The translations under genes were made by a program, and so were the position numbers. From an uncultured Candidatus Saccharibacteria bacterium (GTDB taxonomy: Bacteria; Patescibacteriota; Minisyncoccia; Phycocordibacterales; SBAW01), in contig CAYIHD010000004.1 of NCBI GenBank assembly GCA_964363205.1, forward strand, positions 1 through 43,811: DNA of 43,811 bases, written 5' to 3'. The notes below the pieces were generated by a model, which searched no databases, was not told the origin of the DNA, and saw nothing but the letters and a program-made list of their open reading frames with translations. Shown here piece after piece: positions 1 to 43,811 of this stretch; the first letter of the stretch is position 1, and each line of letters starts with the position of its first letter.

Positions 1-1537
1 CTTTGCGCATGCGCTCGATGTCGGCATCGGCGAGCCCCGAGCTTGCCTCGATGCGTATAGACTGCTCTTTGTTGGTCGCTTTATCTTTGGCTTTAACGCT
101 CAGGATGCCGTTGGCGTCGACGTCGAAGGTGACCTCCACTTGTGGTAGGCCGCGCGGCGCCGGCGGTATGCCGTCGAGCACAAAGCGCCCGAGCGACTTG
201 TTGTCGGATGCCATGGCGCGCTCACCCTGCGTGATATGGATTTCTACCGAGGTTTGGTTGTCGGCCGCGGTCGAGAATACCTGCGAGCGACTGGTCGGGA
301 TGGTGGTGTTGCGGTCAATCAGCTTGGTTGCAACGCCGCCCATGGTCTCGATGCCGAGGGAGAGCGGAATGACGTCGAGTAGGAGCACGTCGCGTACCTC
401 GCCGCCCAAGATTCCGCCCTGTATGGCGGCGCCGATGGCAACCACCTCGTCGGGATTTACCGACATGTTCGGCTTTTTACCGAAATACTTTTCCACCGCC
501 GCCTGCATGGCCGGCATGCGGGTTTGGCCGCCGACGAGGATGACCTCGTTGATGTCGCCGATTTTAAACGGTGAAGCTTCCATGGCACGTTTGGTGATGG
601 CGAGCGCGCGGTCGATGTACTCCGCAGTCAGTTCCTCCAATTTCGCTCGCGAAATTTTTATAAGAAGATGGCGCGGGCCCGATGAGTCGGAGGTGATAAA
701 TGGAATGTTCACTTCAGACTCTGCGGCGGTGGAGAGCTCAATCTTGGCCTTTTCCGCGGCCTCGTCGAGGCGCTGGCGCGCCAGCGGGTCGTTGCGCACA
801 TCGATGCCGGACTCTTTTTGGAACTCGACCGCAAGCCAGTCGATTATTTTTTGGTCGATATCTTTGCCGCCGAGGTGCGCGTCGCCGTCGGTGGAGCGTA
901 CCTCGATAACATCGGCGCTCACCTCGAGCACCGAGACGTCAAAGGTACCGCCGCCGAAGTCGAACACCACCACTTTCTCGTCCTTTTTCTTGTCAAATCC
1001 GTAGGCAAGCGCCGCCGCGGTCGGCTCGTTGATGATGCGCTTAACATCCAGCCCCGCTATCTTGCCCGCATCGCGGGTAGCGGCGCGCTGTGCGTCGTTA
1101 AAGTACGCCGGCACGGTAATAACCGCCTCGGTAATAGTCTCTCCCAAACGCTTTTCCGCATCGGCTTTGAGTTTGCCGAGTATCATGGCCGAGACTTCCT
1201 CGGAACGCATCCACTGCTCTCCCATTTTTACTTCGATGCCGCCGTTCTGCGACTTGCGCATCTCAAACGGTACCGACGCCTTGTCCTTTTGCACCAGAGC
1301 CTCGTCAAAGCTGTGGCCGATAAAGCGCTTGATTTGGTAGACGGTATTTTTAGGATTGGTGACGGCTTGCCGGCGCGCAATAAGGCCGACCAAGCGCTCG
1401 CCGGTTTTGGATACGGCAACCACCGAGGGCGTGGTGCGCGCTCCTTCGGAATTTTCGAGCACGCGAGGCTCGCCGCCCTGCACTATCGCCGCCGCGGAGT
1501 TAGTGGTGCCCAAGTCGATTCCTAGTATCTTTCCCAT
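1..1537 (-). CDS. dnaK: Chaperone DnaK (Hsp70), N-terminal ~512 codons; the 3' end lies beyond the window edge
   Basis: The minus strand from the ATG at 1537 reads [32 protein letters not shown], a canonical Hsp70 N-terminus. It is absent from the ORF track because it runs off the window. It lies directly downstream of grpE. The + ORFs 3..1004 and 818..1525 are its antisense shadows. Confidence 0.93.
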
Positions 1538-1563
1538 AATGATTCGTATTTTATCGAATAAGT

Positions 1564-2061
1564 TTAAATGATGACTTGCGCCGGTCTGATAATTTTATCG
1601 CCTGCTTGCCCGTCTGAATGTATAGCATAGCCGCTGCGTTCTACAGATTCAACTTTATGATTCTCACCCCGCTTCGCCAGTGCTTCGTGCCGATGCGGGT
1701 CAAAGTCCTCGCCTATCGTCCCAAACCGCTCTATACCGAGCTTTTTTAACGAACCGAGGAACTGCTGTTCGAGCATTTTAAGAGCCGGTGTGCCGTCGTG
1801 TTTGACCGAAAGTTCAAGGACATCAAGCGCCGGCAGTATCTCTTCGATAAATTCGGCTTTAATGCGCTCCTGCGACTCTCCGTGCCCTGCGATGGTCTCC
1901 TTTTTGTAGTTGACCAGGTCGGCCCGGGCGCGCTGCCAACCCTCCAGATACTCCTGTTTTTCGGCCACCGCCACTTTGAGCTTTTCGCGGAGCGATTTGA
2001 GCGCGGCAGGGCCTTCTTCGGCCCCCTCTTCAGGCACAAATTCTTCTTCCGAGGAGTCCAT
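1564..2061 (-). CDS. grpE: Nucleotide exchange factor GrpE
   Basis: GrpE-like motifs are present: [34 protein letters not shown]. The track start at 2112 is a TTG overlapping rpsI by 41 nt, so I chose the ATG at 2061 (MDSSEEEF), 10 nt after the rpsI stop. Confidence 0.88.
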
Positions 2062-2071
2062 GTTTTTAAAA

Positions 2072-2485
2072 TTAGCGTTTACTCCACTGCTTGCGCTTGC
2101 GGGCTTTGACAAAGCCGGCTTTGCGGCGCTCTTTGGCGCGCGGGTCGCGTTTGAGGAACCCTTCCTTTTTCAAAGCGCCGCGTAGGTTGATATCGTACTC
2201 GATAAGTGCGCGCGAAATAGCGTGGCGCACCGCAATAGCCTGCCCTGCGATGCCGCCGCCCTTAACCACAATAGAAACAGCAAACTGCGTCGTGAGCCCG
2301 ACTTTAAGAAATGCCTCGAGTGCCGCCATTTGGAGAGCCGGCGTCGGGAAGTAGTCGTTGACATCCTTGCCGTTGACGATAACGGTCATTTTAGCGGCCG
2401 GCGTGATGCGCGCGCGTGCAATAGCCGTCTTGCGGCGGCCGGTCGCGGCTATATATCTTTCTGTAGTTTTTTCTTTGGTAGCCAT
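2072..2485 (-). CDS. rpsI: 30S ribosomal protein uS9
   Basis: 137 aa with GGGIAGQAIAVRHAISRAL and a C-terminal KRDPRAKERRKAG...KR, typical of uS9. It is adjacent to rplM. Confidence 0.93.
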   Translation of the reverse strand: MATKEKTTERYIAATGRRKTAIARARITPAAKMTVIVNGKDVNDYFPTPALQMAALEAFLKVGLTTQFAVSIVVKGGGIAGQAIAVRHAISRALIEYDINLRGALKKEGFLKRDPRAKERRKAGFVKARKRKQWSKR

Positions 2486-2486
2486 A

Positions 2487-2849
2487 TTAGTTTTTGATTG
2501 TGAGCAGTTTGATGCGGCGCGCTTGAAGCTTGTTCTTCGGGAGCATGCCCATAACCGCGCGGCGGATGGCCTCTTTGTGGCCGCGGCGCGCCTTCCCTAC
2601 CTCCGTCGAAGCAGTCAACATAGCATAGGTCTCCTCTTTTTGCCCGCCCGGGTAGCCGGAGTAGCGCAGGTATGTCTTGGCCTCCTCTTTGTTGCCGGTG
2701 ATTTTTATTTTGGTGGCATTAAGAACGGTCACCTCCTCCCCCACTACCTGATTCTTAACGAACGTAGTTTTGTGCTTGCCGAGCAGCGCCTTAGCCGCAG
2801 CCGAGGCTACGCGTCCGAGAGTTTTGTCTTGTGCATCAATGGTAATCAT
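2487..2849 (-). CDS. rplM: 50S ribosomal protein uL13
   Basis: 120 aa starting MITIDAQDKTLGRVASAAAKALLGKHK, with YSGYPGG and MLPKNKL. This is the classic uL13 in the conserved rplM-rpsI pair. Confidence 0.92.
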   Translation of the reverse strand: MITIDAQDKTLGRVASAAAKALLGKHKTTFVKNQVVGEEVTVLNATKIKITGNKEEAKTYLRYSGYPGGQKEETYAMLTASTEVGKARRGHKEAIRRAVMGMLPKNKLQARRIKLLTIKN

Positions 2850-2877
2850 ACAATTTTATTAGAAGACGGGTTACACA

Positions 2878-3225
2878 TTATACGAATTCGATTACGGCCA
2901 TTTGCGCGGCGTCTCCCGCGCGCGGACCCATCTTGGTGATGCGCAGGTAGCCTCCGGTGCGGTCTTTGTAGGTTGCGGAAGTCTTAAAGAGTTTGGCTAC
3001 CATTCGCTCGTCGCCAAGCTGAGCTATAAGCAGGCGGCGGTTGGCCAGCGTGGCGCTCTTGCCTTTGGTAACCATCTTTTCCACCAACGGGCGGATCTCC
3101 TTGGCTTTGGCCAAAGAGGTCGTCATTTTGCCGCGCAGGAGGAGCGAGCGGGCGAGCGACTTGAGCAAGGCCGCGCGTTGGCCCCTCTCCCGTCCGAATT
3201 TTCTGTTTACATTACCGTGACGCAT
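2878..3225 (-). CDS. rplQ: 50S ribosomal protein bL17
   Basis: 115 aa starting MRHGNVNRKFGRERGQRAALLKSLA, with GGYLRI. It follows rpoA as in the alpha operon. Confidence 0.93.
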   Translation of the reverse strand: MRHGNVNRKFGRERGQRAALLKSLARSLLLRGKMTTSLAKAKEIRPLVEKMVTKGKSATLANRRLLIAQLGDERMVAKLFKTSATYKDRTGGYLRITKMGPRAGDAAQMAVIEFV

Positions 3226-3228
3226 ATA

Positions 3229-4182
3229 TTATTTGAGTACAATCCCGAAGTTCGCCAGAGCGCGTTTGATTTCCTGGATCGACTTCGGTCCGAGGCCTTC
3301 TATGTCAACCAAATCAGCCTCTTTTTTGCGGGCAAGACCGCCGACGGTGCGGATGTTGGCCTTTTCGAGCGCGGAAATAGTGCGGCTCGACAACTCGAGG
3401 TCCTCGACGCGGGTCTTCATCGCCTCGGTCGAGTCGATGACCGGCGCGGCGGCGCCGGACGCTTCTTTGCCGAGTACTTCGCTTTGCGGTTCCTCGCGGA
3501 AGCCGACTATGGCCTTAAGCTGAGTAATCATTATTTCTATCGACTGCTCGAGCGCCGCCTTTGGCGTAAGCGTGCCGTCGGTTTCGATGGAGATGCGCAG
3601 GCGGTTAAAGTCGGTGCGGTCGCCGACGCGCATGTTCTCTACCTCGTAGTTGACGCGGCGTATCGGAGAAAAGATGGCATCAACCGATATCTCGCCTATT
3701 TCGACGCGGTCCTTTTTGTGCGCCTCGCGCGGCACGTAGCCTAAGCCCCGTGAGACATGGAACTCCGCCTTAAGCTCTGTTTTGTCGGTTATTTCGGCTA
3801 TGTAGGAGTTGGGGTTGAGCAAGCGGACTTGGCCGGGGAGCGACAAGTCGCCGCCGGAAACTTTTTTCGGGCCTTTGATTGAGAGAGAAATCGTCTGCGG
3901 CTCGTCCGTCAAAATTTCGAAGCGGAGCTTCTTGAGGTTGAGCAGGATAGTGACGACATCCTCGCGGATGCCGGGAATGGTGGAGAACTCGTGCTCGACG
4001 CCCTCTATTTTTACGCTCGTGACCGCCGCACCCGGAAGCGAGGAGAGCACAATGCGGCGCAGTGAGTTGCCGAGCGTGTGTCCGTAGCCCGGATACAAAC
4101 CGTCTATCTCATAAACGCCCTCGAACTCGGCCTCAGAAACCACGCGCGGTTTAGAGGGCAGTGCTATAGAATATTCCATCAT
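3229..4182 (-). CDS. rpoA: DNA-directed RNA polymerase subunit alpha
   Basis: 317 aa. The N-terminal domain has LGNSLRRIVLSSLPGAAV and the C-terminal domain has LELSSRTISALEKANIRTVGGL. Its position between rpsD and rplQ fits. Confidence 0.95.
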   Translation of the reverse strand: MMEYSIALPSKPRVVSEAEFEGVYEIDGLYPGYGHTLGNSLRRIVLSSLPGAAVTSVKIEGVEHEFSTIPGIREDVVTILLNLKKLRFEILTDEPQTISLSIKGPKKVSGGDLSLPGQVRLLNPNSYIAEITDKTELKAEFHVSRGLGYVPREAHKKDRVEIGEISVDAIFSPIRRVNYEVENMRVGDRTDFNRLRISIETDGTLTPKAALEQSIEIMITQLKAIVGFREEPQSEVLGKEASGAAAPVIDSTEAMKTRVEDLELSSRTISALEKANIRTVGGLARKKEADLVDIEGLGPKSIQEIKRALANFGIVLK

Positions 4183-4217
4183 AACTCAATCTATATTCTT
4201 ATAATTAATAATTACTA

Positions 4218-4823
4218 CTAGCGGCTGTAAAACTGGATGATGACCGGTGCCGAAAACGGCGCCTCACCCTCCCCGATTGTCGGGTCTGCCTCCACGACGA
4301 TGGCAAAACCTTTATCGTCAAACTTCATCCACTGCGGCGCCTTTGTCAGGGCCTCGTCAGTGCGATTTACAAAGAGAGCGCTGTCGCGGCTCTCCGGACG
4401 GACGCTCACCGTCATTCCTTTTTCTACTTTAAACGAGGGGATGTTTACGCGGCGGCCGTTTACGAGTATGTGGCCGTGGCCGACCATTTGGCGCGCGGCG
4501 CGGCGTGTTTTAACAAATCCTGCGCGGTAAACGACGTTGTCGAGGCGCGACTCAAGGCGCGTCAGCAAACCGGTAACAGAGTCTTTACCCTTCTTTTCCA
4601 TCGCCTCGTGCACGTAGCGGGAGAACTGCGACTCCGAGAGGCCGTAAGTAAAGCGGGCCTTCTGCTTTTCGAGCAGCTGCACGCCGAAGTCGCTGCCGCC
4701 GCGGCGGCGGGCCACTTTGCGCGGAGCGCGCGCCTCAGCGAGTTGGAACTTTTGCGTTTGGCACTTCTCAAATACGGAAGCGCCGAGGCGTTTGCAGATT
4801 TTATATTTTGGTCCCAGTAGCAT
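4218..4823 (-). CDS. rpsD: 30S ribosomal protein uS4
   Basis: 201 aa with GPKYKICKRLG, RLDNVVYRAGF and an S4 RNA-binding-domain region (HGHILVNGRRVNIPSF). Confidence 0.93.
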   Translation of the reverse strand: MLLGPKYKICKRLGASVFEKCQTQKFQLAEARAPRKVARRRGGSDFGVQLLEKQKARFTYGLSESQFSRYVHEAMEKKGKDSVTGLLTRLESRLDNVVYRAGFVKTRRAARQMVGHGHILVNGRRVNIPSFKVEKGMTVSVRPESRDSALFVNRTDEALTKAPQWMKFDDKGFAIVVEADPTIGEGEAPFSAPVIIQFYSR

Positions 4824-4829
4824 AAATTT

Positions 4830-5255
4830 TTATATACGGCGGGCTTTCGGCGGGCGTGGCCCGTTGTGCGGCACCGGCGTCATGTCTTTGATAGAGGTAA
4901 TCTGGATGCCCTTGGTCGAAAAGGCGCGTATCGATGACTCGCGTCCGGCGCCCACGCCCGAGACAACTACGGAGACGTCTTTTACGCCCATGGCGGCGGC
5001 GCGCTCGCCCACCAGCTCGCCTACTTTGGCGGCGGCAAACGGCGTGCCCTTTTTGGCGCCGGAAAATCCGAGCGAACCGGATGAGGACCAGGTGACAATA
5101 TTGCCGGACTTATCGCCCAGCGCTATTTTGGTGTTGTTAAAGGTGGCCTCGACAAAAAGTATGCCGGTGTCGAGCTTGCGCTTGGAGCGCGACGAAGAAG
5201 CCGCGCTTGCGGCGCCGTCGCCTCCACCTTTTTTAACTATACGTTTCTTTCCCAT
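4830..5255 (-). CDS. rpsK: 30S ribosomal protein uS11
   Basis: 141 aa with ATFNNTKIALGD, GFSGAKKGTPFAA and a C-terminal DMTPVPHNGPRPPKARR. Confidence 0.93.
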   Translation of the reverse strand: MGKKRIVKKGGGDGAASAASSSRSKRKLDTGILFVEATFNNTKIALGDKSGNIVTWSSSGSLGFSGAKKGTPFAAAKVGELVGERAAAMGVKDVSVVVSGVGAGRESSIRAFSTKGIQITSIKDMTPVPHNGPRPPKARRI

Positions 5256-5281
5256 TTTAAATGTTTAAATCTTGAAATATT

Positions 5282-5659
5282 TTACGTCTTGCTTTCCTTG
5301 CGGCGACCGGAACCCATGGTCTTGCGCACGTTGCCGCGTACGGTGCGGGAGTTGGTCTTGGTGCGCTGTCCGCGCGTCGGCAGGCGTTTTGTGTGGCGTA
5401 CGCCGCGGTACGCGCCGATGTCCTTGAGCCGCTTGATGTTGCCCGAGACGTCGCGCTTGAGGTCGCCCTCGAGCTTGAGTCCCTCTAGTTGTTTGCGGAT
5501 CGCGTTCTCCTCATCCGCTGTCAGCTCGTCTGCTTTTTTTTGCAGGTCAATTTTGGCCGCGGTAAGTATCGAGGCCGAGCGGGAGGGGCCCACGCCGTAC
5601 AGAGCCGTCAAAGCAAAGACGACACGTTTATTAGGGATGGTAATGCCTGAAATTCTCAT
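5282..5659 (-). CDS. rpsM: 30S ribosomal protein uS13
   Basis: The internal ATG at 5659 gives MRISGITIPNKRVVFALTALYGVG and YRGVRHTKRLPTRGQRTKTNSRT. The longer track ORF (to 5737) would overlap rpmJ. Confidence 0.92.
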   Translation of the reverse strand: MRISGITIPNKRVVFALTALYGVGPSRSASILTAAKIDLQKKADELTADEENAIRKQLEGLKLEGDLKRDVSGNIKRLKDIGAYRGVRHTKRLPTRGQRTKTNSRTVRGNVRKTMGSGRRKESKT

Positions 5660-5661
5660 GA

Positions 5662-5775
5662 TTAGCCTTGGCGTTGCTTGTGGCGCGGATTGACGCACAC
5701 GACATAAATCCGCCCTTTCCGGCGGACCATTTTGCAAGTCGCGCAGCGCGCGTGTATGGACGATTTAACCTTCAT
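5662..5775 (-). CDS. rpmJ: 50S ribosomal protein bL36
   Basis: My hand translation of the minus strand gives [37 protein letters not shown] (37 aa). It is too short for the ORF track. It sits in the canonical position between infA and rpsM. Confidence 0.9.
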
Positions 5776-5796
5776 CTTTATATGGTATGTACGTTG

Positions 5797-6006
5797 CTAC
5801 AGTCGCCTTGTTATACGTGCTTTGCCGCCGTACGGGTCAAGTTTGAGGAGGACCTTGTCCCCCACCAACACTTTAATCCGATGCAGCCGCATTTTGCCCG
5901 CAAGATAACACAACACCACCTCACCGCTCTCCAAAGAGACTTTGAACAACGTATTAGGCAGAGCATCCTCAACGACGCCCTGTATTTCTGGTGCTTTGCT
6001 ATCCAT
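5797..6006 (-). CDS. infA: Translation initiation factor IF-1
   Basis: 69 aa with an S1-like fold sequence: EIQGVVEDALPNTLFKVSLESGEVVLCYLAGKMRLHRIKVLVGDKV. Confidence 0.93.
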   Translation of the reverse strand: MDSKAPEIQGVVEDALPNTLFKVSLESGEVVLCYLAGKMRLHRIKVLVGDKVLLKLDPYGGKARITRRL

Positions 6007-6020
6007 TAACGACGTTTTTC

Positions 6021-6049
6021 ATCCTAACCTATGCTCAAATAAGTGTCAA
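6021..6049 (-). promoter_or_regulatory. Candidate sigma70-type promoter for infA-rpmJ-rpsM...
   Basis: The minus strand reads TTGACA (6049..6044), a 17-nt spacer, then TAGGAT (6026..6021), 14 nt upstream of the infA ATG. Confidence 0.5.
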
Positions 6050-6102
6050 ACCCGCCGGTAGCCCAAAATAAGGGTATTCTGGCTACCCCTTGACAAACCA
6101 CC

Positions 6103-7356
6103 CTATTTCTCCTCCACTACTTTGATTGAGATTTTGGTTATGTCGCCCGGGAACTTTCCGTGCCAGAACGGGCGTATGCTCGCGTCTGCTTTTGTTATCG
6201 CCGGCTGGAAGGACCGCACGACATCCTGGAACTCTGTTTTGCCCTTCCCCAACAGCGTCGCGACAAGCGCGTTTTTATCGAACTGCCATATCAGCGTGGC
6301 GTTGCCTTTAAGCGCGAGCGTAATAGTGCCGTCGGAGCGCCTGCTGGTGGTAGCGAGCGACAGGTCCATGTTTGACACGTCGCCAAAGAGCACCGGCTCG
6401 CCGTTGTAGGTTTTTAGCTCACTTCTGGCTATCGCGGCCGCGAGGTCGCCTTGGCGCATGATAATTCCCGTAGCCGAGGCGCTTTGGCTGAGCGTGGCTG
6501 TGTTGTTTGCGCCCGGTGTCTGCGTCAGGTCCATAAAGGAGACCGCGAGCGTGCCCGGTATCGCTACGGAGCCTTCCGGAATTCCGGCCGCGGCCGCGGC
6601 GCGCGCGTCGGCGTCGAGTTTTTGCTGGAGAGCGGTTTTGGCGGCGTTAAGGTCGCTGTCGGCTATCGCCGGCTCGTCTCCGGTAAACCCTCCGCTTATC
6701 GCGCCTTCCGCTGTGGCGGAAAACTTGCTGTAACGCGGGTCGCCCTTAAAGCCGGGGATGGTAAAGACCGCTCCGGCGGATTTGTTGTAATCGGGGCCGG
6801 CGGAGTCGGCGTACACGGTCGCGGTGGCGGTACCCGGCTTCGCCGCGCTTCCGCCCGGCACGGTAATCGAGTCGCGGACGCGGTAAATTTTGCCGTCTTG
6901 AGCCTCAAAGCGCGTATTGGCGATAAGGCGCTGGCTTGCGGAGCTGAAACTGTTGCTGACCGTCAGTACGCCGCTTGCAGGGCGCGAGACCTTTTTGGTG
7001 CCGGATGCCGGCACAGACACCGATGCGGAGCGCGTCACGGATATGGTTTGGTACGGCAATGTGCCCATGGGCGCGTTGGGCTGTGCCAACAGCGTCGCCG
7101 GAAGAGATACCTTTTCGATACGGGGATATACCACGATGGTCGCGCCCGCAAACACGGTGGAAATAAGGATGCCGAACAGAGCGCACACTGCCACCACCCC
7201 GGCCGCTATGTACAAAAAGCGCCTTGACCGGCGGCGGCGCGGACGCGGGTGCATATCCTCCTCAGGCTCAATACGCGCGCGTGCCCGGCGGTGCAAAGGG
7301 ATGTTGCGGATGGACCGCTCGCCGGCGTCTTCGCTTGAGTTCCGGATATCGCGCAT
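6103..7356 (-). CDS. Membrane-anchored hypothetical protein, possibly of the baseplate J/gp47-like family common in CPR genomes
   Basis: 417 aa. It has a basic N-terminus, then one TM helix (FLYIAAGVVAVCALFGILISTVF), then a Ser/Thr/Ala-rich beta-type domain (ANTRFEAQDGKIYRV, FTIPGFKGDPRY). The family name comes from memory of similar CPR proteins and is not verified. Confidence 0.7.
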   Translation of the reverse strand: MRDIRNSSEDAGERSIRNIPLHRRARARIEPEEDMHPRPRRRRSRRFLYIAAGVVAVCALFGILISTVFAGATIVVYPRIEKVSLPATLLAQPNAPMGTLPYQTISVTRSASVSVPASGTKKVSRPASGVLTVSNSFSSASQRLIANTRFEAQDGKIYRVRDSITVPGGSAAKPGTATATVYADSAGPDYNKSAGAVFTIPGFKGDPRYSKFSATAEGAISGGFTGDEPAIADSDLNAAKTALQQKLDADARAAAAAGIPEGSVAIPGTLAVSFMDLTQTPGANNTATLSQSASATGIIMRQGDLAAAIARSELKTYNGEPVLFGDVSNMDLSLATTSRRSDGTITLALKGNATLIWQFDKNALVATLLGKGKTEFQDVVRSFQPAITKADASIRPFWHGKFPGDITKISIKVVEEK

Positions 7357-7380
7357 ATGCGTTTAGTATACCCCCGTTGA

Positions 7381-8340
7381 TTAGTTATTAGAATGGCTGT
7401 CAACAAAGAGCGCGTCAAGCATCAGCATAAGGTCCGGATTTTCCGCATGCGCTTCGATATGCGGGGTCAGGTGATGCGACCGCACCGCGCGCACTTCTCC
7501 GCCCTCCGGAAAGAGCTCCGCCAGAGATTCGTCCATTGACACTGCCTGCGCAAACCACTCTCCTATCGGCTCGTGGCCTATGACGCGTACGCGGAACACG
7601 TCGCCGGGACTGAGGAGCTCTTGTGTCGCGTCTTTAAACTGTCCGGCAAAGTGCGCCGCCGCCGATGCAAACGGCTCTTTGGTGCGGGGCGTTCCAAACG
7701 GGAGGCGCGCTGCGGACCGCGCCTCGGCCTCCGATATGCCGCCGTGCGTGCGCAGGGTGCGCAAAAGCGAGTTGAACCCGGTCGGTATCGTGGCGTGCGC
7801 CCGCACGCCCTCGTTGTCCATGCGCATAAGCTCGGAGACCTCGCCGGTAATACTGCACACCAAGCACGGTTCGGGCGCAAACAGAGCGCGCGCGCCGAAC
7901 GCCGCCGCGCCGGCGGAGGTATAAAAAGACACCGGTATATCCTCGAACGCCGCTCCTATTTCGCTACGCACATATTGCGACATTTCCTGCATAAAGTCGG
8001 GTGTGCCGCTCTCCAGGTTGGGTTTGCCCCACGGCGGCGACAAAAATACGGCCGCCAAGCCGACCTGCCCGAGCGGCGCCGCTTTAGGACTCAACCGTAC
8101 GCGGGCGGCCACCTCGGCGGCATTACGCACGGCATCGCGGGCGGCATTTTGTATGTCAGAAGACAGCTTAGTGCCGCTGCGGCTCATGGAGAGCGGCGCG
8201 TGCGAGCGCATCTCGCCGAAGAGTTTAGGCTGTTTTTGTCCGGCAAACCGCGCGAGCGCGCTCCCCACGCTCCCGCTCTCGACATCGAGTATAAGAACGG
8301 TCCTTTCGGTATCTTTTTTTCCGCCAAACAGTGGAGTCAT
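7381..8340 (-). CDS. Hypothetical protein, possibly ASKHA/actin-like fold
   Basis: 319 aa. The N-terminal VLILDVESGSVGSAL resembles a phosphate-1 motif of actin/Hsp70-like ATPases. I recognise no other motif. Confidence 0.65.
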   Translation of the reverse strand: MTPLFGGKKDTERTVLILDVESGSVGSALARFAGQKQPKLFGEMRSHAPLSMSRSGTKLSSDIQNAARDAVRNAAEVAARVRLSPKAAPLGQVGLAAVFLSPPWGKPNLESGTPDFMQEMSQYVRSEIGAAFEDIPVSFYTSAGAAAFGARALFAPEPCLVCSITGEVSELMRMDNEGVRAHATIPTGFNSLLRTLRTHGGISEAEARSAARLPFGTPRTKEPFASAAAHFAGQFKDATQELLSPGDVFRVRVIGHEPIGEWFAQAVSMDESLAELFPEGGEVRAVRSHHLTPHIEAHAENPDLMLMLDALFVDSHSNN

Positions 8341-8348
8341 TGCTGAAA

Positions 8349-8392
8349 GTATACCCCATGAGATAGGTATTCTGTTATCTCACGGGGTATAC
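8349..8392 (-). promoter_or_regulatory. 17-bp inverted repeat (16/17, 10-nt spacer) overlapping a -10-like TATACT just upstream of the 319-aa gene
   Basis: Arms 8349..8365 (gtataccccatgagata) and 8376..8392 (tatctcacggggtatac). The single mismatch becomes a G.U pair in minus-strand RNA. The TATACT lies 7 nt from the ATG at 8340. Confidence 0.6.
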
Positions 8393-8395
8393 CGC

Positions 8396-8428
8396 GAAAA
8401 GAAAAAGGCGCCCTTTTTAAGGGGCGCC
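8396..8428 (-). terminator. Intrinsic terminator after the patatin-like gene
   Basis: Stem GGCGCCC (8407..8413) pairs with GGGCGCC (8422..8428). On the minus strand it is followed by TTTTTCTTTT. Confidence 0.75.
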
Positions 8429-8438
8429 GTTGCTTGTT

Positions 8439-9410
8439 TCAGCGGGTTTCTTCCTTAATAAGCCGGGTCATCCAGGCTTCGGCATCTTTGGCCGCCTTTT
8501 GGAGCTTTTGGGCATCCGTTTCGATTGCCGCAATAGTGTCATTAGCCCAAATGATGCCCCAGCGGCCTTGCCAATTGCGGAGAAAGTCGACTCCTTCCCT
8601 GAAACGCTCTTCCCGGGTGGCAAAGTCCTGTCTCAGCCTGTCGCACTCGTCGTTGGTCGCCCACCTTGTGAGCAGCTGTTCAACGACATGGCTGCGGTCG
8701 TCTTCGGCCCGGTTGGCCATGACCAAAATATCGGTCGGATTGAGCTCGCGCACGATGAGCTCAATGTCGCAGGGCATGGCGCCGACGCCATCCTCGTACT
8801 CGATGTCGTCGATGGAGACTTTGCCGTTGGAGACGCCGGGCAGAGCGATACCCGCTCGAAAAGCTTCGATAGGATCGGCAAGCTTTTTGGCGTCGAGCAG
8901 CATGCCTTCGCCGTCGTGGCACCGCACCACTACCACCTGGCAACCTGTCCTCGATTTGAGAAAGGCTTCAAGATCCGCGGCCTTGTTGCCCTCGACGCCG
9001 CGGAACACTTTGCACAGGTATTCGATATCCATGAGATGGCGGTCGCCGAAGCTTTTGATGCCGAGCTGCGAGAGCAGAGTTTTGGCGCCGTCGAGGAAAT
9101 GCACCGGGATAAACTTTCCCGACAGGCACTCCTCCCAGTAGATGGTGACGCCGACCTCCGGATTGTCGCCGAGGAAGTAGAGTACTCCCGGGCCTCCGGT
9201 TGAAACGGCCACAGCATGGTCGAACGAGTCCTTATAGCCGTTCTTGTGGAGCGCTGTCAGGTAGCCGCCGCTGTAGACGCCGCGGAACACGCCCGACAGC
9301 ACTACGAGCACAGGCCGGATTTGTTCGTGCCCGACAGGATTCTTACTCTGCAGGTAATTGCGTTTAATCTGCAGGTGCTTGATGACCGAACCTCTGCGTT
9401 CGAGGCGCAT
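8439..9410 (-). CDS. Patatin-like phospholipase family protein (variant motifs)
   Basis: 323 aa. The oxyanion-hole-like LSGVFRGVYSGG matches GGxRG. The nucleophile elbow is AVSTGG (GxSxG with Ala in place of the first Gly). The catalytic Asp block is EDGVGAMP (DG[AG]). The spacing and order fit a patatin Ser-Asp dyad. Confidence 0.6.
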   Translation of the reverse strand: MRLERRGSVIKHLQIKRNYLQSKNPVGHEQIRPVLVVLSGVFRGVYSGGYLTALHKNGYKDSFDHAVAVSTGGPGVLYFLGDNPEVGVTIYWEECLSGKFIPVHFLDGAKTLLSQLGIKSFGDRHLMDIEYLCKVFRGVEGNKAADLEAFLKSRTGCQVVVVRCHDGEGMLLDAKKLADPIEAFRAGIALPGVSNGKVSIDDIEYEDGVGAMPCDIELIVRELNPTDILVMANRAEDDRSHVVEQLLTRWATNDECDRLRQDFATREERFREGVDFLRNWQGRWGIIWANDTIAAIETDAQKLQKAAKDAEAWMTRLIKEETR

Positions 9411-9450
9411 GGACTCCCCCTATGTTTGCTGTACAGATATCTAAAATAAT

Positions 9451-9478
9451 ATTGTACAAGAAATATAAATAATTGCAA
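9451..9478 (-). promoter_or_regulatory. Candidate sigma70-type promoter dedicated to the patatin-like gene
   Basis: The minus strand reads TTGCAA (9478..9473), a 16-nt AT-rich spacer, then TACAAT (9456..9451). It lies between an upstream terminator and the SD GGGGGAG before the ATG at 9410. Confidence 0.6.
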
Positions 9479-9490
9479 GTTGGTGTGCGG

Positions 9491-9525
9491 GTAAAGAAAA
9501 AGGGCGCCTCTTGGAAGAGGCGCCC
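9491..9525 (-). terminator. Intrinsic terminator after the 567-aa membrane protein gene
   Basis: Stem GGGCGCCTCTT (9502..9512) pairs with AAGAGGCGCCC (9515..9525). On the minus strand it is followed by TTTTTCTTTAC. Confidence 0.85.
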
Positions 9526-9573
9526 GGCTGTTTGCTGTTGAACGAAAGAACTATCTGCGGTAACCTCGCACTT

Positions 9574-11277
9574 TCAGGGCTTCTCGGTCCACAGCGGACC
9601 GAGTTCCTTGCGCAGCTGCTCCGGCCAGTCTTTCGGGTTGTCGCTGTTGACCCACACCGATTTGTTTTTTCGCGCGTCGGTGATGACAATATCCGGACTG
9701 CCGGTAATGAATCCTTTCGGATCCTTGTTGTCGTACTTCTTTTTGTCGATTGTGACGACCGCTGTCAGCCACATGCGTCGTGTTTTGACGGAGCCCTCGG
9801 AGTCCGGAATGTCCTTGATGTAAGGTCGGTGCTCGTTCGGCAGATTGGTCGACCAATCGTAGTTCCGTCTTGACGACCGTACCCATCCCGGCACCGCGGT
9901 GACGCCCGTAAGCGACTCCCGCTCGCCGAAAAATTGGAATACGTAGGACGGCCCGATGCTGTCCGCAGGATGCAGAAACTCGGCCACATGACCCTGGTGT
10001 GCAGAGTCGTATGGCTCGAGCGCCACATACTGGAAGAGCTTCGAGGCCACTACCTTGCCCTCGTCGTTCCGGATATGGAAGAAGAGAGTAAAAGGCTGTT
10101 CGTTCTGGTCGTCGGGCATGTCCGCGATGCGGATGTCGCCCTCTCTTCGCAACCAAGTCGGCGCCAAGAATCCGTTTCTAAAGCGCAGGCTTGCCGCCAT
10201 ATAGCGGGTCACTTCGAAGGGTACTAAGTTTTGACCCACGAGGTACGGATGTGAGGCGATTTGATCGGGACCGATCCAAGTGCCGCAACCCCAGAAGACC
10301 CTTTTGAGAGTCTCGAGGCGCTCACCCAACCAGGACCGCTCAGGCGTCTCATCGATGACCATGACGCCGCCGAACTCCGGCCGGGGGAACGCCCAGCCCG
10401 CCCGGCGGATGATAGGCACCACTTGCACCATCTTCCCCGCATCGTTCTTGAGGTACATGGTAGTGCGGGTGACTTCGTGCGAAAAGGCGTTCCAGAACCA
10501 GAAACGCCTCTGCACGCAGGTGTAGATGTTGCGGGAGAACTTAAGCGTCTCGCCCGTTGCAAAGCGGGCGTTTCTGCCGCGACCCAGTTCGAACGAGGTG
10601 ATGTCGGCGTGTATCCTGACCACCTCCTCGACCGGGTCCCAGTACTGCAGCAACCACGTCGTGGGTTCGATGCCCATCGTCCAGTAGTATTCGCTGCCCT
10701 CGCGCACGAGATGAGCCTTTGTCGGCGTTTCGGTATCACGCATCTGCCGGCGGACGAAAGTTTGGATTCCGTCCAGCGACCAGATGCGCTCATGGTCGGT
10801 CAAAGGGTCGACCTTCGGCTCGACTGTATTCAGCGTTTGAAAGCGCCAGTACTGCGAGAAGAAGGTATGAAGCGGCTCTGCGTAACCGGCTCCGAACAGC
10901 AGGAGCACCAGCCCGAGCACCGCTCCGGCCGGCCGCAAGTAGCGCACCAGCGTCTTCGACGACGGGAACAGCCACCCGACAAGGGCGCCTACCCCGAACC
11001 AGCCGCCCACTGTCAGAGCGAGGGCCAGTACGATAGCTCCGGCATAGATGCGCGGAACGAAGAAGACATATGGCTCCCACAGGTAGCGGAAGATGTAGAT
11101 GCAGACGATAGCAGTCGGTATGAGTATTGCGACGGCAAGCCGCAGACCCCAATGCCACTCCCGCCAAGATTTGCTCCGCAGAAATTCCACAAAGTCGTCC
11201 CAGAGGCTTTTTAGAAAGACCTCGAAGGACGGCTTGTGCAATTCCCAGTTGGTCATTTCGATTGGAACACGATTCAC
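9574..11277 (-). CDS. Polytopic membrane protein with a large soluble domain; function unknown
   Basis: 567 aa. About 4 N-terminal TM helices (LRLAVAILIPTAIVCIYIF; IYAGAIVLALALTVGGWFGVGALVGWLF; AVLGLVLLLFGAGY) are followed by a Trp/Arg-rich domain of about 420 aa. The GTG start forms a GTGA overlap with the upstream stop and is preceded by GGGAGA. Confidence 0.8.
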   Translation of the reverse strand: MNRVPIEMTNWELHKPSFEVFLKSLWDDFVEFLRSKSWREWHWGLRLAVAILIPTAIVCIYIFRYLWEPYVFFVPRIYAGAIVLALALTVGGWFGVGALVGWLFPSSKTLVRYLRPAGAVLGLVLLLFGAGYAEPLHTFFSQYWRFQTLNTVEPKVDPLTDHERIWSLDGIQTFVRRQMRDTETPTKAHLVREGSEYYWTMGIEPTTWLLQYWDPVEEVVRIHADITSFELGRGRNARFATGETLKFSRNIYTCVQRRFWFWNAFSHEVTRTTMYLKNDAGKMVQVVPIIRRAGWAFPRPEFGGVMVIDETPERSWLGERLETLKRVFWGCGTWIGPDQIASHPYLVGQNLVPFEVTRYMAASLRFRNGFLAPTWLRREGDIRIADMPDDQNEQPFTLFFHIRNDEGKVVASKLFQYVALEPYDSAHQGHVAEFLHPADSIGPSYVFQFFGERESLTGVTAVPGWVRSSRRNYDWSTNLPNEHRPYIKDIPDSEGSVKTRRMWLTAVVTIDKKKYDNKDPKGFITGSPDIVITDARKNKSVWVNSDNPKDWPEQLRKELGPLWTEKP

Positions 11278-11885
11278 GGCTTTCTCCCTTCGGCGAAGCG
11301 TTGCAGCACCGCTTTTGCGCTCATGTCCTCAGCAAGCTTTTGAGGCGGCTGAGGGACTTCGGGCGCGGACGGCTGAGGCTGCACGGCAGGTTTTGTTGCA
11401 GGGATGAAGTTTCGGAACTTTGAAGGAAGGTCAAGCGCCCATGAGAACAGGTTTTTGACGGTTTCCTCCCGGTGGTCGATGGCATCGAAGATTTTGTCCT
11501 GTCTCTTGATGACGTGGACAAAAATCTTGTCCCCGAGCCACAGGCCCGGAATCAGGAACCATCCCTCGAGAAAGAGGGTGGGAACTTCAGCAACAATCTC
11601 CCAACTCGAGTAGTTGCCAAAGGAGACTGCCAACACGCTTTGAATGGCCGACAGAAGCAAGGCACGGTTGTGCTGTTGCCGGAGACTGCGTCCATAGAAG
11701 AAGCCGATTTCGCGGTCAGCGTGCAGGCGTTGCTCGGGGGGAACTCCCCGGTTGTGATACCAACGGTACACCGGAACACCGATGTAGCGGTCCATAATCT
11801 CAAGAATCGCTCCCGCGACCATAAACGCCACCAGTAGCGGCGCCAGATAATTGATGAACCACGCACCGAAAGCTGTTATTAGCAT
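11274..11885 (-). CDS. Small membrane protein (about 3 TM) with a Pro-rich cytoplasmic tail; function unknown
   Basis: 203 aa. TM segments include APLLVAFMVAGAILEIM, LLLSAIQSVLAVSF and FLEGWFLIPGLWLG. The tail has PAVQPQPSAPEVPQPPQ. The SD AAGGAG lies 7 nt before the ATG. There is a 4-nt overlap with the next gene. Confidence 0.8.
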   Translation of the reverse strand: MLITAFGAWFINYLAPLLVAFMVAGAILEIMDRYIGVPVYRWYHNRGVPPEQRLHADREIGFFYGRSLRQQHNRALLLSAIQSVLAVSFGNYSSWEIVAEVPTLFLEGWFLIPGLWLGDKIFVHVIKRQDKIFDAIDHREETVKNLFSWALDLPSKFRNFIPATKPAVQPQPSAPEVPQPPQKLAEDMSAKAVLQRFAEGRKP

Positions 11886-11970
11886 TGCATTTCTCCTTGT
11901 GAGAGTTAGATATTTTGAAGAGCGGTAAGCCTTTTCAGGCTCGCAGGTCTGTATTAACTATACCATATAA

Positions 11971-12002
11971 TAAAAAAACATGGAAGGGGGTCCCTTCCAT
12001 GT
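11971..12002 (-). terminator. Intrinsic terminator after the 429-aa gene
   Basis: An 11-bp stem: ACATGGAAGGG (11978..11988) pairs with CCCTTCCATGT (11992..12002). On the minus strand it is followed by TTTTTTTATT, then a TATAGT -10-like box (11962..11957). Confidence 0.85.
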
Positions 12003-12018
12003 TTAGAGTTTAGGCGGT

Positions 12019-13308
12019 TTAAGGTTCGGCGCTCATTTCGGGCTGATAGTTTTCCGAAACGAACGTAGAAACCCACTGTTTTTTCGCGGGAGTCCATCCT
12101 TCAAAGAGTTTGAAGAACCGTTCCTTGTCGTGTTTGTAGAGCAGCAGCGGGTCCGGAGGGCTCTCCTGCAACCGCAGGAGCAGCATCCAGAGGACATCTT
12201 GGTACCGCTGGCTGAGCAATTTTTGGTTAGGCCGCAGGAGCAGCAAACCGAGCCCTTCGGAAACCTCCGGGATCGCCTTGCCTGACACCTTGCTGGTGAG
12301 CGAACGCTTAAAGCGCTGGAGCTCGGAGAGCAGTTCGATATCGTTCTTGCGGCCGACGAGGATCCTGCTGCGTTTGCCCTTGCTCATTTCGGCAAAGTCG
12401 CAGTCTGGCTCGAAAGAACAGACGGCCTCCATGATGAGGTAGTTCTCGAGTTGTTCGAGCCACGCCAGCAGGTCCGTATTATTTTTGTATGCCTTCAGGT
12501 CGAGTTCGACGAGATCTTCGTCGATAAGATACTCGATGATCCGACGGCGCTCATTCAGCGCGAACACCCGGTAACGCTCCCCTTTCTCCGGTTGGATTTT
12601 AGGGAGCCAGGCTTCGTCCTCGACGATGAGGATGCTGTCCGCGCCTGCGCGCAGCACGAAGACCATCTTGCCCTCGAACCGCGCCCAAAAGTCGCCGATG
12701 AGCGAGAACTTCCAGTCGGGAAACTCGCATCGGCGCCGGCGCAGGTCGCCGTACTCGGCGGCACTGACGATGATCCTGGTACGTAGCGACTTGTTGAACC
12801 ATTTCAGTCCGGGCGACTCAAAGTCCGCCGCGAGCTGTTTTTGTTCGGCGACATCTTCCACAAGTTTTCCCGCCGACGAGTGCACCAGGACTTCGTCCAT
12901 AAAGACAAAGTCCTTCGGCGTGTCGTTGGTCAGGGTGTCGTAGATGAACTCTTGCACCACGCACGAGGAAGTGGTGGTGTCGATAATCGGACGCTTAAAG
13001 CGGTCAAAATATTGCCGCTCCAAGCGCCGCTTGAACGAGAACATGGGGATATGAATCGGCTTGCCCTCCTGTTCGGGAGTGGCGATGATGCCGAACCGGG
13101 TTGCCCCGGCTCCCATATAGTGCGGGTCGCCGCGTTCAGTGGCGATATCCGGGCTCCAACCCACGCCGTCGATGCCGAACGACTTGTGGTCAGTCGGTTC
13201 GATGCCGAGGCTTCCGAGAGCCTCGTTGAACATCGCGACGCCGCGTGGCGTGTTGATGGTAACAAGGCCCCGGCCGAACAGGCCGGACTTAATGAGCATA
13301 GGGTCCAT
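12019..13308 (-). CDS. Hypothetical protein (orphan); last gene of the AAA+ operon
   Basis: 429 aa with SD CAGGAG before the ATG at 13308. It is the long uninterrupted ORF in this stretch, and the opposite-strand ORFs over it (12451..12786, 12626..12943, 12841..13311) are much shorter. I recognise no catalytic motif. Confidence 0.8.
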   Translation of the reverse strand: MDPMLIKSGLFGRGLVTINTPRGVAMFNEALGSLGIEPTDHKSFGIDGVGWSPDIATERGDPHYMGAGATRFGIIATPEQEGKPIHIPMFSFKRRLERQYFDRFKRPIIDTTTSSCVVQEFIYDTLTNDTPKDFVFMDEVLVHSSAGKLVEDVAEQKQLAADFESPGLKWFNKSLRTRIIVSAAEYGDLRRRRCEFPDWKFSLIGDFWARFEGKMVFVLRAGADSILIVEDEAWLPKIQPEKGERYRVFALNERRRIIEYLIDEDLVELDLKAYKNNTDLLAWLEQLENYLIMEAVCSFEPDCDFAEMSKGKRSRILVGRKNDIELLSELQRFKRSLTSKVSGKAIPEVSEGLGLLLLRPNQKLLSQRYQDVLWMLLLRLQESPPDPLLLYKHDKERFFKLFEGWTPAKKQWVSTFVSENYQPEMSAEP

Positions 13309-13331
13309 TAGGAACTCCTGTTGGATTGGGC

Positions 13332-13353
13332 GGGGGGGGGGGGGGGGGGGGGG
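13332..13353. repeat. G22 homopolymer (C22 on the coding strand) in the AAA+/429-aa intergenic spacer
   Basis: I counted 22 consecutive G at 13332..13353 directly from the sequence. They are followed by TTTCCG and then C7 (13360..13366), which can pair with part of the G run. Confidence 0.95.
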
Positions 13354-13389
13354 TTTCCGCCCCCCCGGCCGGTTTTTTTGCCGGGCGGA

Positions 13390-15411
13390 TTATGCCGCCT
13401 CGGCTTCTTCAGGTGTCTTTACGCGTCCGGTGCTAATAAGAAGCTGTTTTGCTTCCCTCCTGGCATCGAACTGCTTGACCAAGCCGTCGCGGAGTTCCGT
13501 AACCTCGCGTTGTCGTGCGTTCTCCGGGATGGAGAGCAAGACGTTGAGGTAACGAACAGTCTCTTGCAACCGGCACGACTTCATGGAGAGCCCCTGAAGG
13601 GCATCCTTTTGTCGAGCCAACAGCATTTTGACCTTTTCATCGAACGGCTTGTCGGTGAAAGCTTCGCGCTTCTCCAGCCACTGCGGGTCGACGTCGAAGT
13701 CAGTCCGCCGCGCGTTAATCGCCACCTGGACGTTTCGAACATCCCGTGATGAGAACGATGTGGGGAATGCTTGCTTAACCTTGGCATAGACCTGCGCATA
13801 GAACATGTGCTCGTCCTCGCGGAAGGTCTTGCGGACCTCCTCGAAGATTTTACGCAAGGTTCCTTCGCGCGGCTCGATAGGCTCTTTGGCGTACAACGCC
13901 GAGAGACTCACCATCTTGCCCTGCGTCGTCATGTAGACATGCTTCGGAGGGTCTTGCATATCGTCGAAGGTAGAATCTTGCTTGGCGATGTCTTGCCGCC
14001 AAATCCAGTCCTGGTCGAGAAAGTCCTCGACCGTGACCGCGCCTTCGATGTCGTACTTGTCTTGGATACGGCTCATCACCGGCTGGTAGATCTTCTCCGG
14101 CAGGTTTGTCAGCAAACGCAGGAGCCAATTGAGCTCCCGTGACGCTGTTGCGCCTTCGGAGAATGTCAGAAACACACTGATGATTCCCTCCGTGGACTCT
14201 GCCGAGCGGTTGCCCTCGATCGATTTGAGGACTCCCTCGACATCGTCCATGACGCCGTAGATGATACGACTCGTGTCGGAAAAGCGTCGGGTCCACTCGA
14301 GCATCTGCTTGGAGGATTTGCCCTGGAATTCAGAGGCCATATCTTTGGGGAGCTCCCAATAGAGCGGCTTGAAGCCCAGGTTATCGCCAACGTGAGACAG
14401 CTCTGTGAACTCGGCGCCGGCCATCATGGTCTTGCCGGTGCCTGCCATCCCCTTGCCCATCGTGATGAGTGGCACTTTGCCGAACGCTGCGATGTAGGGA
14501 TTTTTCTTGACCTTGAGATCGAAGAGTGCAAGCCGGTGTATCGAGCGGAGCGCGTTATGCTTTGCCGCCCGGTTGCCCACAATCTCCTCGAACTTGACCG
14601 GATTAACCGTGACGCTTGCTTGAACATCCTGCACCACGGTCTCGAAGCCGTTGACCATAAAGTCCTCGGTCTCGAGTTTGTATATGGAACCCGTAAAGGG
14701 TTCCGTATACCGCAGTGCAGGCAGTTTGAGTTTGATCTCATCGATGATCCACTGCAGGTACAGCAGGGTCATCTTTACCGCCGCCGGCCCGCTTTGCACC
14801 AACCTTGTCTGGTCCGTTCGCTTCAGCTCGAGGAGCTTGGCGAGGTAAAAGACAAAGCATTGATACGCTTCGGGCGGTTGGAGGATCGAGATTTCCGGCA
14901 CGGCGCCCAACTCCATGGGCACCGCGCTTACTTCGTCGGACTTATAGCGCGCAAGGCGCCATATCCCGTAGGACGCCGCGACAAACAGTTGAACTGCCGC
15001 GGCGCTCTGATTTTTCTGCTGGCGTTCGGTCTGACGGTCGGGTGTAAGCCCGCCGTTTTTGATCTTAAGGAGTTCGTCCAGACCTACCTCTTTCTGGTAG
15101 ATCTCGGAGCGGTACATCCCTATGGTCATGGCCCTGCGCAGCACGTGGAGGATATGCAGACCATCCTCGTTGAAGAGCGTCGAGTCTTCGCCGACCGTCA
15201 TCACAGTGTTCCCCAGTATGACTGACTGGACAGACTGCGCGAAGCCGGTGTCGGTCGTTCGTTCTTCGTCCGGGCTTATTTCCTTTTTAACCGCGGCAAC
15301 GAATCGCCGCCCCGGAGTCCATTTGGTGGTCATCATGAGGGATCGCGCCGCCGACTCCTGGAAGCGGAGAAGATCCTTTTCCGGAATGGGCAGCGCGTTA
15401 GCGGACTTCAT
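13390..15411 (-). CDS. Classical-clade AAA+ ATPase with large N- and C-terminal extensions
   Basis: Walker A is GKGMAGTGKT. The post-Walker-A segment ASEFQGKSSKQMLEWTRRF resembles classic AAA y.GesE..vr.lF. Walker B is RIIYGVMDDVE, sensor-1 is LLTNLPE, and an Arg sits in PVMSRIQDKYDI. I chose the ATG at 15411 (MKSANALP) because AAGGAG lies 7 nt upstream. The track start at 15480 would overlap the upstream gene by 83 nt. Confidence 0.85.
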   Translation of the reverse strand: MKSANALPIPEKDLLRFQESAARSLMMTTKWTPGRRFVAAVKKEISPDEERTTDTGFAQSVQSVILGNTVMTVGEDSTLFNEDGLHILHVLRRAMTIGMYRSEIYQKEVGLDELLKIKNGGLTPDRQTERQQKNQSAAAVQLFVAASYGIWRLARYKSDEVSAVPMELGAVPEISILQPPEAYQCFVFYLAKLLELKRTDQTRLVQSGPAAVKMTLLYLQWIIDEIKLKLPALRYTEPFTGSIYKLETEDFMVNGFETVVQDVQASVTVNPVKFEEIVGNRAAKHNALRSIHRLALFDLKVKKNPYIAAFGKVPLITMGKGMAGTGKTMMAGAEFTELSHVGDNLGFKPLYWELPKDMASEFQGKSSKQMLEWTRRFSDTSRIIYGVMDDVEGVLKSIEGNRSAESTEGIISVFLTFSEGATASRELNWLLRLLTNLPEKIYQPVMSRIQDKYDIEGAVTVEDFLDQDWIWRQDIAKQDSTFDDMQDPPKHVYMTTQGKMVSLSALYAKEPIEPREGTLRKIFEEVRKTFREDEHMFYAQVYAKVKQAFPTSFSSRDVRNVQVAINARRTDFDVDPQWLEKREAFTDKPFDEKVKMLLARQKDALQGLSMKSCRLQETVRYLNVLLSIPENARQREVTELRDGLVKQFDARREAKQLLISTGRVKTPEEAEAA

Positions 15412-16561
15412 TGACCTTCTCCTTGTGGTCGTAGCTGAACTTGATGCGCCGGACGTAGTGCGGTATATGCCGCTCTTCATCCGGTGTTATTTCCTGATAG
15501 AGACGATGCGGCATCAGGATGTAACGGGTGATGTCGATGTCGTTGTCGAGCAGGGGGACAAAGAAGACCTCTTGCACGACTGACTTGAAGAGATACTTCT
15601 TGCGGGTGACCTGCTCTTTGGAGTATGTCATCTCCTCGGAGAACGTCATCTCGAAGTCATCCTGCTCCGCCGCCCGGTCGAACAACTCTTTAAAGGCCGC
15701 TTCAGCCTCCGAGAGCCGCTCTTGCGGGCGGGCGTTGATGAGGAAGGGCGAACGAATCGGCCCTATCCTCACCCGTTTGAGGATTTTTGGATGAATCGGA
15801 TCAAGCCGGTCATCGATCGACTTAGCCAAGAGATGTAATTTGTCGGGCACATGAGACCCTTCATCCTTGATTACGTTGAGGAATTCGGCGAGGTTGTCAC
15901 CGCACTTCTCGAACGCGTCTTCCGTTTCGTCTTGCGTCAGGAACATGAGGTGCACGAAGAGGCAGTTGTGAGCGACGCTGTACGTCCCCCAACTGAAGAG
16001 ATACCCCCGCACCCCCTCTTCCTTAACGGTCCAAGGGATCAGTTGTCCCGGCGTATACGGCAGAAGCAGCTTGTCTTGATCAAGCAGCTCCAGATATGTG
16101 CGTCTGGCCAATTCGCGCAGCATGACATTTGGCTCGCGCTGCTTCTCGATCATGTGGTCGAGAATAAGCTTTTTGAGCTGCTCTTCGCTAGAGCGCATCT
16201 CAGCCAGCGAAGCATCGCGATGCATAAGGTCGACGGCAAGGCCGTCGATATTGGTAAAGCTCGGAAAGCCGCTTTCTTCGAGGTCGATATTGAGCCCGTA
16301 GGCCGAGTCATCGCCGTTTGGGAAAGCAAACTTGATTTCCAGCAAAGATGCCGAAAAGAGGAGCTTCTGCACCATGTCGCCAATCACTTCGGCTTCGTAG
16401 ATGTTCTTATCCAGCTGGGGTGTACCATGCATAGCCAGGCATTTGAGTGCCATGGGCAACGCCCGGCGTATCAGCTTGAAGTAATGTGCAGACGCCTCAG
16501 TATTAGGAAGGGGCGCCGGCGGTTGTGTCTCAGGGTCGAGGTCTTTCATGCTCGTGTCCAT
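15398..16561 (-). CDS. Hypothetical protein (orphan), translationally coupled to the AAA+ ATPase
   Basis: 387 aa with SD AAGGAG 6 nt before the ATG at 16561. Its last 14 nt overlap the AAA+ start and contain the AAA+ gene's SD. I found no recognisable motif; the NGDDSAYGLNIDLEE stretch was inspected and is not a convincing NTase motif. Confidence 0.8.
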   Translation of the reverse strand: MDTSMKDLDPETQPPAPLPNTEASAHYFKLIRRALPMALKCLAMHGTPQLDKNIYEAEVIGDMVQKLLFSASLLEIKFAFPNGDDSAYGLNIDLEESGFPSFTNIDGLAVDLMHRDASLAEMRSSEEQLKKLILDHMIEKQREPNVMLRELARRTYLELLDQDKLLLPYTPGQLIPWTVKEEGVRGYLFSWGTYSVAHNCLFVHLMFLTQDETEDAFEKCGDNLAEFLNVIKDEGSHVPDKLHLLAKSIDDRLDPIHPKILKRVRIGPIRSPFLINARPQERLSEAEAAFKELFDRAAEQDDFEMTFSEEMTYSKEQVTRKKYLFKSVVQEVFFVPLLDNDIDITRYILMPHRLYQEITPDEERHIPHYVRRIKFSYDHKEKVNEVR

Positions 16562-16617
16562 GTCGGACTCCTTTTTTGGTTTCGGTTTTTCGTCGAAGCG
16601 TTAATACATCTAACGAA

Positions 16618-16656
16618 TGAGAAAAGAAAAAAGGGAGAAGCGCGAACGCCTCTCCC
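16618..16656 (-). terminator. Intrinsic terminator or attenuator between the coiled-coil gene and the rest of the operon
   Basis: On the minus strand, GGGAGAGGCG-TTCG-CGCTTCTCCC forms a 10-bp stem with one G.U pair, followed by TTTTTTCTTTTCTC. Confidence 0.8.
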
Positions 16657-16672
16657 TTATATTGCCGCCGTG

Positions 16673-17965
16673 TCACGCGGCGGGAGCGGTTGCGCCGTCT
16701 TGGCCGAGGAACCGTTTGGCGAAGTCCTTGCGGGTCGCCTCGTCGATTCCGGCGGCGTGGAGGATCTGCGCTTCTTGCTCCTCGAGACGCTCCAGGGCAT
16801 AGCTGAGGCGCTCGGGTTGGTCCTTCTGCACTTCTTGGCGGGCGTTGGTCGACGCGGCGCCGGCCTCGAGCATAGTGTCGAGGAGGCGGCGGTCGACTTC
16901 GTTGCCCGTCTTGAGCGCCGTGGCGACCAGCTCGATCTTCTTGAGCTGCTCCATGGTCTCGATGTAGTGCGCACGCTTGTTGGCGATGTTGCGGTTCTTG
17001 ACCTGCTGAGCAGCGGCAAGAGCCTTGGCATCCTTGGTCATTGCGATAGCAGTGCGCTCGTAGCCTGTATATTCTTGGGCGTTGATCTGCTCCTCCTTGG
17101 AGACAAGCAGGAGCGCACTCCGGTCCCCGGACGCCGTCTGCAGCTCAGCTTCGATGTCCGAGAGATTCTGCTGGAGCTGGCTGTAGTTGGTGTCTTTCTC
17201 GTCGGCATGGCTGAGCACGTCCTTCGCGGCGTCGCGTTGCGACTCAAGGTCCGTGATCTTCGTGTCGAGCTTGCCGATGAGTTCCCGCGTCTTTTTAGAG
17301 ACGTCAAAGGAGTGCGTTTTATCGGTCTTGATCTTCTCGGTCCGAGTGATCATGATCCGGTGGCCTTCCACGAGCGCGGCATAAGAGCGCTCGCCGTACG
17401 CCAGCAGCCGACCAAGGCTTTCTTCCATGTTCGCCTTGCGATATTCAGCAGTGATCTCGCGGGCGACCCCGGCGTTGATCTCGATGAGTGCCGCCTCAGC
17501 CTGTTCAAGTTCCTCCTTTGCGCTTGCGACAGGGTCGCGGGCGCCGAAGAAGGTCGAACGAGTCGGAGCGACTTCCATTTCAGCACGGGCATCGACCACC
17601 CTTTTGGCGGCCGCGGCCTTGCGGGCCGTCTGCGCCGGAGTTTCCTTGAAGAGGCTCTCCAGTTGCGAGTCGAGCCCTTTGGCGTATTCGGCGAAGGCGA
17701 GAACGACATCGGACATGTCCGTTTTGTCGCTATCCATCTTCGCTCGGACGTCCTTGAAGCGGGTGTTGAGGAGGCCGAGCGCCTCGGCACGCTTCTTCGG
17801 GTCTCGGATCTTTTCGGCCGTTTTACGGTCCTGGTCGATCTGAGCCATGTAGCCGGCGAGGATATCGTCGGTTTTTGCGCTCAAATTTTCTTCGACCTTG
17901 GCGGCCGCGGTTTCCATGAGGATACCGAGGTCGACAGTCGAAGCGGCTGGTGCGGCTTGCGCCAT
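16673..17965 (-). CDS. All-alpha coiled-coil protein; function unknown
   Basis: 430 aa, rich in A/E/K/Q/L/R with almost no Pro or Gly in the central region and heptad-like stretches throughout. SD GAAAGGA precedes the ATG at 17965. The huge + ORF 15851..18118 is its antisense shadow. Confidence 0.85.
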   Translation of the reverse strand: MAQAAPAASTVDLGILMETAAAKVEENLSAKTDDILAGYMAQIDQDRKTAEKIRDPKKRAEALGLLNTRFKDVRAKMDSDKTDMSDVVLAFAEYAKGLDSQLESLFKETPAQTARKAAAAKRVVDARAEMEVAPTRSTFFGARDPVASAKEELEQAEAALIEINAGVAREITAEYRKANMEESLGRLLAYGERSYAALVEGHRIMITRTEKIKTDKTHSFDVSKKTRELIGKLDTKITDLESQRDAAKDVLSHADEKDTNYSQLQQNLSDIEAELQTASGDRSALLLVSKEEQINAQEYTGYERTAIAMTKDAKALAAAQQVKNRNIANKRAHYIETMEQLKKIELVATALKTGNEVDRRLLDTMLEAGAASTNARQEVQKDQPERLSYALERLEEQEAQILHAAGIDEATRKDFAKRFLGQDGATAPAA

Positions 17966-18104
17966 AATCAGGTCCTTTCCCTGAGTTGTATTTGGACAGG
18001 CAATATACCCGTCCGGTTGAACGTTAACTGTTTTGTTGACTGCTATTCGGTTGTCAACGAACCGGTAGGAATGATGGTTTTGCCCCCACTCCGTTCCACC
18101 TGTG

Positions 18105-18133
18105 TATTTACACTATAGTGTAAATTTTGTCAA
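18105..18133 (-). promoter_or_regulatory. Candidate promoter TTGACA-17-TAAATA with an embedded 20-bp perfect palindrome (operator-like)
   Basis: The minus strand reads TTGACA (18133..18128), a 17-nt spacer, then TAAATA (18110..18105). The palindrome ATTTACACTATAGTGTAAAT (18106..18125) fills the spacer and most of the -10. Confidence 0.6.
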
Positions 18134-18268
18134 GTACTGTGGGGGCTTTAAAAATGGCTCAAATAAAGCTTTTTTTTGACATGCATTTACTTCTCAAAAA
18201 CAGAAGGTATATACTAAAAGGCAGTTAGTCGCCCCGCCGGTTGCGGGGCAAACAGAAGGAGAGTCTCC

Positions 18269-18706
18269 ATGAATCCCGGGTTACTGCTCATTGTCGGCGC
18301 AGCCGCCGTCAAAATCGTGTCGGTGGGGTGGCTGGTAAGCATCGCCACCTCCCCGGTCGCCATCGCCTCGCGCAAGCGGTTCCTCGAGGCCAACAAAGAG
18401 GGTCTCGAGAACATCGTCAAGCTCGGCATCGGCCCGAACGCAGAGGACCTTAAAGCGCTCCGCAAGGACTTCAAACTGCTACAGGCGCGGGTCGACACCG
18501 GCTGGGGCGAGACCCATCTTTTCTTCGCCGCCCTGCGTGTCTCAAACTGGAAATTTTGGGAGCACACAGCCGGCGCCATCAAGGGCGCGTGCGAGCTCTC
18601 CACCAATATGGCTGGAAGCGGGCTCGACAGTCTTAGCCGCGGCTTTGATTGGATTACTACGCCCGGCAAGCCGACCGGCAACCCCGACGGCAACATCCGG
18701 ACCTGA
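18269..18706 (+). CDS. Small single-pass membrane protein, divergent from the AAA+ operon
   Basis: 145 aa with an N-terminal hydrophobic helix (GLLLIVGAAAVKIVSVGWLVSIA). SD AAGGAGA lies 6 nt before the ATG. It ends at a terminator. Confidence 0.7.
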   Translation: MNPGLLLIVGAAAVKIVSVGWLVSIATSPVAIASRKRFLEANKEGLENIVKLGIGPNAEDLKALRKDFKLLQARVDTGWGETHLFFAALRVSNWKFWEHTAGAIKGACELSTNMAGSGLDSLSRGFDWITTPGKPTGNPDGNIRT

Positions 18707-18721
18707 CACAAGAAGCTACAG

Positions 18722-18745
18722 CTCCGCCCTCTGGCGGAGTTTTTT
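18722..18745. terminator. Stem-loop shared by the convergent 145-aa gene and alaS
   Basis: CTCCGCC (18722..18728), loop CTCT, GGCGGAG (18733..18739), then TTTTTT on the + strand. It overlaps the alaS stop codon. Confidence 0.75.
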
Positions 18746-20483
18746 ATTGCAGCACAGCTTTAATGCGCCTTATACCCTGCGCGACCGCCTCTTCTTTTAC
18801 AATTTTAAAAGTACCGAGCTCGCCGGTGCGCTGCACGTGCGGGCCGCCGCAGAATTCTGTCGAATATGCCGAGTCGAGCGGCCCGACAGAATAAACAGAA
18901 ACACGCTCAGGATACTTGGCCCCAAATTCGTGCTCCGCGCCCAGCTTTTCCGCCTCCGCAAGCGGCATTTCGGTGCGTACCACCGGCAAATCTTCTTTTA
19001 TTTTTTCATTCACCAGTTGTTCCAGTTGTTCCAGTTGTTCTGTTGTTAGTTTTTTATCGTGGCTAAAGTCGATGCGCAGGCGCTCTTGCGTAATATTGCT
19101 CCCCCGCTGGTGTACCTGCGGTCCGAGCACTTGTTGGAGCGCTTTAAGCAGGAGGTGGTGCGCGGTGTGGAGCCGTGTCGTTGCCTCGGATGTGTCGGCC
19201 AAACCACCCTTAAACTTTTGTTCCGAGCCGGCGCGACTTAGGTTTTGGTGTTCTTTGAGCAGCTCTTTAAACCCCTCAAAATCTATTTGTTTAATACCCT
19301 TCAATCCCGCCTCCTCGGCGATAAGTTCTATGGGAAATCCGTAGGTGGTAAAAAGTTGGAACGCGTCCTGTGCCGAAAGCGACCCGCCGGCGGTAAACCG
19401 CGCGAGCTCCTTCATCCCGCGCTCGAGCGTCTTGCGGAAACGTGCTTCTTCGGCCCCGATTTCTGCGACGCCTGTCAGGTCGCCGAGTTTTCCGTGCGGG
19501 ACGCCGAGCGCATCGGCATAGCGCACCGCGCGGCGGATAAGCCGCCTCACAACATAGCCGCGCTCCACATTGCCGGGGAGTACGCCGTCTGCTATCAAAT
19601 ACCCCGCCGCGCGCAGGTGGTCAGCAATGATACGGAACGGGTGTTTTTCTTGCGCGTATTTTTTGCCGCTCAAATCCTCAAGTTTTTTTATAAGCGGCGT
19701 AAAGGCTTCGGTGGCAAACACGTCCGGATTATCTATTGATGCCGCCGCGATACGCTCGAGCCCGCCGCCAAAGTCGACGTTTTGCTTCGGCAAAAGACCG
19801 AAGGAACCGTCCGGATTTTTGAGGTACTGCATAAACACCGAGTTGCCGATTTCGAGGAAGCGCCCGCAGTCGCAGTTGGGGTGGCACTGCGCGCCGAACT
19901 CAGGCTTGTGCTCGATATGCTCAAACTCATAAAAAACTTCCGAGTCCGGGCCGCCCGGTTCGCCGGCAGGCATTTTGTCCGGCGTGCCCGCGCGGCTCCA
20001 CCAGTTTTTGCTTGAGCCGTAAAATTTAATATGATCCTCCGGCATCCCCAGAGCTTTCCAAATCTCCGCCGACTCGGTGTCCTTCGGCAAGTTCAGCGCG
20101 GCGTCGCCCTCAAAACAAGTGACCCACAGACGCTCCTTTGGTATCCCGATTTCTTTGGTAAAAAATTCGAACGCAAAGCCGAGTTGTTCCTTTTTAAAAT
20201 AATCGCCGAGCGACCAGTTGCCGAGCATTTCAAAAAAGGTGGTGTGCCGGTTGTCCCCCACCTCTTCTATATCCATTGAGCGAAAACATTTCTGCGAGTT
20301 TGCCAAGCGATTGCCGGCAGGATGCGGCGCGCCAAGGAGATACGGCACCAGCGGCTGCATCCCCGAGCCGGTAAAAAGTGTTGTCGGGTCGTTCTCGGGC
20401 ACCAACGGGGCCGACGGGATTATGGTGTGCCCCTTGCTCTCAAAAAATCGCAGATATTTTTCCCGCACTTCGTTAGGGGTCAT
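18744..20483 (-). CDS. alaS: Alanine--tRNA ligase, short form (579 aa)
   Basis: Starts MTPNEVREKYLRFFESKGHTIIPSAPLVPENDPTTLFTGSGMQ, with an editing-domain HxxxH (HTAHHLLLKAL) and GGPHV. It ends right after the editing core, so the C-Ala/DHHA1 domain is absent. Confidence 0.93.
   Translation of the reverse strand: MTPNEVREKYLRFFESKGHTIIPSAPLVPENDPTTLFTGSGMQPLVPYLLGAPHPAGNRLANSQKCFRSMDIEEVGDNRHTTFFEMLGNWSLGDYFKKEQLGFAFEFFTKEIGIPKERLWVTCFEGDAALNLPKDTESAEIWKALGMPEDHIKFYGSSKNWWSRAGTPDKMPAGEPGGPDSEVFYEFEHIEHKPEFGAQCHPNCDCGRFLEIGNSVFMQYLKNPDGSFGLLPKQNVDFGGGLERIAAASIDNPDVFATEAFTPLIKKLEDLSGKKYAQEKHPFRIIADHLRAAGYLIADGVLPGNVERGYVVRRLIRRAVRYADALGVPHGKLGDLTGVAEIGAEEARFRKTLERGMKELARFTAGGSLSAQDAFQLFTTYGFPIELIAEEAGLKGIKQIDFEGFKELLKEHQNLSRAGSEQKFKGGLADTSEATTRLHTAHHLLLKALQQVLGPQVHQRGSNITQERLRIDFSHDKKLTTEQLEQLEQLVNEKIKEDLPVVRTEMPLAEAEKLGAEHEFGAKYPERVSVYSVGPLDSAYSTEFCGGPHVQRTGELGTFKIVKEEAVAQGIRRIKAVLQ
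19012..19038. repeat. 9-bp tandem repeat x3 (CCAGTTGTT) inside alaS
   Basis: Three exact copies at 19012..19020, 19021..19029 and 19030..19038, encoding EQLEQLEQL on the minus strand. Confidence 0.9.
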
Positions 20484-20509
20484 TGCACTTGAGAATACAA
20501 CAGTTTTTT

Positions 20510-20542
20510 ACAAAAGAAAAAGGTCGGGAATTGCTCCCGACC
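20510..20542 (-). terminator. Intrinsic terminator after the 402-aa gene
   Basis: GGTCGGGA (20522..20529) pairs with TCCCGACC (20535..20542). On the minus strand it is followed by TTTTTCTTTT. Confidence 0.8.
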
Positions 20543-20554
20543 CTCGCGGTCTTC

Positions 20555-21763
20555 TTATTCATCTTCAAGCACTTCGGTCTTTGTACCGCCGATGATGCCG
20601 AAGTACGGCACCAAGTCTTTCCGGATCAGTCGTGGTGGAACCTCGATGTCTTTTGGAGCAGTAACAGGAGTACGATTTCGACGCTTCATGTGTCTTCGTC
20701 GCCAATGCGGCCGTTTGAAGAATCCTGAGTTTTGGCTCTTCCTTTCCGATACACCGTAAGTAGATGGATCGAGTCGAGCTTCGCCCAAGATTGTACAAAT
20801 ATGCTCGGGTTGCGTGATAATACCGGTGACACCGCGCTTCCCTCGCTTTTGCTTCGGGCGTTTTTTCTCTTTCCACAACACCTCGGTCGAAGAAAGAGTG
20901 CGGAGATATAAGCACCACCCGACAACTATCTTAGCCGCGTCACTCATTGCCGGTAGCCATCCTTCTGTGTAGTAAGGATCGCTTAAGATTTTTTGACGGT
21001 CGCTTTCGCCAAATGACTCTAGCAAGTCCTCGGGTTCTAAACGTACTCGTTCAGTTCGTGGGGTGGCGTCACCGCGAAAGACAACAGACTCCTCTGCCGG
21101 AGGAAACGCCCAATTGTCCCTCCATTCCGTGAACTTGTCATCAAGGAACTCAATCGCTTGACGTTGGCCACGGCGACACATTACATCGAAGCGGTGTTTT
21201 GTCTCCTCTGTTAGAAAGGAATTAACGTTTGGTTCCGAACAGCCCAGCATACGTAGTGAATACCCGCGGGCTATTTTTGGATGTGATACCAAGATGGTGT
21301 CGTAGTAGTATTGGCCGCCGGAGACGTCCATACCGGTGACATTTGCCCCTTCGAGAGTAAGAATAAAACTCTCAAAAGGAAACAGCACGTCCTGCCAACG
21401 TACCGCCGGATAGGTGGCGGCCGCCAGAGTCTTCCACAGTCCTTCCGGAAGATGAAAAACCCGGCGAGATTTACGGCTCCACTCGAAGAACTCGAACGGG
21501 AAGCGGTACATTGCATCGAACTCGGGGATCTTCCCTTCAAAATCCAGAAAGGTACCCCACTGCTCCGGCTTTAGTTCCAAGACGGTGTTGTTGAAGATGG
21601 TTCCTTCCAGTTGTTTCCACCGGTAGATCTGAGGTGGAAAATAGGTTGAGTTGGGAGGTAACACCCCATCGTGTGCAGCCCGGAAAGACGCCTCCACAAA
21701 CCAGCAGGTATCCTTCCAAAACGACAATGCCGCCTGCAAGCGGTCTGACGCAAACGAGGCCAT
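20555..21763 (-). CDS. Hypothetical protein with a very basic C-terminal segment
   Basis: 402 aa with SD GGAGAA 5 nt before the ATG. The Trp/Phe-rich body is followed by KKRPKQKRGKRG...RPHWRRRHMKRRNR. The region is visibly more AT-rich than its neighbours. Confidence 0.75.
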   Translation of the reverse strand: MASFASDRLQAALSFWKDTCWFVEASFRAAHDGVLPPNSTYFPPQIYRWKQLEGTIFNNTVLELKPEQWGTFLDFEGKIPEFDAMYRFPFEFFEWSRKSRRVFHLPEGLWKTLAAATYPAVRWQDVLFPFESFILTLEGANVTGMDVSGGQYYYDTILVSHPKIARGYSLRMLGCSEPNVNSFLTEETKHRFDVMCRRGQRQAIEFLDDKFTEWRDNWAFPPAEESVVFRGDATPRTERVRLEPEDLLESFGESDRQKILSDPYYTEGWLPAMSDAAKIVVGWCLYLRTLSSTEVLWKEKKRPKQKRGKRGVTGIITQPEHICTILGEARLDPSTYGVSERKSQNSGFFKRPHWRRRHMKRRNRTPVTAPKDIEVPPRLIRKDLVPYFGIIGGTKTEVLEDE

Positions 21764-21820
21764 TGGTATTCTCCATATGTTGCATGTCCTATCTCAGAAC
21801 ACTATAACACAAATCAGGTA

Positions 21821-21849
21821 ATAAAAAAGCCCTCAGCTTGCGCTGAGGG
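21821..21849 (-). terminator. Intrinsic terminator downstream of a small ORF
   Basis: CCCTCAGC (21830..21837) pairs with GCTGAGGG (21842..21849). On the minus strand it is followed by CTTTTTTATT. Confidence 0.75.
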
Positions 21850-22000
21850 ACTTGAGCGGGCGCTCGCGGTTGACTTTGTTGAGCACCATCCGCATTTCTT
21901 GCGTCAGTTGCCATGCACAGCCGACCTTTCGGCGGGCAGCGACAACATTCTTTTTCCCGATGCTTATGAGCATGCGGGAGCTTTTCGGTCTCCATCCCAC
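21833..22000 (-). CDS. Candidate small basic protein (55 aa, GTG start); the frame is uncertain
   Basis: AAGGAGG lies 5 nt before the GTG at 22000. My hand translation is MGWRPKSSRMLISIGKKNVVAARRKVGCAWQLTQEMRMVLNKVNRERPLKSLSAS*, with the stop inside the terminator stem. The track ORF 21789..21995 (another frame) shares the same SD but reads through the terminator. Confidence 0.35.
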   Translation of the reverse strand: MGWRPKSSRMLISIGKKNVVAARRKVGCAWQLTQEMRMVLNKVNRERPLKSLSAS

Positions 22001-22048
22001 ACTGTCCTCCTTTAGAAAACTCTGTTAGTATTCTGCTACTTTTACTCT

Positions 22049-24019
22049 ATGAAAAAAACAGATAAAAAACAAGCGTATTGGGGATTTGATGTTAAAAATA
22101 TAGACAAGAGCGTGCGGGCGCAGGATGACTTTTATCATTACGCCAACGGCGGTTGGCTGCGCAAGACCAAGATACCGCCCGAGGAGTCGCGGTGGGGCTC
22201 CTTTACCGTTTTGCGCTACAACACCGAGCAGCAGCTCAAAAAAATAGTTACCACCACGAGGCACCCGCTGGTACGGGGCGTCTACCGCTCCGCCATCGAT
22301 ATGAAGACCCGCAACAAGCTCGATGCGGGGCCGATGGCGCCCCTGCGCCTCTTGGTGCGTGATATTAAAAATAAAGAAGACTTGCTGCGGGTTATCGCGC
22401 GCCTGCACGTGCTCGGTGTGTCGGCGGGTTGGGGCGCGATGGTCGACCAAGACTCCAAAGACTCCTCGCGCTACGCATTGCATCTCTGGCAAGGAGGTTT
22501 GGGGCTGCCGGAGCGCGACTATTATCTCCTAAACAAGCCGGAGCAAAAGCGCGTCCGTGCGGCGTATATAGCGCATATCAAAAAACTTTCACAGCTAGCG
22601 GGTGCCTCGACCAAAGAGTCCGAGCAAATATCCAGGACGGTCCTGGATATTGAGACCAAACTGGCAAAAGTGTCGATGAAAAAGGAGGACGCCCGCGATT
22701 CTGAAAAGGTGTATCACAAACTCACAGTTGCACAGCTGCAAAAGCTTTGTCCTGCAGTTGATTGGAGATTGTATTTTGCTAGAACCCTAGCCCCTAGCCT
22801 CAAGTCCCTAATTGTGGGCCAGCCGGAATTTTTTAAAGCAATAAGCACGATGATTAAAAATATTCCGCTCGATGAGTGGAAGACATACCTCGAGTGGCAC
22901 GTGATAAGCGACTGCTCTTCCCTGCTATCAGACCGTTTTATCCGCGAGAATTTTAAGTATGCGCAGGTTCTTACCGGACAAAAAAAGATGCGCGCGCTGT
23001 GGCGCCGCGCGCTCGGCGCAACCGGCATTGTCGGCGACGCGCTCGGCGAGGAGTATGTCAAACGATACTTCCCCGCGGCATCCAAACACACCATGGACGC
23101 GCTGGTGAGCGACTTGTTTGACGTGTACGAAAGCCGGATTAAAAAGCTCGACTGGATGAGCGCCGCCACCAAGCGCAAGGCGGTGGTTAAGCTTCGCGCC
23201 ATGAAGCGCAAAATAGGCTATCCCGAAAAGTGGGAACACTATAAAGGCCTTTCGATAGAAGCCGGCGATTATTTCGGCAATATGCTGCGCGCCGCACAGT
23301 GGCATCACCGCAAGCAGATGCGCAAACTGCGCAAGCCGATAGACCGCGCCGAGTGGTTTATGTACCCGCACACCGTCAACGCCTACTACCACTCAAATCT
23401 CAACGAAATAGTTTTCCCCGCGGCTATTTTGCAGTGGCCGTTCTTTGACCCGCGTGCCGACATGGCGGTCAATTATGCCGGCATAGGCTCGGTCATCGGC
23501 CATGAGATAACGCACGGCTTCGACGATCAGGGCTCCAAGTTTGACGCTAAAGGCAATATGAAAAGCTGGTGGACCGCGGCCGACCGCAAACGCTTTATGC
23601 AAAAAAGTAAGTCGTTTGTAAGCCAAGCAAACGAGGTTGAGGTCGAGTCCGGCGTGCACATCAACGGCCAACTGACGCTCGGCGAAAATATGGCCGACAT
23701 GGGCGGGCTTGTTATAGCTTACGAGGCATATCAGCGATACCTTGCAAAAAATGGTTCGACAAGCTCACCACAAGCCGGTCGCACGACGGTTGCCGGCCTT
23801 TCGCCCGAGGAGCGGTTTTTCCTCGGCTATGCGCAGATGGAACGGGAGCAGAGTCGGCCGGAGGTTAAAAAACTTGCCGCGCTGACCGACCCGCACGCCG
23901 AGGCGTCATGGCGCATAAACGGTCCGCTCTCCAACTTTGAGCCCTTCTACAAAACCTTCAACATCAAAAAAGGCGACAAACTCTACCGCCCCCCAAAATC
24001 CCGCGCTGAAATCTGGTAA
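22049..24019 (+). CDS. pepO: M13-family zinc metallopeptidase (neprilysin/PepO-like)
   Basis: 656 aa with the HExxH site VIGHEITHGFD, the second zinc-ligand block GENMADMGG, a NAYY motif and a C-terminal ...PKSRAEIW. This is typical M13. Confidence 0.9.
   Translation: MKKTDKKQAYWGFDVKNIDKSVRAQDDFYHYANGGWLRKTKIPPEESRWGSFTVLRYNTEQQLKKIVTTTRHPLVRGVYRSAIDMKTRNKLDAGPMAPLRLLVRDIKNKEDLLRVIARLHVLGVSAGWGAMVDQDSKDSSRYALHLWQGGLGLPERDYYLLNKPEQKRVRAAYIAHIKKLSQLAGASTKESEQISRTVLDIETKLAKVSMKKEDARDSEKVYHKLTVAQLQKLCPAVDWRLYFARTLAPSLKSLIVGQPEFFKAISTMIKNIPLDEWKTYLEWHVISDCSSLLSDRFIRENFKYAQVLTGQKKMRALWRRALGATGIVGDALGEEYVKRYFPAASKHTMDALVSDLFDVYESRIKKLDWMSAATKRKAVVKLRAMKRKIGYPEKWEHYKGLSIEAGDYFGNMLRAAQWHHRKQMRKLRKPIDRAEWFMYPHTVNAYYHSNLNEIVFPAAILQWPFFDPRADMAVNYAGIGSVIGHEITHGFDDQGSKFDAKGNMKSWWTAADRKRFMQKSKSFVSQANEVEVESGVHINGQLTLGENMADMGGLVIAYEAYQRYLAKNGSTSSPQAGRTTVAGLSPEERFFLGYAQMEREQSRPEVKKLAALTDPHAEASWRINGPLSNFEPFYKTFNIKKGDKLYRPPKSRAEIW
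22627..22651. repeat. 25-bp palindrome (12-1-12) inside pepO; its 18-nt core recurs at 43277..43294
   Basis: AATATCCAGGAC-G-GTCCTGGATATT, verified base by base. The run TATCCAGGACGGTCCTGG is identical to the atpD-atpC spacer copy. Confidence 0.9.
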
Positions 24020-24023
24020 GGTA

Positions 24024-24055
24024 CATATTCGTTAATTCGGCAGAATTAGAGAATA
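24024..24055. repeat. 32-bp repeat copy 1 (exact), downstream of the ParB-like gene
   Basis: CATATTCGTTAATTCGGCAGAATTAGAGAATA, identical to 24435..24466. It contains the inverted repeat TAATTC-GGCA-GAATTA. Confidence 0.95.
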
Positions 24056-24056
24056 A

Positions 24057-24437
24057 TCACCGGGTTATTTCCGGTATACGTGTGCGCGGAATAATCCGTA
24101 CCCGTACCGTTGTGGCACCTTGCATATACAGTTTCATCAGCCGGTGCAGGCCGTCGAGTATCAACCACCGGCCCTTATTTTTCATAACGTCGATAGGATG
24201 ACTTATGTCGGCCGCAAGAGTGCGCGCGTATTCGTTAGGGTGTTTATTCGGCTCATCCATTATCGCCCGGGGTGTTACTACCTTATCCCCCTCCCACAAA
24301 AAGGGAATATCGAAATGCCAGACAAGGTCTTGTAGAGACATTTCTGTAGTTGGTTCATCAAGAAGCCAAACCTTCTGCGGCTCCCAGTCAAAATCAAAGC
24401 CGACTTCTCGGACAATATTCGGTACTTCGTCTTTCAT
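24057..24437 (-). CDS. ParB/Srx-fold (ParB-like nuclease domain) protein
   Basis: 126 aa. GRWLILDGLHRLMKL matches the DGxHR signature of ParB-like N-terminal/sulfiredoxin-fold domains. Confidence 0.6.
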   Translation of the reverse strand: MKDEVPNIVREVGFDFDWEPQKVWLLDEPTTEMSLQDLVWHFDIPFLWEGDKVVTPRAIMDEPNKHPNEYARTLAADISHPIDVMKNKGRWLILDGLHRLMKLYMQGATTVRVRIIPRTRIPEITR

Positions 24438-24466
24438 ATTCGTTAATTCGGCAGAATTAGAGAATA
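24435..24466. repeat. 32-bp repeat copy 2 (exact), covering the ParB-like start codon and the arsR-like 3' end
   Basis: Identical to 24024..24055. The minus strand reads TATTCTCTAATTCTGCCGAATTAACGAATATG, where the ATG is the ParB-like start. Confidence 0.95.
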
Positions 24467-24726
24467 GTAAGAACTGTTTTCAATAAAGCGGAACCGGGTT
24501 TAGCGAGCCGGTACAGAACAGTCGTACTGGTCTGTTCCCTATCGAGTAAGCCGCAGGCGGATAAGATTAGGAGATGTGCGGAGGTGGATTTAAAAGAAAG
24601 TTTTATTTCCTCGGCTATAGAACCTACCGAGGCCGGGCCTTTGTGTTCGAGATAGGTAAGGATTGCAAGCCGACGTCTATTTGCTAGAGCTTTTAGTTGC
24701 GCTTCTGTTTCCCGTATATTTTTCAT
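24457..24726 (-). CDS. ArsR/SmtB-family winged-helix transcriptional regulator
   Basis: 89 aa. LKALANRRRLAILTYLEHKGPASVGSIAEEIKLSFKSTSAHLLILSACGLL is a typical ArsR HTH_5 core. No metal-binding Cys pair is obvious. Confidence 0.8.
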   Translation of the reverse strand: MKNIRETEAQLKALANRRRLAILTYLEHKGPASVGSIAEEIKLSFKSTSAHLLILSACGLLDREQTSTTVLYRLAKPGSALLKTVLTIL

Positions 24727-24760
24727 ATCTTGTTCCTTAATTCGCCCGAATTAAAGAATA
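24724..24760. repeat. Degenerate third copy of the repeat, upstream of the arsR-like gene; carries a perfect 8-2-8 palindrome
   Basis: CATATCTTGTTCCTTAATTCGCCCGAATTAAAGAATA. The palindrome is TTAATTCG-CC-CGAATTAA. It aligns to copies 1 and 2 with a small insertion. Confidence 0.8.
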
Positions 24761-24770
24761 ACATAAGTTA

Positions 24771-25439
24771 TTACAGCCAATTTATAGTAGTCTGGTCTGT
24801 GCTCTTTAAATATTCGTTTGTTTTACTGAAGGGTTTGCTGCCGAAGAAGCCCGATCGGGCGGAAAAGGGCGATGGGTGCGGGGATTCCAGACAGCAATGT
24901 TTTGTGCGGTCGATATGCGCGCCTTTTGCCTTGGCGTAATTGCCCCACAAAATAAATACAACCTGCTCGCGCTTATCGGAGAGCGCTTTAATCGCCGCGT
25001 CGGTAAACTCCTCCCAACCCCTGTTTTGATGCGAGCCGGCGGTGTTGGCGCGCACGGTAAGCGTCGCGTTTAAAAGCAAAACGCCCTGCTTGGCCCACCG
25101 CTCAAGGTCTCCAGTTTTGTTTTTAACCGGCAACCCCAAGTCACTTTCAAGTTCTTTGTAGATGTTTTGCAGAGACGGCGGCAGTGCAACTCCATCCCCT
25201 ACCGCAAAACATAAACCATTGGCCTGACCTGCACCGTGGTAAGGGTCTTGGCCGAGTATTACTACTTTTACTTTATCGAACGGACAAAGGTCGAAAGCCC
25301 TAAAAATATTCTTTGGCGGCGGATACACCGCGCCCTTTTTGTACTCATCCTTAACAAAAGCGGTCAGAGTGGCAAAGTACTCCTTGCCAAACTCCTCCTC
25401 CAAAATCTTCTTCCACGTCGGTTCAATTTTTACTTCCAT
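24771..25439 (-). CDS. ung: Uracil-DNA glycosylase, family 1
   Basis: 222 aa with VVILGQDPYHGAGQANGLCF (the GQDPYH motif) and HPSPFSA (the HPSPLS-like motif). Confidence 0.92.
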   Translation of the reverse strand: MEVKIEPTWKKILEEEFGKEYFATLTAFVKDEYKKGAVYPPPKNIFRAFDLCPFDKVKVVILGQDPYHGAGQANGLCFAVGDGVALPPSLQNIYKELESDLGLPVKNKTGDLERWAKQGVLLLNATLTVRANTAGSHQNRGWEEFTDAAIKALSDKREQVVFILWGNYAKAKGAHIDRTKHCCLESPHPSPFSARSGFFGSKPFSKTNEYLKSTDQTTINWL

Positions 25440-25442
25440 ACA

Positions 25443-25718
25443 TTAGCGACGGTAAGCTTCCTCGAGCAGGAGTTCGATTTTGCGGCTGGGGCCGCCGCGG
25501 TTGTAGTTGCCTATCCGCCCGTCGCTGTACACTACGCGGTGGCACGGAATTGTTTCATCATAGTTGTGCGCCATCAGTGCCCCCACAGCGCGCGCTGCGC
25601 CCGGGTTGCCGGCGCGAGCCGCCACCTGCTTGTAGGTCATTGTTTTGCCGCGCGGAATTTTAGCGACTACTGCGTACACTTTCTCACTAAAAGAGCGGCT
25701 TCGTTTTACCCTTTTCAT
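25443..25718 (-). CDS. Methylated-DNA--protein-cysteine methyltransferase domain protein (MGMT/Ogt C-terminal domain only)
   Basis: PCHRVV active-site motif with TYKQVAARAGNPGAARAVG upstream. I chose the ATG at 25718 (MKRVKRS); the track start at 25796 overlaps the upstream gene more extensively. Confidence 0.8.
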   Translation of the reverse strand: MKRVKRSRSFSEKVYAVVAKIPRGKTMTYKQVAARAGNPGAARAVGALMAHNYDETIPCHRVVYSDGRIGNYNRGGPSRKIELLLEEAYRR

Positions 25719-26472
25719 ACTTTTGTAATACCGCCCCGACCGCTTGCCGGTAACGGCAATAATCGCAGTCGGCGCCGGCGGTTGGTAGCGTATCACTGTC
25801 CAAGCACGCTTTCAAATCAAGTAGCGCGCCCTCTACCCAGTCGGTCGAGCCGGTGTACGGCACCAACGTAACCTCAAACTCGAGCTTAGCGTCAAATGCT
25901 TTGCGGTCTTTGCTCGCGTTGGCGTACACCCAATAGCCGGTGTCGGAAACCTTAAACCCGTTTTGGCGGAAAAGCCACTGATAAATTTCGAGCTGGCGCT
26001 TGTAGCCGCGGTGCCACTCTTCGTCTAAAGATTCTATCTTGCCGTTTTTGCTCGTCGCTTTGTAGTCGACAATGATAAGTTTGCCGTCTTTGTCCACCCA
26101 CACGTCGTCCACGCCGCCGCGCACAGTGAGGCCCGTCGGCTTGTGCACGCACTGGATGCCGCGCCGGAGCGCGTCGCGCCACTCGTCCATGCGCGGGTCG
26201 TCAAACGGTACCGCATCGACGCCATAGGCGGCCGCCAACGGATGCTGTGTGCCGTTGGCGCGATGCGTGTCAAACTCTTTTTTAAGCAGTTCGTCGACGG
26301 CGGAGTTCAGGTTAAAGGGATATCCCGGCGGGCGCGCCACGCCGAGCTTGTTATCGATATAAAAACAGCGCGCGCATTCTAAAAACAAATCTATCTTGGA
26401 GCGCGATAGGCGCCACTTGGGGCCGCCAAAGTTGTAGTCGGGCTTGCGGTTCGGTTTATAAAACTGGCTCAT
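25687..26472 (-). CDS. PD-(D/E)XK nuclease, Cas4/RecB-like with Cys cluster
   Basis: 261 aa. It has an N-terminal CARCFY, GGVDDVWV...LIIVDYKAT (the D...D/ExK motif), QLEIYQ and a C-terminal CDYCRYR. This is the Cas4-like 4-Cys arrangement. Confidence 0.75.
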   Translation of the reverse strand: MSQFYKPNRKPDYNFGGPKWRLSRSKIDLFLECARCFYIDNKLGVARPPGYPFNLNSAVDELLKKEFDTHRANGTQHPLAAAYGVDAVPFDDPRMDEWRDALRRGIQCVHKPTGLTVRGGVDDVWVDKDGKLIIVDYKATSKNGKIESLDEEWHRGYKRQLEIYQWLFRQNGFKVSDTGYWVYANASKDRKAFDAKLEFEVTLVPYTGSTDWVEGALLDLKACLDSDTLPTAGADCDYCRYRQAVGAVLQKYEKGKTKPLF

Positions 26473-26491
26473 GCATGCCAGTCTACCATTT

Positions 26492-26941
26492 TTATTCCTC
26501 GTGTTTTACTCCGTACCGCTCGTTCATTTTGCGCTCAAGCCTTGCAAACACCAAAAAGACAACAAGGCCTATGACTACCGAGCTTATGGCCACCTCGTAG
26601 AGTCCGAAGCCGGCCGCCATGCCTATGCCCGCCGCCACCCATATGCCCGACGCGGTGGTCAGCTCCGGATGCTCGCCGCGCATGGCGGAGAGGCCGGCGC
26701 CTATAAACCCTATTCCGATTACGATAGAGCCAGCTATCTGCAGAGGGTTGACGCCCGAGAACATCGCCATCTGAAAGCTGGAGAGGACTCCGATGACGAC
26801 GAACAAACAAGAACCCAGGCTGACCATCGCGTAGGTGCGCATGCCGGCGTGCTTGCCCGCCAACGAGCGCTCCAAACCGAGCGCCGAGCCGAGTATCGCG
26901 GCAACCGCCAAGCGCAGGATAAACTCACTCTCTAATCCCAT
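26492..26941 (-). CDS. mgtC: MgtC/SapB-family membrane protein
   Basis: 149 aa. RLAVAAILGSALGLERSLAGKHAGMRTYAMVSLGS is a typical MgtC N-terminal membrane domain. Confidence 0.85.
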   Translation of the reverse strand: MGLESEFILRLAVAAILGSALGLERSLAGKHAGMRTYAMVSLGSCLFVVIGVLSSFQMAMFSGVNPLQIAGSIVIGIGFIGAGLSAMRGEHPELTTASGIWVAAGIGMAAGFGLYEVAISSVVIGLVVFLVFARLERKMNERYGVKHEE

Positions 26942-26962
26942 GTTGCAATAATACCCTACTTT

Positions 26963-27574
26963 CTACTTGACCTCGAAGGTTACCCACTGCGGCTCGCCGT
27001 CTACGGTGACAAACTGGTCGTCTTTAAGAGAGAACCGGCGGTCTCCGTTGTCCACCTGCTGTGCAATCAAGTACGATTTGCCCGGAGATGTTCCCCGGAG
27101 CAGTTCCACCGTGCCCGACTGAGATTCCGGAAAAAAGAGCGCCGCTCCGAGCGCGTTGCCCGGCTCGCCGTTGTTGCTTTCGTACACGACTATCCAGGTC
27201 GGGACAGAGACCGCCGCTTTTGCGACCGCGACAGAGTTCCCGGCGGCCTGCGGACTCGCGATAGTCAACCCCGTGTCGGAGCCGAGTACCGGAGCGGATG
27301 AGGCGTCAACGCCGAGGTTTTTATCCTCCGGCGCTGATGATGTGCTTGCGGGCGCAGCGTTAAACGCCGACCATCCCCACGCGATAATAACGCCGGCGAT
27401 AATACCGAGCGCTATCATAACCGCGTATCTTTTTGCGGAACTTTGCGCGGGCGCCACGATTGTTATCGGCGGCGGCTTAGGAGCGGCAAACTGCTTGTTG
27501 GCGGGCGGCGGGCTTTGCGCCGGAGTCGACCATGAAAGCCCTCCCTGCTTATGTTCGTTCTTCGAGTCTTGCAT
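26963..27574 (-). CDS. Membrane-anchored hypothetical protein
   Basis: 203 aa: a Pro-rich N-terminus, one TM helix (YAVMIALGIIAGVIIAWGW) and a beta-rich C-terminal domain. Confidence 0.7.
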   Translation of the reverse strand: MQDSKNEHKQGGLSWSTPAQSPPPANKQFAAPKPPPITIVAPAQSSAKRYAVMIALGIIAGVIIAWGWSAFNAAPASTSSAPEDKNLGVDASSAPVLGSDTGLTIASPQAAGNSVAVAKAAVSVPTWIVVYESNNGEPGNALGAALFFPESQSGTVELLRGTSPGKSYLIAQQVDNGDRRFSLKDDQFVTVDGEPQWVTFEVK

Positions 27575-27625
27575 ACGGTTCTACGGTATTAAAATGCTTT
27601 TTATAAAATGGCTGTTCCCTAGCCA

Positions 27626-28468
27626 CTATTCTATATGTTGCCCCGGTATGCACAAGGCTCCCGCTTCTTCCAGCACATGATCGGCCTTTTGTCCCGTGAC
27701 GCCCGCCAAGGCGAGTCCGCGCGTGTCCGCGCTTACCGCGTTGCAAAGCACTATCTTTTGGCTAAGCAGAGCCATCTTTTCTCTCCTAGTAATAGTAGTG
27801 AGCGCGGTTATGGGGTACAGGCCGGCTTTATCGATGCGGTCATGCAGGGTGTGCCCGGACGGCTCCTCCCAGCTCAAAATATCGACACCGGCGCAGGAGG
27901 CATACTGCGCTGCGAGGCTTGTAAACTTGGTGTTTGTAACCACCAATCCGCGCATGGGTTCAGTAATGCCGTTGTTTTTCCGCGCCGCCGCGATATCGTC
28001 GAGCCGCGCTTTGACATACAGCACTGTTTTTAAATCAGTTTTAAATCCGGCCGCGTTATGGAACTTGGCTTCGATAAAAGTAGTGACGCCGCCCTGCTCC
28101 ACGACGACATCCACCTCGTGCTCGACGCACGCGCCGGCGATTATCTGGTTGATTTTTGTCTGCGCGCCCTCGGCGCGGAACAACTCAGAAATATACGACT
28201 CAAACGGAAAGCCCGACGGGCCGAACTCGAGTATCGCGCGCTTGAGGCTGTAGCGCGCCGCCGCGCCTCGCCGCGCCTCGCGCAACTTGACAAAAGCGCG
28301 CCGGTAAATTTCTTGCGTGGTTATGCCGTTATACAGATTGGCTTCTATATCACGGCTGACGGTGCGCGCAAGCGACTGCTCCGCGCCGGCGCGCATCAGA
28401 GACGCAACGAGCTTTTCCGGATTAAACGGCTCTTGCTCGCCGTCAGCTTTTGCGACTAGTATCGCCAT
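27626..28468 (-). CDS. ATP-cone domain fused to a restriction-endonuclease-like (PD-(D/E)XK) domain
   Basis: Taking the ATG at 28468, the protein starts MAILVAKADGEQEPFNPEKLVASLMRAG (ATP-cone). Then EHEVDVVVEQGG...FIEAKFH fits an E/D...ExK nuclease core. Confidence 0.7.
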   Translation of the reverse strand: MAILVAKADGEQEPFNPEKLVASLMRAGAEQSLARTVSRDIEANLYNGITTQEIYRRAFVKLREARRGAAARYSLKRAILEFGPSGFPFESYISELFRAEGAQTKINQIIAGACVEHEVDVVVEQGGVTTFIEAKFHNAAGFKTDLKTVLYVKARLDDIAAARKNNGITEPMRGLVVTNTKFTSLAAQYASCAGVDILSWEEPSGHTLHDRIDKAGLYPITALTTITRREKMALLSQKIVLCNAVSADTRGLALAGVTGQKADHVLEEAGALCIPGQHIE

Positions 28469-29612
28469 ATCTTGCTTGTAGTATAACACCGCCGCCGATA
28501 CATCGTGTCCCGATGTACAGAACAAGTGACTGTCCTTCCGGCACAAAGTGCGGCTCTTTTAAAATGACGCGTTCGCCGACAAGTTCCGCGGGAATTAATT
28601 TTTGTCTATACCGGTAGCGCGCCAAGTACTCTCCGTCTTTGTGCTCCCCTATCCAATTTGTTTCGCTTAACTCCACCACCGTCTCGCGCGCATCTGTGGG
28701 AAATTTATTTACAGAGACGGTGATAGTGTTGCGCGTAACATCCTTTGCGATAACAAAATGCGGCCGCGTATCCGGCTTTTGTAATGACAGTTCAAACCCG
28801 TGGCGCTGGCCCAGCGTGTACGCCTGCGCGCCTTCGTGCCGGCCTATCACTACTCCGCTCTCGTCCATGACATCGCCGGGTATGAGCTTTAATTCGCGGT
28901 GCAACATTTCGTCGATAGACACCGGACCCAAAAAACACAAACCCTGACTGTCTTTGCGTTCGGCGTTCGGCAGGCCGAATTTTTTGGCAAGCGCGCGCAC
29001 CTCCGGTTTTTTTAAATGGCCGATTGGAAACAGTGTCTTACGCAGCTTTTCTTCCGGCACCGCCCACAGGAAATAGGATTGATCTTTGTTTTCATCGGCA
29101 CCGGCGTGGAGAAAAACCGGGCTAGAAAAATAGTCTGGTTGAGGCGAAGCCGACCCGAGGACTTTTTTCTGGGCCGGTTTTTCTGAAACTGTCTGTGCAT
29201 AATGTCCTGTCGCGACAAAGTCCGCACCACGCTCCATGCACCAGTCAAAAAACAGGCCGAATTTAATTTCGCGGTTGCACAGCGCGTCGGGGTTTGGCGT
29301 GCGGCCACGGTCAAACTCGGCGATTGAAAACTCAAAAACTCTTTTTATATACGCTTCCGACAAATCGACCGACAAAAACGGGATACGCAGATGCGCCGCG
29401 ACGCGCATGGCGTCGAGCTTGTCCTCGCCGGCAGTGCATGGATAGCCTGGGAGCGCGATGCGTATAAAGACACCCGTCACATCGTACCCTTGGTTTTGTA
29501 ACAAAGCCGCCGAAACAGCCGAGTCCACCCCGCCGGAAAGCCCGACAAAAACCCTGCTCCTAGTCGAGATATTTCTTTTTGTTTGCCAAATGCTGTGCAT
29601 AGGTGACAGCAT
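28443..29612 (-). CDS. mnmA: tRNA-specific 2-thiouridylase MnmA
   Basis: VFVGLSGGVDSAVSAALL (PP-loop SGGxDS), NPDALCNREIKFG and CFLG. The exact start is uncertain: 29612 or 29600, and both overlap the mltG 3' end. Confidence 0.9.
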   Translation of the reverse strand: MLSPMHSIWQTKRNISTRSRVFVGLSGGVDSAVSAALLQNQGYDVTGVFIRIALPGYPCTAGEDKLDAMRVAAHLRIPFLSVDLSEAYIKRVFEFSIAEFDRGRTPNPDALCNREIKFGLFFDWCMERGADFVATGHYAQTVSEKPAQKKVLGSASPQPDYFSSPVFLHAGADENKDQSYFLWAVPEEKLRKTLFPIGHLKKPEVRALAKKFGLPNAERKDSQGLCFLGPVSIDEMLHRELKLIPGDVMDESGVVIGRHEGAQAYTLGQRHGFELSLQKPDTRPHFVIAKDVTRNTITVSVNKFPTDARETVVELSETNWIGEHKDGEYLARYRYRQKLIPAELVGERVILKEPHFVPEGQSLVLYIGTRCIGGGVILQARYGDTSRKS

Positions 29613-30573
29613 AATGGAAGTTGCCCGATTTGTCAGAGAGAAAGTACACGTACTTGCTTTTTATCGGCGTGGCGGCGGCAAGGATAGAGTCGATGCCCGG
29701 GTTGTTGATGGGCCCCGGCGGAAGGCCTTTGTATTTGTACGTATTGTACGGCGAATCGGTTTTAAGGTCGTCGAGAGTCAGTTGGAAAGTATTTTTGCCC
29801 AAAATATACGGGAACACGGCATCCACCTGCAGAGGCATGCCCACTTTTATGCGCTGCCAAAGTACGCCGGCTATCTCCCGGCGGTCTTTTGTTTTTGACG
29901 CCTCCTTTTCCAATATCGACGCCATGGTCAGCAGTTCCGCGAGCGTATGGCCGGAAGCCGTAATCTCTTTTTGGATTTTATTTATCTTATTATGGAAGGT
30001 GTTGTCAAAGACGCTCAAAATCGCCTCGGTTGACTCCCCGGGGCGGAAAAAGTAGGTATCGGGGAACATATACCCCTCCTGCGCGCGGCTGACAAACTCG
30101 CGGCTGTCAAACTCGGGGATTTTCTCCAATAGTATTTTGGTAATTCCGTTTACCGTAGTGCCTTCCGGTATGGTGACGCGTATGGCGCTTGTTTCAAAGT
30201 CGCCCGCGATGAGCCGCATCGCCACCCATAGCATGTTTTCCTCGCGGGAAAAAAAGTAATATCCGGCTTTAATATTTTTGTTGCCGCCCAATACTCTGGT
30301 GACTATCTCGAATACGCGCGCGTCATTGACCACGCCGCGACTCTCAAAAACGCCCGCCACCGCGCGCACAGACGCGCCGTTTTTAACCTCCACATACGCT
30401 CCGTTCGGATATCCGGCAGGCGCGGAAAACAGGATGACAAAAATCAAATACACGACGCCGGACCACGCGACGGCATTGATAACAATCTTCTCGAATATGT
30501 CGCGCTTAAGATACCACCCCGCAATACCATGGTATTGCTTGTGGAAGGTCGGAAAATGTCTGAGCCAATCCAT
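29560..30573 (-). CDS. mltG: Endolytic murein transglycosylase MltG (YceG-like)
   Basis: 337 aa with an N-terminal TM helix, YFFRPGES, MASILEKEA and YNTYKYKGLPPGPINNPG. These are YceG family hallmarks. Confidence 0.88.
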   Translation of the reverse strand: MDWLRHFPTFHKQYHGIAGWYLKRDIFEKIVINAVAWSGVVYLIFVILFSAPAGYPNGAYVEVKNGASVRAVAGVFESRGVVNDARVFEIVTRVLGGNKNIKAGYYFFSREENMLWVAMRLIAGDFETSAIRVTIPEGTTVNGITKILLEKIPEFDSREFVSRAQEGYMFPDTYFFRPGESTEAILSVFDNTFHNKINKIQKEITASGHTLAELLTMASILEKEASKTKDRREIAGVLWQRIKVGMPLQVDAVFPYILGKNTFQLTLDDLKTDSPYNTYKYKGLPPGPINNPGIDSILAAATPIKSKYVYFLSDKSGNFHYAVTYAQHLANKKKYLD

Positions 30574-30577
30574 GTGC

Positions 30578-31933
30578 TTATACCGGAAGGTTGCTCGGCG
30601 CGGGCGCGCGGCGGCTCGGCACGCGCTGGAGCGCCGGCGTTTTGACCGACGAGTCGGGGAAGTGCCATAAGGTCGCCAGCTCCTCGGTGGTCATGCATAC
30701 CGGCTTTTGGTCGTATGGGACATAAAAGTACGCCCGGTGCTTATACCAAAAGAACATCTTTTTGCTTATCATGGTCGACCGGATATCGCCAAAATCCTGC
30801 CACGGGTAGTCAAAGATAGACTTGCCTCTTGTCACTTGGAGCCGGTTGCTGGTCTCGCTGCGGAACGGGCTCCACAGGAGCACCAGGTTGTTGACGCGCG
30901 TCAGGTCGAACTTGGCTGTTTTTTTGACGATATACATGGCGCGGAATCCGCAATCGAACACCTGCTTGCTGAGCGAATGCTCTATGAGCTCAACGCGGTC
31001 GCGCTCGCCCTTGTTCATCAGCATGCCGGCGCGTTCGGCGGCGCGCTGTTGCGCGTCTTCGTCTTTGATAAAAGCCTGCGAGCGCTCTATCGCGCCTTTT
31101 GTAATTTCTTTAATCTTTTCCTTGGCGTCATCCTTCCAGTGGTCGCCGGTATAAAATCCGTACCACTCGTCTTTTTTGCGCGCCTTCATCACTATTTGTA
31201 TCCACAGATATTCGTCCGCCTTAACCGTGGAAAGAAGCTCAAAAAAGTTCGTAAGCGGGTCGACCGTGACCTCCGGCGTGTCGGTATCTTTGTCCAGAGC
31301 ATAGTCCAGATAGGTTTTAATGGGGAGCGCCTCGGCCTCGGCCTTTTCGTATTCGGTCCCCCACAGGTCGTAGGTCTCGGGGTCGTACGGGACCTCGTCT
31401 ACATAATCTTTGGACACCTCGGAAATCTTTGCCTCGGGGAACTGTCCGTACAGCCGCGCCTCGACGGTCTCCTTCCACGCTTTGCGCAAGTGGATATAAA
31501 AACCGATCCGGCCCTCGTTGCTGACCAGCTCCAGCGTCGTGATGCCGCGATACTGCCCCTTCCATATGCGCTGGAGGAACGTCGTCTCGCCGCCGCTGTT
31601 CCACAAGCCGGTTAAAAAAACTTCCATCGCCAGCGGCGACTTGGTGACCTCGGCGGGCAGCTCGATATGCAGGAGAGTCATCGGCGTGCTAAACCAAAAC
31701 GCGTAGCGTATATGGTGCATCCATATCTTCCAAAAAATAACAAAGAGCGTCACCGGGAGCCACAGCGGCGATAGCGCGACCAGCATAGTGCCGGCCTTGA
31801 GTACGGCGCCGGTATCCGCGGCGAGCGCCGTCAGAATAAAAGCAAACATGCCGGCGGCGGCCACTAACAGCGTTTCTATATGCCAGCCGTCCAGCCAGCG
31901 GTTTGCGCCGTGCGCGGTATCATGCAGGAACAT
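30578..31933 (-). CDS. Membrane protein of unknown function
   Basis: About 451 aa from the ATG at 31933 (MFLHDTAHG). The track start at 32008 is a TTG that would overlap the divergent gene. About 3 TM helices are followed by a soluble domain (LAMEVFLTGLWNSGGETTF...RIGFYIHLRKAW). A TACAAT box lies 7 nt upstream of the ATG. Confidence 0.75.
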   Translation of the reverse strand: MFLHDTAHGANRWLDGWHIETLLVAAAGMFAFILTALAADTGAVLKAGTMLVALSPLWLPVTLFVIFWKIWMHHIRYAFWFSTPMTLLHIELPAEVTKSPLAMEVFLTGLWNSGGETTFLQRIWKGQYRGITTLELVSNEGRIGFYIHLRKAWKETVEARLYGQFPEAKISEVSKDYVDEVPYDPETYDLWGTEYEKAEAEALPIKTYLDYALDKDTDTPEVTVDPLTNFFELLSTVKADEYLWIQIVMKARKKDEWYGFYTGDHWKDDAKEKIKEITKGAIERSQAFIKDEDAQQRAAERAGMLMNKGERDRVELIEHSLSKQVFDCGFRAMYIVKKTAKFDLTRVNNLVLLWSPFRSETSNRLQVTRGKSIFDYPWQDFGDIRSTMISKKMFFWYKHRAYFYVPYDQKPVCMTTEELATLWHFPDSSVKTPALQRVPSRRAPAPSNLPV

Positions 31934-31978
31934 ACTCTGTATTGTACGATATAATATACTCACCGCACCAGTTATCCT

Positions 31979-32329
31979 ATGGAAAACGTAGTCCTTACCC
32001 TTGTACAAAATCCTGTTTTATATATCGGATACTTTTTAAGCGCCGTGGGCGCGGTCGGGGCGCTGTTGTTTTTTGCCGGATTTTTTGGCGGGATAGGACA
32101 CCTGTTTTCTTACAGCGAAGATGCCGACCACATGGAACACGCGCGCACCCGCGCAATCTGGGGAATTTATCTGTGCATGTTGGCGCTCGGCATTTGGGAG
32201 TGCATCCGCATCGTGTTGGGCGAAGTGCCGGTCTCCTCCACTCTTATACTGGTGGCCATACTCCTCTCTCCCGTCTGGATACCGTTCCTCAAAGGTCTCC
32301 TGCTGGGCAAACCAACCAACGGCCACTAG
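31979..32329 (+). CDS. Small polytopic membrane protein
   Basis: 116 aa with three hydrophobic helices (YIGYFLSAVGAVGALLFFAGFFGGI; AIWGIYLCMLALGIW; LILVAILLSPVWIPFL). A TATAAT box (31950..31955) lies upstream and a terminator follows immediately. Confidence 0.6.
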   Translation: MENVVLTLVQNPVLYIGYFLSAVGAVGALLFFAGFFGGIGHLFSYSEDADHMEHARTRAIWGIYLCMLALGIWECIRIVLGEVPVSSTLILVAILLSPVWIPFLKGLLLGKPTNGH

Positions 32330-32330
32330 T

Positions 32331-32357
32331 AAAAAACGCCCCGAGGGGCGTTTTTTA
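32331..32357. terminator. Bidirectional intrinsic terminator
   Basis: AAAAAACGCCCC-GAG-GGGGCGTTTTTT is a perfect symmetric stem with a U-tract on both strands. It sits between convergent genes. Confidence 0.9.
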
Positions 32358-33401
32358 CTTAACGAGGGTGAATTTGCCGTCTTTGCCGCGCTTGAAATAC
32401 TTTTGGTTCTGGAGGTTGACGACAATAGTGCCCGGCTTGACGTGGCGCTCCTTGAGCACCTTTTCGATTATCTGGTCGCGGGTCAGCGGGCCGTTTTTGC
32501 GCAGAACCTCGCGTACGACATCGCGTACCACGCCCTCGGTGTATCCCCACTCGCGCAGAGCGTACATACCGCGGCCGACAAGCACAAAGCGCGGGTCTTT
32601 AATAAGCTCGTTGTGCGTCGTGGCGACATGCGCCTTGCGCGCGAACATCTTTTCAATCAAGGTCGCGACCTCGCGGAAGTGCAACGGAGAGCCGTGCTTT
32701 TTGACCGCCAAATAGGCAAAGTCACGCACGCCCTTGGTCTTAACGTTTTGCGATGTCGCCTGTCCCCACTCGCCCAGCGGGTTCTTGCCGATTGATTTCG
32801 AAATGGTGAGCCAGCGGCGCATCACCTCGCTGTTGCGATGCTTGTCGTTGATTGTTTGGAGCTCTTTGAGGAAACGGTCTATCATCTCGCCCTCCGGTAT
32901 GAGGTCCTCGTCGGAAAGCCCGCCGTACAGCGTTTTGAGCGCGCTCTCAACCTTGCCGGCCAGCTCGGCGTCGACGTACCAGCAGCGGTTGATTTCGTCA
33001 TCCTCTTTGCGGAACTTAAACGGGTCGCCGAGCACGAGCAGGAAGTAGATATGGTTCTGCATCGACTTGTCCTTGGTCATAAAGTTGAGCAGGTCGTCCT
33101 CGCAGACGATGCCGCCGAGACTGTCGATGATGCGCTCAAGCTCGTGGAAGGCGGCTTCCGCGGCTCCGAACGCCGGCGACTTTTTGAGCGCGGCAAGAGC
33201 GTGGTTTTCTATCTGGCGGACGCGCTCCCTAGTGATACCGTAGCGTTTGCCTATCGCCTCAAGCGTTACGCGCTCGGAGGAGGTGCCCAGCCCAAAGCGG
33301 CTTTCGAGCACGATGCGGGAGCGCTCCGGCAGAGCGACCATAAGCTTTTTTACAATAGCCTTAGGTTTAAAGCCTGTTTTGTCCGCTGGTTGTGTTGCCA
33401 T
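32355..33401 (-). CDS. Sigma-70 region-4 domain fused to a HARE-HTH-like domain
   Basis: 348 aa. The N-terminus has RIVLESRFGL...TLEAIGKRYGITRERVRQIENHALAALKK (sigma region 4). The C-terminus has HGSPLHFREVATLI...THNELIKDPRFVLVGRGMYALREWGY (HARE-HTH-like). Confidence 0.75.
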   Translation of the reverse strand: MATQPADKTGFKPKAIVKKLMVALPERSRIVLESRFGLGTSSERVTLEAIGKRYGITRERVRQIENHALAALKKSPAFGAAEAAFHELERIIDSLGGIVCEDDLLNFMTKDKSMQNHIYFLLVLGDPFKFRKEDDEINRCWYVDAELAGKVESALKTLYGGLSDEDLIPEGEMIDRFLKELQTINDKHRNSEVMRRWLTISKSIGKNPLGEWGQATSQNVKTKGVRDFAYLAVKKHGSPLHFREVATLIEKMFARKAHVATTHNELIKDPRFVLVGRGMYALREWGYTEGVVRDVVREVLRKNGPLTRDQIIEKVLKERHVKPGTIVVNLQNQKYFKRGKDGKFTLVK

Positions 33402-33410
33402 GTGTGTTAT

Positions 33411-33439
33411 TGTATATCACGCCTAAATTTTGGTGTCAA
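33411..33439 (-). promoter_or_regulatory. Candidate promoter TTGACA-17-TATACA, 9 nt from the start codon (near-leaderless)
   Basis: The minus strand reads TTGACA (33439..33434), a 17-nt spacer, TATACA (33416..33411), then ATAACACAC and the ATG at 33401. Confidence 0.6.
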
Positions 33440-33448
33440 ACACAATCG

Positions 33449-35728
33449 TTATACCACTATGTTTACTATTTTACCAGGGACATAGATTACCTTCTTTTCC
33501 GGCTCCGTGAGCCACTTCCCCACTACCTCTCGGGCGGCAGCGAGTGCCTCTGTTTCCGTGGCGCCTGTGGTGAGTTCTATCGAACCACGCACCCTGCCGT
33601 TGACCTGCACGGCGATAGTGACTGTCTCCGCGACCAATTTAGAGGCGTCATACGCAGGCCAGAGAGACAGGTCTATAGAGTGTTGCTCCGCCAACTCGGC
33701 GGCCATGTGCGGCGCAAAAGGCGCGAGGAGTTTAACAAATGTTTCGTAGGCAACCTTTGGTGCACCGGCTTCAATCCCGTTGAGCAATATCATTAATGAC
33801 GAAACCGCCGTGTTCATTTTCAAGCTTTCGATATCATCGCCCACTTTTTTGATGGTTTGGTTCAGGAGCGTGTCTACACTAGTGGCTAGTGGCGAGTCGC
33901 TAGGGACTAGTCTCCACACTCTTTCCAAAAAGCGCTCCGTACCGGCGATATTGCGGGTAGCCCACGGCTTCATCGCCTCAAGCGGACCCATAAACATCTC
34001 GTACATGCGCAGTGCATCGGCGCCGAACTTGGCGGTCATGTCATCGGGGTTAATAACATTACCCCAACGCTTGCTCATCTTGCGGCCGTCCTCCGCCAAA
34101 ATGATGCCCTGGTGACGCAGCTTGAGAAACGGCTCGCCGAAAGATATGTATCCCATGTCGCGCAGTGCTTTGGTAAAAAAGCGCGCGTAGAGTAAGTGCA
34201 AAACCGTGTGCTCCGCCCCGCCGACATAGAGGTCGACCGGCAGCCATTTCCGCGTCGCATCCTTGCCCGCAAATTCCTTGTCGTTTTTCGGGTCGGCAAA
34301 GCGGAAAAAGTACCACGACGAGCAGGCAAAGGTGTCCATGGTGTCCACCTCCGGCTTCCAGCCCTTGCCGAACAACGCTTCGGTGCGCTCGGCCAACTCT
34401 TTCGACTGTCCCAGAGGCGAGGTTCCGGTCGGCTTAAACTCAACATCGGTCGGCAACATCCAAGGCAAGTGCTCCTCGGGCACCGCGTGCGGCTTGCCTG
34501 CGGGGTCATAAACGATAGGAATAGGCGCGCCCCAATACCGCTGGCGAGATATCAGCCAGTCGCGCAAGCGGTATTTTTTTGTCCATGTTCCGCCGACTCT
34601 TTTAGTAATTTCTTTTGGATCCTCAAGCTCTATCTCACGTATCGGTAACCCGAACTTCTTTGCAAACTCAAAGTCGCGCTCGTCGTGCGCGGGCACGGCC
34701 ATGATGGCGCCGGTGCCGTAGTGGCCGAGAACATAGTCGGCGACCCACACCGGAATTTCCTCTTTATTTGCCGGATTTATCGCCTTAACGCCCCTCAACT
34801 CCACACCCGTCTTCTCCTTCCCTTCCGCACTCCGGTCAATATCCGACTTGTTCTTTGCTCCGTTTACATACTTCAGTACTTCTTCCTTGTTTGATACTTG
34901 CAACTTGTTACTTGCTACTTCTTGCAGCAATGGGTGTTCCGGCGCAAGCACTAAATAAGTAGCGCCGAACAAAGTATCCGGCCGCGTCGTAAATACTTTG
35001 ACGGACATCTGATGTCCTTCAACTTTGAATTCTATTTCTGCGCCTTCTGACGCACCTATCCAGTTGCGCTGATTTATTTTGGTCGATTCGGGCCAGTCTA
35101 CTTGGTCGAGCGAGTCGGCAAGCTCGTCGGCGTAGTCGGTTATTTTAAAGAACCACTGCTCGAGGTCGCGCTTTTCCACCTTGGCGCCGCTGCGCTCGGC
35201 GGTGCCGTCGGGCAACACTTGCTCGTTGGCGAGCACGGTCTGGTCCACCGGGTCCCAGTTTACCAGCGCCTTCTTTTTGTACACCAGCCCCTTTTCAAAA
35301 AATTTGGCAAAGAGCCACTGTGTCCAGCGGTAGTAATCGGGGTCGTGCGTGCCGACCTCGCGCGACCAATCGTACGAAAGGCCGAGCGCTTTTATTTGCT
35401 TGCGGAAGTTGTTTATCGACTTGTCGGTTGTTTCCTGCGGCGGCACGCCGGTTTTGATGGCGTAGTTTTCCGCCGGAAGGCCGAAGGCGTCCCACCCCAT
35501 CGGATGGAGCACATTAAACCCGCGCATGCGTTTGTAGCGGCTGTAGATATCGGTCGCGGTATACCCTTCCACGTGGCCGACATGGAGCCCATCGCCGGAA
35601 GGGTACGGAAACATGTCGAGTATGTATTGTTTCGGTTTGTCTGAATTTTCTTCCGCGCTAAAAGTACCGTCTTTTTCCCACTTATCCTGCCACTTATTCT
35701 CTATTTCTTTGTGATTATATTTTTCCAT
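33449..35728 (-). CDS. leuS: Leucine--tRNA ligase
   Basis: 759 aa. It starts MEKYNHKEIENKWQDKWEK and has PYPSGDGLHVGHVEGY (HIGH), TTRPDTLFGATYLVLAPEHP, VPAHDERDFEFA and KMSKRWGN (KMSKS). Confidence 0.95.
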   Translation of the reverse strand: MEKYNHKEIENKWQDKWEKDGTFSAEENSDKPKQYILDMFPYPSGDGLHVGHVEGYTATDIYSRYKRMRGFNVLHPMGWDAFGLPAENYAIKTGVPPQETTDKSINNFRKQIKALGLSYDWSREVGTHDPDYYRWTQWLFAKFFEKGLVYKKKALVNWDPVDQTVLANEQVLPDGTAERSGAKVEKRDLEQWFFKITDYADELADSLDQVDWPESTKINQRNWIGASEGAEIEFKVEGHQMSVKVFTTRPDTLFGATYLVLAPEHPLLQEVASNKLQVSNKEEVLKYVNGAKNKSDIDRSAEGKEKTGVELRGVKAINPANKEEIPVWVADYVLGHYGTGAIMAVPAHDERDFEFAKKFGLPIREIELEDPKEITKRVGGTWTKKYRLRDWLISRQRYWGAPIPIVYDPAGKPHAVPEEHLPWMLPTDVEFKPTGTSPLGQSKELAERTEALFGKGWKPEVDTMDTFACSSWYFFRFADPKNDKEFAGKDATRKWLPVDLYVGGAEHTVLHLLYARFFTKALRDMGYISFGEPFLKLRHQGIILAEDGRKMSKRWGNVINPDDMTAKFGADALRMYEMFMGPLEAMKPWATRNIAGTERFLERVWRLVPSDSPLATSVDTLLNQTIKKVGDDIESLKMNTAVSSLMILLNGIEAGAPKVAYETFVKLLAPFAPHMAAELAEQHSIDLSLWPAYDASKLVAETVTIAVQVNGRVRGSIELTTGATETEALAAAREVVGKWLTEPEKKVIYVPGKIVNIVV

Positions 35729-35786
35729 TTGTGGTCGCCTGTCCCGTAGCCAGCTCTGCTGTGGTACTGGGATACTTTTCCGCCAT
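35715..35786 (-). CDS. Candidate 23-codon upstream ORF overlapping the leuS start
   Basis: AAGGAG lies 4 nt before the ATG at 35786. My hand translation is MAEKYPSTTAELATGQATTNGKI*. The stop codon lies 9-11 nt inside leuS in another frame. leuS itself has no SD. Confidence 0.3.
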   Translation of the reverse strand: MAEKYPSTTAELATGQATTNGKI

Positions 35787-35851
35787 AACGCTCCTTAAAG
35801 TACCACAAAAACACCCGCCTTGTCAGCGGGTACTTATCGGATTTTCAGACA

Positions 35852-35881
35852 ATAAAAAAGCCCCGAACCAAAGTCCGGGGT
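35852..35881 (-). terminator. Intrinsic terminator after the 345-aa gene
   Basis: On the minus strand, CCCCGGAC-TTTG-GTTCGGGG forms an 8-bp stem including one G.U pair, followed by CTTTTTTATTG. Confidence 0.8.
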
Positions 35882-35906
35882 TATTATTGTGTCGCGAACG
35901 GCGGTA

Positions 35907-36944
35907 TCAAATCAGAAATTCGGACTTGACGACCATGTCGACCACCTGCCTTTCGATCGGAAAATCGCCGAATTGGGCGATAATCGCTACCGCGCTTTCG
36001 TGCTCGCAGTAGATGATCGGGCATTTTTCGAGCCACTCCTCGAAGCTCGCATAGCCGCGGTACGGCCCTGTCGGCTTTCCCGTTTTGACCTCGTTGGCAA
36101 AGCGGTCAATCTCGCGCCCGTATATCTCCGCAGTACTTTCAGAAAACGAGATTGCATCGGCGACTGCGGCAACTTTGAGCTCAAGGCTTTTTGCTTTGAG
36201 CAGTGTCGCTGCGACATCGTCCGGCGGCTGCGGCAACACGAGCCGCGCCGACAGCGTGCTCATGCCCGGGCTTATGCCATCGGGAAGGAGTCCATGCAGC
36301 TGCTTTGCCCACGACCCCTTTACTTTGTAGCTGATATACGCCTTTGCCAAAACTCTCTCGAGCCGTTCCGCAACGGCCCCGTCATTGAAGCCGCAGATAA
36401 ATGCCTCGACAATAAACCATGAGGCACCGACAGCGGCACCCAGTACCGCCGAACTCCACCACTGGAAGCTTGCCGTGGTATACAGCAGGACTCCCGTGAC
36501 AGCACCGACGAGCACACAGAGTCCGATAGCGGCACAGACCAGCGCGGTCTCGCCGAATGAGGCACTCTTGCGAGCCATGGCGTTTGACACGCGCACTTCG
36601 CCTTTTTTGTCCGGCGCGAGCCGATAGAGGTCGCTTTCTTTGCAGATGCGCTCCCAGGCCGTTTTGGGCACGATGGCGAGCGGCGTGATACCAAGCCTGT
36701 TCAAAGTGGCCGCGACGGCACCGCGATGCTTGAGGTATTGGACAACCACACTGCGACGCTGCGCCGAAGCGTCGTCGAGCACCCGGCGTTCGGCTGCTTC
36801 GTCCTTAAACGAAAAGCCGGCAACAACCGCCAGTCCCGCTTGCGCTGCGCGTTCCCGCACAGTGGTAGGAATGGACGGAGTTTTCTTTTCGTGGGCGAGC
36901 GCTTCGCTTACTGCTTCGTCGATATAGGCGAGACTTGTCTTCAT
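35907..36944 (-). CDS. Hypothetical membrane protein
   Basis: 345 aa with SD AAGGAG 6 nt before the ATG. It has two central TM helices (ALVCAAIGLCVLVGAVTGVLLY; AVLGAAVGASWFIVEAFICGF). Confidence 0.7.
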   Translation of the reverse strand: MKTSLAYIDEAVSEALAHEKKTPSIPTTVRERAAQAGLAVVAGFSFKDEAAERRVLDDASAQRRSVVVQYLKHRGAVAATLNRLGITPLAIVPKTAWERICKESDLYRLAPDKKGEVRVSNAMARKSASFGETALVCAAIGLCVLVGAVTGVLLYTTASFQWWSSAVLGAAVGASWFIVEAFICGFNDGAVAERLERVLAKAYISYKVKGSWAKQLHGLLPDGISPGMSTLSARLVLPQPPDDVAATLLKAKSLELKVAAVADAISFSESTAEIYGREIDRFANEVKTGKPTGPYRGYASFEEWLEKCPIIYCEHESAVAIIAQFGDFPIERQVVDMVVKSEFLI

Positions 36945-37058
36945 CTCAAGCTCCTTTTTGGCTATGAGGTACTTCGCCCACTAACCGGGGCGCGACGGCA
37001 CTGAGTGTACCCTATAACACAGCACCCCTCTTGTAAAGGGTTCTTTGTTTTTGCGATG

Positions 37059-38024
37059 TTAGAGCCCTTTCGTAGGATACGGCTGGTAGAGTTGCGGGTC
37101 GATGGTGCGCGCAAAGCAGGCGCGGCCGGCGGGATGCTGCCAGTTTTCGCTTAGCTCTTTGCCTCCCATGTACACCGGGGTAGGTCGTGTGATTTTGCCA
37201 TTCTGCGCGGAGCGGCTTGCGTGCGTAAAGGTTGCACACAGCTCGAACGACAACGCTCCGGTTGTTTTGTACTCGTACGCGGCGCCGCTTTCCGGGTCTT
37301 TAGGTAGTACCCAGCCGGAAATCGGGTCGTTAAGCGCGTCGAGTGATGCGGGGAGTTTTTGTTTGGGTTGGTAATAGCTATACACAATCTGGCTTTGTAT
37401 CTGCCCGAGGTCGCCCACGCGCTGTTCGTCGATGCGGTAAGCGCGCTGACTCTGCGGCGTGCCGATAATAAAGAAGCCTGAACCGACGGTAACAACGACA
37501 AGCACCGCAACCGCCCAGTTGACCGAGCGCGCGTACTCCGGCTTGCGTTGCCAGTAACCCCACAGGTCTGCCATAAAGTGCATAAAGCCCGCCGACGCTA
37601 CAAGCAGGACCACCAGTACCTTGAGCAGAAAGCGCACGGTCAAATCCTCGCCGTTGAGAAAACTGGTGAGCAAGATGATAAGGTCGATGGCGATTGCGGC
37701 TCCCGCCAAAAACACGGTGAGGAAGAGCCCCCAGCGGCGCACCCATATTTCGTTCCGGCTCGGGTCGGCCGCGATGTTGCGGCGGATGACGCGCATGAGG
37801 ATAAGGAACACCGGCGCGAGCACGATGAGGCTCGCCATCTCGTACGACACGCCGCCCTGATACGGGTCGACATAGTAGTAGTTGAGCGCGGTGTCCGGGA
37901 ACACGTAATTGATGTAATCGAAGATGAGCGATACAAAAGAGAATATGCCCGCGTACAGAGCTATCATCGCCCCCGCCCACAAAAAGAAGTCCTTCGGCGT
38001 TGCTTTTGGTTTATCCATATACAA
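37059..38024 (-). CDS. DUF5671-like polytopic membrane protein
   Basis: 321 aa. The N-terminus PKDFFLWAGAMIALYAGIFSFVSLIFDYINYVFPD and several more TM helices resemble the DUF5671 family widespread in CPR. This is a by-eye match. Confidence 0.7.
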   Translation of the reverse strand: MYMDKPKATPKDFFLWAGAMIALYAGIFSFVSLIFDYINYVFPDTALNYYYVDPYQGGVSYEMASLIVLAPVFLILMRVIRRNIAADPSRNEIWVRRWGLFLTVFLAGAAIAIDLIILLTSFLNGEDLTVRFLLKVLVVLLVASAGFMHFMADLWGYWQRKPEYARSVNWAVAVLVVVTVGSGFFIIGTPQSQRAYRIDEQRVGDLGQIQSQIVYSYYQPKQKLPASLDALNDPISGWVLPKDPESGAAYEYKTTGALSFELCATFTHASRSAQNGKITRPTPVYMGGKELSENWQHPAGRACFARTIDPQLYQPYPTKGL

Positions 38025-38125
38025 ATAGACGTTACTAAATAATACTTGTTACATAAGCATAGCACATTGCCCCTTTTGTCAAACTTTGGTATTGTCGCTT
38101 CAGAACAAAAGTACGAGCAGCCCAA

Positions 38126-38356
38126 ATGAAAAACGAATTACCGCTTGCGACCCAAAAACGTCTCATTTTAAGCGTTCTCGCAACTTACGCCGACAATCTG
38201 AAAAAACCGAAGGAGGAGCATATACCCTGGCACATTACCCCATTGGGATGGGCTGAGTATTGTCACCACTTCGACAAAGAGGTCCGAGACGCCGCTCGCA
38301 CGCACCCCTGTTGTCCGGCACAGTTTGTGGCACAACCGCTGACCCTTACTGCTTAG
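38126..38356 (+). CDS. Small hypothetical protein (76 aa)
   Basis: No SD. A possible TTGCCC-17-TATTGT promoter lies upstream. A + strand-specific terminator directly overlaps its stop codon, which supports a real + strand transcript. Confidence 0.4.
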   Translation: MKNELPLATQKRLILSVLATYADNLKKPKEEHIPWHITPLGWAEYCHHFDKEVRDAARTHPCCPAQFVAQPLTLTA

Positions 38357-38380
38357 CTGTCCTCCGGGACGGCTTTTTAT
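38355..38380 (+). terminator. Intrinsic terminator (+ strand)
   Basis: AGCTGTCC-TCCG-GGACGGCT forms an 8-bp stem with one G.U pair, followed by TTTTTATTT. Confidence 0.7.
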
Positions 38381-39331
38381 TTATCCGTGCAAAAATTCAA
38401 TGACGTCGCCGTCTTGGACGATATACTCCTTCCCTTCCGTGCGGATTTGGCCCAGCTCGCGCGCTTTGGCAAAACTGCCGGCTTCCAAAAGCTTTTGCCA
38501 GTTGATGACCTCGGCGCGGATAAATTTTGTCTCAAAGTCGGAGTGTATGGCGGCTCCTGCTTTAGGCGCGGACGCTCCGCGCACAATGGTCCACGCGCGC
38601 GTCTCATCCTTGCCGGTGGTAAAAAAGGAAATCAACCCCAAGAGCTCATAGCCCGCGCGGATAAGCCCGTTGACGCCGTCTTCAAAAACGCCGTACTCCT
38701 GCCGAAACTCCTGCTTGTCATCCGCGTGCAGTTCGCGCAACTCGCTCTCGACGTGCGCGTCGACAACACAGTAGTGCGCTCCCGTGTTTTCAAAAAATTC
38801 CATCAGCCGGCGCCACCGCTCGTCGCTTGGCGTCTCGTCCAAATTGTGCCCGCCGGATTCTTTGTTGAGCACGTAGAGCATCGGCTTGCCGGCGAGCAAA
38901 CGCGACTTATCTTTTGTTTCTATATCCGCAAGCGCAAGCTCGGTATGTATGAGCTCGATGTCGGCGAGCGGGTTTATATGCTCCTGCGTGTTGGCAATGT
39001 TCGGGTTTTCAAAAATCCGCACCACGTGCGCAATAGCATCCACCTGCCGGATGTGCTGGAGAAACTGGTTACCCAACCCCTCCCCCTCCGACGCGCCTTT
39101 GACCAAGCCCGCGATGTCGACAAACTCCACTGCCGCGGGTACATCTTTTTCCGACTGGCTTAAGGCGGCCAGCTTTACACGCCGCTCATCCGGCACCGCC
39201 ACCACCCCGACCGACGGGTCGATGGTGGCAAACGGGTAGTTAGCAACCAAAACGCTCTTTTTTGTAAGAGCGTTAAAAAGGGTGGACTTGCCGACATTCG
39301 GCAGCCCGACAATTCCGATTGAGAGAGCCAT
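38381..39331 (-). CDS. ychF: Ribosome-binding ATPase YchF, short form
   Basis: 316 aa. It starts MALSIGIVGLPNVGKSTLFNALT (G1), followed by ANYPFATIDP, and has a C-terminal TGS-like IRTEGKEYIVQDGDVIEF. Confidence 0.9.
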   Translation of the reverse strand: MALSIGIVGLPNVGKSTLFNALTKKSVLVANYPFATIDPSVGVVAVPDERRVKLAALSQSEKDVPAAVEFVDIAGLVKGASEGEGLGNQFLQHIRQVDAIAHVVRIFENPNIANTQEHINPLADIELIHTELALADIETKDKSRLLAGKPMLYVLNKESGGHNLDETPSDERWRRLMEFFENTGAHYCVVDAHVESELRELHADDKQEFRQEYGVFEDGVNGLIRAGYELLGLISFFTTGKDETRAWTIVRGASAPKAGAAIHSDFETKFIRAEVINWQKLLEAGSFAKARELGQIRTEGKEYIVQDGDVIEFLHG

Positions 39332-39347
39332 GAGAAATGAATATACC

Positions 39348-39962
39348 TTACTCTCCGCGCTTGGCCAACCAGGCCGCCTTGCGGCGCCAGTTATTTTTTA
39401 GCCATTCCGGCGCGGTGTCCGTGGGACCAAAGTGGGTTGCGCGGGTTGTAAACCCCGCAAACCACAGTATCACCAAGCGCAACTCGTTGGTAAAGTCGCC
39501 GAACAGCAAATGCCCCAACAACGGCGAGTTGCCGGACAGCACCATGATGCGCGCCGTCCTGCCTTTTAACCGCTTGTGCCAACCAAGCGCGCGGGTGCCG
39601 TTTTTATGCTTGCGCATATTGAACGCGAACCCCGGCAGCCACATGCGGTCAAACAAACCCTTAAGAAGCGCAGGCATGGTCGCCCACCACAGGGGATAAA
39701 TAATAACAAAATGCTCGCACCATTTAATTGCCTCCTGCAGAGCAACAAGGTCGGGCTCGAGCGGCTGTATCGCTTTGTATCCTTGATGGAGTATCGGGTC
39801 AAAATTCATTTCGCCAACATTAAACCGCCGCACCTCGTGGCCGGCTTTTTTGGCCGCGGCTTCGTATATAAGCGCGAGCTCGCCGGAGAGCGTCGCCCCG
39901 GTATCGGGATGTCCGAGCAGCACGAGAATTTTTTTAGGCTTATGGTCGCTGAAAAATCCCAT
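39348..39962 (-). CDS. Flavodoxin-like fold NAD(P)H dehydrogenase (quinone) family protein
   Basis: 204 aa. KILVLLGHPD and HFVIIYPLWWATMPALLKGLFDRMWLPGFAF are typical of the Flavodoxin_2 (KefF/MdaB/NQO-like) family. Confidence 0.8.
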   Translation of the reverse strand: MGFFSDHKPKKILVLLGHPDTGATLSGELALIYEAAAKKAGHEVRRFNVGEMNFDPILHQGYKAIQPLEPDLVALQEAIKWCEHFVIIYPLWWATMPALLKGLFDRMWLPGFAFNMRKHKNGTRALGWHKRLKGRTARIMVLSGNSPLLGHLLFGDFTNELRLVILWFAGFTTRATHFGPTDTAPEWLKNNWRRKAAWLAKRGE

Positions 39963-39966
39963 GAAA

Positions 39967-40854
39967 TTACAGGTTGCTTAATTTAACAACCGGCGGACGG
40001 TTGTGCTTGCTGATGTCCGCGGGAGTCTGCGGCATGATACGCAGAGCCGGCACGAGCATGTGGTCTATTATCTCTTGTATGACGCCGGGCTTGTGCGCCA
40101 CAGCAGGAGCTGGCGCAGGCGGTGGCGGCGGCTTAGGCGCGGGAGGCGGAATCGGGCGCGGAGCCGGAGGCGGCACCGGTTTAGGAGGAGGTGGCGGAAC
40201 AAACACCGGCGGAGGTACCGGCTTGGGAGGCGGTGGCGGCGGAGGCGGTGCGGGTTTAGGAACAAAGCTCGGCGGAGCAACAATAATTTGTGGAGGAGGA
40301 GGCGGTATATAAGGTCTTGGAGCAGGTGTTTGGATTGGCGGCGCGGGTTGTGCCGGGAAAAATCGCATGAGCCACACCAGGCCCGCCCATACCGCCAAAA
40401 AGAATACCAGCCAAACAACGTACAAAAATATAAGCGTCGTCCAGGTCGTAATGGGCCCCAAGCTGTGCACCAAAAAGAGCGCGTACCATGTGCCGCCGGC
40501 AAAACCCGCCAATGTGTTGCTCCAGCGGGACATTCGATTGCTTCTGAAAAAAGCCCATAGCACCGCGCCGATCAAAAACCATTTAAAAATAAACGCCGGA
40601 GCAAAGAGTATGTCGAGACTGCCCGAAAACATATGGACGACAATCGCCGCCGCGCCGGAGGCAACGATAAGAAAAAAGCCGGCATACAGAGCTTTGCGCG
40701 CCGCCTCCGCGCTGCTTGCGTGCGGCGACTCCTGCTCGCCGTGGCGCACGGCAATGAGATGCGTAAACAAAAGCACGGTCTGCGCGCCGACACCGAGCAT
40801 GATGCCGAGCTGCTGTGCTACATAAATAACAAAAAAGATAAACTCCCCCGCCAT
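39967..40854 (-). CDS. Membrane protein with an extreme proline-rich C-terminal region
   Basis: 295 aa from the ATG at 40854 (MAGEFIFFVIYV). It has about 6 TM helices, then about 80 residues of PPPPP/KPVPPP repeats. The longer track ORF (to 41088) runs antisense through the tRNA and is rejected. Confidence 0.75.
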   Translation of the reverse strand: MAGEFIFFVIYVAQQLGIMLGVGAQTVLLFTHLIAVRHGEQESPHASSAEAARKALYAGFFLIVASGAAAIVVHMFSGSLDILFAPAFIFKWFLIGAVLWAFFRSNRMSRWSNTLAGFAGGTWYALFLVHSLGPITTWTTLIFLYVVWLVFFLAVWAGLVWLMRFFPAQPAPPIQTPAPRPYIPPPPPQIIVAPPSFVPKPAPPPPPPPPKPVPPPVFVPPPPPKPVPPPAPRPIPPPAPKPPPPPAPAPAVAHKPGVIQEIIDHMLVPALRIMPQTPADISKHNRPPVVKLSNL

Positions 40855-40925
40855 GCGTTTATTGTAACACCACTGGAAAGTACAAGTTTTAATTTTGTGA
40901 AAAGTTTTGTAAGATAAAGAACCTT

Positions 40926-40998
40926 GGGCCCGTAGCTCACTTGGTAGAGCGCTTCCATGGCATGGAAGAGGCAACCGGTTCGATCCCGGTCGGGTCCA
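40926..40998 (+). tRNA. tRNA-Ala (anticodon GGC)
   Basis: A 73-nt cloverleaf folded by hand. The acceptor GGGCCCG/CGGGTCC carries a G3:U70 pair. The D stem is GCTC/GAGC, the anticodon stem CTTCC/GGAAG with loop A-T-GGC-A-T, and the T arm ACCGG-TTCGATC-CCGGT. CCA is not encoded. Confidence 0.9.
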
Positions 40999-41001
40999 CA
41001 A

Positions 41002-41030
41002 TAAAAAAGCCGCCCAGCTGAGCCGGGCGG
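41002..41030 (-). terminator. Intrinsic terminator after the alpha/beta-hydrolase gene
   Basis: CCGCCC (41010..41015) pairs with GGGCGG (41025..41030). On the minus strand it is followed by CTTTTTTAT. Confidence 0.65.
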
Positions 41031-41035
41031 TGTTG

Positions 41036-41701
41036 TCAGTAGAGGACGATGCCTCCGTCGGGCGACGGAAAGGTTTTGTCCCCCGCAAAGGCCCACAGCG
41101 GCGCCTTTGCCATAATCTGTCCGTTTACCGTGCCGGTAAACTGGTGGTCGCAATTGTTGATGACCACCAGCTCACGGCGTGAGGCTTTGGAGAACGAGTC
41201 GCGGTAGAGTTCGCCGACCGGCAAACCAACACCATCATGATCGCCGATGACGATGCAAACCTCGCCCGTATAGCGCTCGAGTGTACTGCGCGGGAATTCG
41301 CCCAAGAGTGATTTGCTCGCCGACGGTTCCATAAGCAGGATTTTGCTGATGTGTGGATTTTGGGCGGCAACGACGGCCGCCGCAAACCCTCCGGCCGAAA
41401 AGCCCATCAAGTAAATAGGGAGACCGCAGTTTTTCTGCACCCATCCGCATACCTCCCGAACGTCTGCAAGGAGGCTCTCTGTGTAGAGCCTCCCCGCCGG
41501 CCGCGTGACGTTGGGCATCCGCACGACCTGCAACAGATGCCTATTAACGAGATAGTCGGCCAGTTTGACGTATTTGTCGTTAAAGCCATTGACGTCGCTT
41601 TGATAGCCGGGAATGTTAATGATAGTAGCTTTGGGCGCAACCCAAACTCCATAATGGAGATAGGCACCGAAACCCCGACTCATGGTCAGTTCTTTTTGCA
41701 C
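41036..41701 (-). CDS. Alpha/beta-fold hydrolase (esterase/dienelactone-hydrolase-like)
   Basis: Nucleophile elbow YLMGFSAGGFAA (GxSxG), acid candidate VIGDHDG and His candidate NNCDHQF. I chose the GTG at 41701 because GGAGGA lies 5 nt upstream; the ATG at 41683 is an alternative. The track start at 41761 lies inside an upstream terminator. Confidence 0.75.
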   Translation of the reverse strand: MQKELTMSRGFGAYLHYGVWVAPKATIINIPGYQSDVNGFNDKYVKLADYLVNRHLLQVVRMPNVTRPAGRLYTESLLADVREVCGWVQKNCGLPIYLMGFSAGGFAAAVVAAQNPHISKILLMEPSASKSLLGEFPRSTLERYTGEVCIVIGDHDGVGLPVGELYRDSFSKASRRELVVINNCDHQFTGTVNGQIMAKAPLWAFAGDKTFPSPDGGIVLY

Positions 41702-41715
41702 GGTAATCCTCCGAT

Positions 41716-41919
41716 TTATTCGTCTAGGTATGTTTTTACAATAAAAATCCGCCCAGCGCAAGCTGGGCGGTGACTGACTTTTTCCGGAACTTTTTCCGGC
41801 ACTCTGACCGGTCTGCGCTCCGGCGCTGGCGCCGGAGCCGGTTGCGGCACATGTATCGGATTCGGCACAGTCCTGGGTATATCTATCGGGACTGCGCCCG
41901 GTTGATGCGCGCTTGTCAT
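41716..41919 (-). CDS. Candidate 67-aa proline-rich ORF, ATGA-coupled to the upstream gene
   Basis: The ATG at 41919 overlaps the TGA of the 350-aa gene (ATGA). The peptide is MTSAHQPGAVPIDIPRTVPNPIHVPQPAPAPAPERRPVRVPEKVPEKV.... The ORF reads through the terminator stem, so its end or its reality is doubtful. Confidence 0.3.
   Translation of the reverse strand: MTSAHQPGAVPIDIPRTVPNPIHVPQPAPAPAPERRPVRVPEKVPEKVSHRPACAGRIFIVKTYLDE
41741..41770 (-). terminator. Intrinsic terminator
   Basis: A 9-bp stem: CCGCCCAGC (41749..41757) pairs with GCTGGGCGG (41762..41770). On the minus strand it is followed by ATTTTTATTG. The stem sequence resembles the one at 41010..41030. Confidence 0.75.
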
Positions 41920-42968
41920 GTGCTTTTTCCTATCTGCAGTCTTCGTGTGCGGTTTGACCGCTCCAGTAATTCGGCGCGGTACTTTTTTAGAAGCTGGTCC
42001 ATGTCCCACAGGATACCCATAGGACCCTCAGGTGGTTTGTCCGAAAAGTAATGCCTGCCGATACGATTGACCCGCAGGACATCCTCGAGCGTGTAGGACA
42101 TCAGTTCCTGCAACGCCCGCATAAATGCATCGTCGCCGTCTTCGACCACGGCATCTTTGGCGGAGTGTTGCGAGCGCACCCACGGCGCGCCCGGAAGGTG
42201 TTCGAGCATATGCCGTTTAAGCAGCGACTGGAGGTCGTTCTCAAACCGCATACCGAGTTCAGACCAAAAACCGTCTTCCTCCATATGACACATCAACGAA
42301 GCGATCAAGTTGATGTTATGGATGTCGAGCTTGCTTTTGGCGGTAAGGATATCCGTGCGCCCGTTGTCGAACGGAAGTTGTGCATACACGAACGGCCGGC
42401 CATGGAACGGCAGCCCCCACCAATTGAAGTCCTTGTCGAAGTCGCCGACGGCGTCGTAGAGGACCAGGCGCTTGCCGCGGTCATACTTGCTGTGAGTAGC
42501 AAACTTTGAGAACGTCGTCGCAAAGTCCCCCAGCGTATAGAGCCGCAGTACGTCCGACCCGAGGTAAAACGCGATGGCAAGTAGCCCCGCGTGTTTTGGC
42601 GTAAGCCTGCCCGGAGAGCAGACCTGAATCTGTATCTCGTCGTTGTCGAATATCTTGGACTTTGTGGCAAGCTCGATGGCTTCGAGCAGTTGGATCGCGG
42701 TGCGGACACTGCCGACGGGCGGCAGTACCCAGCACAGCGACGCGTACTCGTTTTTATAGCGGTTGACCTCCAGGATGTTACCGGTGCCACCCAACTCATC
42801 GATGATGCCGTTAAACTGCTTGCCGTCGCCCAGACAGTGGATCTTGAGACCCACCGACAGCAAGCCGTGTTCGACACGACGTCGATTTATACTAATCGTG
42901 TCGACCAAGGTCGGCGCGGCCGGGTACAGCAAGTAGAGCAAATCTTCGAGGTTGTACCGGTATGACAC
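41916..42968 (-). CDS. Hypothetical protein downstream of the atp operon
   Basis: 350 aa with a GTG start preceded by AGGGAGA (5 nt). I recognise no motif. Confidence 0.75.
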   Translation of the reverse strand: MSYRYNLEDLLYLLYPAAPTLVDTISINRRRVEHGLLSVGLKIHCLGDGKQFNGIIDELGGTGNILEVNRYKNEYASLCWVLPPVGSVRTAIQLLEAIELATKSKIFDNDEIQIQVCSPGRLTPKHAGLLAIAFYLGSDVLRLYTLGDFATTFSKFATHSKYDRGKRLVLYDAVGDFDKDFNWWGLPFHGRPFVYAQLPFDNGRTDILTAKSKLDIHNINLIASLMCHMEEDGFWSELGMRFENDLQSLLKRHMLEHLPGAPWVRSQHSAKDAVVEDGDDAFMRALQELMSYTLEDVLRVNRIGRHYFSDKPPEGPMGILWDMDQLLKKYRAELLERSNRTRRLQIGKST

Positions 42969-43034
42969 GGGCGTCTCCCTTTGTTAAAGAACCCTGCTCT
43001 GTATGTACCACAGCCCGCGGGCACGGGCAAGAAT

Positions 43035-43271
43035 TTACAAAATCACGGTCGCGCCGTCGGCGCGGACCTCGAGGACGCCTCTTTGAATTTGAAAAATTTG
43101 CGGCTCGGCGTTTGGCGCCGTGCGCACGCGGACCTCGCCCGGTTTTAGCGTTGTGATAAGCGGCTCGTGGTGGCCAAGCACGGTCATCTCACCCGCCGCG
43201 CCGGGCAAGGTCATCGAGTAGGCTTCGCCCTCAAACAAAACCTCGTCAACTTTTGCAATCACTACGTGCAT
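43035..43271 (-). CDS. atpC: F-type ATP synthase subunit epsilon, beta-sandwich domain only
   Basis: 78 aa. LFEGEAYSMTLPGAAGEMTVLGHHEPLITTLKPGEVRV is a typical epsilon N-terminal domain. The C-terminal helical hairpin is absent. It lies directly after atpD. Confidence 0.85.
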   Translation of the reverse strand: MHVVIAKVDEVLFEGEAYSMTLPGAAGEMTVLGHHEPLITTLKPGEVRVRTAPNAEPQIFQIQRGVLEVRADGATVIL

Positions 43272-43276
43272 ATAGG

Positions 43277-43294
43277 TATCCAGGACGGTCCTGG
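43277..43294. repeat. Second copy of the 18-nt palindromic core TATCCAGGACGGTCCTGG, in the atpD-atpC spacer
   Basis: Identical to 22629..22646. The local palindrome is CCAGGAC-G-GTCCTGG (43280..43294). Confidence 0.9.
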
Positions 43295-43296
43295 TA

Positions 43297-43811
<515 letters not shown>

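Follow-up and report, generated by a model that had tools for sequence, protein, structure and literature searches.

A conserved six-gene cassette pairing a classical-clade AAA+ ATPase with a DUF6638 protein and two membrane proteins in Patescibacteria, Flavobacteriaceae and other bacteria

Introduction

In ESCRT-III/Vps4 systems (archaeal CdvABC; Asgard and eukaryotic Snf7-Vps4), a classical-clade AAA+ ATPase adjoins a helical, presumably oligomerising protein that carries a conserved C-terminal peptide, and the pair associates with membranes. PspA/Snf7 proteins with AAA+ ATPases have also been documented in bacteria, in operons that bring together a helical membrane-associated protein, small transmembrane (TM) proteins and an AAA+ ATPase, and that have been proposed to serve ATP-dependent membrane remodelling or assembly (PMC11237479). 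The AAA+ partners in these operons comprise PspF-type sigma-54 activators, two-domain AAA+ proteins, Vps4-like ATPases with TPR-6TM partners, and AAA+ domains fused to coiled-coil and beta-propeller domains (PMC11237479).

We analysed a 43,811-nucleotide stretch of DNA (the window) from an uncultured Candidatus Saccharibacteria bacterium. A preliminary description of the window had set out a block of eight open reading frames beside alaS that fitted no named system, and had offered three hypotheses, namely a membrane-remodelling machine with the logic of ESCRT-III/PspA and Vps4, an abortive-infection defence with a lipase effector, and a host-lipid acquisition apparatus. Six of the eight genes, here called A to F, share with the ESCRT-III/Vps4 systems the AAA+ ATPase (C, whose core is related to Vps4) next to a helical protein (A) with a conserved C-terminal peptide, and the membrane association. 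They differ in that A has no detectable ESCRT-III/PspA homology and is about twice as long, the N- and C-terminal domains of C are unrelated, with no MIT domain detected, and B, D, E and F, the other four conserved partners, have no ESCRT counterpart. The combination of helical protein, TM proteins and AAA+ ATPase likewise recalls Psp envelope-stress neighbourhoods, but the described PspA/Snf7 systems lack DUF6638 and the B, E and F families (PMC11237479), and profile searches of the cassette detected no PspA, PspB, PspC, Toastrack, band-7 or CesT domains.

Results

Layout of the locus and limits of the cassette

All eight reading frames, four terminators and a 14-nucleotide overlap between B and C lay where the preliminary description had placed them. 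The features are as follows:

18720-18741, plus strand: terminator-like hairpin and T-run 3' of H
18269-18706, plus strand: gene H, 145 aa, one N-terminal TM segment, divergent from A
16673-17965, minus strand: gene A, 430 aa, soluble, predicted all-helical; first cassette gene
16621-16658, minus strand: terminator-like hairpin and T-run in the A-B gap, 12-bp stem with 7 G-C pairs, tail TTTTCTTTTC
15398-16561, minus strand: gene B, 387 aa, soluble; small self-contained family
13390-15411, minus strand: gene C, 673 aa from an internal ATG; classical-clade AAA+ ATPase
12019-13308, minus strand: gene D, 429 aa, DUF6638 protein; cassette signature gene
11966-12004, minus strand: terminator-like hairpin and T-run in the D-E gap, 13-bp stem
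11274-11885, minus strand: gene E, 203 aa membrane protein, about three TM segments
9574-11277, minus strand: gene F, 567 aa (560 aa from Met8), membrane protein
9492-9525, minus strand: terminator-like hairpin and T-run 3' of F, 10-bp stem with 8 G-C pairs; cassette end
8439-9410, minus strand: gene G, 323 aa, patatin-like phospholipase
8428-8407, minus strand: terminator-like hairpin and T-run 3' of G

Genes A, B, C (673 aa; the longest reading frame is 696 aa), D, E, G and H match the public gene calls residue for residue. The hairpins themselves were placed at 16658-16631 in the A-B gap, 12004-11976 in the D-E gap and 9525-9502 after F. The 4-nucleotide E/F overlap of the preliminary description holds for the GTG start of F; from the NCBI start at Met8 the two genes are separated by a 17-nucleotide gap. 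Hydrophobicity profiles revealed no hydrophobic segment in A to D and marked E and F as membrane proteins. The eight genes do not form one unit. The unit is the six genes A-B-C-D-E-F, one uncharacterised operon-like cassette on the minus strand (9574-17965). It lies between alaS, which Pfam confirmed as adjoining the block, and infA with ribosomal protein genes, an arrangement shared by its closest relative. The block had been called an island; since its G+C content (0.53-0.60) is the same as in the rest of the window, it is not one in composition. Pfam and family profile searches of the block found no integrase, transposase, nuclease, methylase or cyclase, and no system was assigned from Pfam, NCBIfam, PADLOC, PHROG or the PDB, as the preliminary description had anticipated, including its judgement that the locus is not CBASS.

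The hairpin between D and E is the border between a soluble module (A-D) and a membrane module (E-F), and the cassette breaks at this border in other genomes too: Trueperaceae carry A-D with no E or F nearby, loci L027 and L119 consist of D-E-F only (two Flavobacteriaceae loci are of this form, with no A-C nearby), and in L154 about 7 kb is inserted between D and E. The A-B gap is long, with a median of 130 nucleotides, nearly always above 60 and at most 20 in only 3 of 79 loci; a crude scan found a hairpin and T-run 3' of A in 15 of the 79. B/C and E/F, for their part, overlap or abut in many loci.

The flanking genes G and H

The earlier recognition of G as patatin-like holds (PF01734, 33.6 bits; cut-off 27.7), and G is the next gene downstream of F, in the same orientation. 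This placement, together with the finding that D has its nearest named relatives in Patescibacteria, would suit the idea that all eight genes, G included, form a lipid-acquisition or remodelling apparatus of a lipid-auxotrophic episymbiont. However, G is bracketed by its own terminators (9525-9502 and 8428-8407), is the one member of its 90%-identity cluster, and was not seen in any of about 166 related loci. The closest relatives are L087 and L088, with 79-93% identity in A-F; there an unrelated 169-aa gene fills the slot between two conserved flanking genes. The cassette, moreover, is carried mostly by free-living Flavobacteriaceae. G is thus a strain-specific gene in a variable slot beside the cassette and not a member of it, and the comparative data effectively refute the lipid-apparatus reading; the absence of G from related loci likewise removes the basis for a lipase effector in a defence system. 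H has a homologue in the same divergent position only in L087 and L088 (91% identity) and in L089 (phmmer E 5e-6), and no other locus carries one. As a neighbour particular to this subclade, H stands outside the widely conserved cassette.

Recurrence of the cassette across genomes

If the adjacency of these genes were fortuitous, they should not co-occur in other genomes. A set of 86 genome loci was searched with BLAST and iterated HMMs. Once metagenome loci were added, 114 loci proved to hold all six genes in the order A-F, out of about 120 with flanks long enough to judge; some cassette genes were missing from only about seven such loci. Co-occurrence is therefore strong for A-F, while for G it is nil and for H it is confined to its own subclade. 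Independent public gene calls gave the same gene order and sizes. Among the 86 genome loci, D was present in all, C in 83, E (between D and F, by iterated HMM) in 81, B in 80, F in 79 (30-39% identity to the window protein) and A, by iterated HMM in the matching position upstream of B, in 79. The hosts include Patescibacteria, many Flavobacteriaceae (cultured ones among them), Desulfobacterota and others.

This distribution bears on whether the cassette could be an anti-phage or abortive-infection system, in which E and F would detect an attaching phage or a disturbed envelope and the AAA+ module would carry out the response. The spread over distant phyla is patchy, and the loci of a Buchananbacteria MAG and a 'Gammaproteobacteria' MAG (L007 and L008) are 67-81% identical, which points to horizontal transfer or mis-binning. 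A patchy, transfer-like distribution fits accessory or defence functions too, and many new defence systems are multi-gene cassettes of ATPases and unknown proteins. The slot beside F is variable and holds the patatin-like gene in the window, a ParE toxin gene lies near L006, and prophage genes lie downstream of L005. Yet throughout the Flavobacteriaceae, in dozens of species and many genera, the cassette occupies one syntenic chromosomal site among housekeeping-type neighbours (an ABC-type ATPase, an arginase-family protein, a metallo-beta-lactamase-fold protein and others), which argues for vertical inheritance and not for defence-island turnover. The position between alaS and infA in the window is kept in the closest relative, and the cassette is retained in small Patescibacteria genomes. 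Nor did any of the eight proteins match PADLOC (PADLOC-DB dated 2023), a check that agrees with the earlier view that no named defence system is present; there was no PHROG match of note, and the six conserved proteins have no recognisable effector domain (nuclease, protease, lipase, TIR or pore-former). The stable chromosomal position weakens the defence hypothesis of the preliminary description, and we regard a defence role as disfavoured and unlikely.

The AAA+ ATPase and its coupled partner B

The assignment of C to the classical clade was borne out by Pfam (PF00004, E 1e-6) and by PDB searches with the family profile, which matched NVL, Cdc48, VAT, Pch2 and Vps4, only across the ATPase core. 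C consists of a family-specific N-terminal domain (about residues 1-260), the ATPase core (about 261-460) and a C-terminal domain (about 460-673), and profiles of the two outer domains had no PDB match. The Walker A motif, the [F/Y]-Q-G pore loop, the sensor-1 T-N and the S-R arginine fingers are each present in 83 of 83 relatives. The Walker B motif reads D-D-x-E, with D389 and E392 in all 83 and position 390 D in 81 and E in 2; Asp thus stands in place of the catalytic Glu of classical AAA+ proteins, and ATPase kinetics could be unusual as a result. Judged by its sequence, C is a classical-clade AAA+ protein with catalytic and substrate-engaging motifs conserved. The best sequence relatives of its core are the Cdc48/p97/VAT/NVL unfoldases (E 1e-9 to 1e-8), with which it shares Walker A, the aromatic-x-Gly pore loop, sensor 1 and the arginines of the second region of homology. 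In contrast to Cdc48, with its tandem D1-D2, C has a single ATPase domain, and its N-terminal profile gave no sign of a Cdc48-type N domain; it also departs from these unfoldases in its Walker B (D-D-x-E versus D-E) and its family-specific C-terminal domain of about 210 aa.

The end of B overlaps the start of C by 14 nucleotides. B had been described as an orphan, and it has no match in Pfam, NCBIfam, PADLOC, PHROG or the PDB; it is nonetheless a family of 229 representatives at 50% identity among 1.84 billion, all of about 350-400 aa and none with a domain fusion. A paralogous relationship of B to D was considered and rejected on comparison of the two.

Protein A and the ESCRT-III comparison

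A is among the best conserved genes of the cassette within lineages (82% identity for L006 versus L020; 57% for L001 versus L007). In 71 of 79 relatives it ends in a conserved RYGID..F..Y-type motif followed by an acidic tail. It has neither a signal peptide nor a hydrophobic segment, and against Pfam, NCBIfam and the PDB it returned nothing beyond generic coiled-coil noise.

Could A be a highly divergent ESCRT-III/PspA-fold polymer and C its Vps4-like disassemblase? The gene logic, a helical protein and a classical AAA+ ATPase with membrane partners, is like that of CdvABC and Snf7-Vps4, Vps4 is among the PDB matches of the C profile (E 3.5e-6), the C-terminal peptide of A could act as a MIM motif, and PspA/Snf7 proteins accompany AAA+ ATPases in other bacteria (PMC11237479). 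Against this, four A proteins from different lineages had no PspA_IM30 or Snf7 match even at E 0.1, a search of the whole PDB sequence set with the A profile, up to E=10, returned generic coiled coils with no PspA, Vipp1 or CHMP among them, and hhalign of that profile with E. coli PspA gave a probability of 0.2%. A also has about double the length of an ESCRT-III/PspA protein. C matches NVL and Cdc48 more closely (E 1e-9) than Vps4, and a search with its N-domain profile found no MIT domain. A true bacterial ESCRT-III/PspA system would therefore be a very improbable reading of these sequences, and the first hypothesis of the preliminary description survives only as a functional analogy.

The DUF6638 protein D

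D, also described as an orphan, turned out to be a member of Pfam DUF6638 (PF20343, E 1.6e-26, 93.6 bits against a cut-off of 27). It has 37 relatives in 90%-identity clusters, and a relative occurs in 194 GTDB species genomes. We found no mention of DUF6638 in the literature. The check by AlphaFold and Foldseek that had been suggested gave confident models for D and F with no convincing PDB counterpart. For D (pLDDT 89.8, pTM 0.86) the best Foldseek matches were at E=1 in the PDB and E=0.14 in BFVD.

The membrane pair E and F

Like A and B, neither E nor F was assigned a Pfam, NCBIfam or PHROG family. E has a long low-complexity C-terminal tail ending in a short conserved basic motif, and no TM residue in its alignment is both charged and conserved. 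A and E each end in a short conserved C-terminal motif after a flexible region; these are candidate docking motifs.

F had been credited with four TM helices. The family alignment, hydropathy and AlphaFold helices (43-62, 64-103 and 108-148; model pLDDT 90, pTM 0.86) make three N-terminal segments most likely. In the model these are followed by an alpha/beta domain of about 430 aa, built of repeated helix-plus-sheet modules. The N-terminus and the TM2-TM3 loop are rich in K/R, which suggests an N-in, C-out topology. Fold-level matches of the soluble region were limited to two, both weak and local (TM-scores 0.13-0.23): the uncharacterised EUBREC_2869 (5coz; probability 0.89, TM-score 0.15-0.21) and the PepSY repeats of the YpeB C-terminal domain (5boi; probability 0.44). 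F resembles these proteins in its repeated modules of a helix and an antiparallel sheet, but at sequence level it matches no Pfam family, PepSY included, and differs from YpeB and EUBREC_2869 in having its own 3-TM anchor and invariant motifs. The positive-inside rule and the weak PepSY-like matches indicate that the domain is probably extracytoplasmic.

A large, highly conserved and probably outward-facing domain on three TM helices raises the thought of an envelope-spanning export or assembly device, loosely analogous to EccA of type VII secretion or to Bcs1, in which C would unfold A or another substrate and feed it through or to an E/F complex in building or maintaining an extracytoplasmic structure. 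The translational coupling of E and F in many loci, the intact pore loop of C, as a translocating motor requires, and the signal-like C-terminal motif and acidic tail of A would all suit such a device. However, E and F together offer only about six TM helices, in which no polar or charged residue is conserved to hint at a channel, A carries neither a signal peptide nor a hydrophobic stretch, Trueperaceae retain A-D with no E/F nearby, and the Pfam-annotated neighbours in five contexts include no secretin, signal peptidase or known secretion component. We consider an export device rather improbable.

Discussion

Our working model, to which we give a probability of roughly 45%, is that the A-F cassette may encode one previously undescribed membrane-associated AAA+ machine. 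Only the ATPase core has recognisable homologues, so that what follows on the substrate, on the parts played by B and D and on physiology is inferred. C would form a ring and spend ATP in threading, unfolding or disassembling a protein partner. The best candidate for this partner or substrate is A, the helical protein that the machine would remodel. A is favoured because it is helical, strongly conserved within lineages and equipped with a conserved C-terminal peptide motif, and because, as the first gene, it forms a transcription or attenuation unit of its own. B, translationally coupled to C, and D could serve as cofactors or adaptors.

E and F would anchor this activity at the cytoplasmic membrane, E contributing a flexible cytoplasmic tail and F a large outward-facing alpha/beta repeat domain. 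The Trueperaceae loci that lack E/F and the loci with D-E-F only suggest that membrane tethering is not obligatory, or that the modules may be encoded apart. Jointly, E and F would link the machine with the envelope of the cell, and its candidate roles are envelope maintenance or remodelling, or the assembly of a membrane-linked structure.

A six-gene cassette conserved in order across phyla

All eight open reading frames (ORFs) of the block were recovered in the ORF list at the coordinates given in the preliminary description. For A, B, C (in its 673-aa form), D, E, G and H, exact-sequence look-up returned public gene calls with identical products.

Genes and terminator-like elements of the block (genes from the ORF list; hairpins followed by T-runs from a consensus scan)
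16673-17965, minus strand: A, helical protein, 430 aa
15398-16561, minus strand: B, soluble protein, 387 aa
13390-15411, minus strand: C, AAA+ ATPase, 673 aa from an ATG overlapping the end of B by 14 nt (longest ORF 696 aa)
12019-13308, minus strand: D, DUF6638 protein, 429 aa
11274-11885, minus strand: E, membrane protein, 203 aa
9574-11277, minus strand: F, membrane protein, 567 aa
8439-9410, minus strand: G, patatin-like protein, 323 aa
18269-18706, plus strand: H, divergent single-TM protein, 145 aa
16658-16631, minus strand: strong hairpin and T-run
12004-11976, minus strand: strong hairpin and T-run
9525-9502, minus strand: strong hairpin and T-run
8428-8407, minus strand: strong hairpin and T-run
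18720-18741, plus strand: hairpin and T-run after H

The start of F differed between public calls (560 aa, from Met8, in the NCBI copy; 567 aa in ENA), so the 4-nt overlap of E and F hinges on the choice of start. Each of the four terminators proposed earlier was matched by one of the minus-strand hairpins. Across loci, the spacer between A and B was long (median 130 nt), B/C and E/F often overlapped or abutted, and a terminator-like hairpin lay 3' of A in the window and in several other loci. Since the G+C content of the block (0.53-0.60) equals that of the remaining window, we rejected a compositional island.

We used D as the handle for gathering relatives and their neighborhoods. Around five D homologues, public calls showed proteins of ~430-450, 350-395, 650-680 (AAA), 405-435 (DUF6638), 170-230 and 525-625 aa. 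A scan of one genome per GTDB species with a pattern derived from a 7-sequence D alignment found a D relative encoded in 194 genomes, and 80 loci were fetched. The hosts included Patescibacteria (Buchanan-, Sungii-, Moranii- and Saccharibacteria), a Trueperaceae chromosome, Desulfuromonadales and Desulfobacterales MAGs, a 'Gammaproteobacteria' MAG and ~65 Flavobacteriaceae; cultured members are numerous among the last, namely Lacinutrix, Winogradskyella, Seonamhaeicola, Wocania, Flavivirga, Mangrovimonas and, with a complete genome, Pontimicrobium sp. IMCC45349. When every ORF of 86 genome loci was searched by BLAST and iterated HMMs, D was recovered at every locus, C at 83, E at 81, B at 80, and A and F at 79 each. 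The genes always followed one another as A-B-C-D-E-F on a single strand, and neither G nor H was found at any of these loci. A further 80 metagenome loci gave the same picture, and the complete set was present in 114 loci when genomes and metagenomes were combined. Whether the genes co-occur in other genomes had been put forward as the check on the block as a whole; it was borne out for A-F, which recur together and in the same order, and the proposed eight-gene unit shrinks to six. The six families are inherited as a unit. That the same order should be kept by accident in tiny Patescibacteria genomes, free-living marine Flavobacteriaceae, Desulfobacterota and Trueperaceae is very unlikely, and it is close to certain that the cassette is one system.

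Exceptions were counted where the flanking sequence sufficed; all other incomplete loci were cut by contig ends. Two Trueperaceae loci (L001 and L011) carried A-D only, with neither E nor F within 10 kb, and L099 carried B-C-D followed by ~10 kb without E or F. Conversely, two Flavobacteriaceae loci (L027 and L119) carried D-E-F without A-C. F was missing from L058, where A-E were present, and in L154 ~7 kb was inserted between D and E. Since A-D can occur without E and F, and D-E-F without A-C, D stays with either module. The cassette is thus composed of two separable modules, A-D and E-F, which in the window meet at the terminator at 12004-11976, and the breaks in other genomes fall at the same boundary. 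At the Desulfobacterales locus L014, no A-C were found upstream of D and the locus appears rearranged; a pair of genes 5' of D (141-aa and 157-aa ORFs) is directly duplicated there (L014:4214-7433).

Flanking genes and chromosomal site

The closest relatives of the window, L087 and L088 (79-93% identity in A-F and H), delimited the unit. Their layout was alaS, H, A-B-C-D-E-F, a 169-aa gene, orthologues of the 319-aa and 417-aa genes of the window, and infA. G was absent from both, and the unrelated 169-aa gene filled its slot (L087:13734-14494). The interval between F and the 319-aa ORF (7381-8340) is therefore variable, and in the window it holds G between two strong terminators (8396-9573). 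Given this replacement, G is a gene specific to the strain, set in a variable slot with its own terminators on either side. The 169-aa gene of L087 and L088 does not qualify as a seventh conserved gene, having no homologue in any other locus; its L087 copy had no Pfam match. H occupied the same divergent position only in L087, L088 and the more distant L089, and is a subclade-specific neighbor. With G replaced and H restricted to a subclade, we rejected the eight-gene unit; the real unit is the six-gene cassette at 9574-17965.

These comparisons also decide what weight the patatin-like gene can bear. As evidence for a patatin we took an HMM match above the gathering score together with a Ser-Asp dyad in G-x-S-x-G and D-G-[AG] motifs. 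G scored 33.6 bits against PF01734 (cut-off 27.7), placing it in the patatin-like phospholipase family; read by eye, its putative nucleophile motif is A-V-S-T-G, with Ala in place of the first Gly, and D-G-V occurs as well. The gene was absent from all related loci, so it can be counted neither as part of the unit nor as an effector of the cassette. An eight-gene apparatus for acquiring or remodelling lipids, with the patatin as one of its parts, is effectively refuted by the comparative data, and we give it a negligible chance.

Two further genes were found inside the cassette in Flavobacteriaceae. One, encoding a NUDIX hydrolase (~196 aa, PF00293, E 4e-14; L020:9405-9983), lay between C and D in 46 loci (cluster c7) and in no other lineage; either an accessory specific to this lineage or an insertion without relation to the cassette would explain it. 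The other, encoding a 23S-rRNA-intervening-sequence protein (PF05635, E 7.5e-29; L022:11272-11652), was present in 14 loci (cluster c20), in either the B-C or the D-E interval, and behaves like a mobile insertion. As lineage-specific insertions, both were rejected as a seventh cassette gene.

The cassette has alaS, confirmed as the next-door gene by Pfam, on one side and infA with ribosomal protein genes on the other, both in the window and in its closest relative. In the Flavobacteriaceae it occupies a single syntenic chromosomal site, with the same flanking gene clusters on both sides in most loci. By Pfam these flanking genes encode a metallo-beta-lactamase-fold protein and an arginase-family protein; others we take from their sequences to encode an ABC-F-type ATPase, a pirin-like protein, a MarR-type regulator and an acetyltransferase. 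Occupation of one site across many genera indicates vertical inheritance of the cassette within this family. In L007 (a Candidatus Buchananbacteria MAG) and L008 (the 'Gammaproteobacteria' MAG), however, 67-81% identity in all six proteins makes recent transfer between phyla or a mis-binned contig evident.

The stable site bears on whether the cassette is a defence system, as had been suggested for the block. Its patchy distribution across phyla would suit such a role, but defence islands typically show turnover, unlike the site seen here, and the cassette contains no recognisable effector domain. None of the eight proteins matched PADLOC (PADLOC-DB v2.0.0) at E<=0.1, a null result to be read with the 2023 date of that database in mind. 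Taking these points together, we regard a defence function as unlikely. CBASS in particular, defined by a CD-NTase cyclase adjoining an effector that is conserved with the system, had already been discounted on inspection, and we agree: no cyclase family and no PADLOC match was found, and the patatin that might have served as a CapV effector is missing from related loci.

A second variable slot lies beside the cassette, between alaS and an M13 peptidase gene. In the window (20555-21763) it holds a 402-aa ORF without a Pfam match, and in L087 (2153-2839) it instead holds a gene for a 228-aa protein with sigma-70 region 4. The alaS gene of the window (18744-20483) is short, encoding 579 aa with the tRNA-synt_2c and tRNA_SAD domains only, and the window has its nearest named relatives among the Patescibacteria (D homologue P0011, 'Candidatus Paceibacterota'); both are consistent with a reduced genome. 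An Rfam scan of the window matched tRNA-Ala only.

The AAA+ motor

C scored 29.6 bits against PF00004 (cut-off 21.2). Membership of the classical clade was judged by Walker A GxxGxGK[ST], Walker B hhhhDE, a sensor-1 Asn, the arginines of the second region of homology (SRH) and an aromatic-hydrophobic-Gly pore loop 1. Walker A (GxxGTGK[ST]), pore loop 1 ([F/Y]-Q-G), sensor 1 (T-N) and the SRH S-R were each present in all 83 relatives, and the second arginine, R452, in 82. By these motifs C is a classical-clade AAA+ ATPase. Its Walker B motif (C residues 390-392) is unusual throughout the family, reading D-D-x-E instead of the classical hhhhD-E: 81 of the 83 relatives carry Asp at the position of the classical catalytic Glu, and an invariant Glu follows two residues on. 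The window protein itself departs from its family at A323 (Pro in 82/83) and K452 (Arg in 82/83).

As a single sequence C had no match in the PDB. A 24-sequence family profile matched NVL, Cdc48, VAT, Pch2/TRIP13, Vps4, PEX6 and Rpt4 (best E 1e-9), exclusively in the ATPase core (profile positions ~261-450), and profiles of the N-terminal (~260 aa) and C-terminal (~210 aa) domains matched no PDB entry. C is apparently a competent AAA+ protein. In classical AAA+ proteins an intact pore loop is established as a sign of threading, and on this basis C would be a motor that engages and threads a substrate.

Soluble and membrane partners

Judged from their sequences, A-D are soluble and E and F are membrane proteins. 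A is helical and has no hydrophobic segment, and its only matches in Pfam, NCBIfam and the PDB were compositional coiled coils (SMC, keratin, tropomyosin). Within lineages its conservation equals or exceeds that of C: identity is 82% for a pair of Flavobacteriaceae, and 57% for one Trueperaceae and one Buchananbacteria genome. The window protein is only ~20% identical to any of the others. In 71 of 79 relatives the C-terminus carries an RYGID..F..Y-type motif followed by an acidic tail, which in Flavobacteriaceae ends in ...DDLLS.

B matched nothing in Pfam, NCBIfam, PADLOC, PHROG or the PDB. An exhaustive phmmer search of 1.84 billion representatives returned only 229 relatives, all of ~350-400 aa and free of fusions. 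An apparent B+C fusion (P0238) proved to be frameshifted read-through, an apparent D fusion (P0008) was merely an N-terminally extended D, and pairwise comparison showed that B and D are not paralogues. D had been described as an orphan. It is a full-length member of DUF6638 (PF20343; 93.6 bits, cut-off 27; E 1.6e-26; residues 14-424), and all 37 relatives collected carry this domain. Its AlphaFold model was confident (pLDDT 89.8, pTM 0.86), and the Foldseek matches went no lower than E=1 in the PDB and E=0.14 in BFVD. Literature searches by keyword found no mention of DUF6638.

E is poorly conserved, with ~3 TM segments, and its alignment contained no TM residue both charged and conserved. 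Its long low-complexity tail ends in a short basic motif, KSARERLKDKGLL in Flavobacteriaceae. F is well conserved: across phyla, its homologues are 30-39% identical to the window protein. An alignment of the family, together with the hydropathy profile, gave F three TM segments rather than the four counted earlier; a hydrophobic insertion of ~10 residues in TM2 makes the window protein look as if it had four. The AlphaFold model of F (pLDDT 90, pTM 0.86) shows helices at 43-62, 64-103 and 108-148, then repeated helix-plus-sheet modules. Foldseek gave weak local matches to the uncharacterised EUBREC_2869 (5coz; E 3.9e-4, probability 0.89, TM-score 0.15-0.21) and to the PepSY repeats of YpeB (5boi; probability 0.44), and TM-scores over the two were only 0.13-0.23. 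The soluble region had no PepSY or other Pfam match. Lys and Arg abound at the N-terminus and in the TM2-TM3 loop, so that by the positive-inside rule the large domain probably lies outside the cytoplasm.

Comparison with described systems

We searched the eight window proteins against Pfam, NCBIfam, PADLOC and PHROG, and homologues of A, B, C, E and F (from L020 and L013, with A also from L001) against Pfam and NCBIfam. Only AAA, DUF6638 and patatin were found. PDB profile searches with A, B, C, F and the terminal domains of C matched the ATPase core alone, and fold searches with D (PDB, BFVD) and F (PDB) returned nothing convincing.

The analogy drawn earlier with ESCRT-III or PspA found no homology to rest on. 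Four A proteins lacked Snf7 (PF03357) and PspA_IM30 (PF04012) matches at E<=0.1, the A profile retrieved no PspA, Vipp1 or CHMP from the PDB up to E=10, and hhalign against E. coli PspA, using a PspA sequence that may be inexact, gave a probability of 0.2%. On the side of C, Vps4 was matched in the ATPase core only and more weakly (E 3.5e-6) than NVL/Cdc48 (E 1e-9), the N-domain profile found no MIT-containing chain at E<=1, and the NCBIfam CdvC model scored 15 bits against a 650-bit cut-off. A Psp system was defined by PspA, PspB and PspC domains with a sigma-54-activator AAA+ protein bearing an HTH; PspA, PspB, PspC and Sigma54_activat were all absent from the eight proteins and from homologues in three other genomes. 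We therefore consider it very unlikely that the cassette is a true, highly divergent ESCRT-III/PspA-Vps4 system.

In logic the nearest analogues are ESCRT-III/Vps4 (CdvABC) and the bacterial PspA/Snf7-AAA+ neighborhoods surveyed in PMC11237479, the only pertinent work that keyword searches returned. DUF6638 and the B, E and F families are missing from both, and the cassette has none of the domains by which they are defined. The memberships that held were classical AAA+ for the core of C and DUF6638 for D; all others failed or were weak. The block was rightly called uncharacterised: as a system it matches nothing described and is in that sense new, though its engine is an ordinary kind of AAA+ protein.

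A possible mechanism

Our main reading, to which we assign a probability of roughly 0.45, is that A-F form a membrane-associated AAA+ machine that remodels a helical partner and is anchored through E and F. A could be made in excess over the downstream genes, given the long spacer ahead of them and the terminator at this point; placing the gene for a structural subunit ahead of those for its machinery is a common arrangement. Helped by B and D, C would then act on A, or on a different client brought in through A, by assembling, disassembling or unfolding it; the C-terminal peptides of A and of the flexible tail of E are candidate docking sites. E and F would anchor this activity to the membrane, and the external repeat domain of F would link it to the envelope. 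Taken by itself, this specific mechanism is less probable than the main reading. That the six proteins instead constitute an export or assembly device seems to us improbable.

The boldest form of the remodelling proposal is doubtful: ATP-driven assembly and disassembly of a scaffold of A at the inner membrane face, coupled through E and F to the envelope and made up almost entirely of folds without a solved relative (D, B, F). If true, it would represent an independently arisen functional analogue of ESCRT-III/Vps4 or NSF/SNARE, and a machine common to episymbiotic Patescibacteria and free-living marine Flavobacteriaceae.

The cassette is real, widely distributed and unexplored. Five of its six proteins lack a family with an annotated function, and D and F have confident structure models without a solved relative. 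Fixing the unit at six genes and removing the patatin lipase avoids misdirected functional hypotheses. Because the cassette is carried by cultured genera (Winogradskyella, Lacinutrix, Seonamhaeicola, Wocania, Flavivirga, Pontimicrobium, Mangrovimonas), its function is open to genetics without culturing a Patescibacteria episymbiont. The client of C, once found, could reveal a new bacterial way of remodelling proteins at the membrane.
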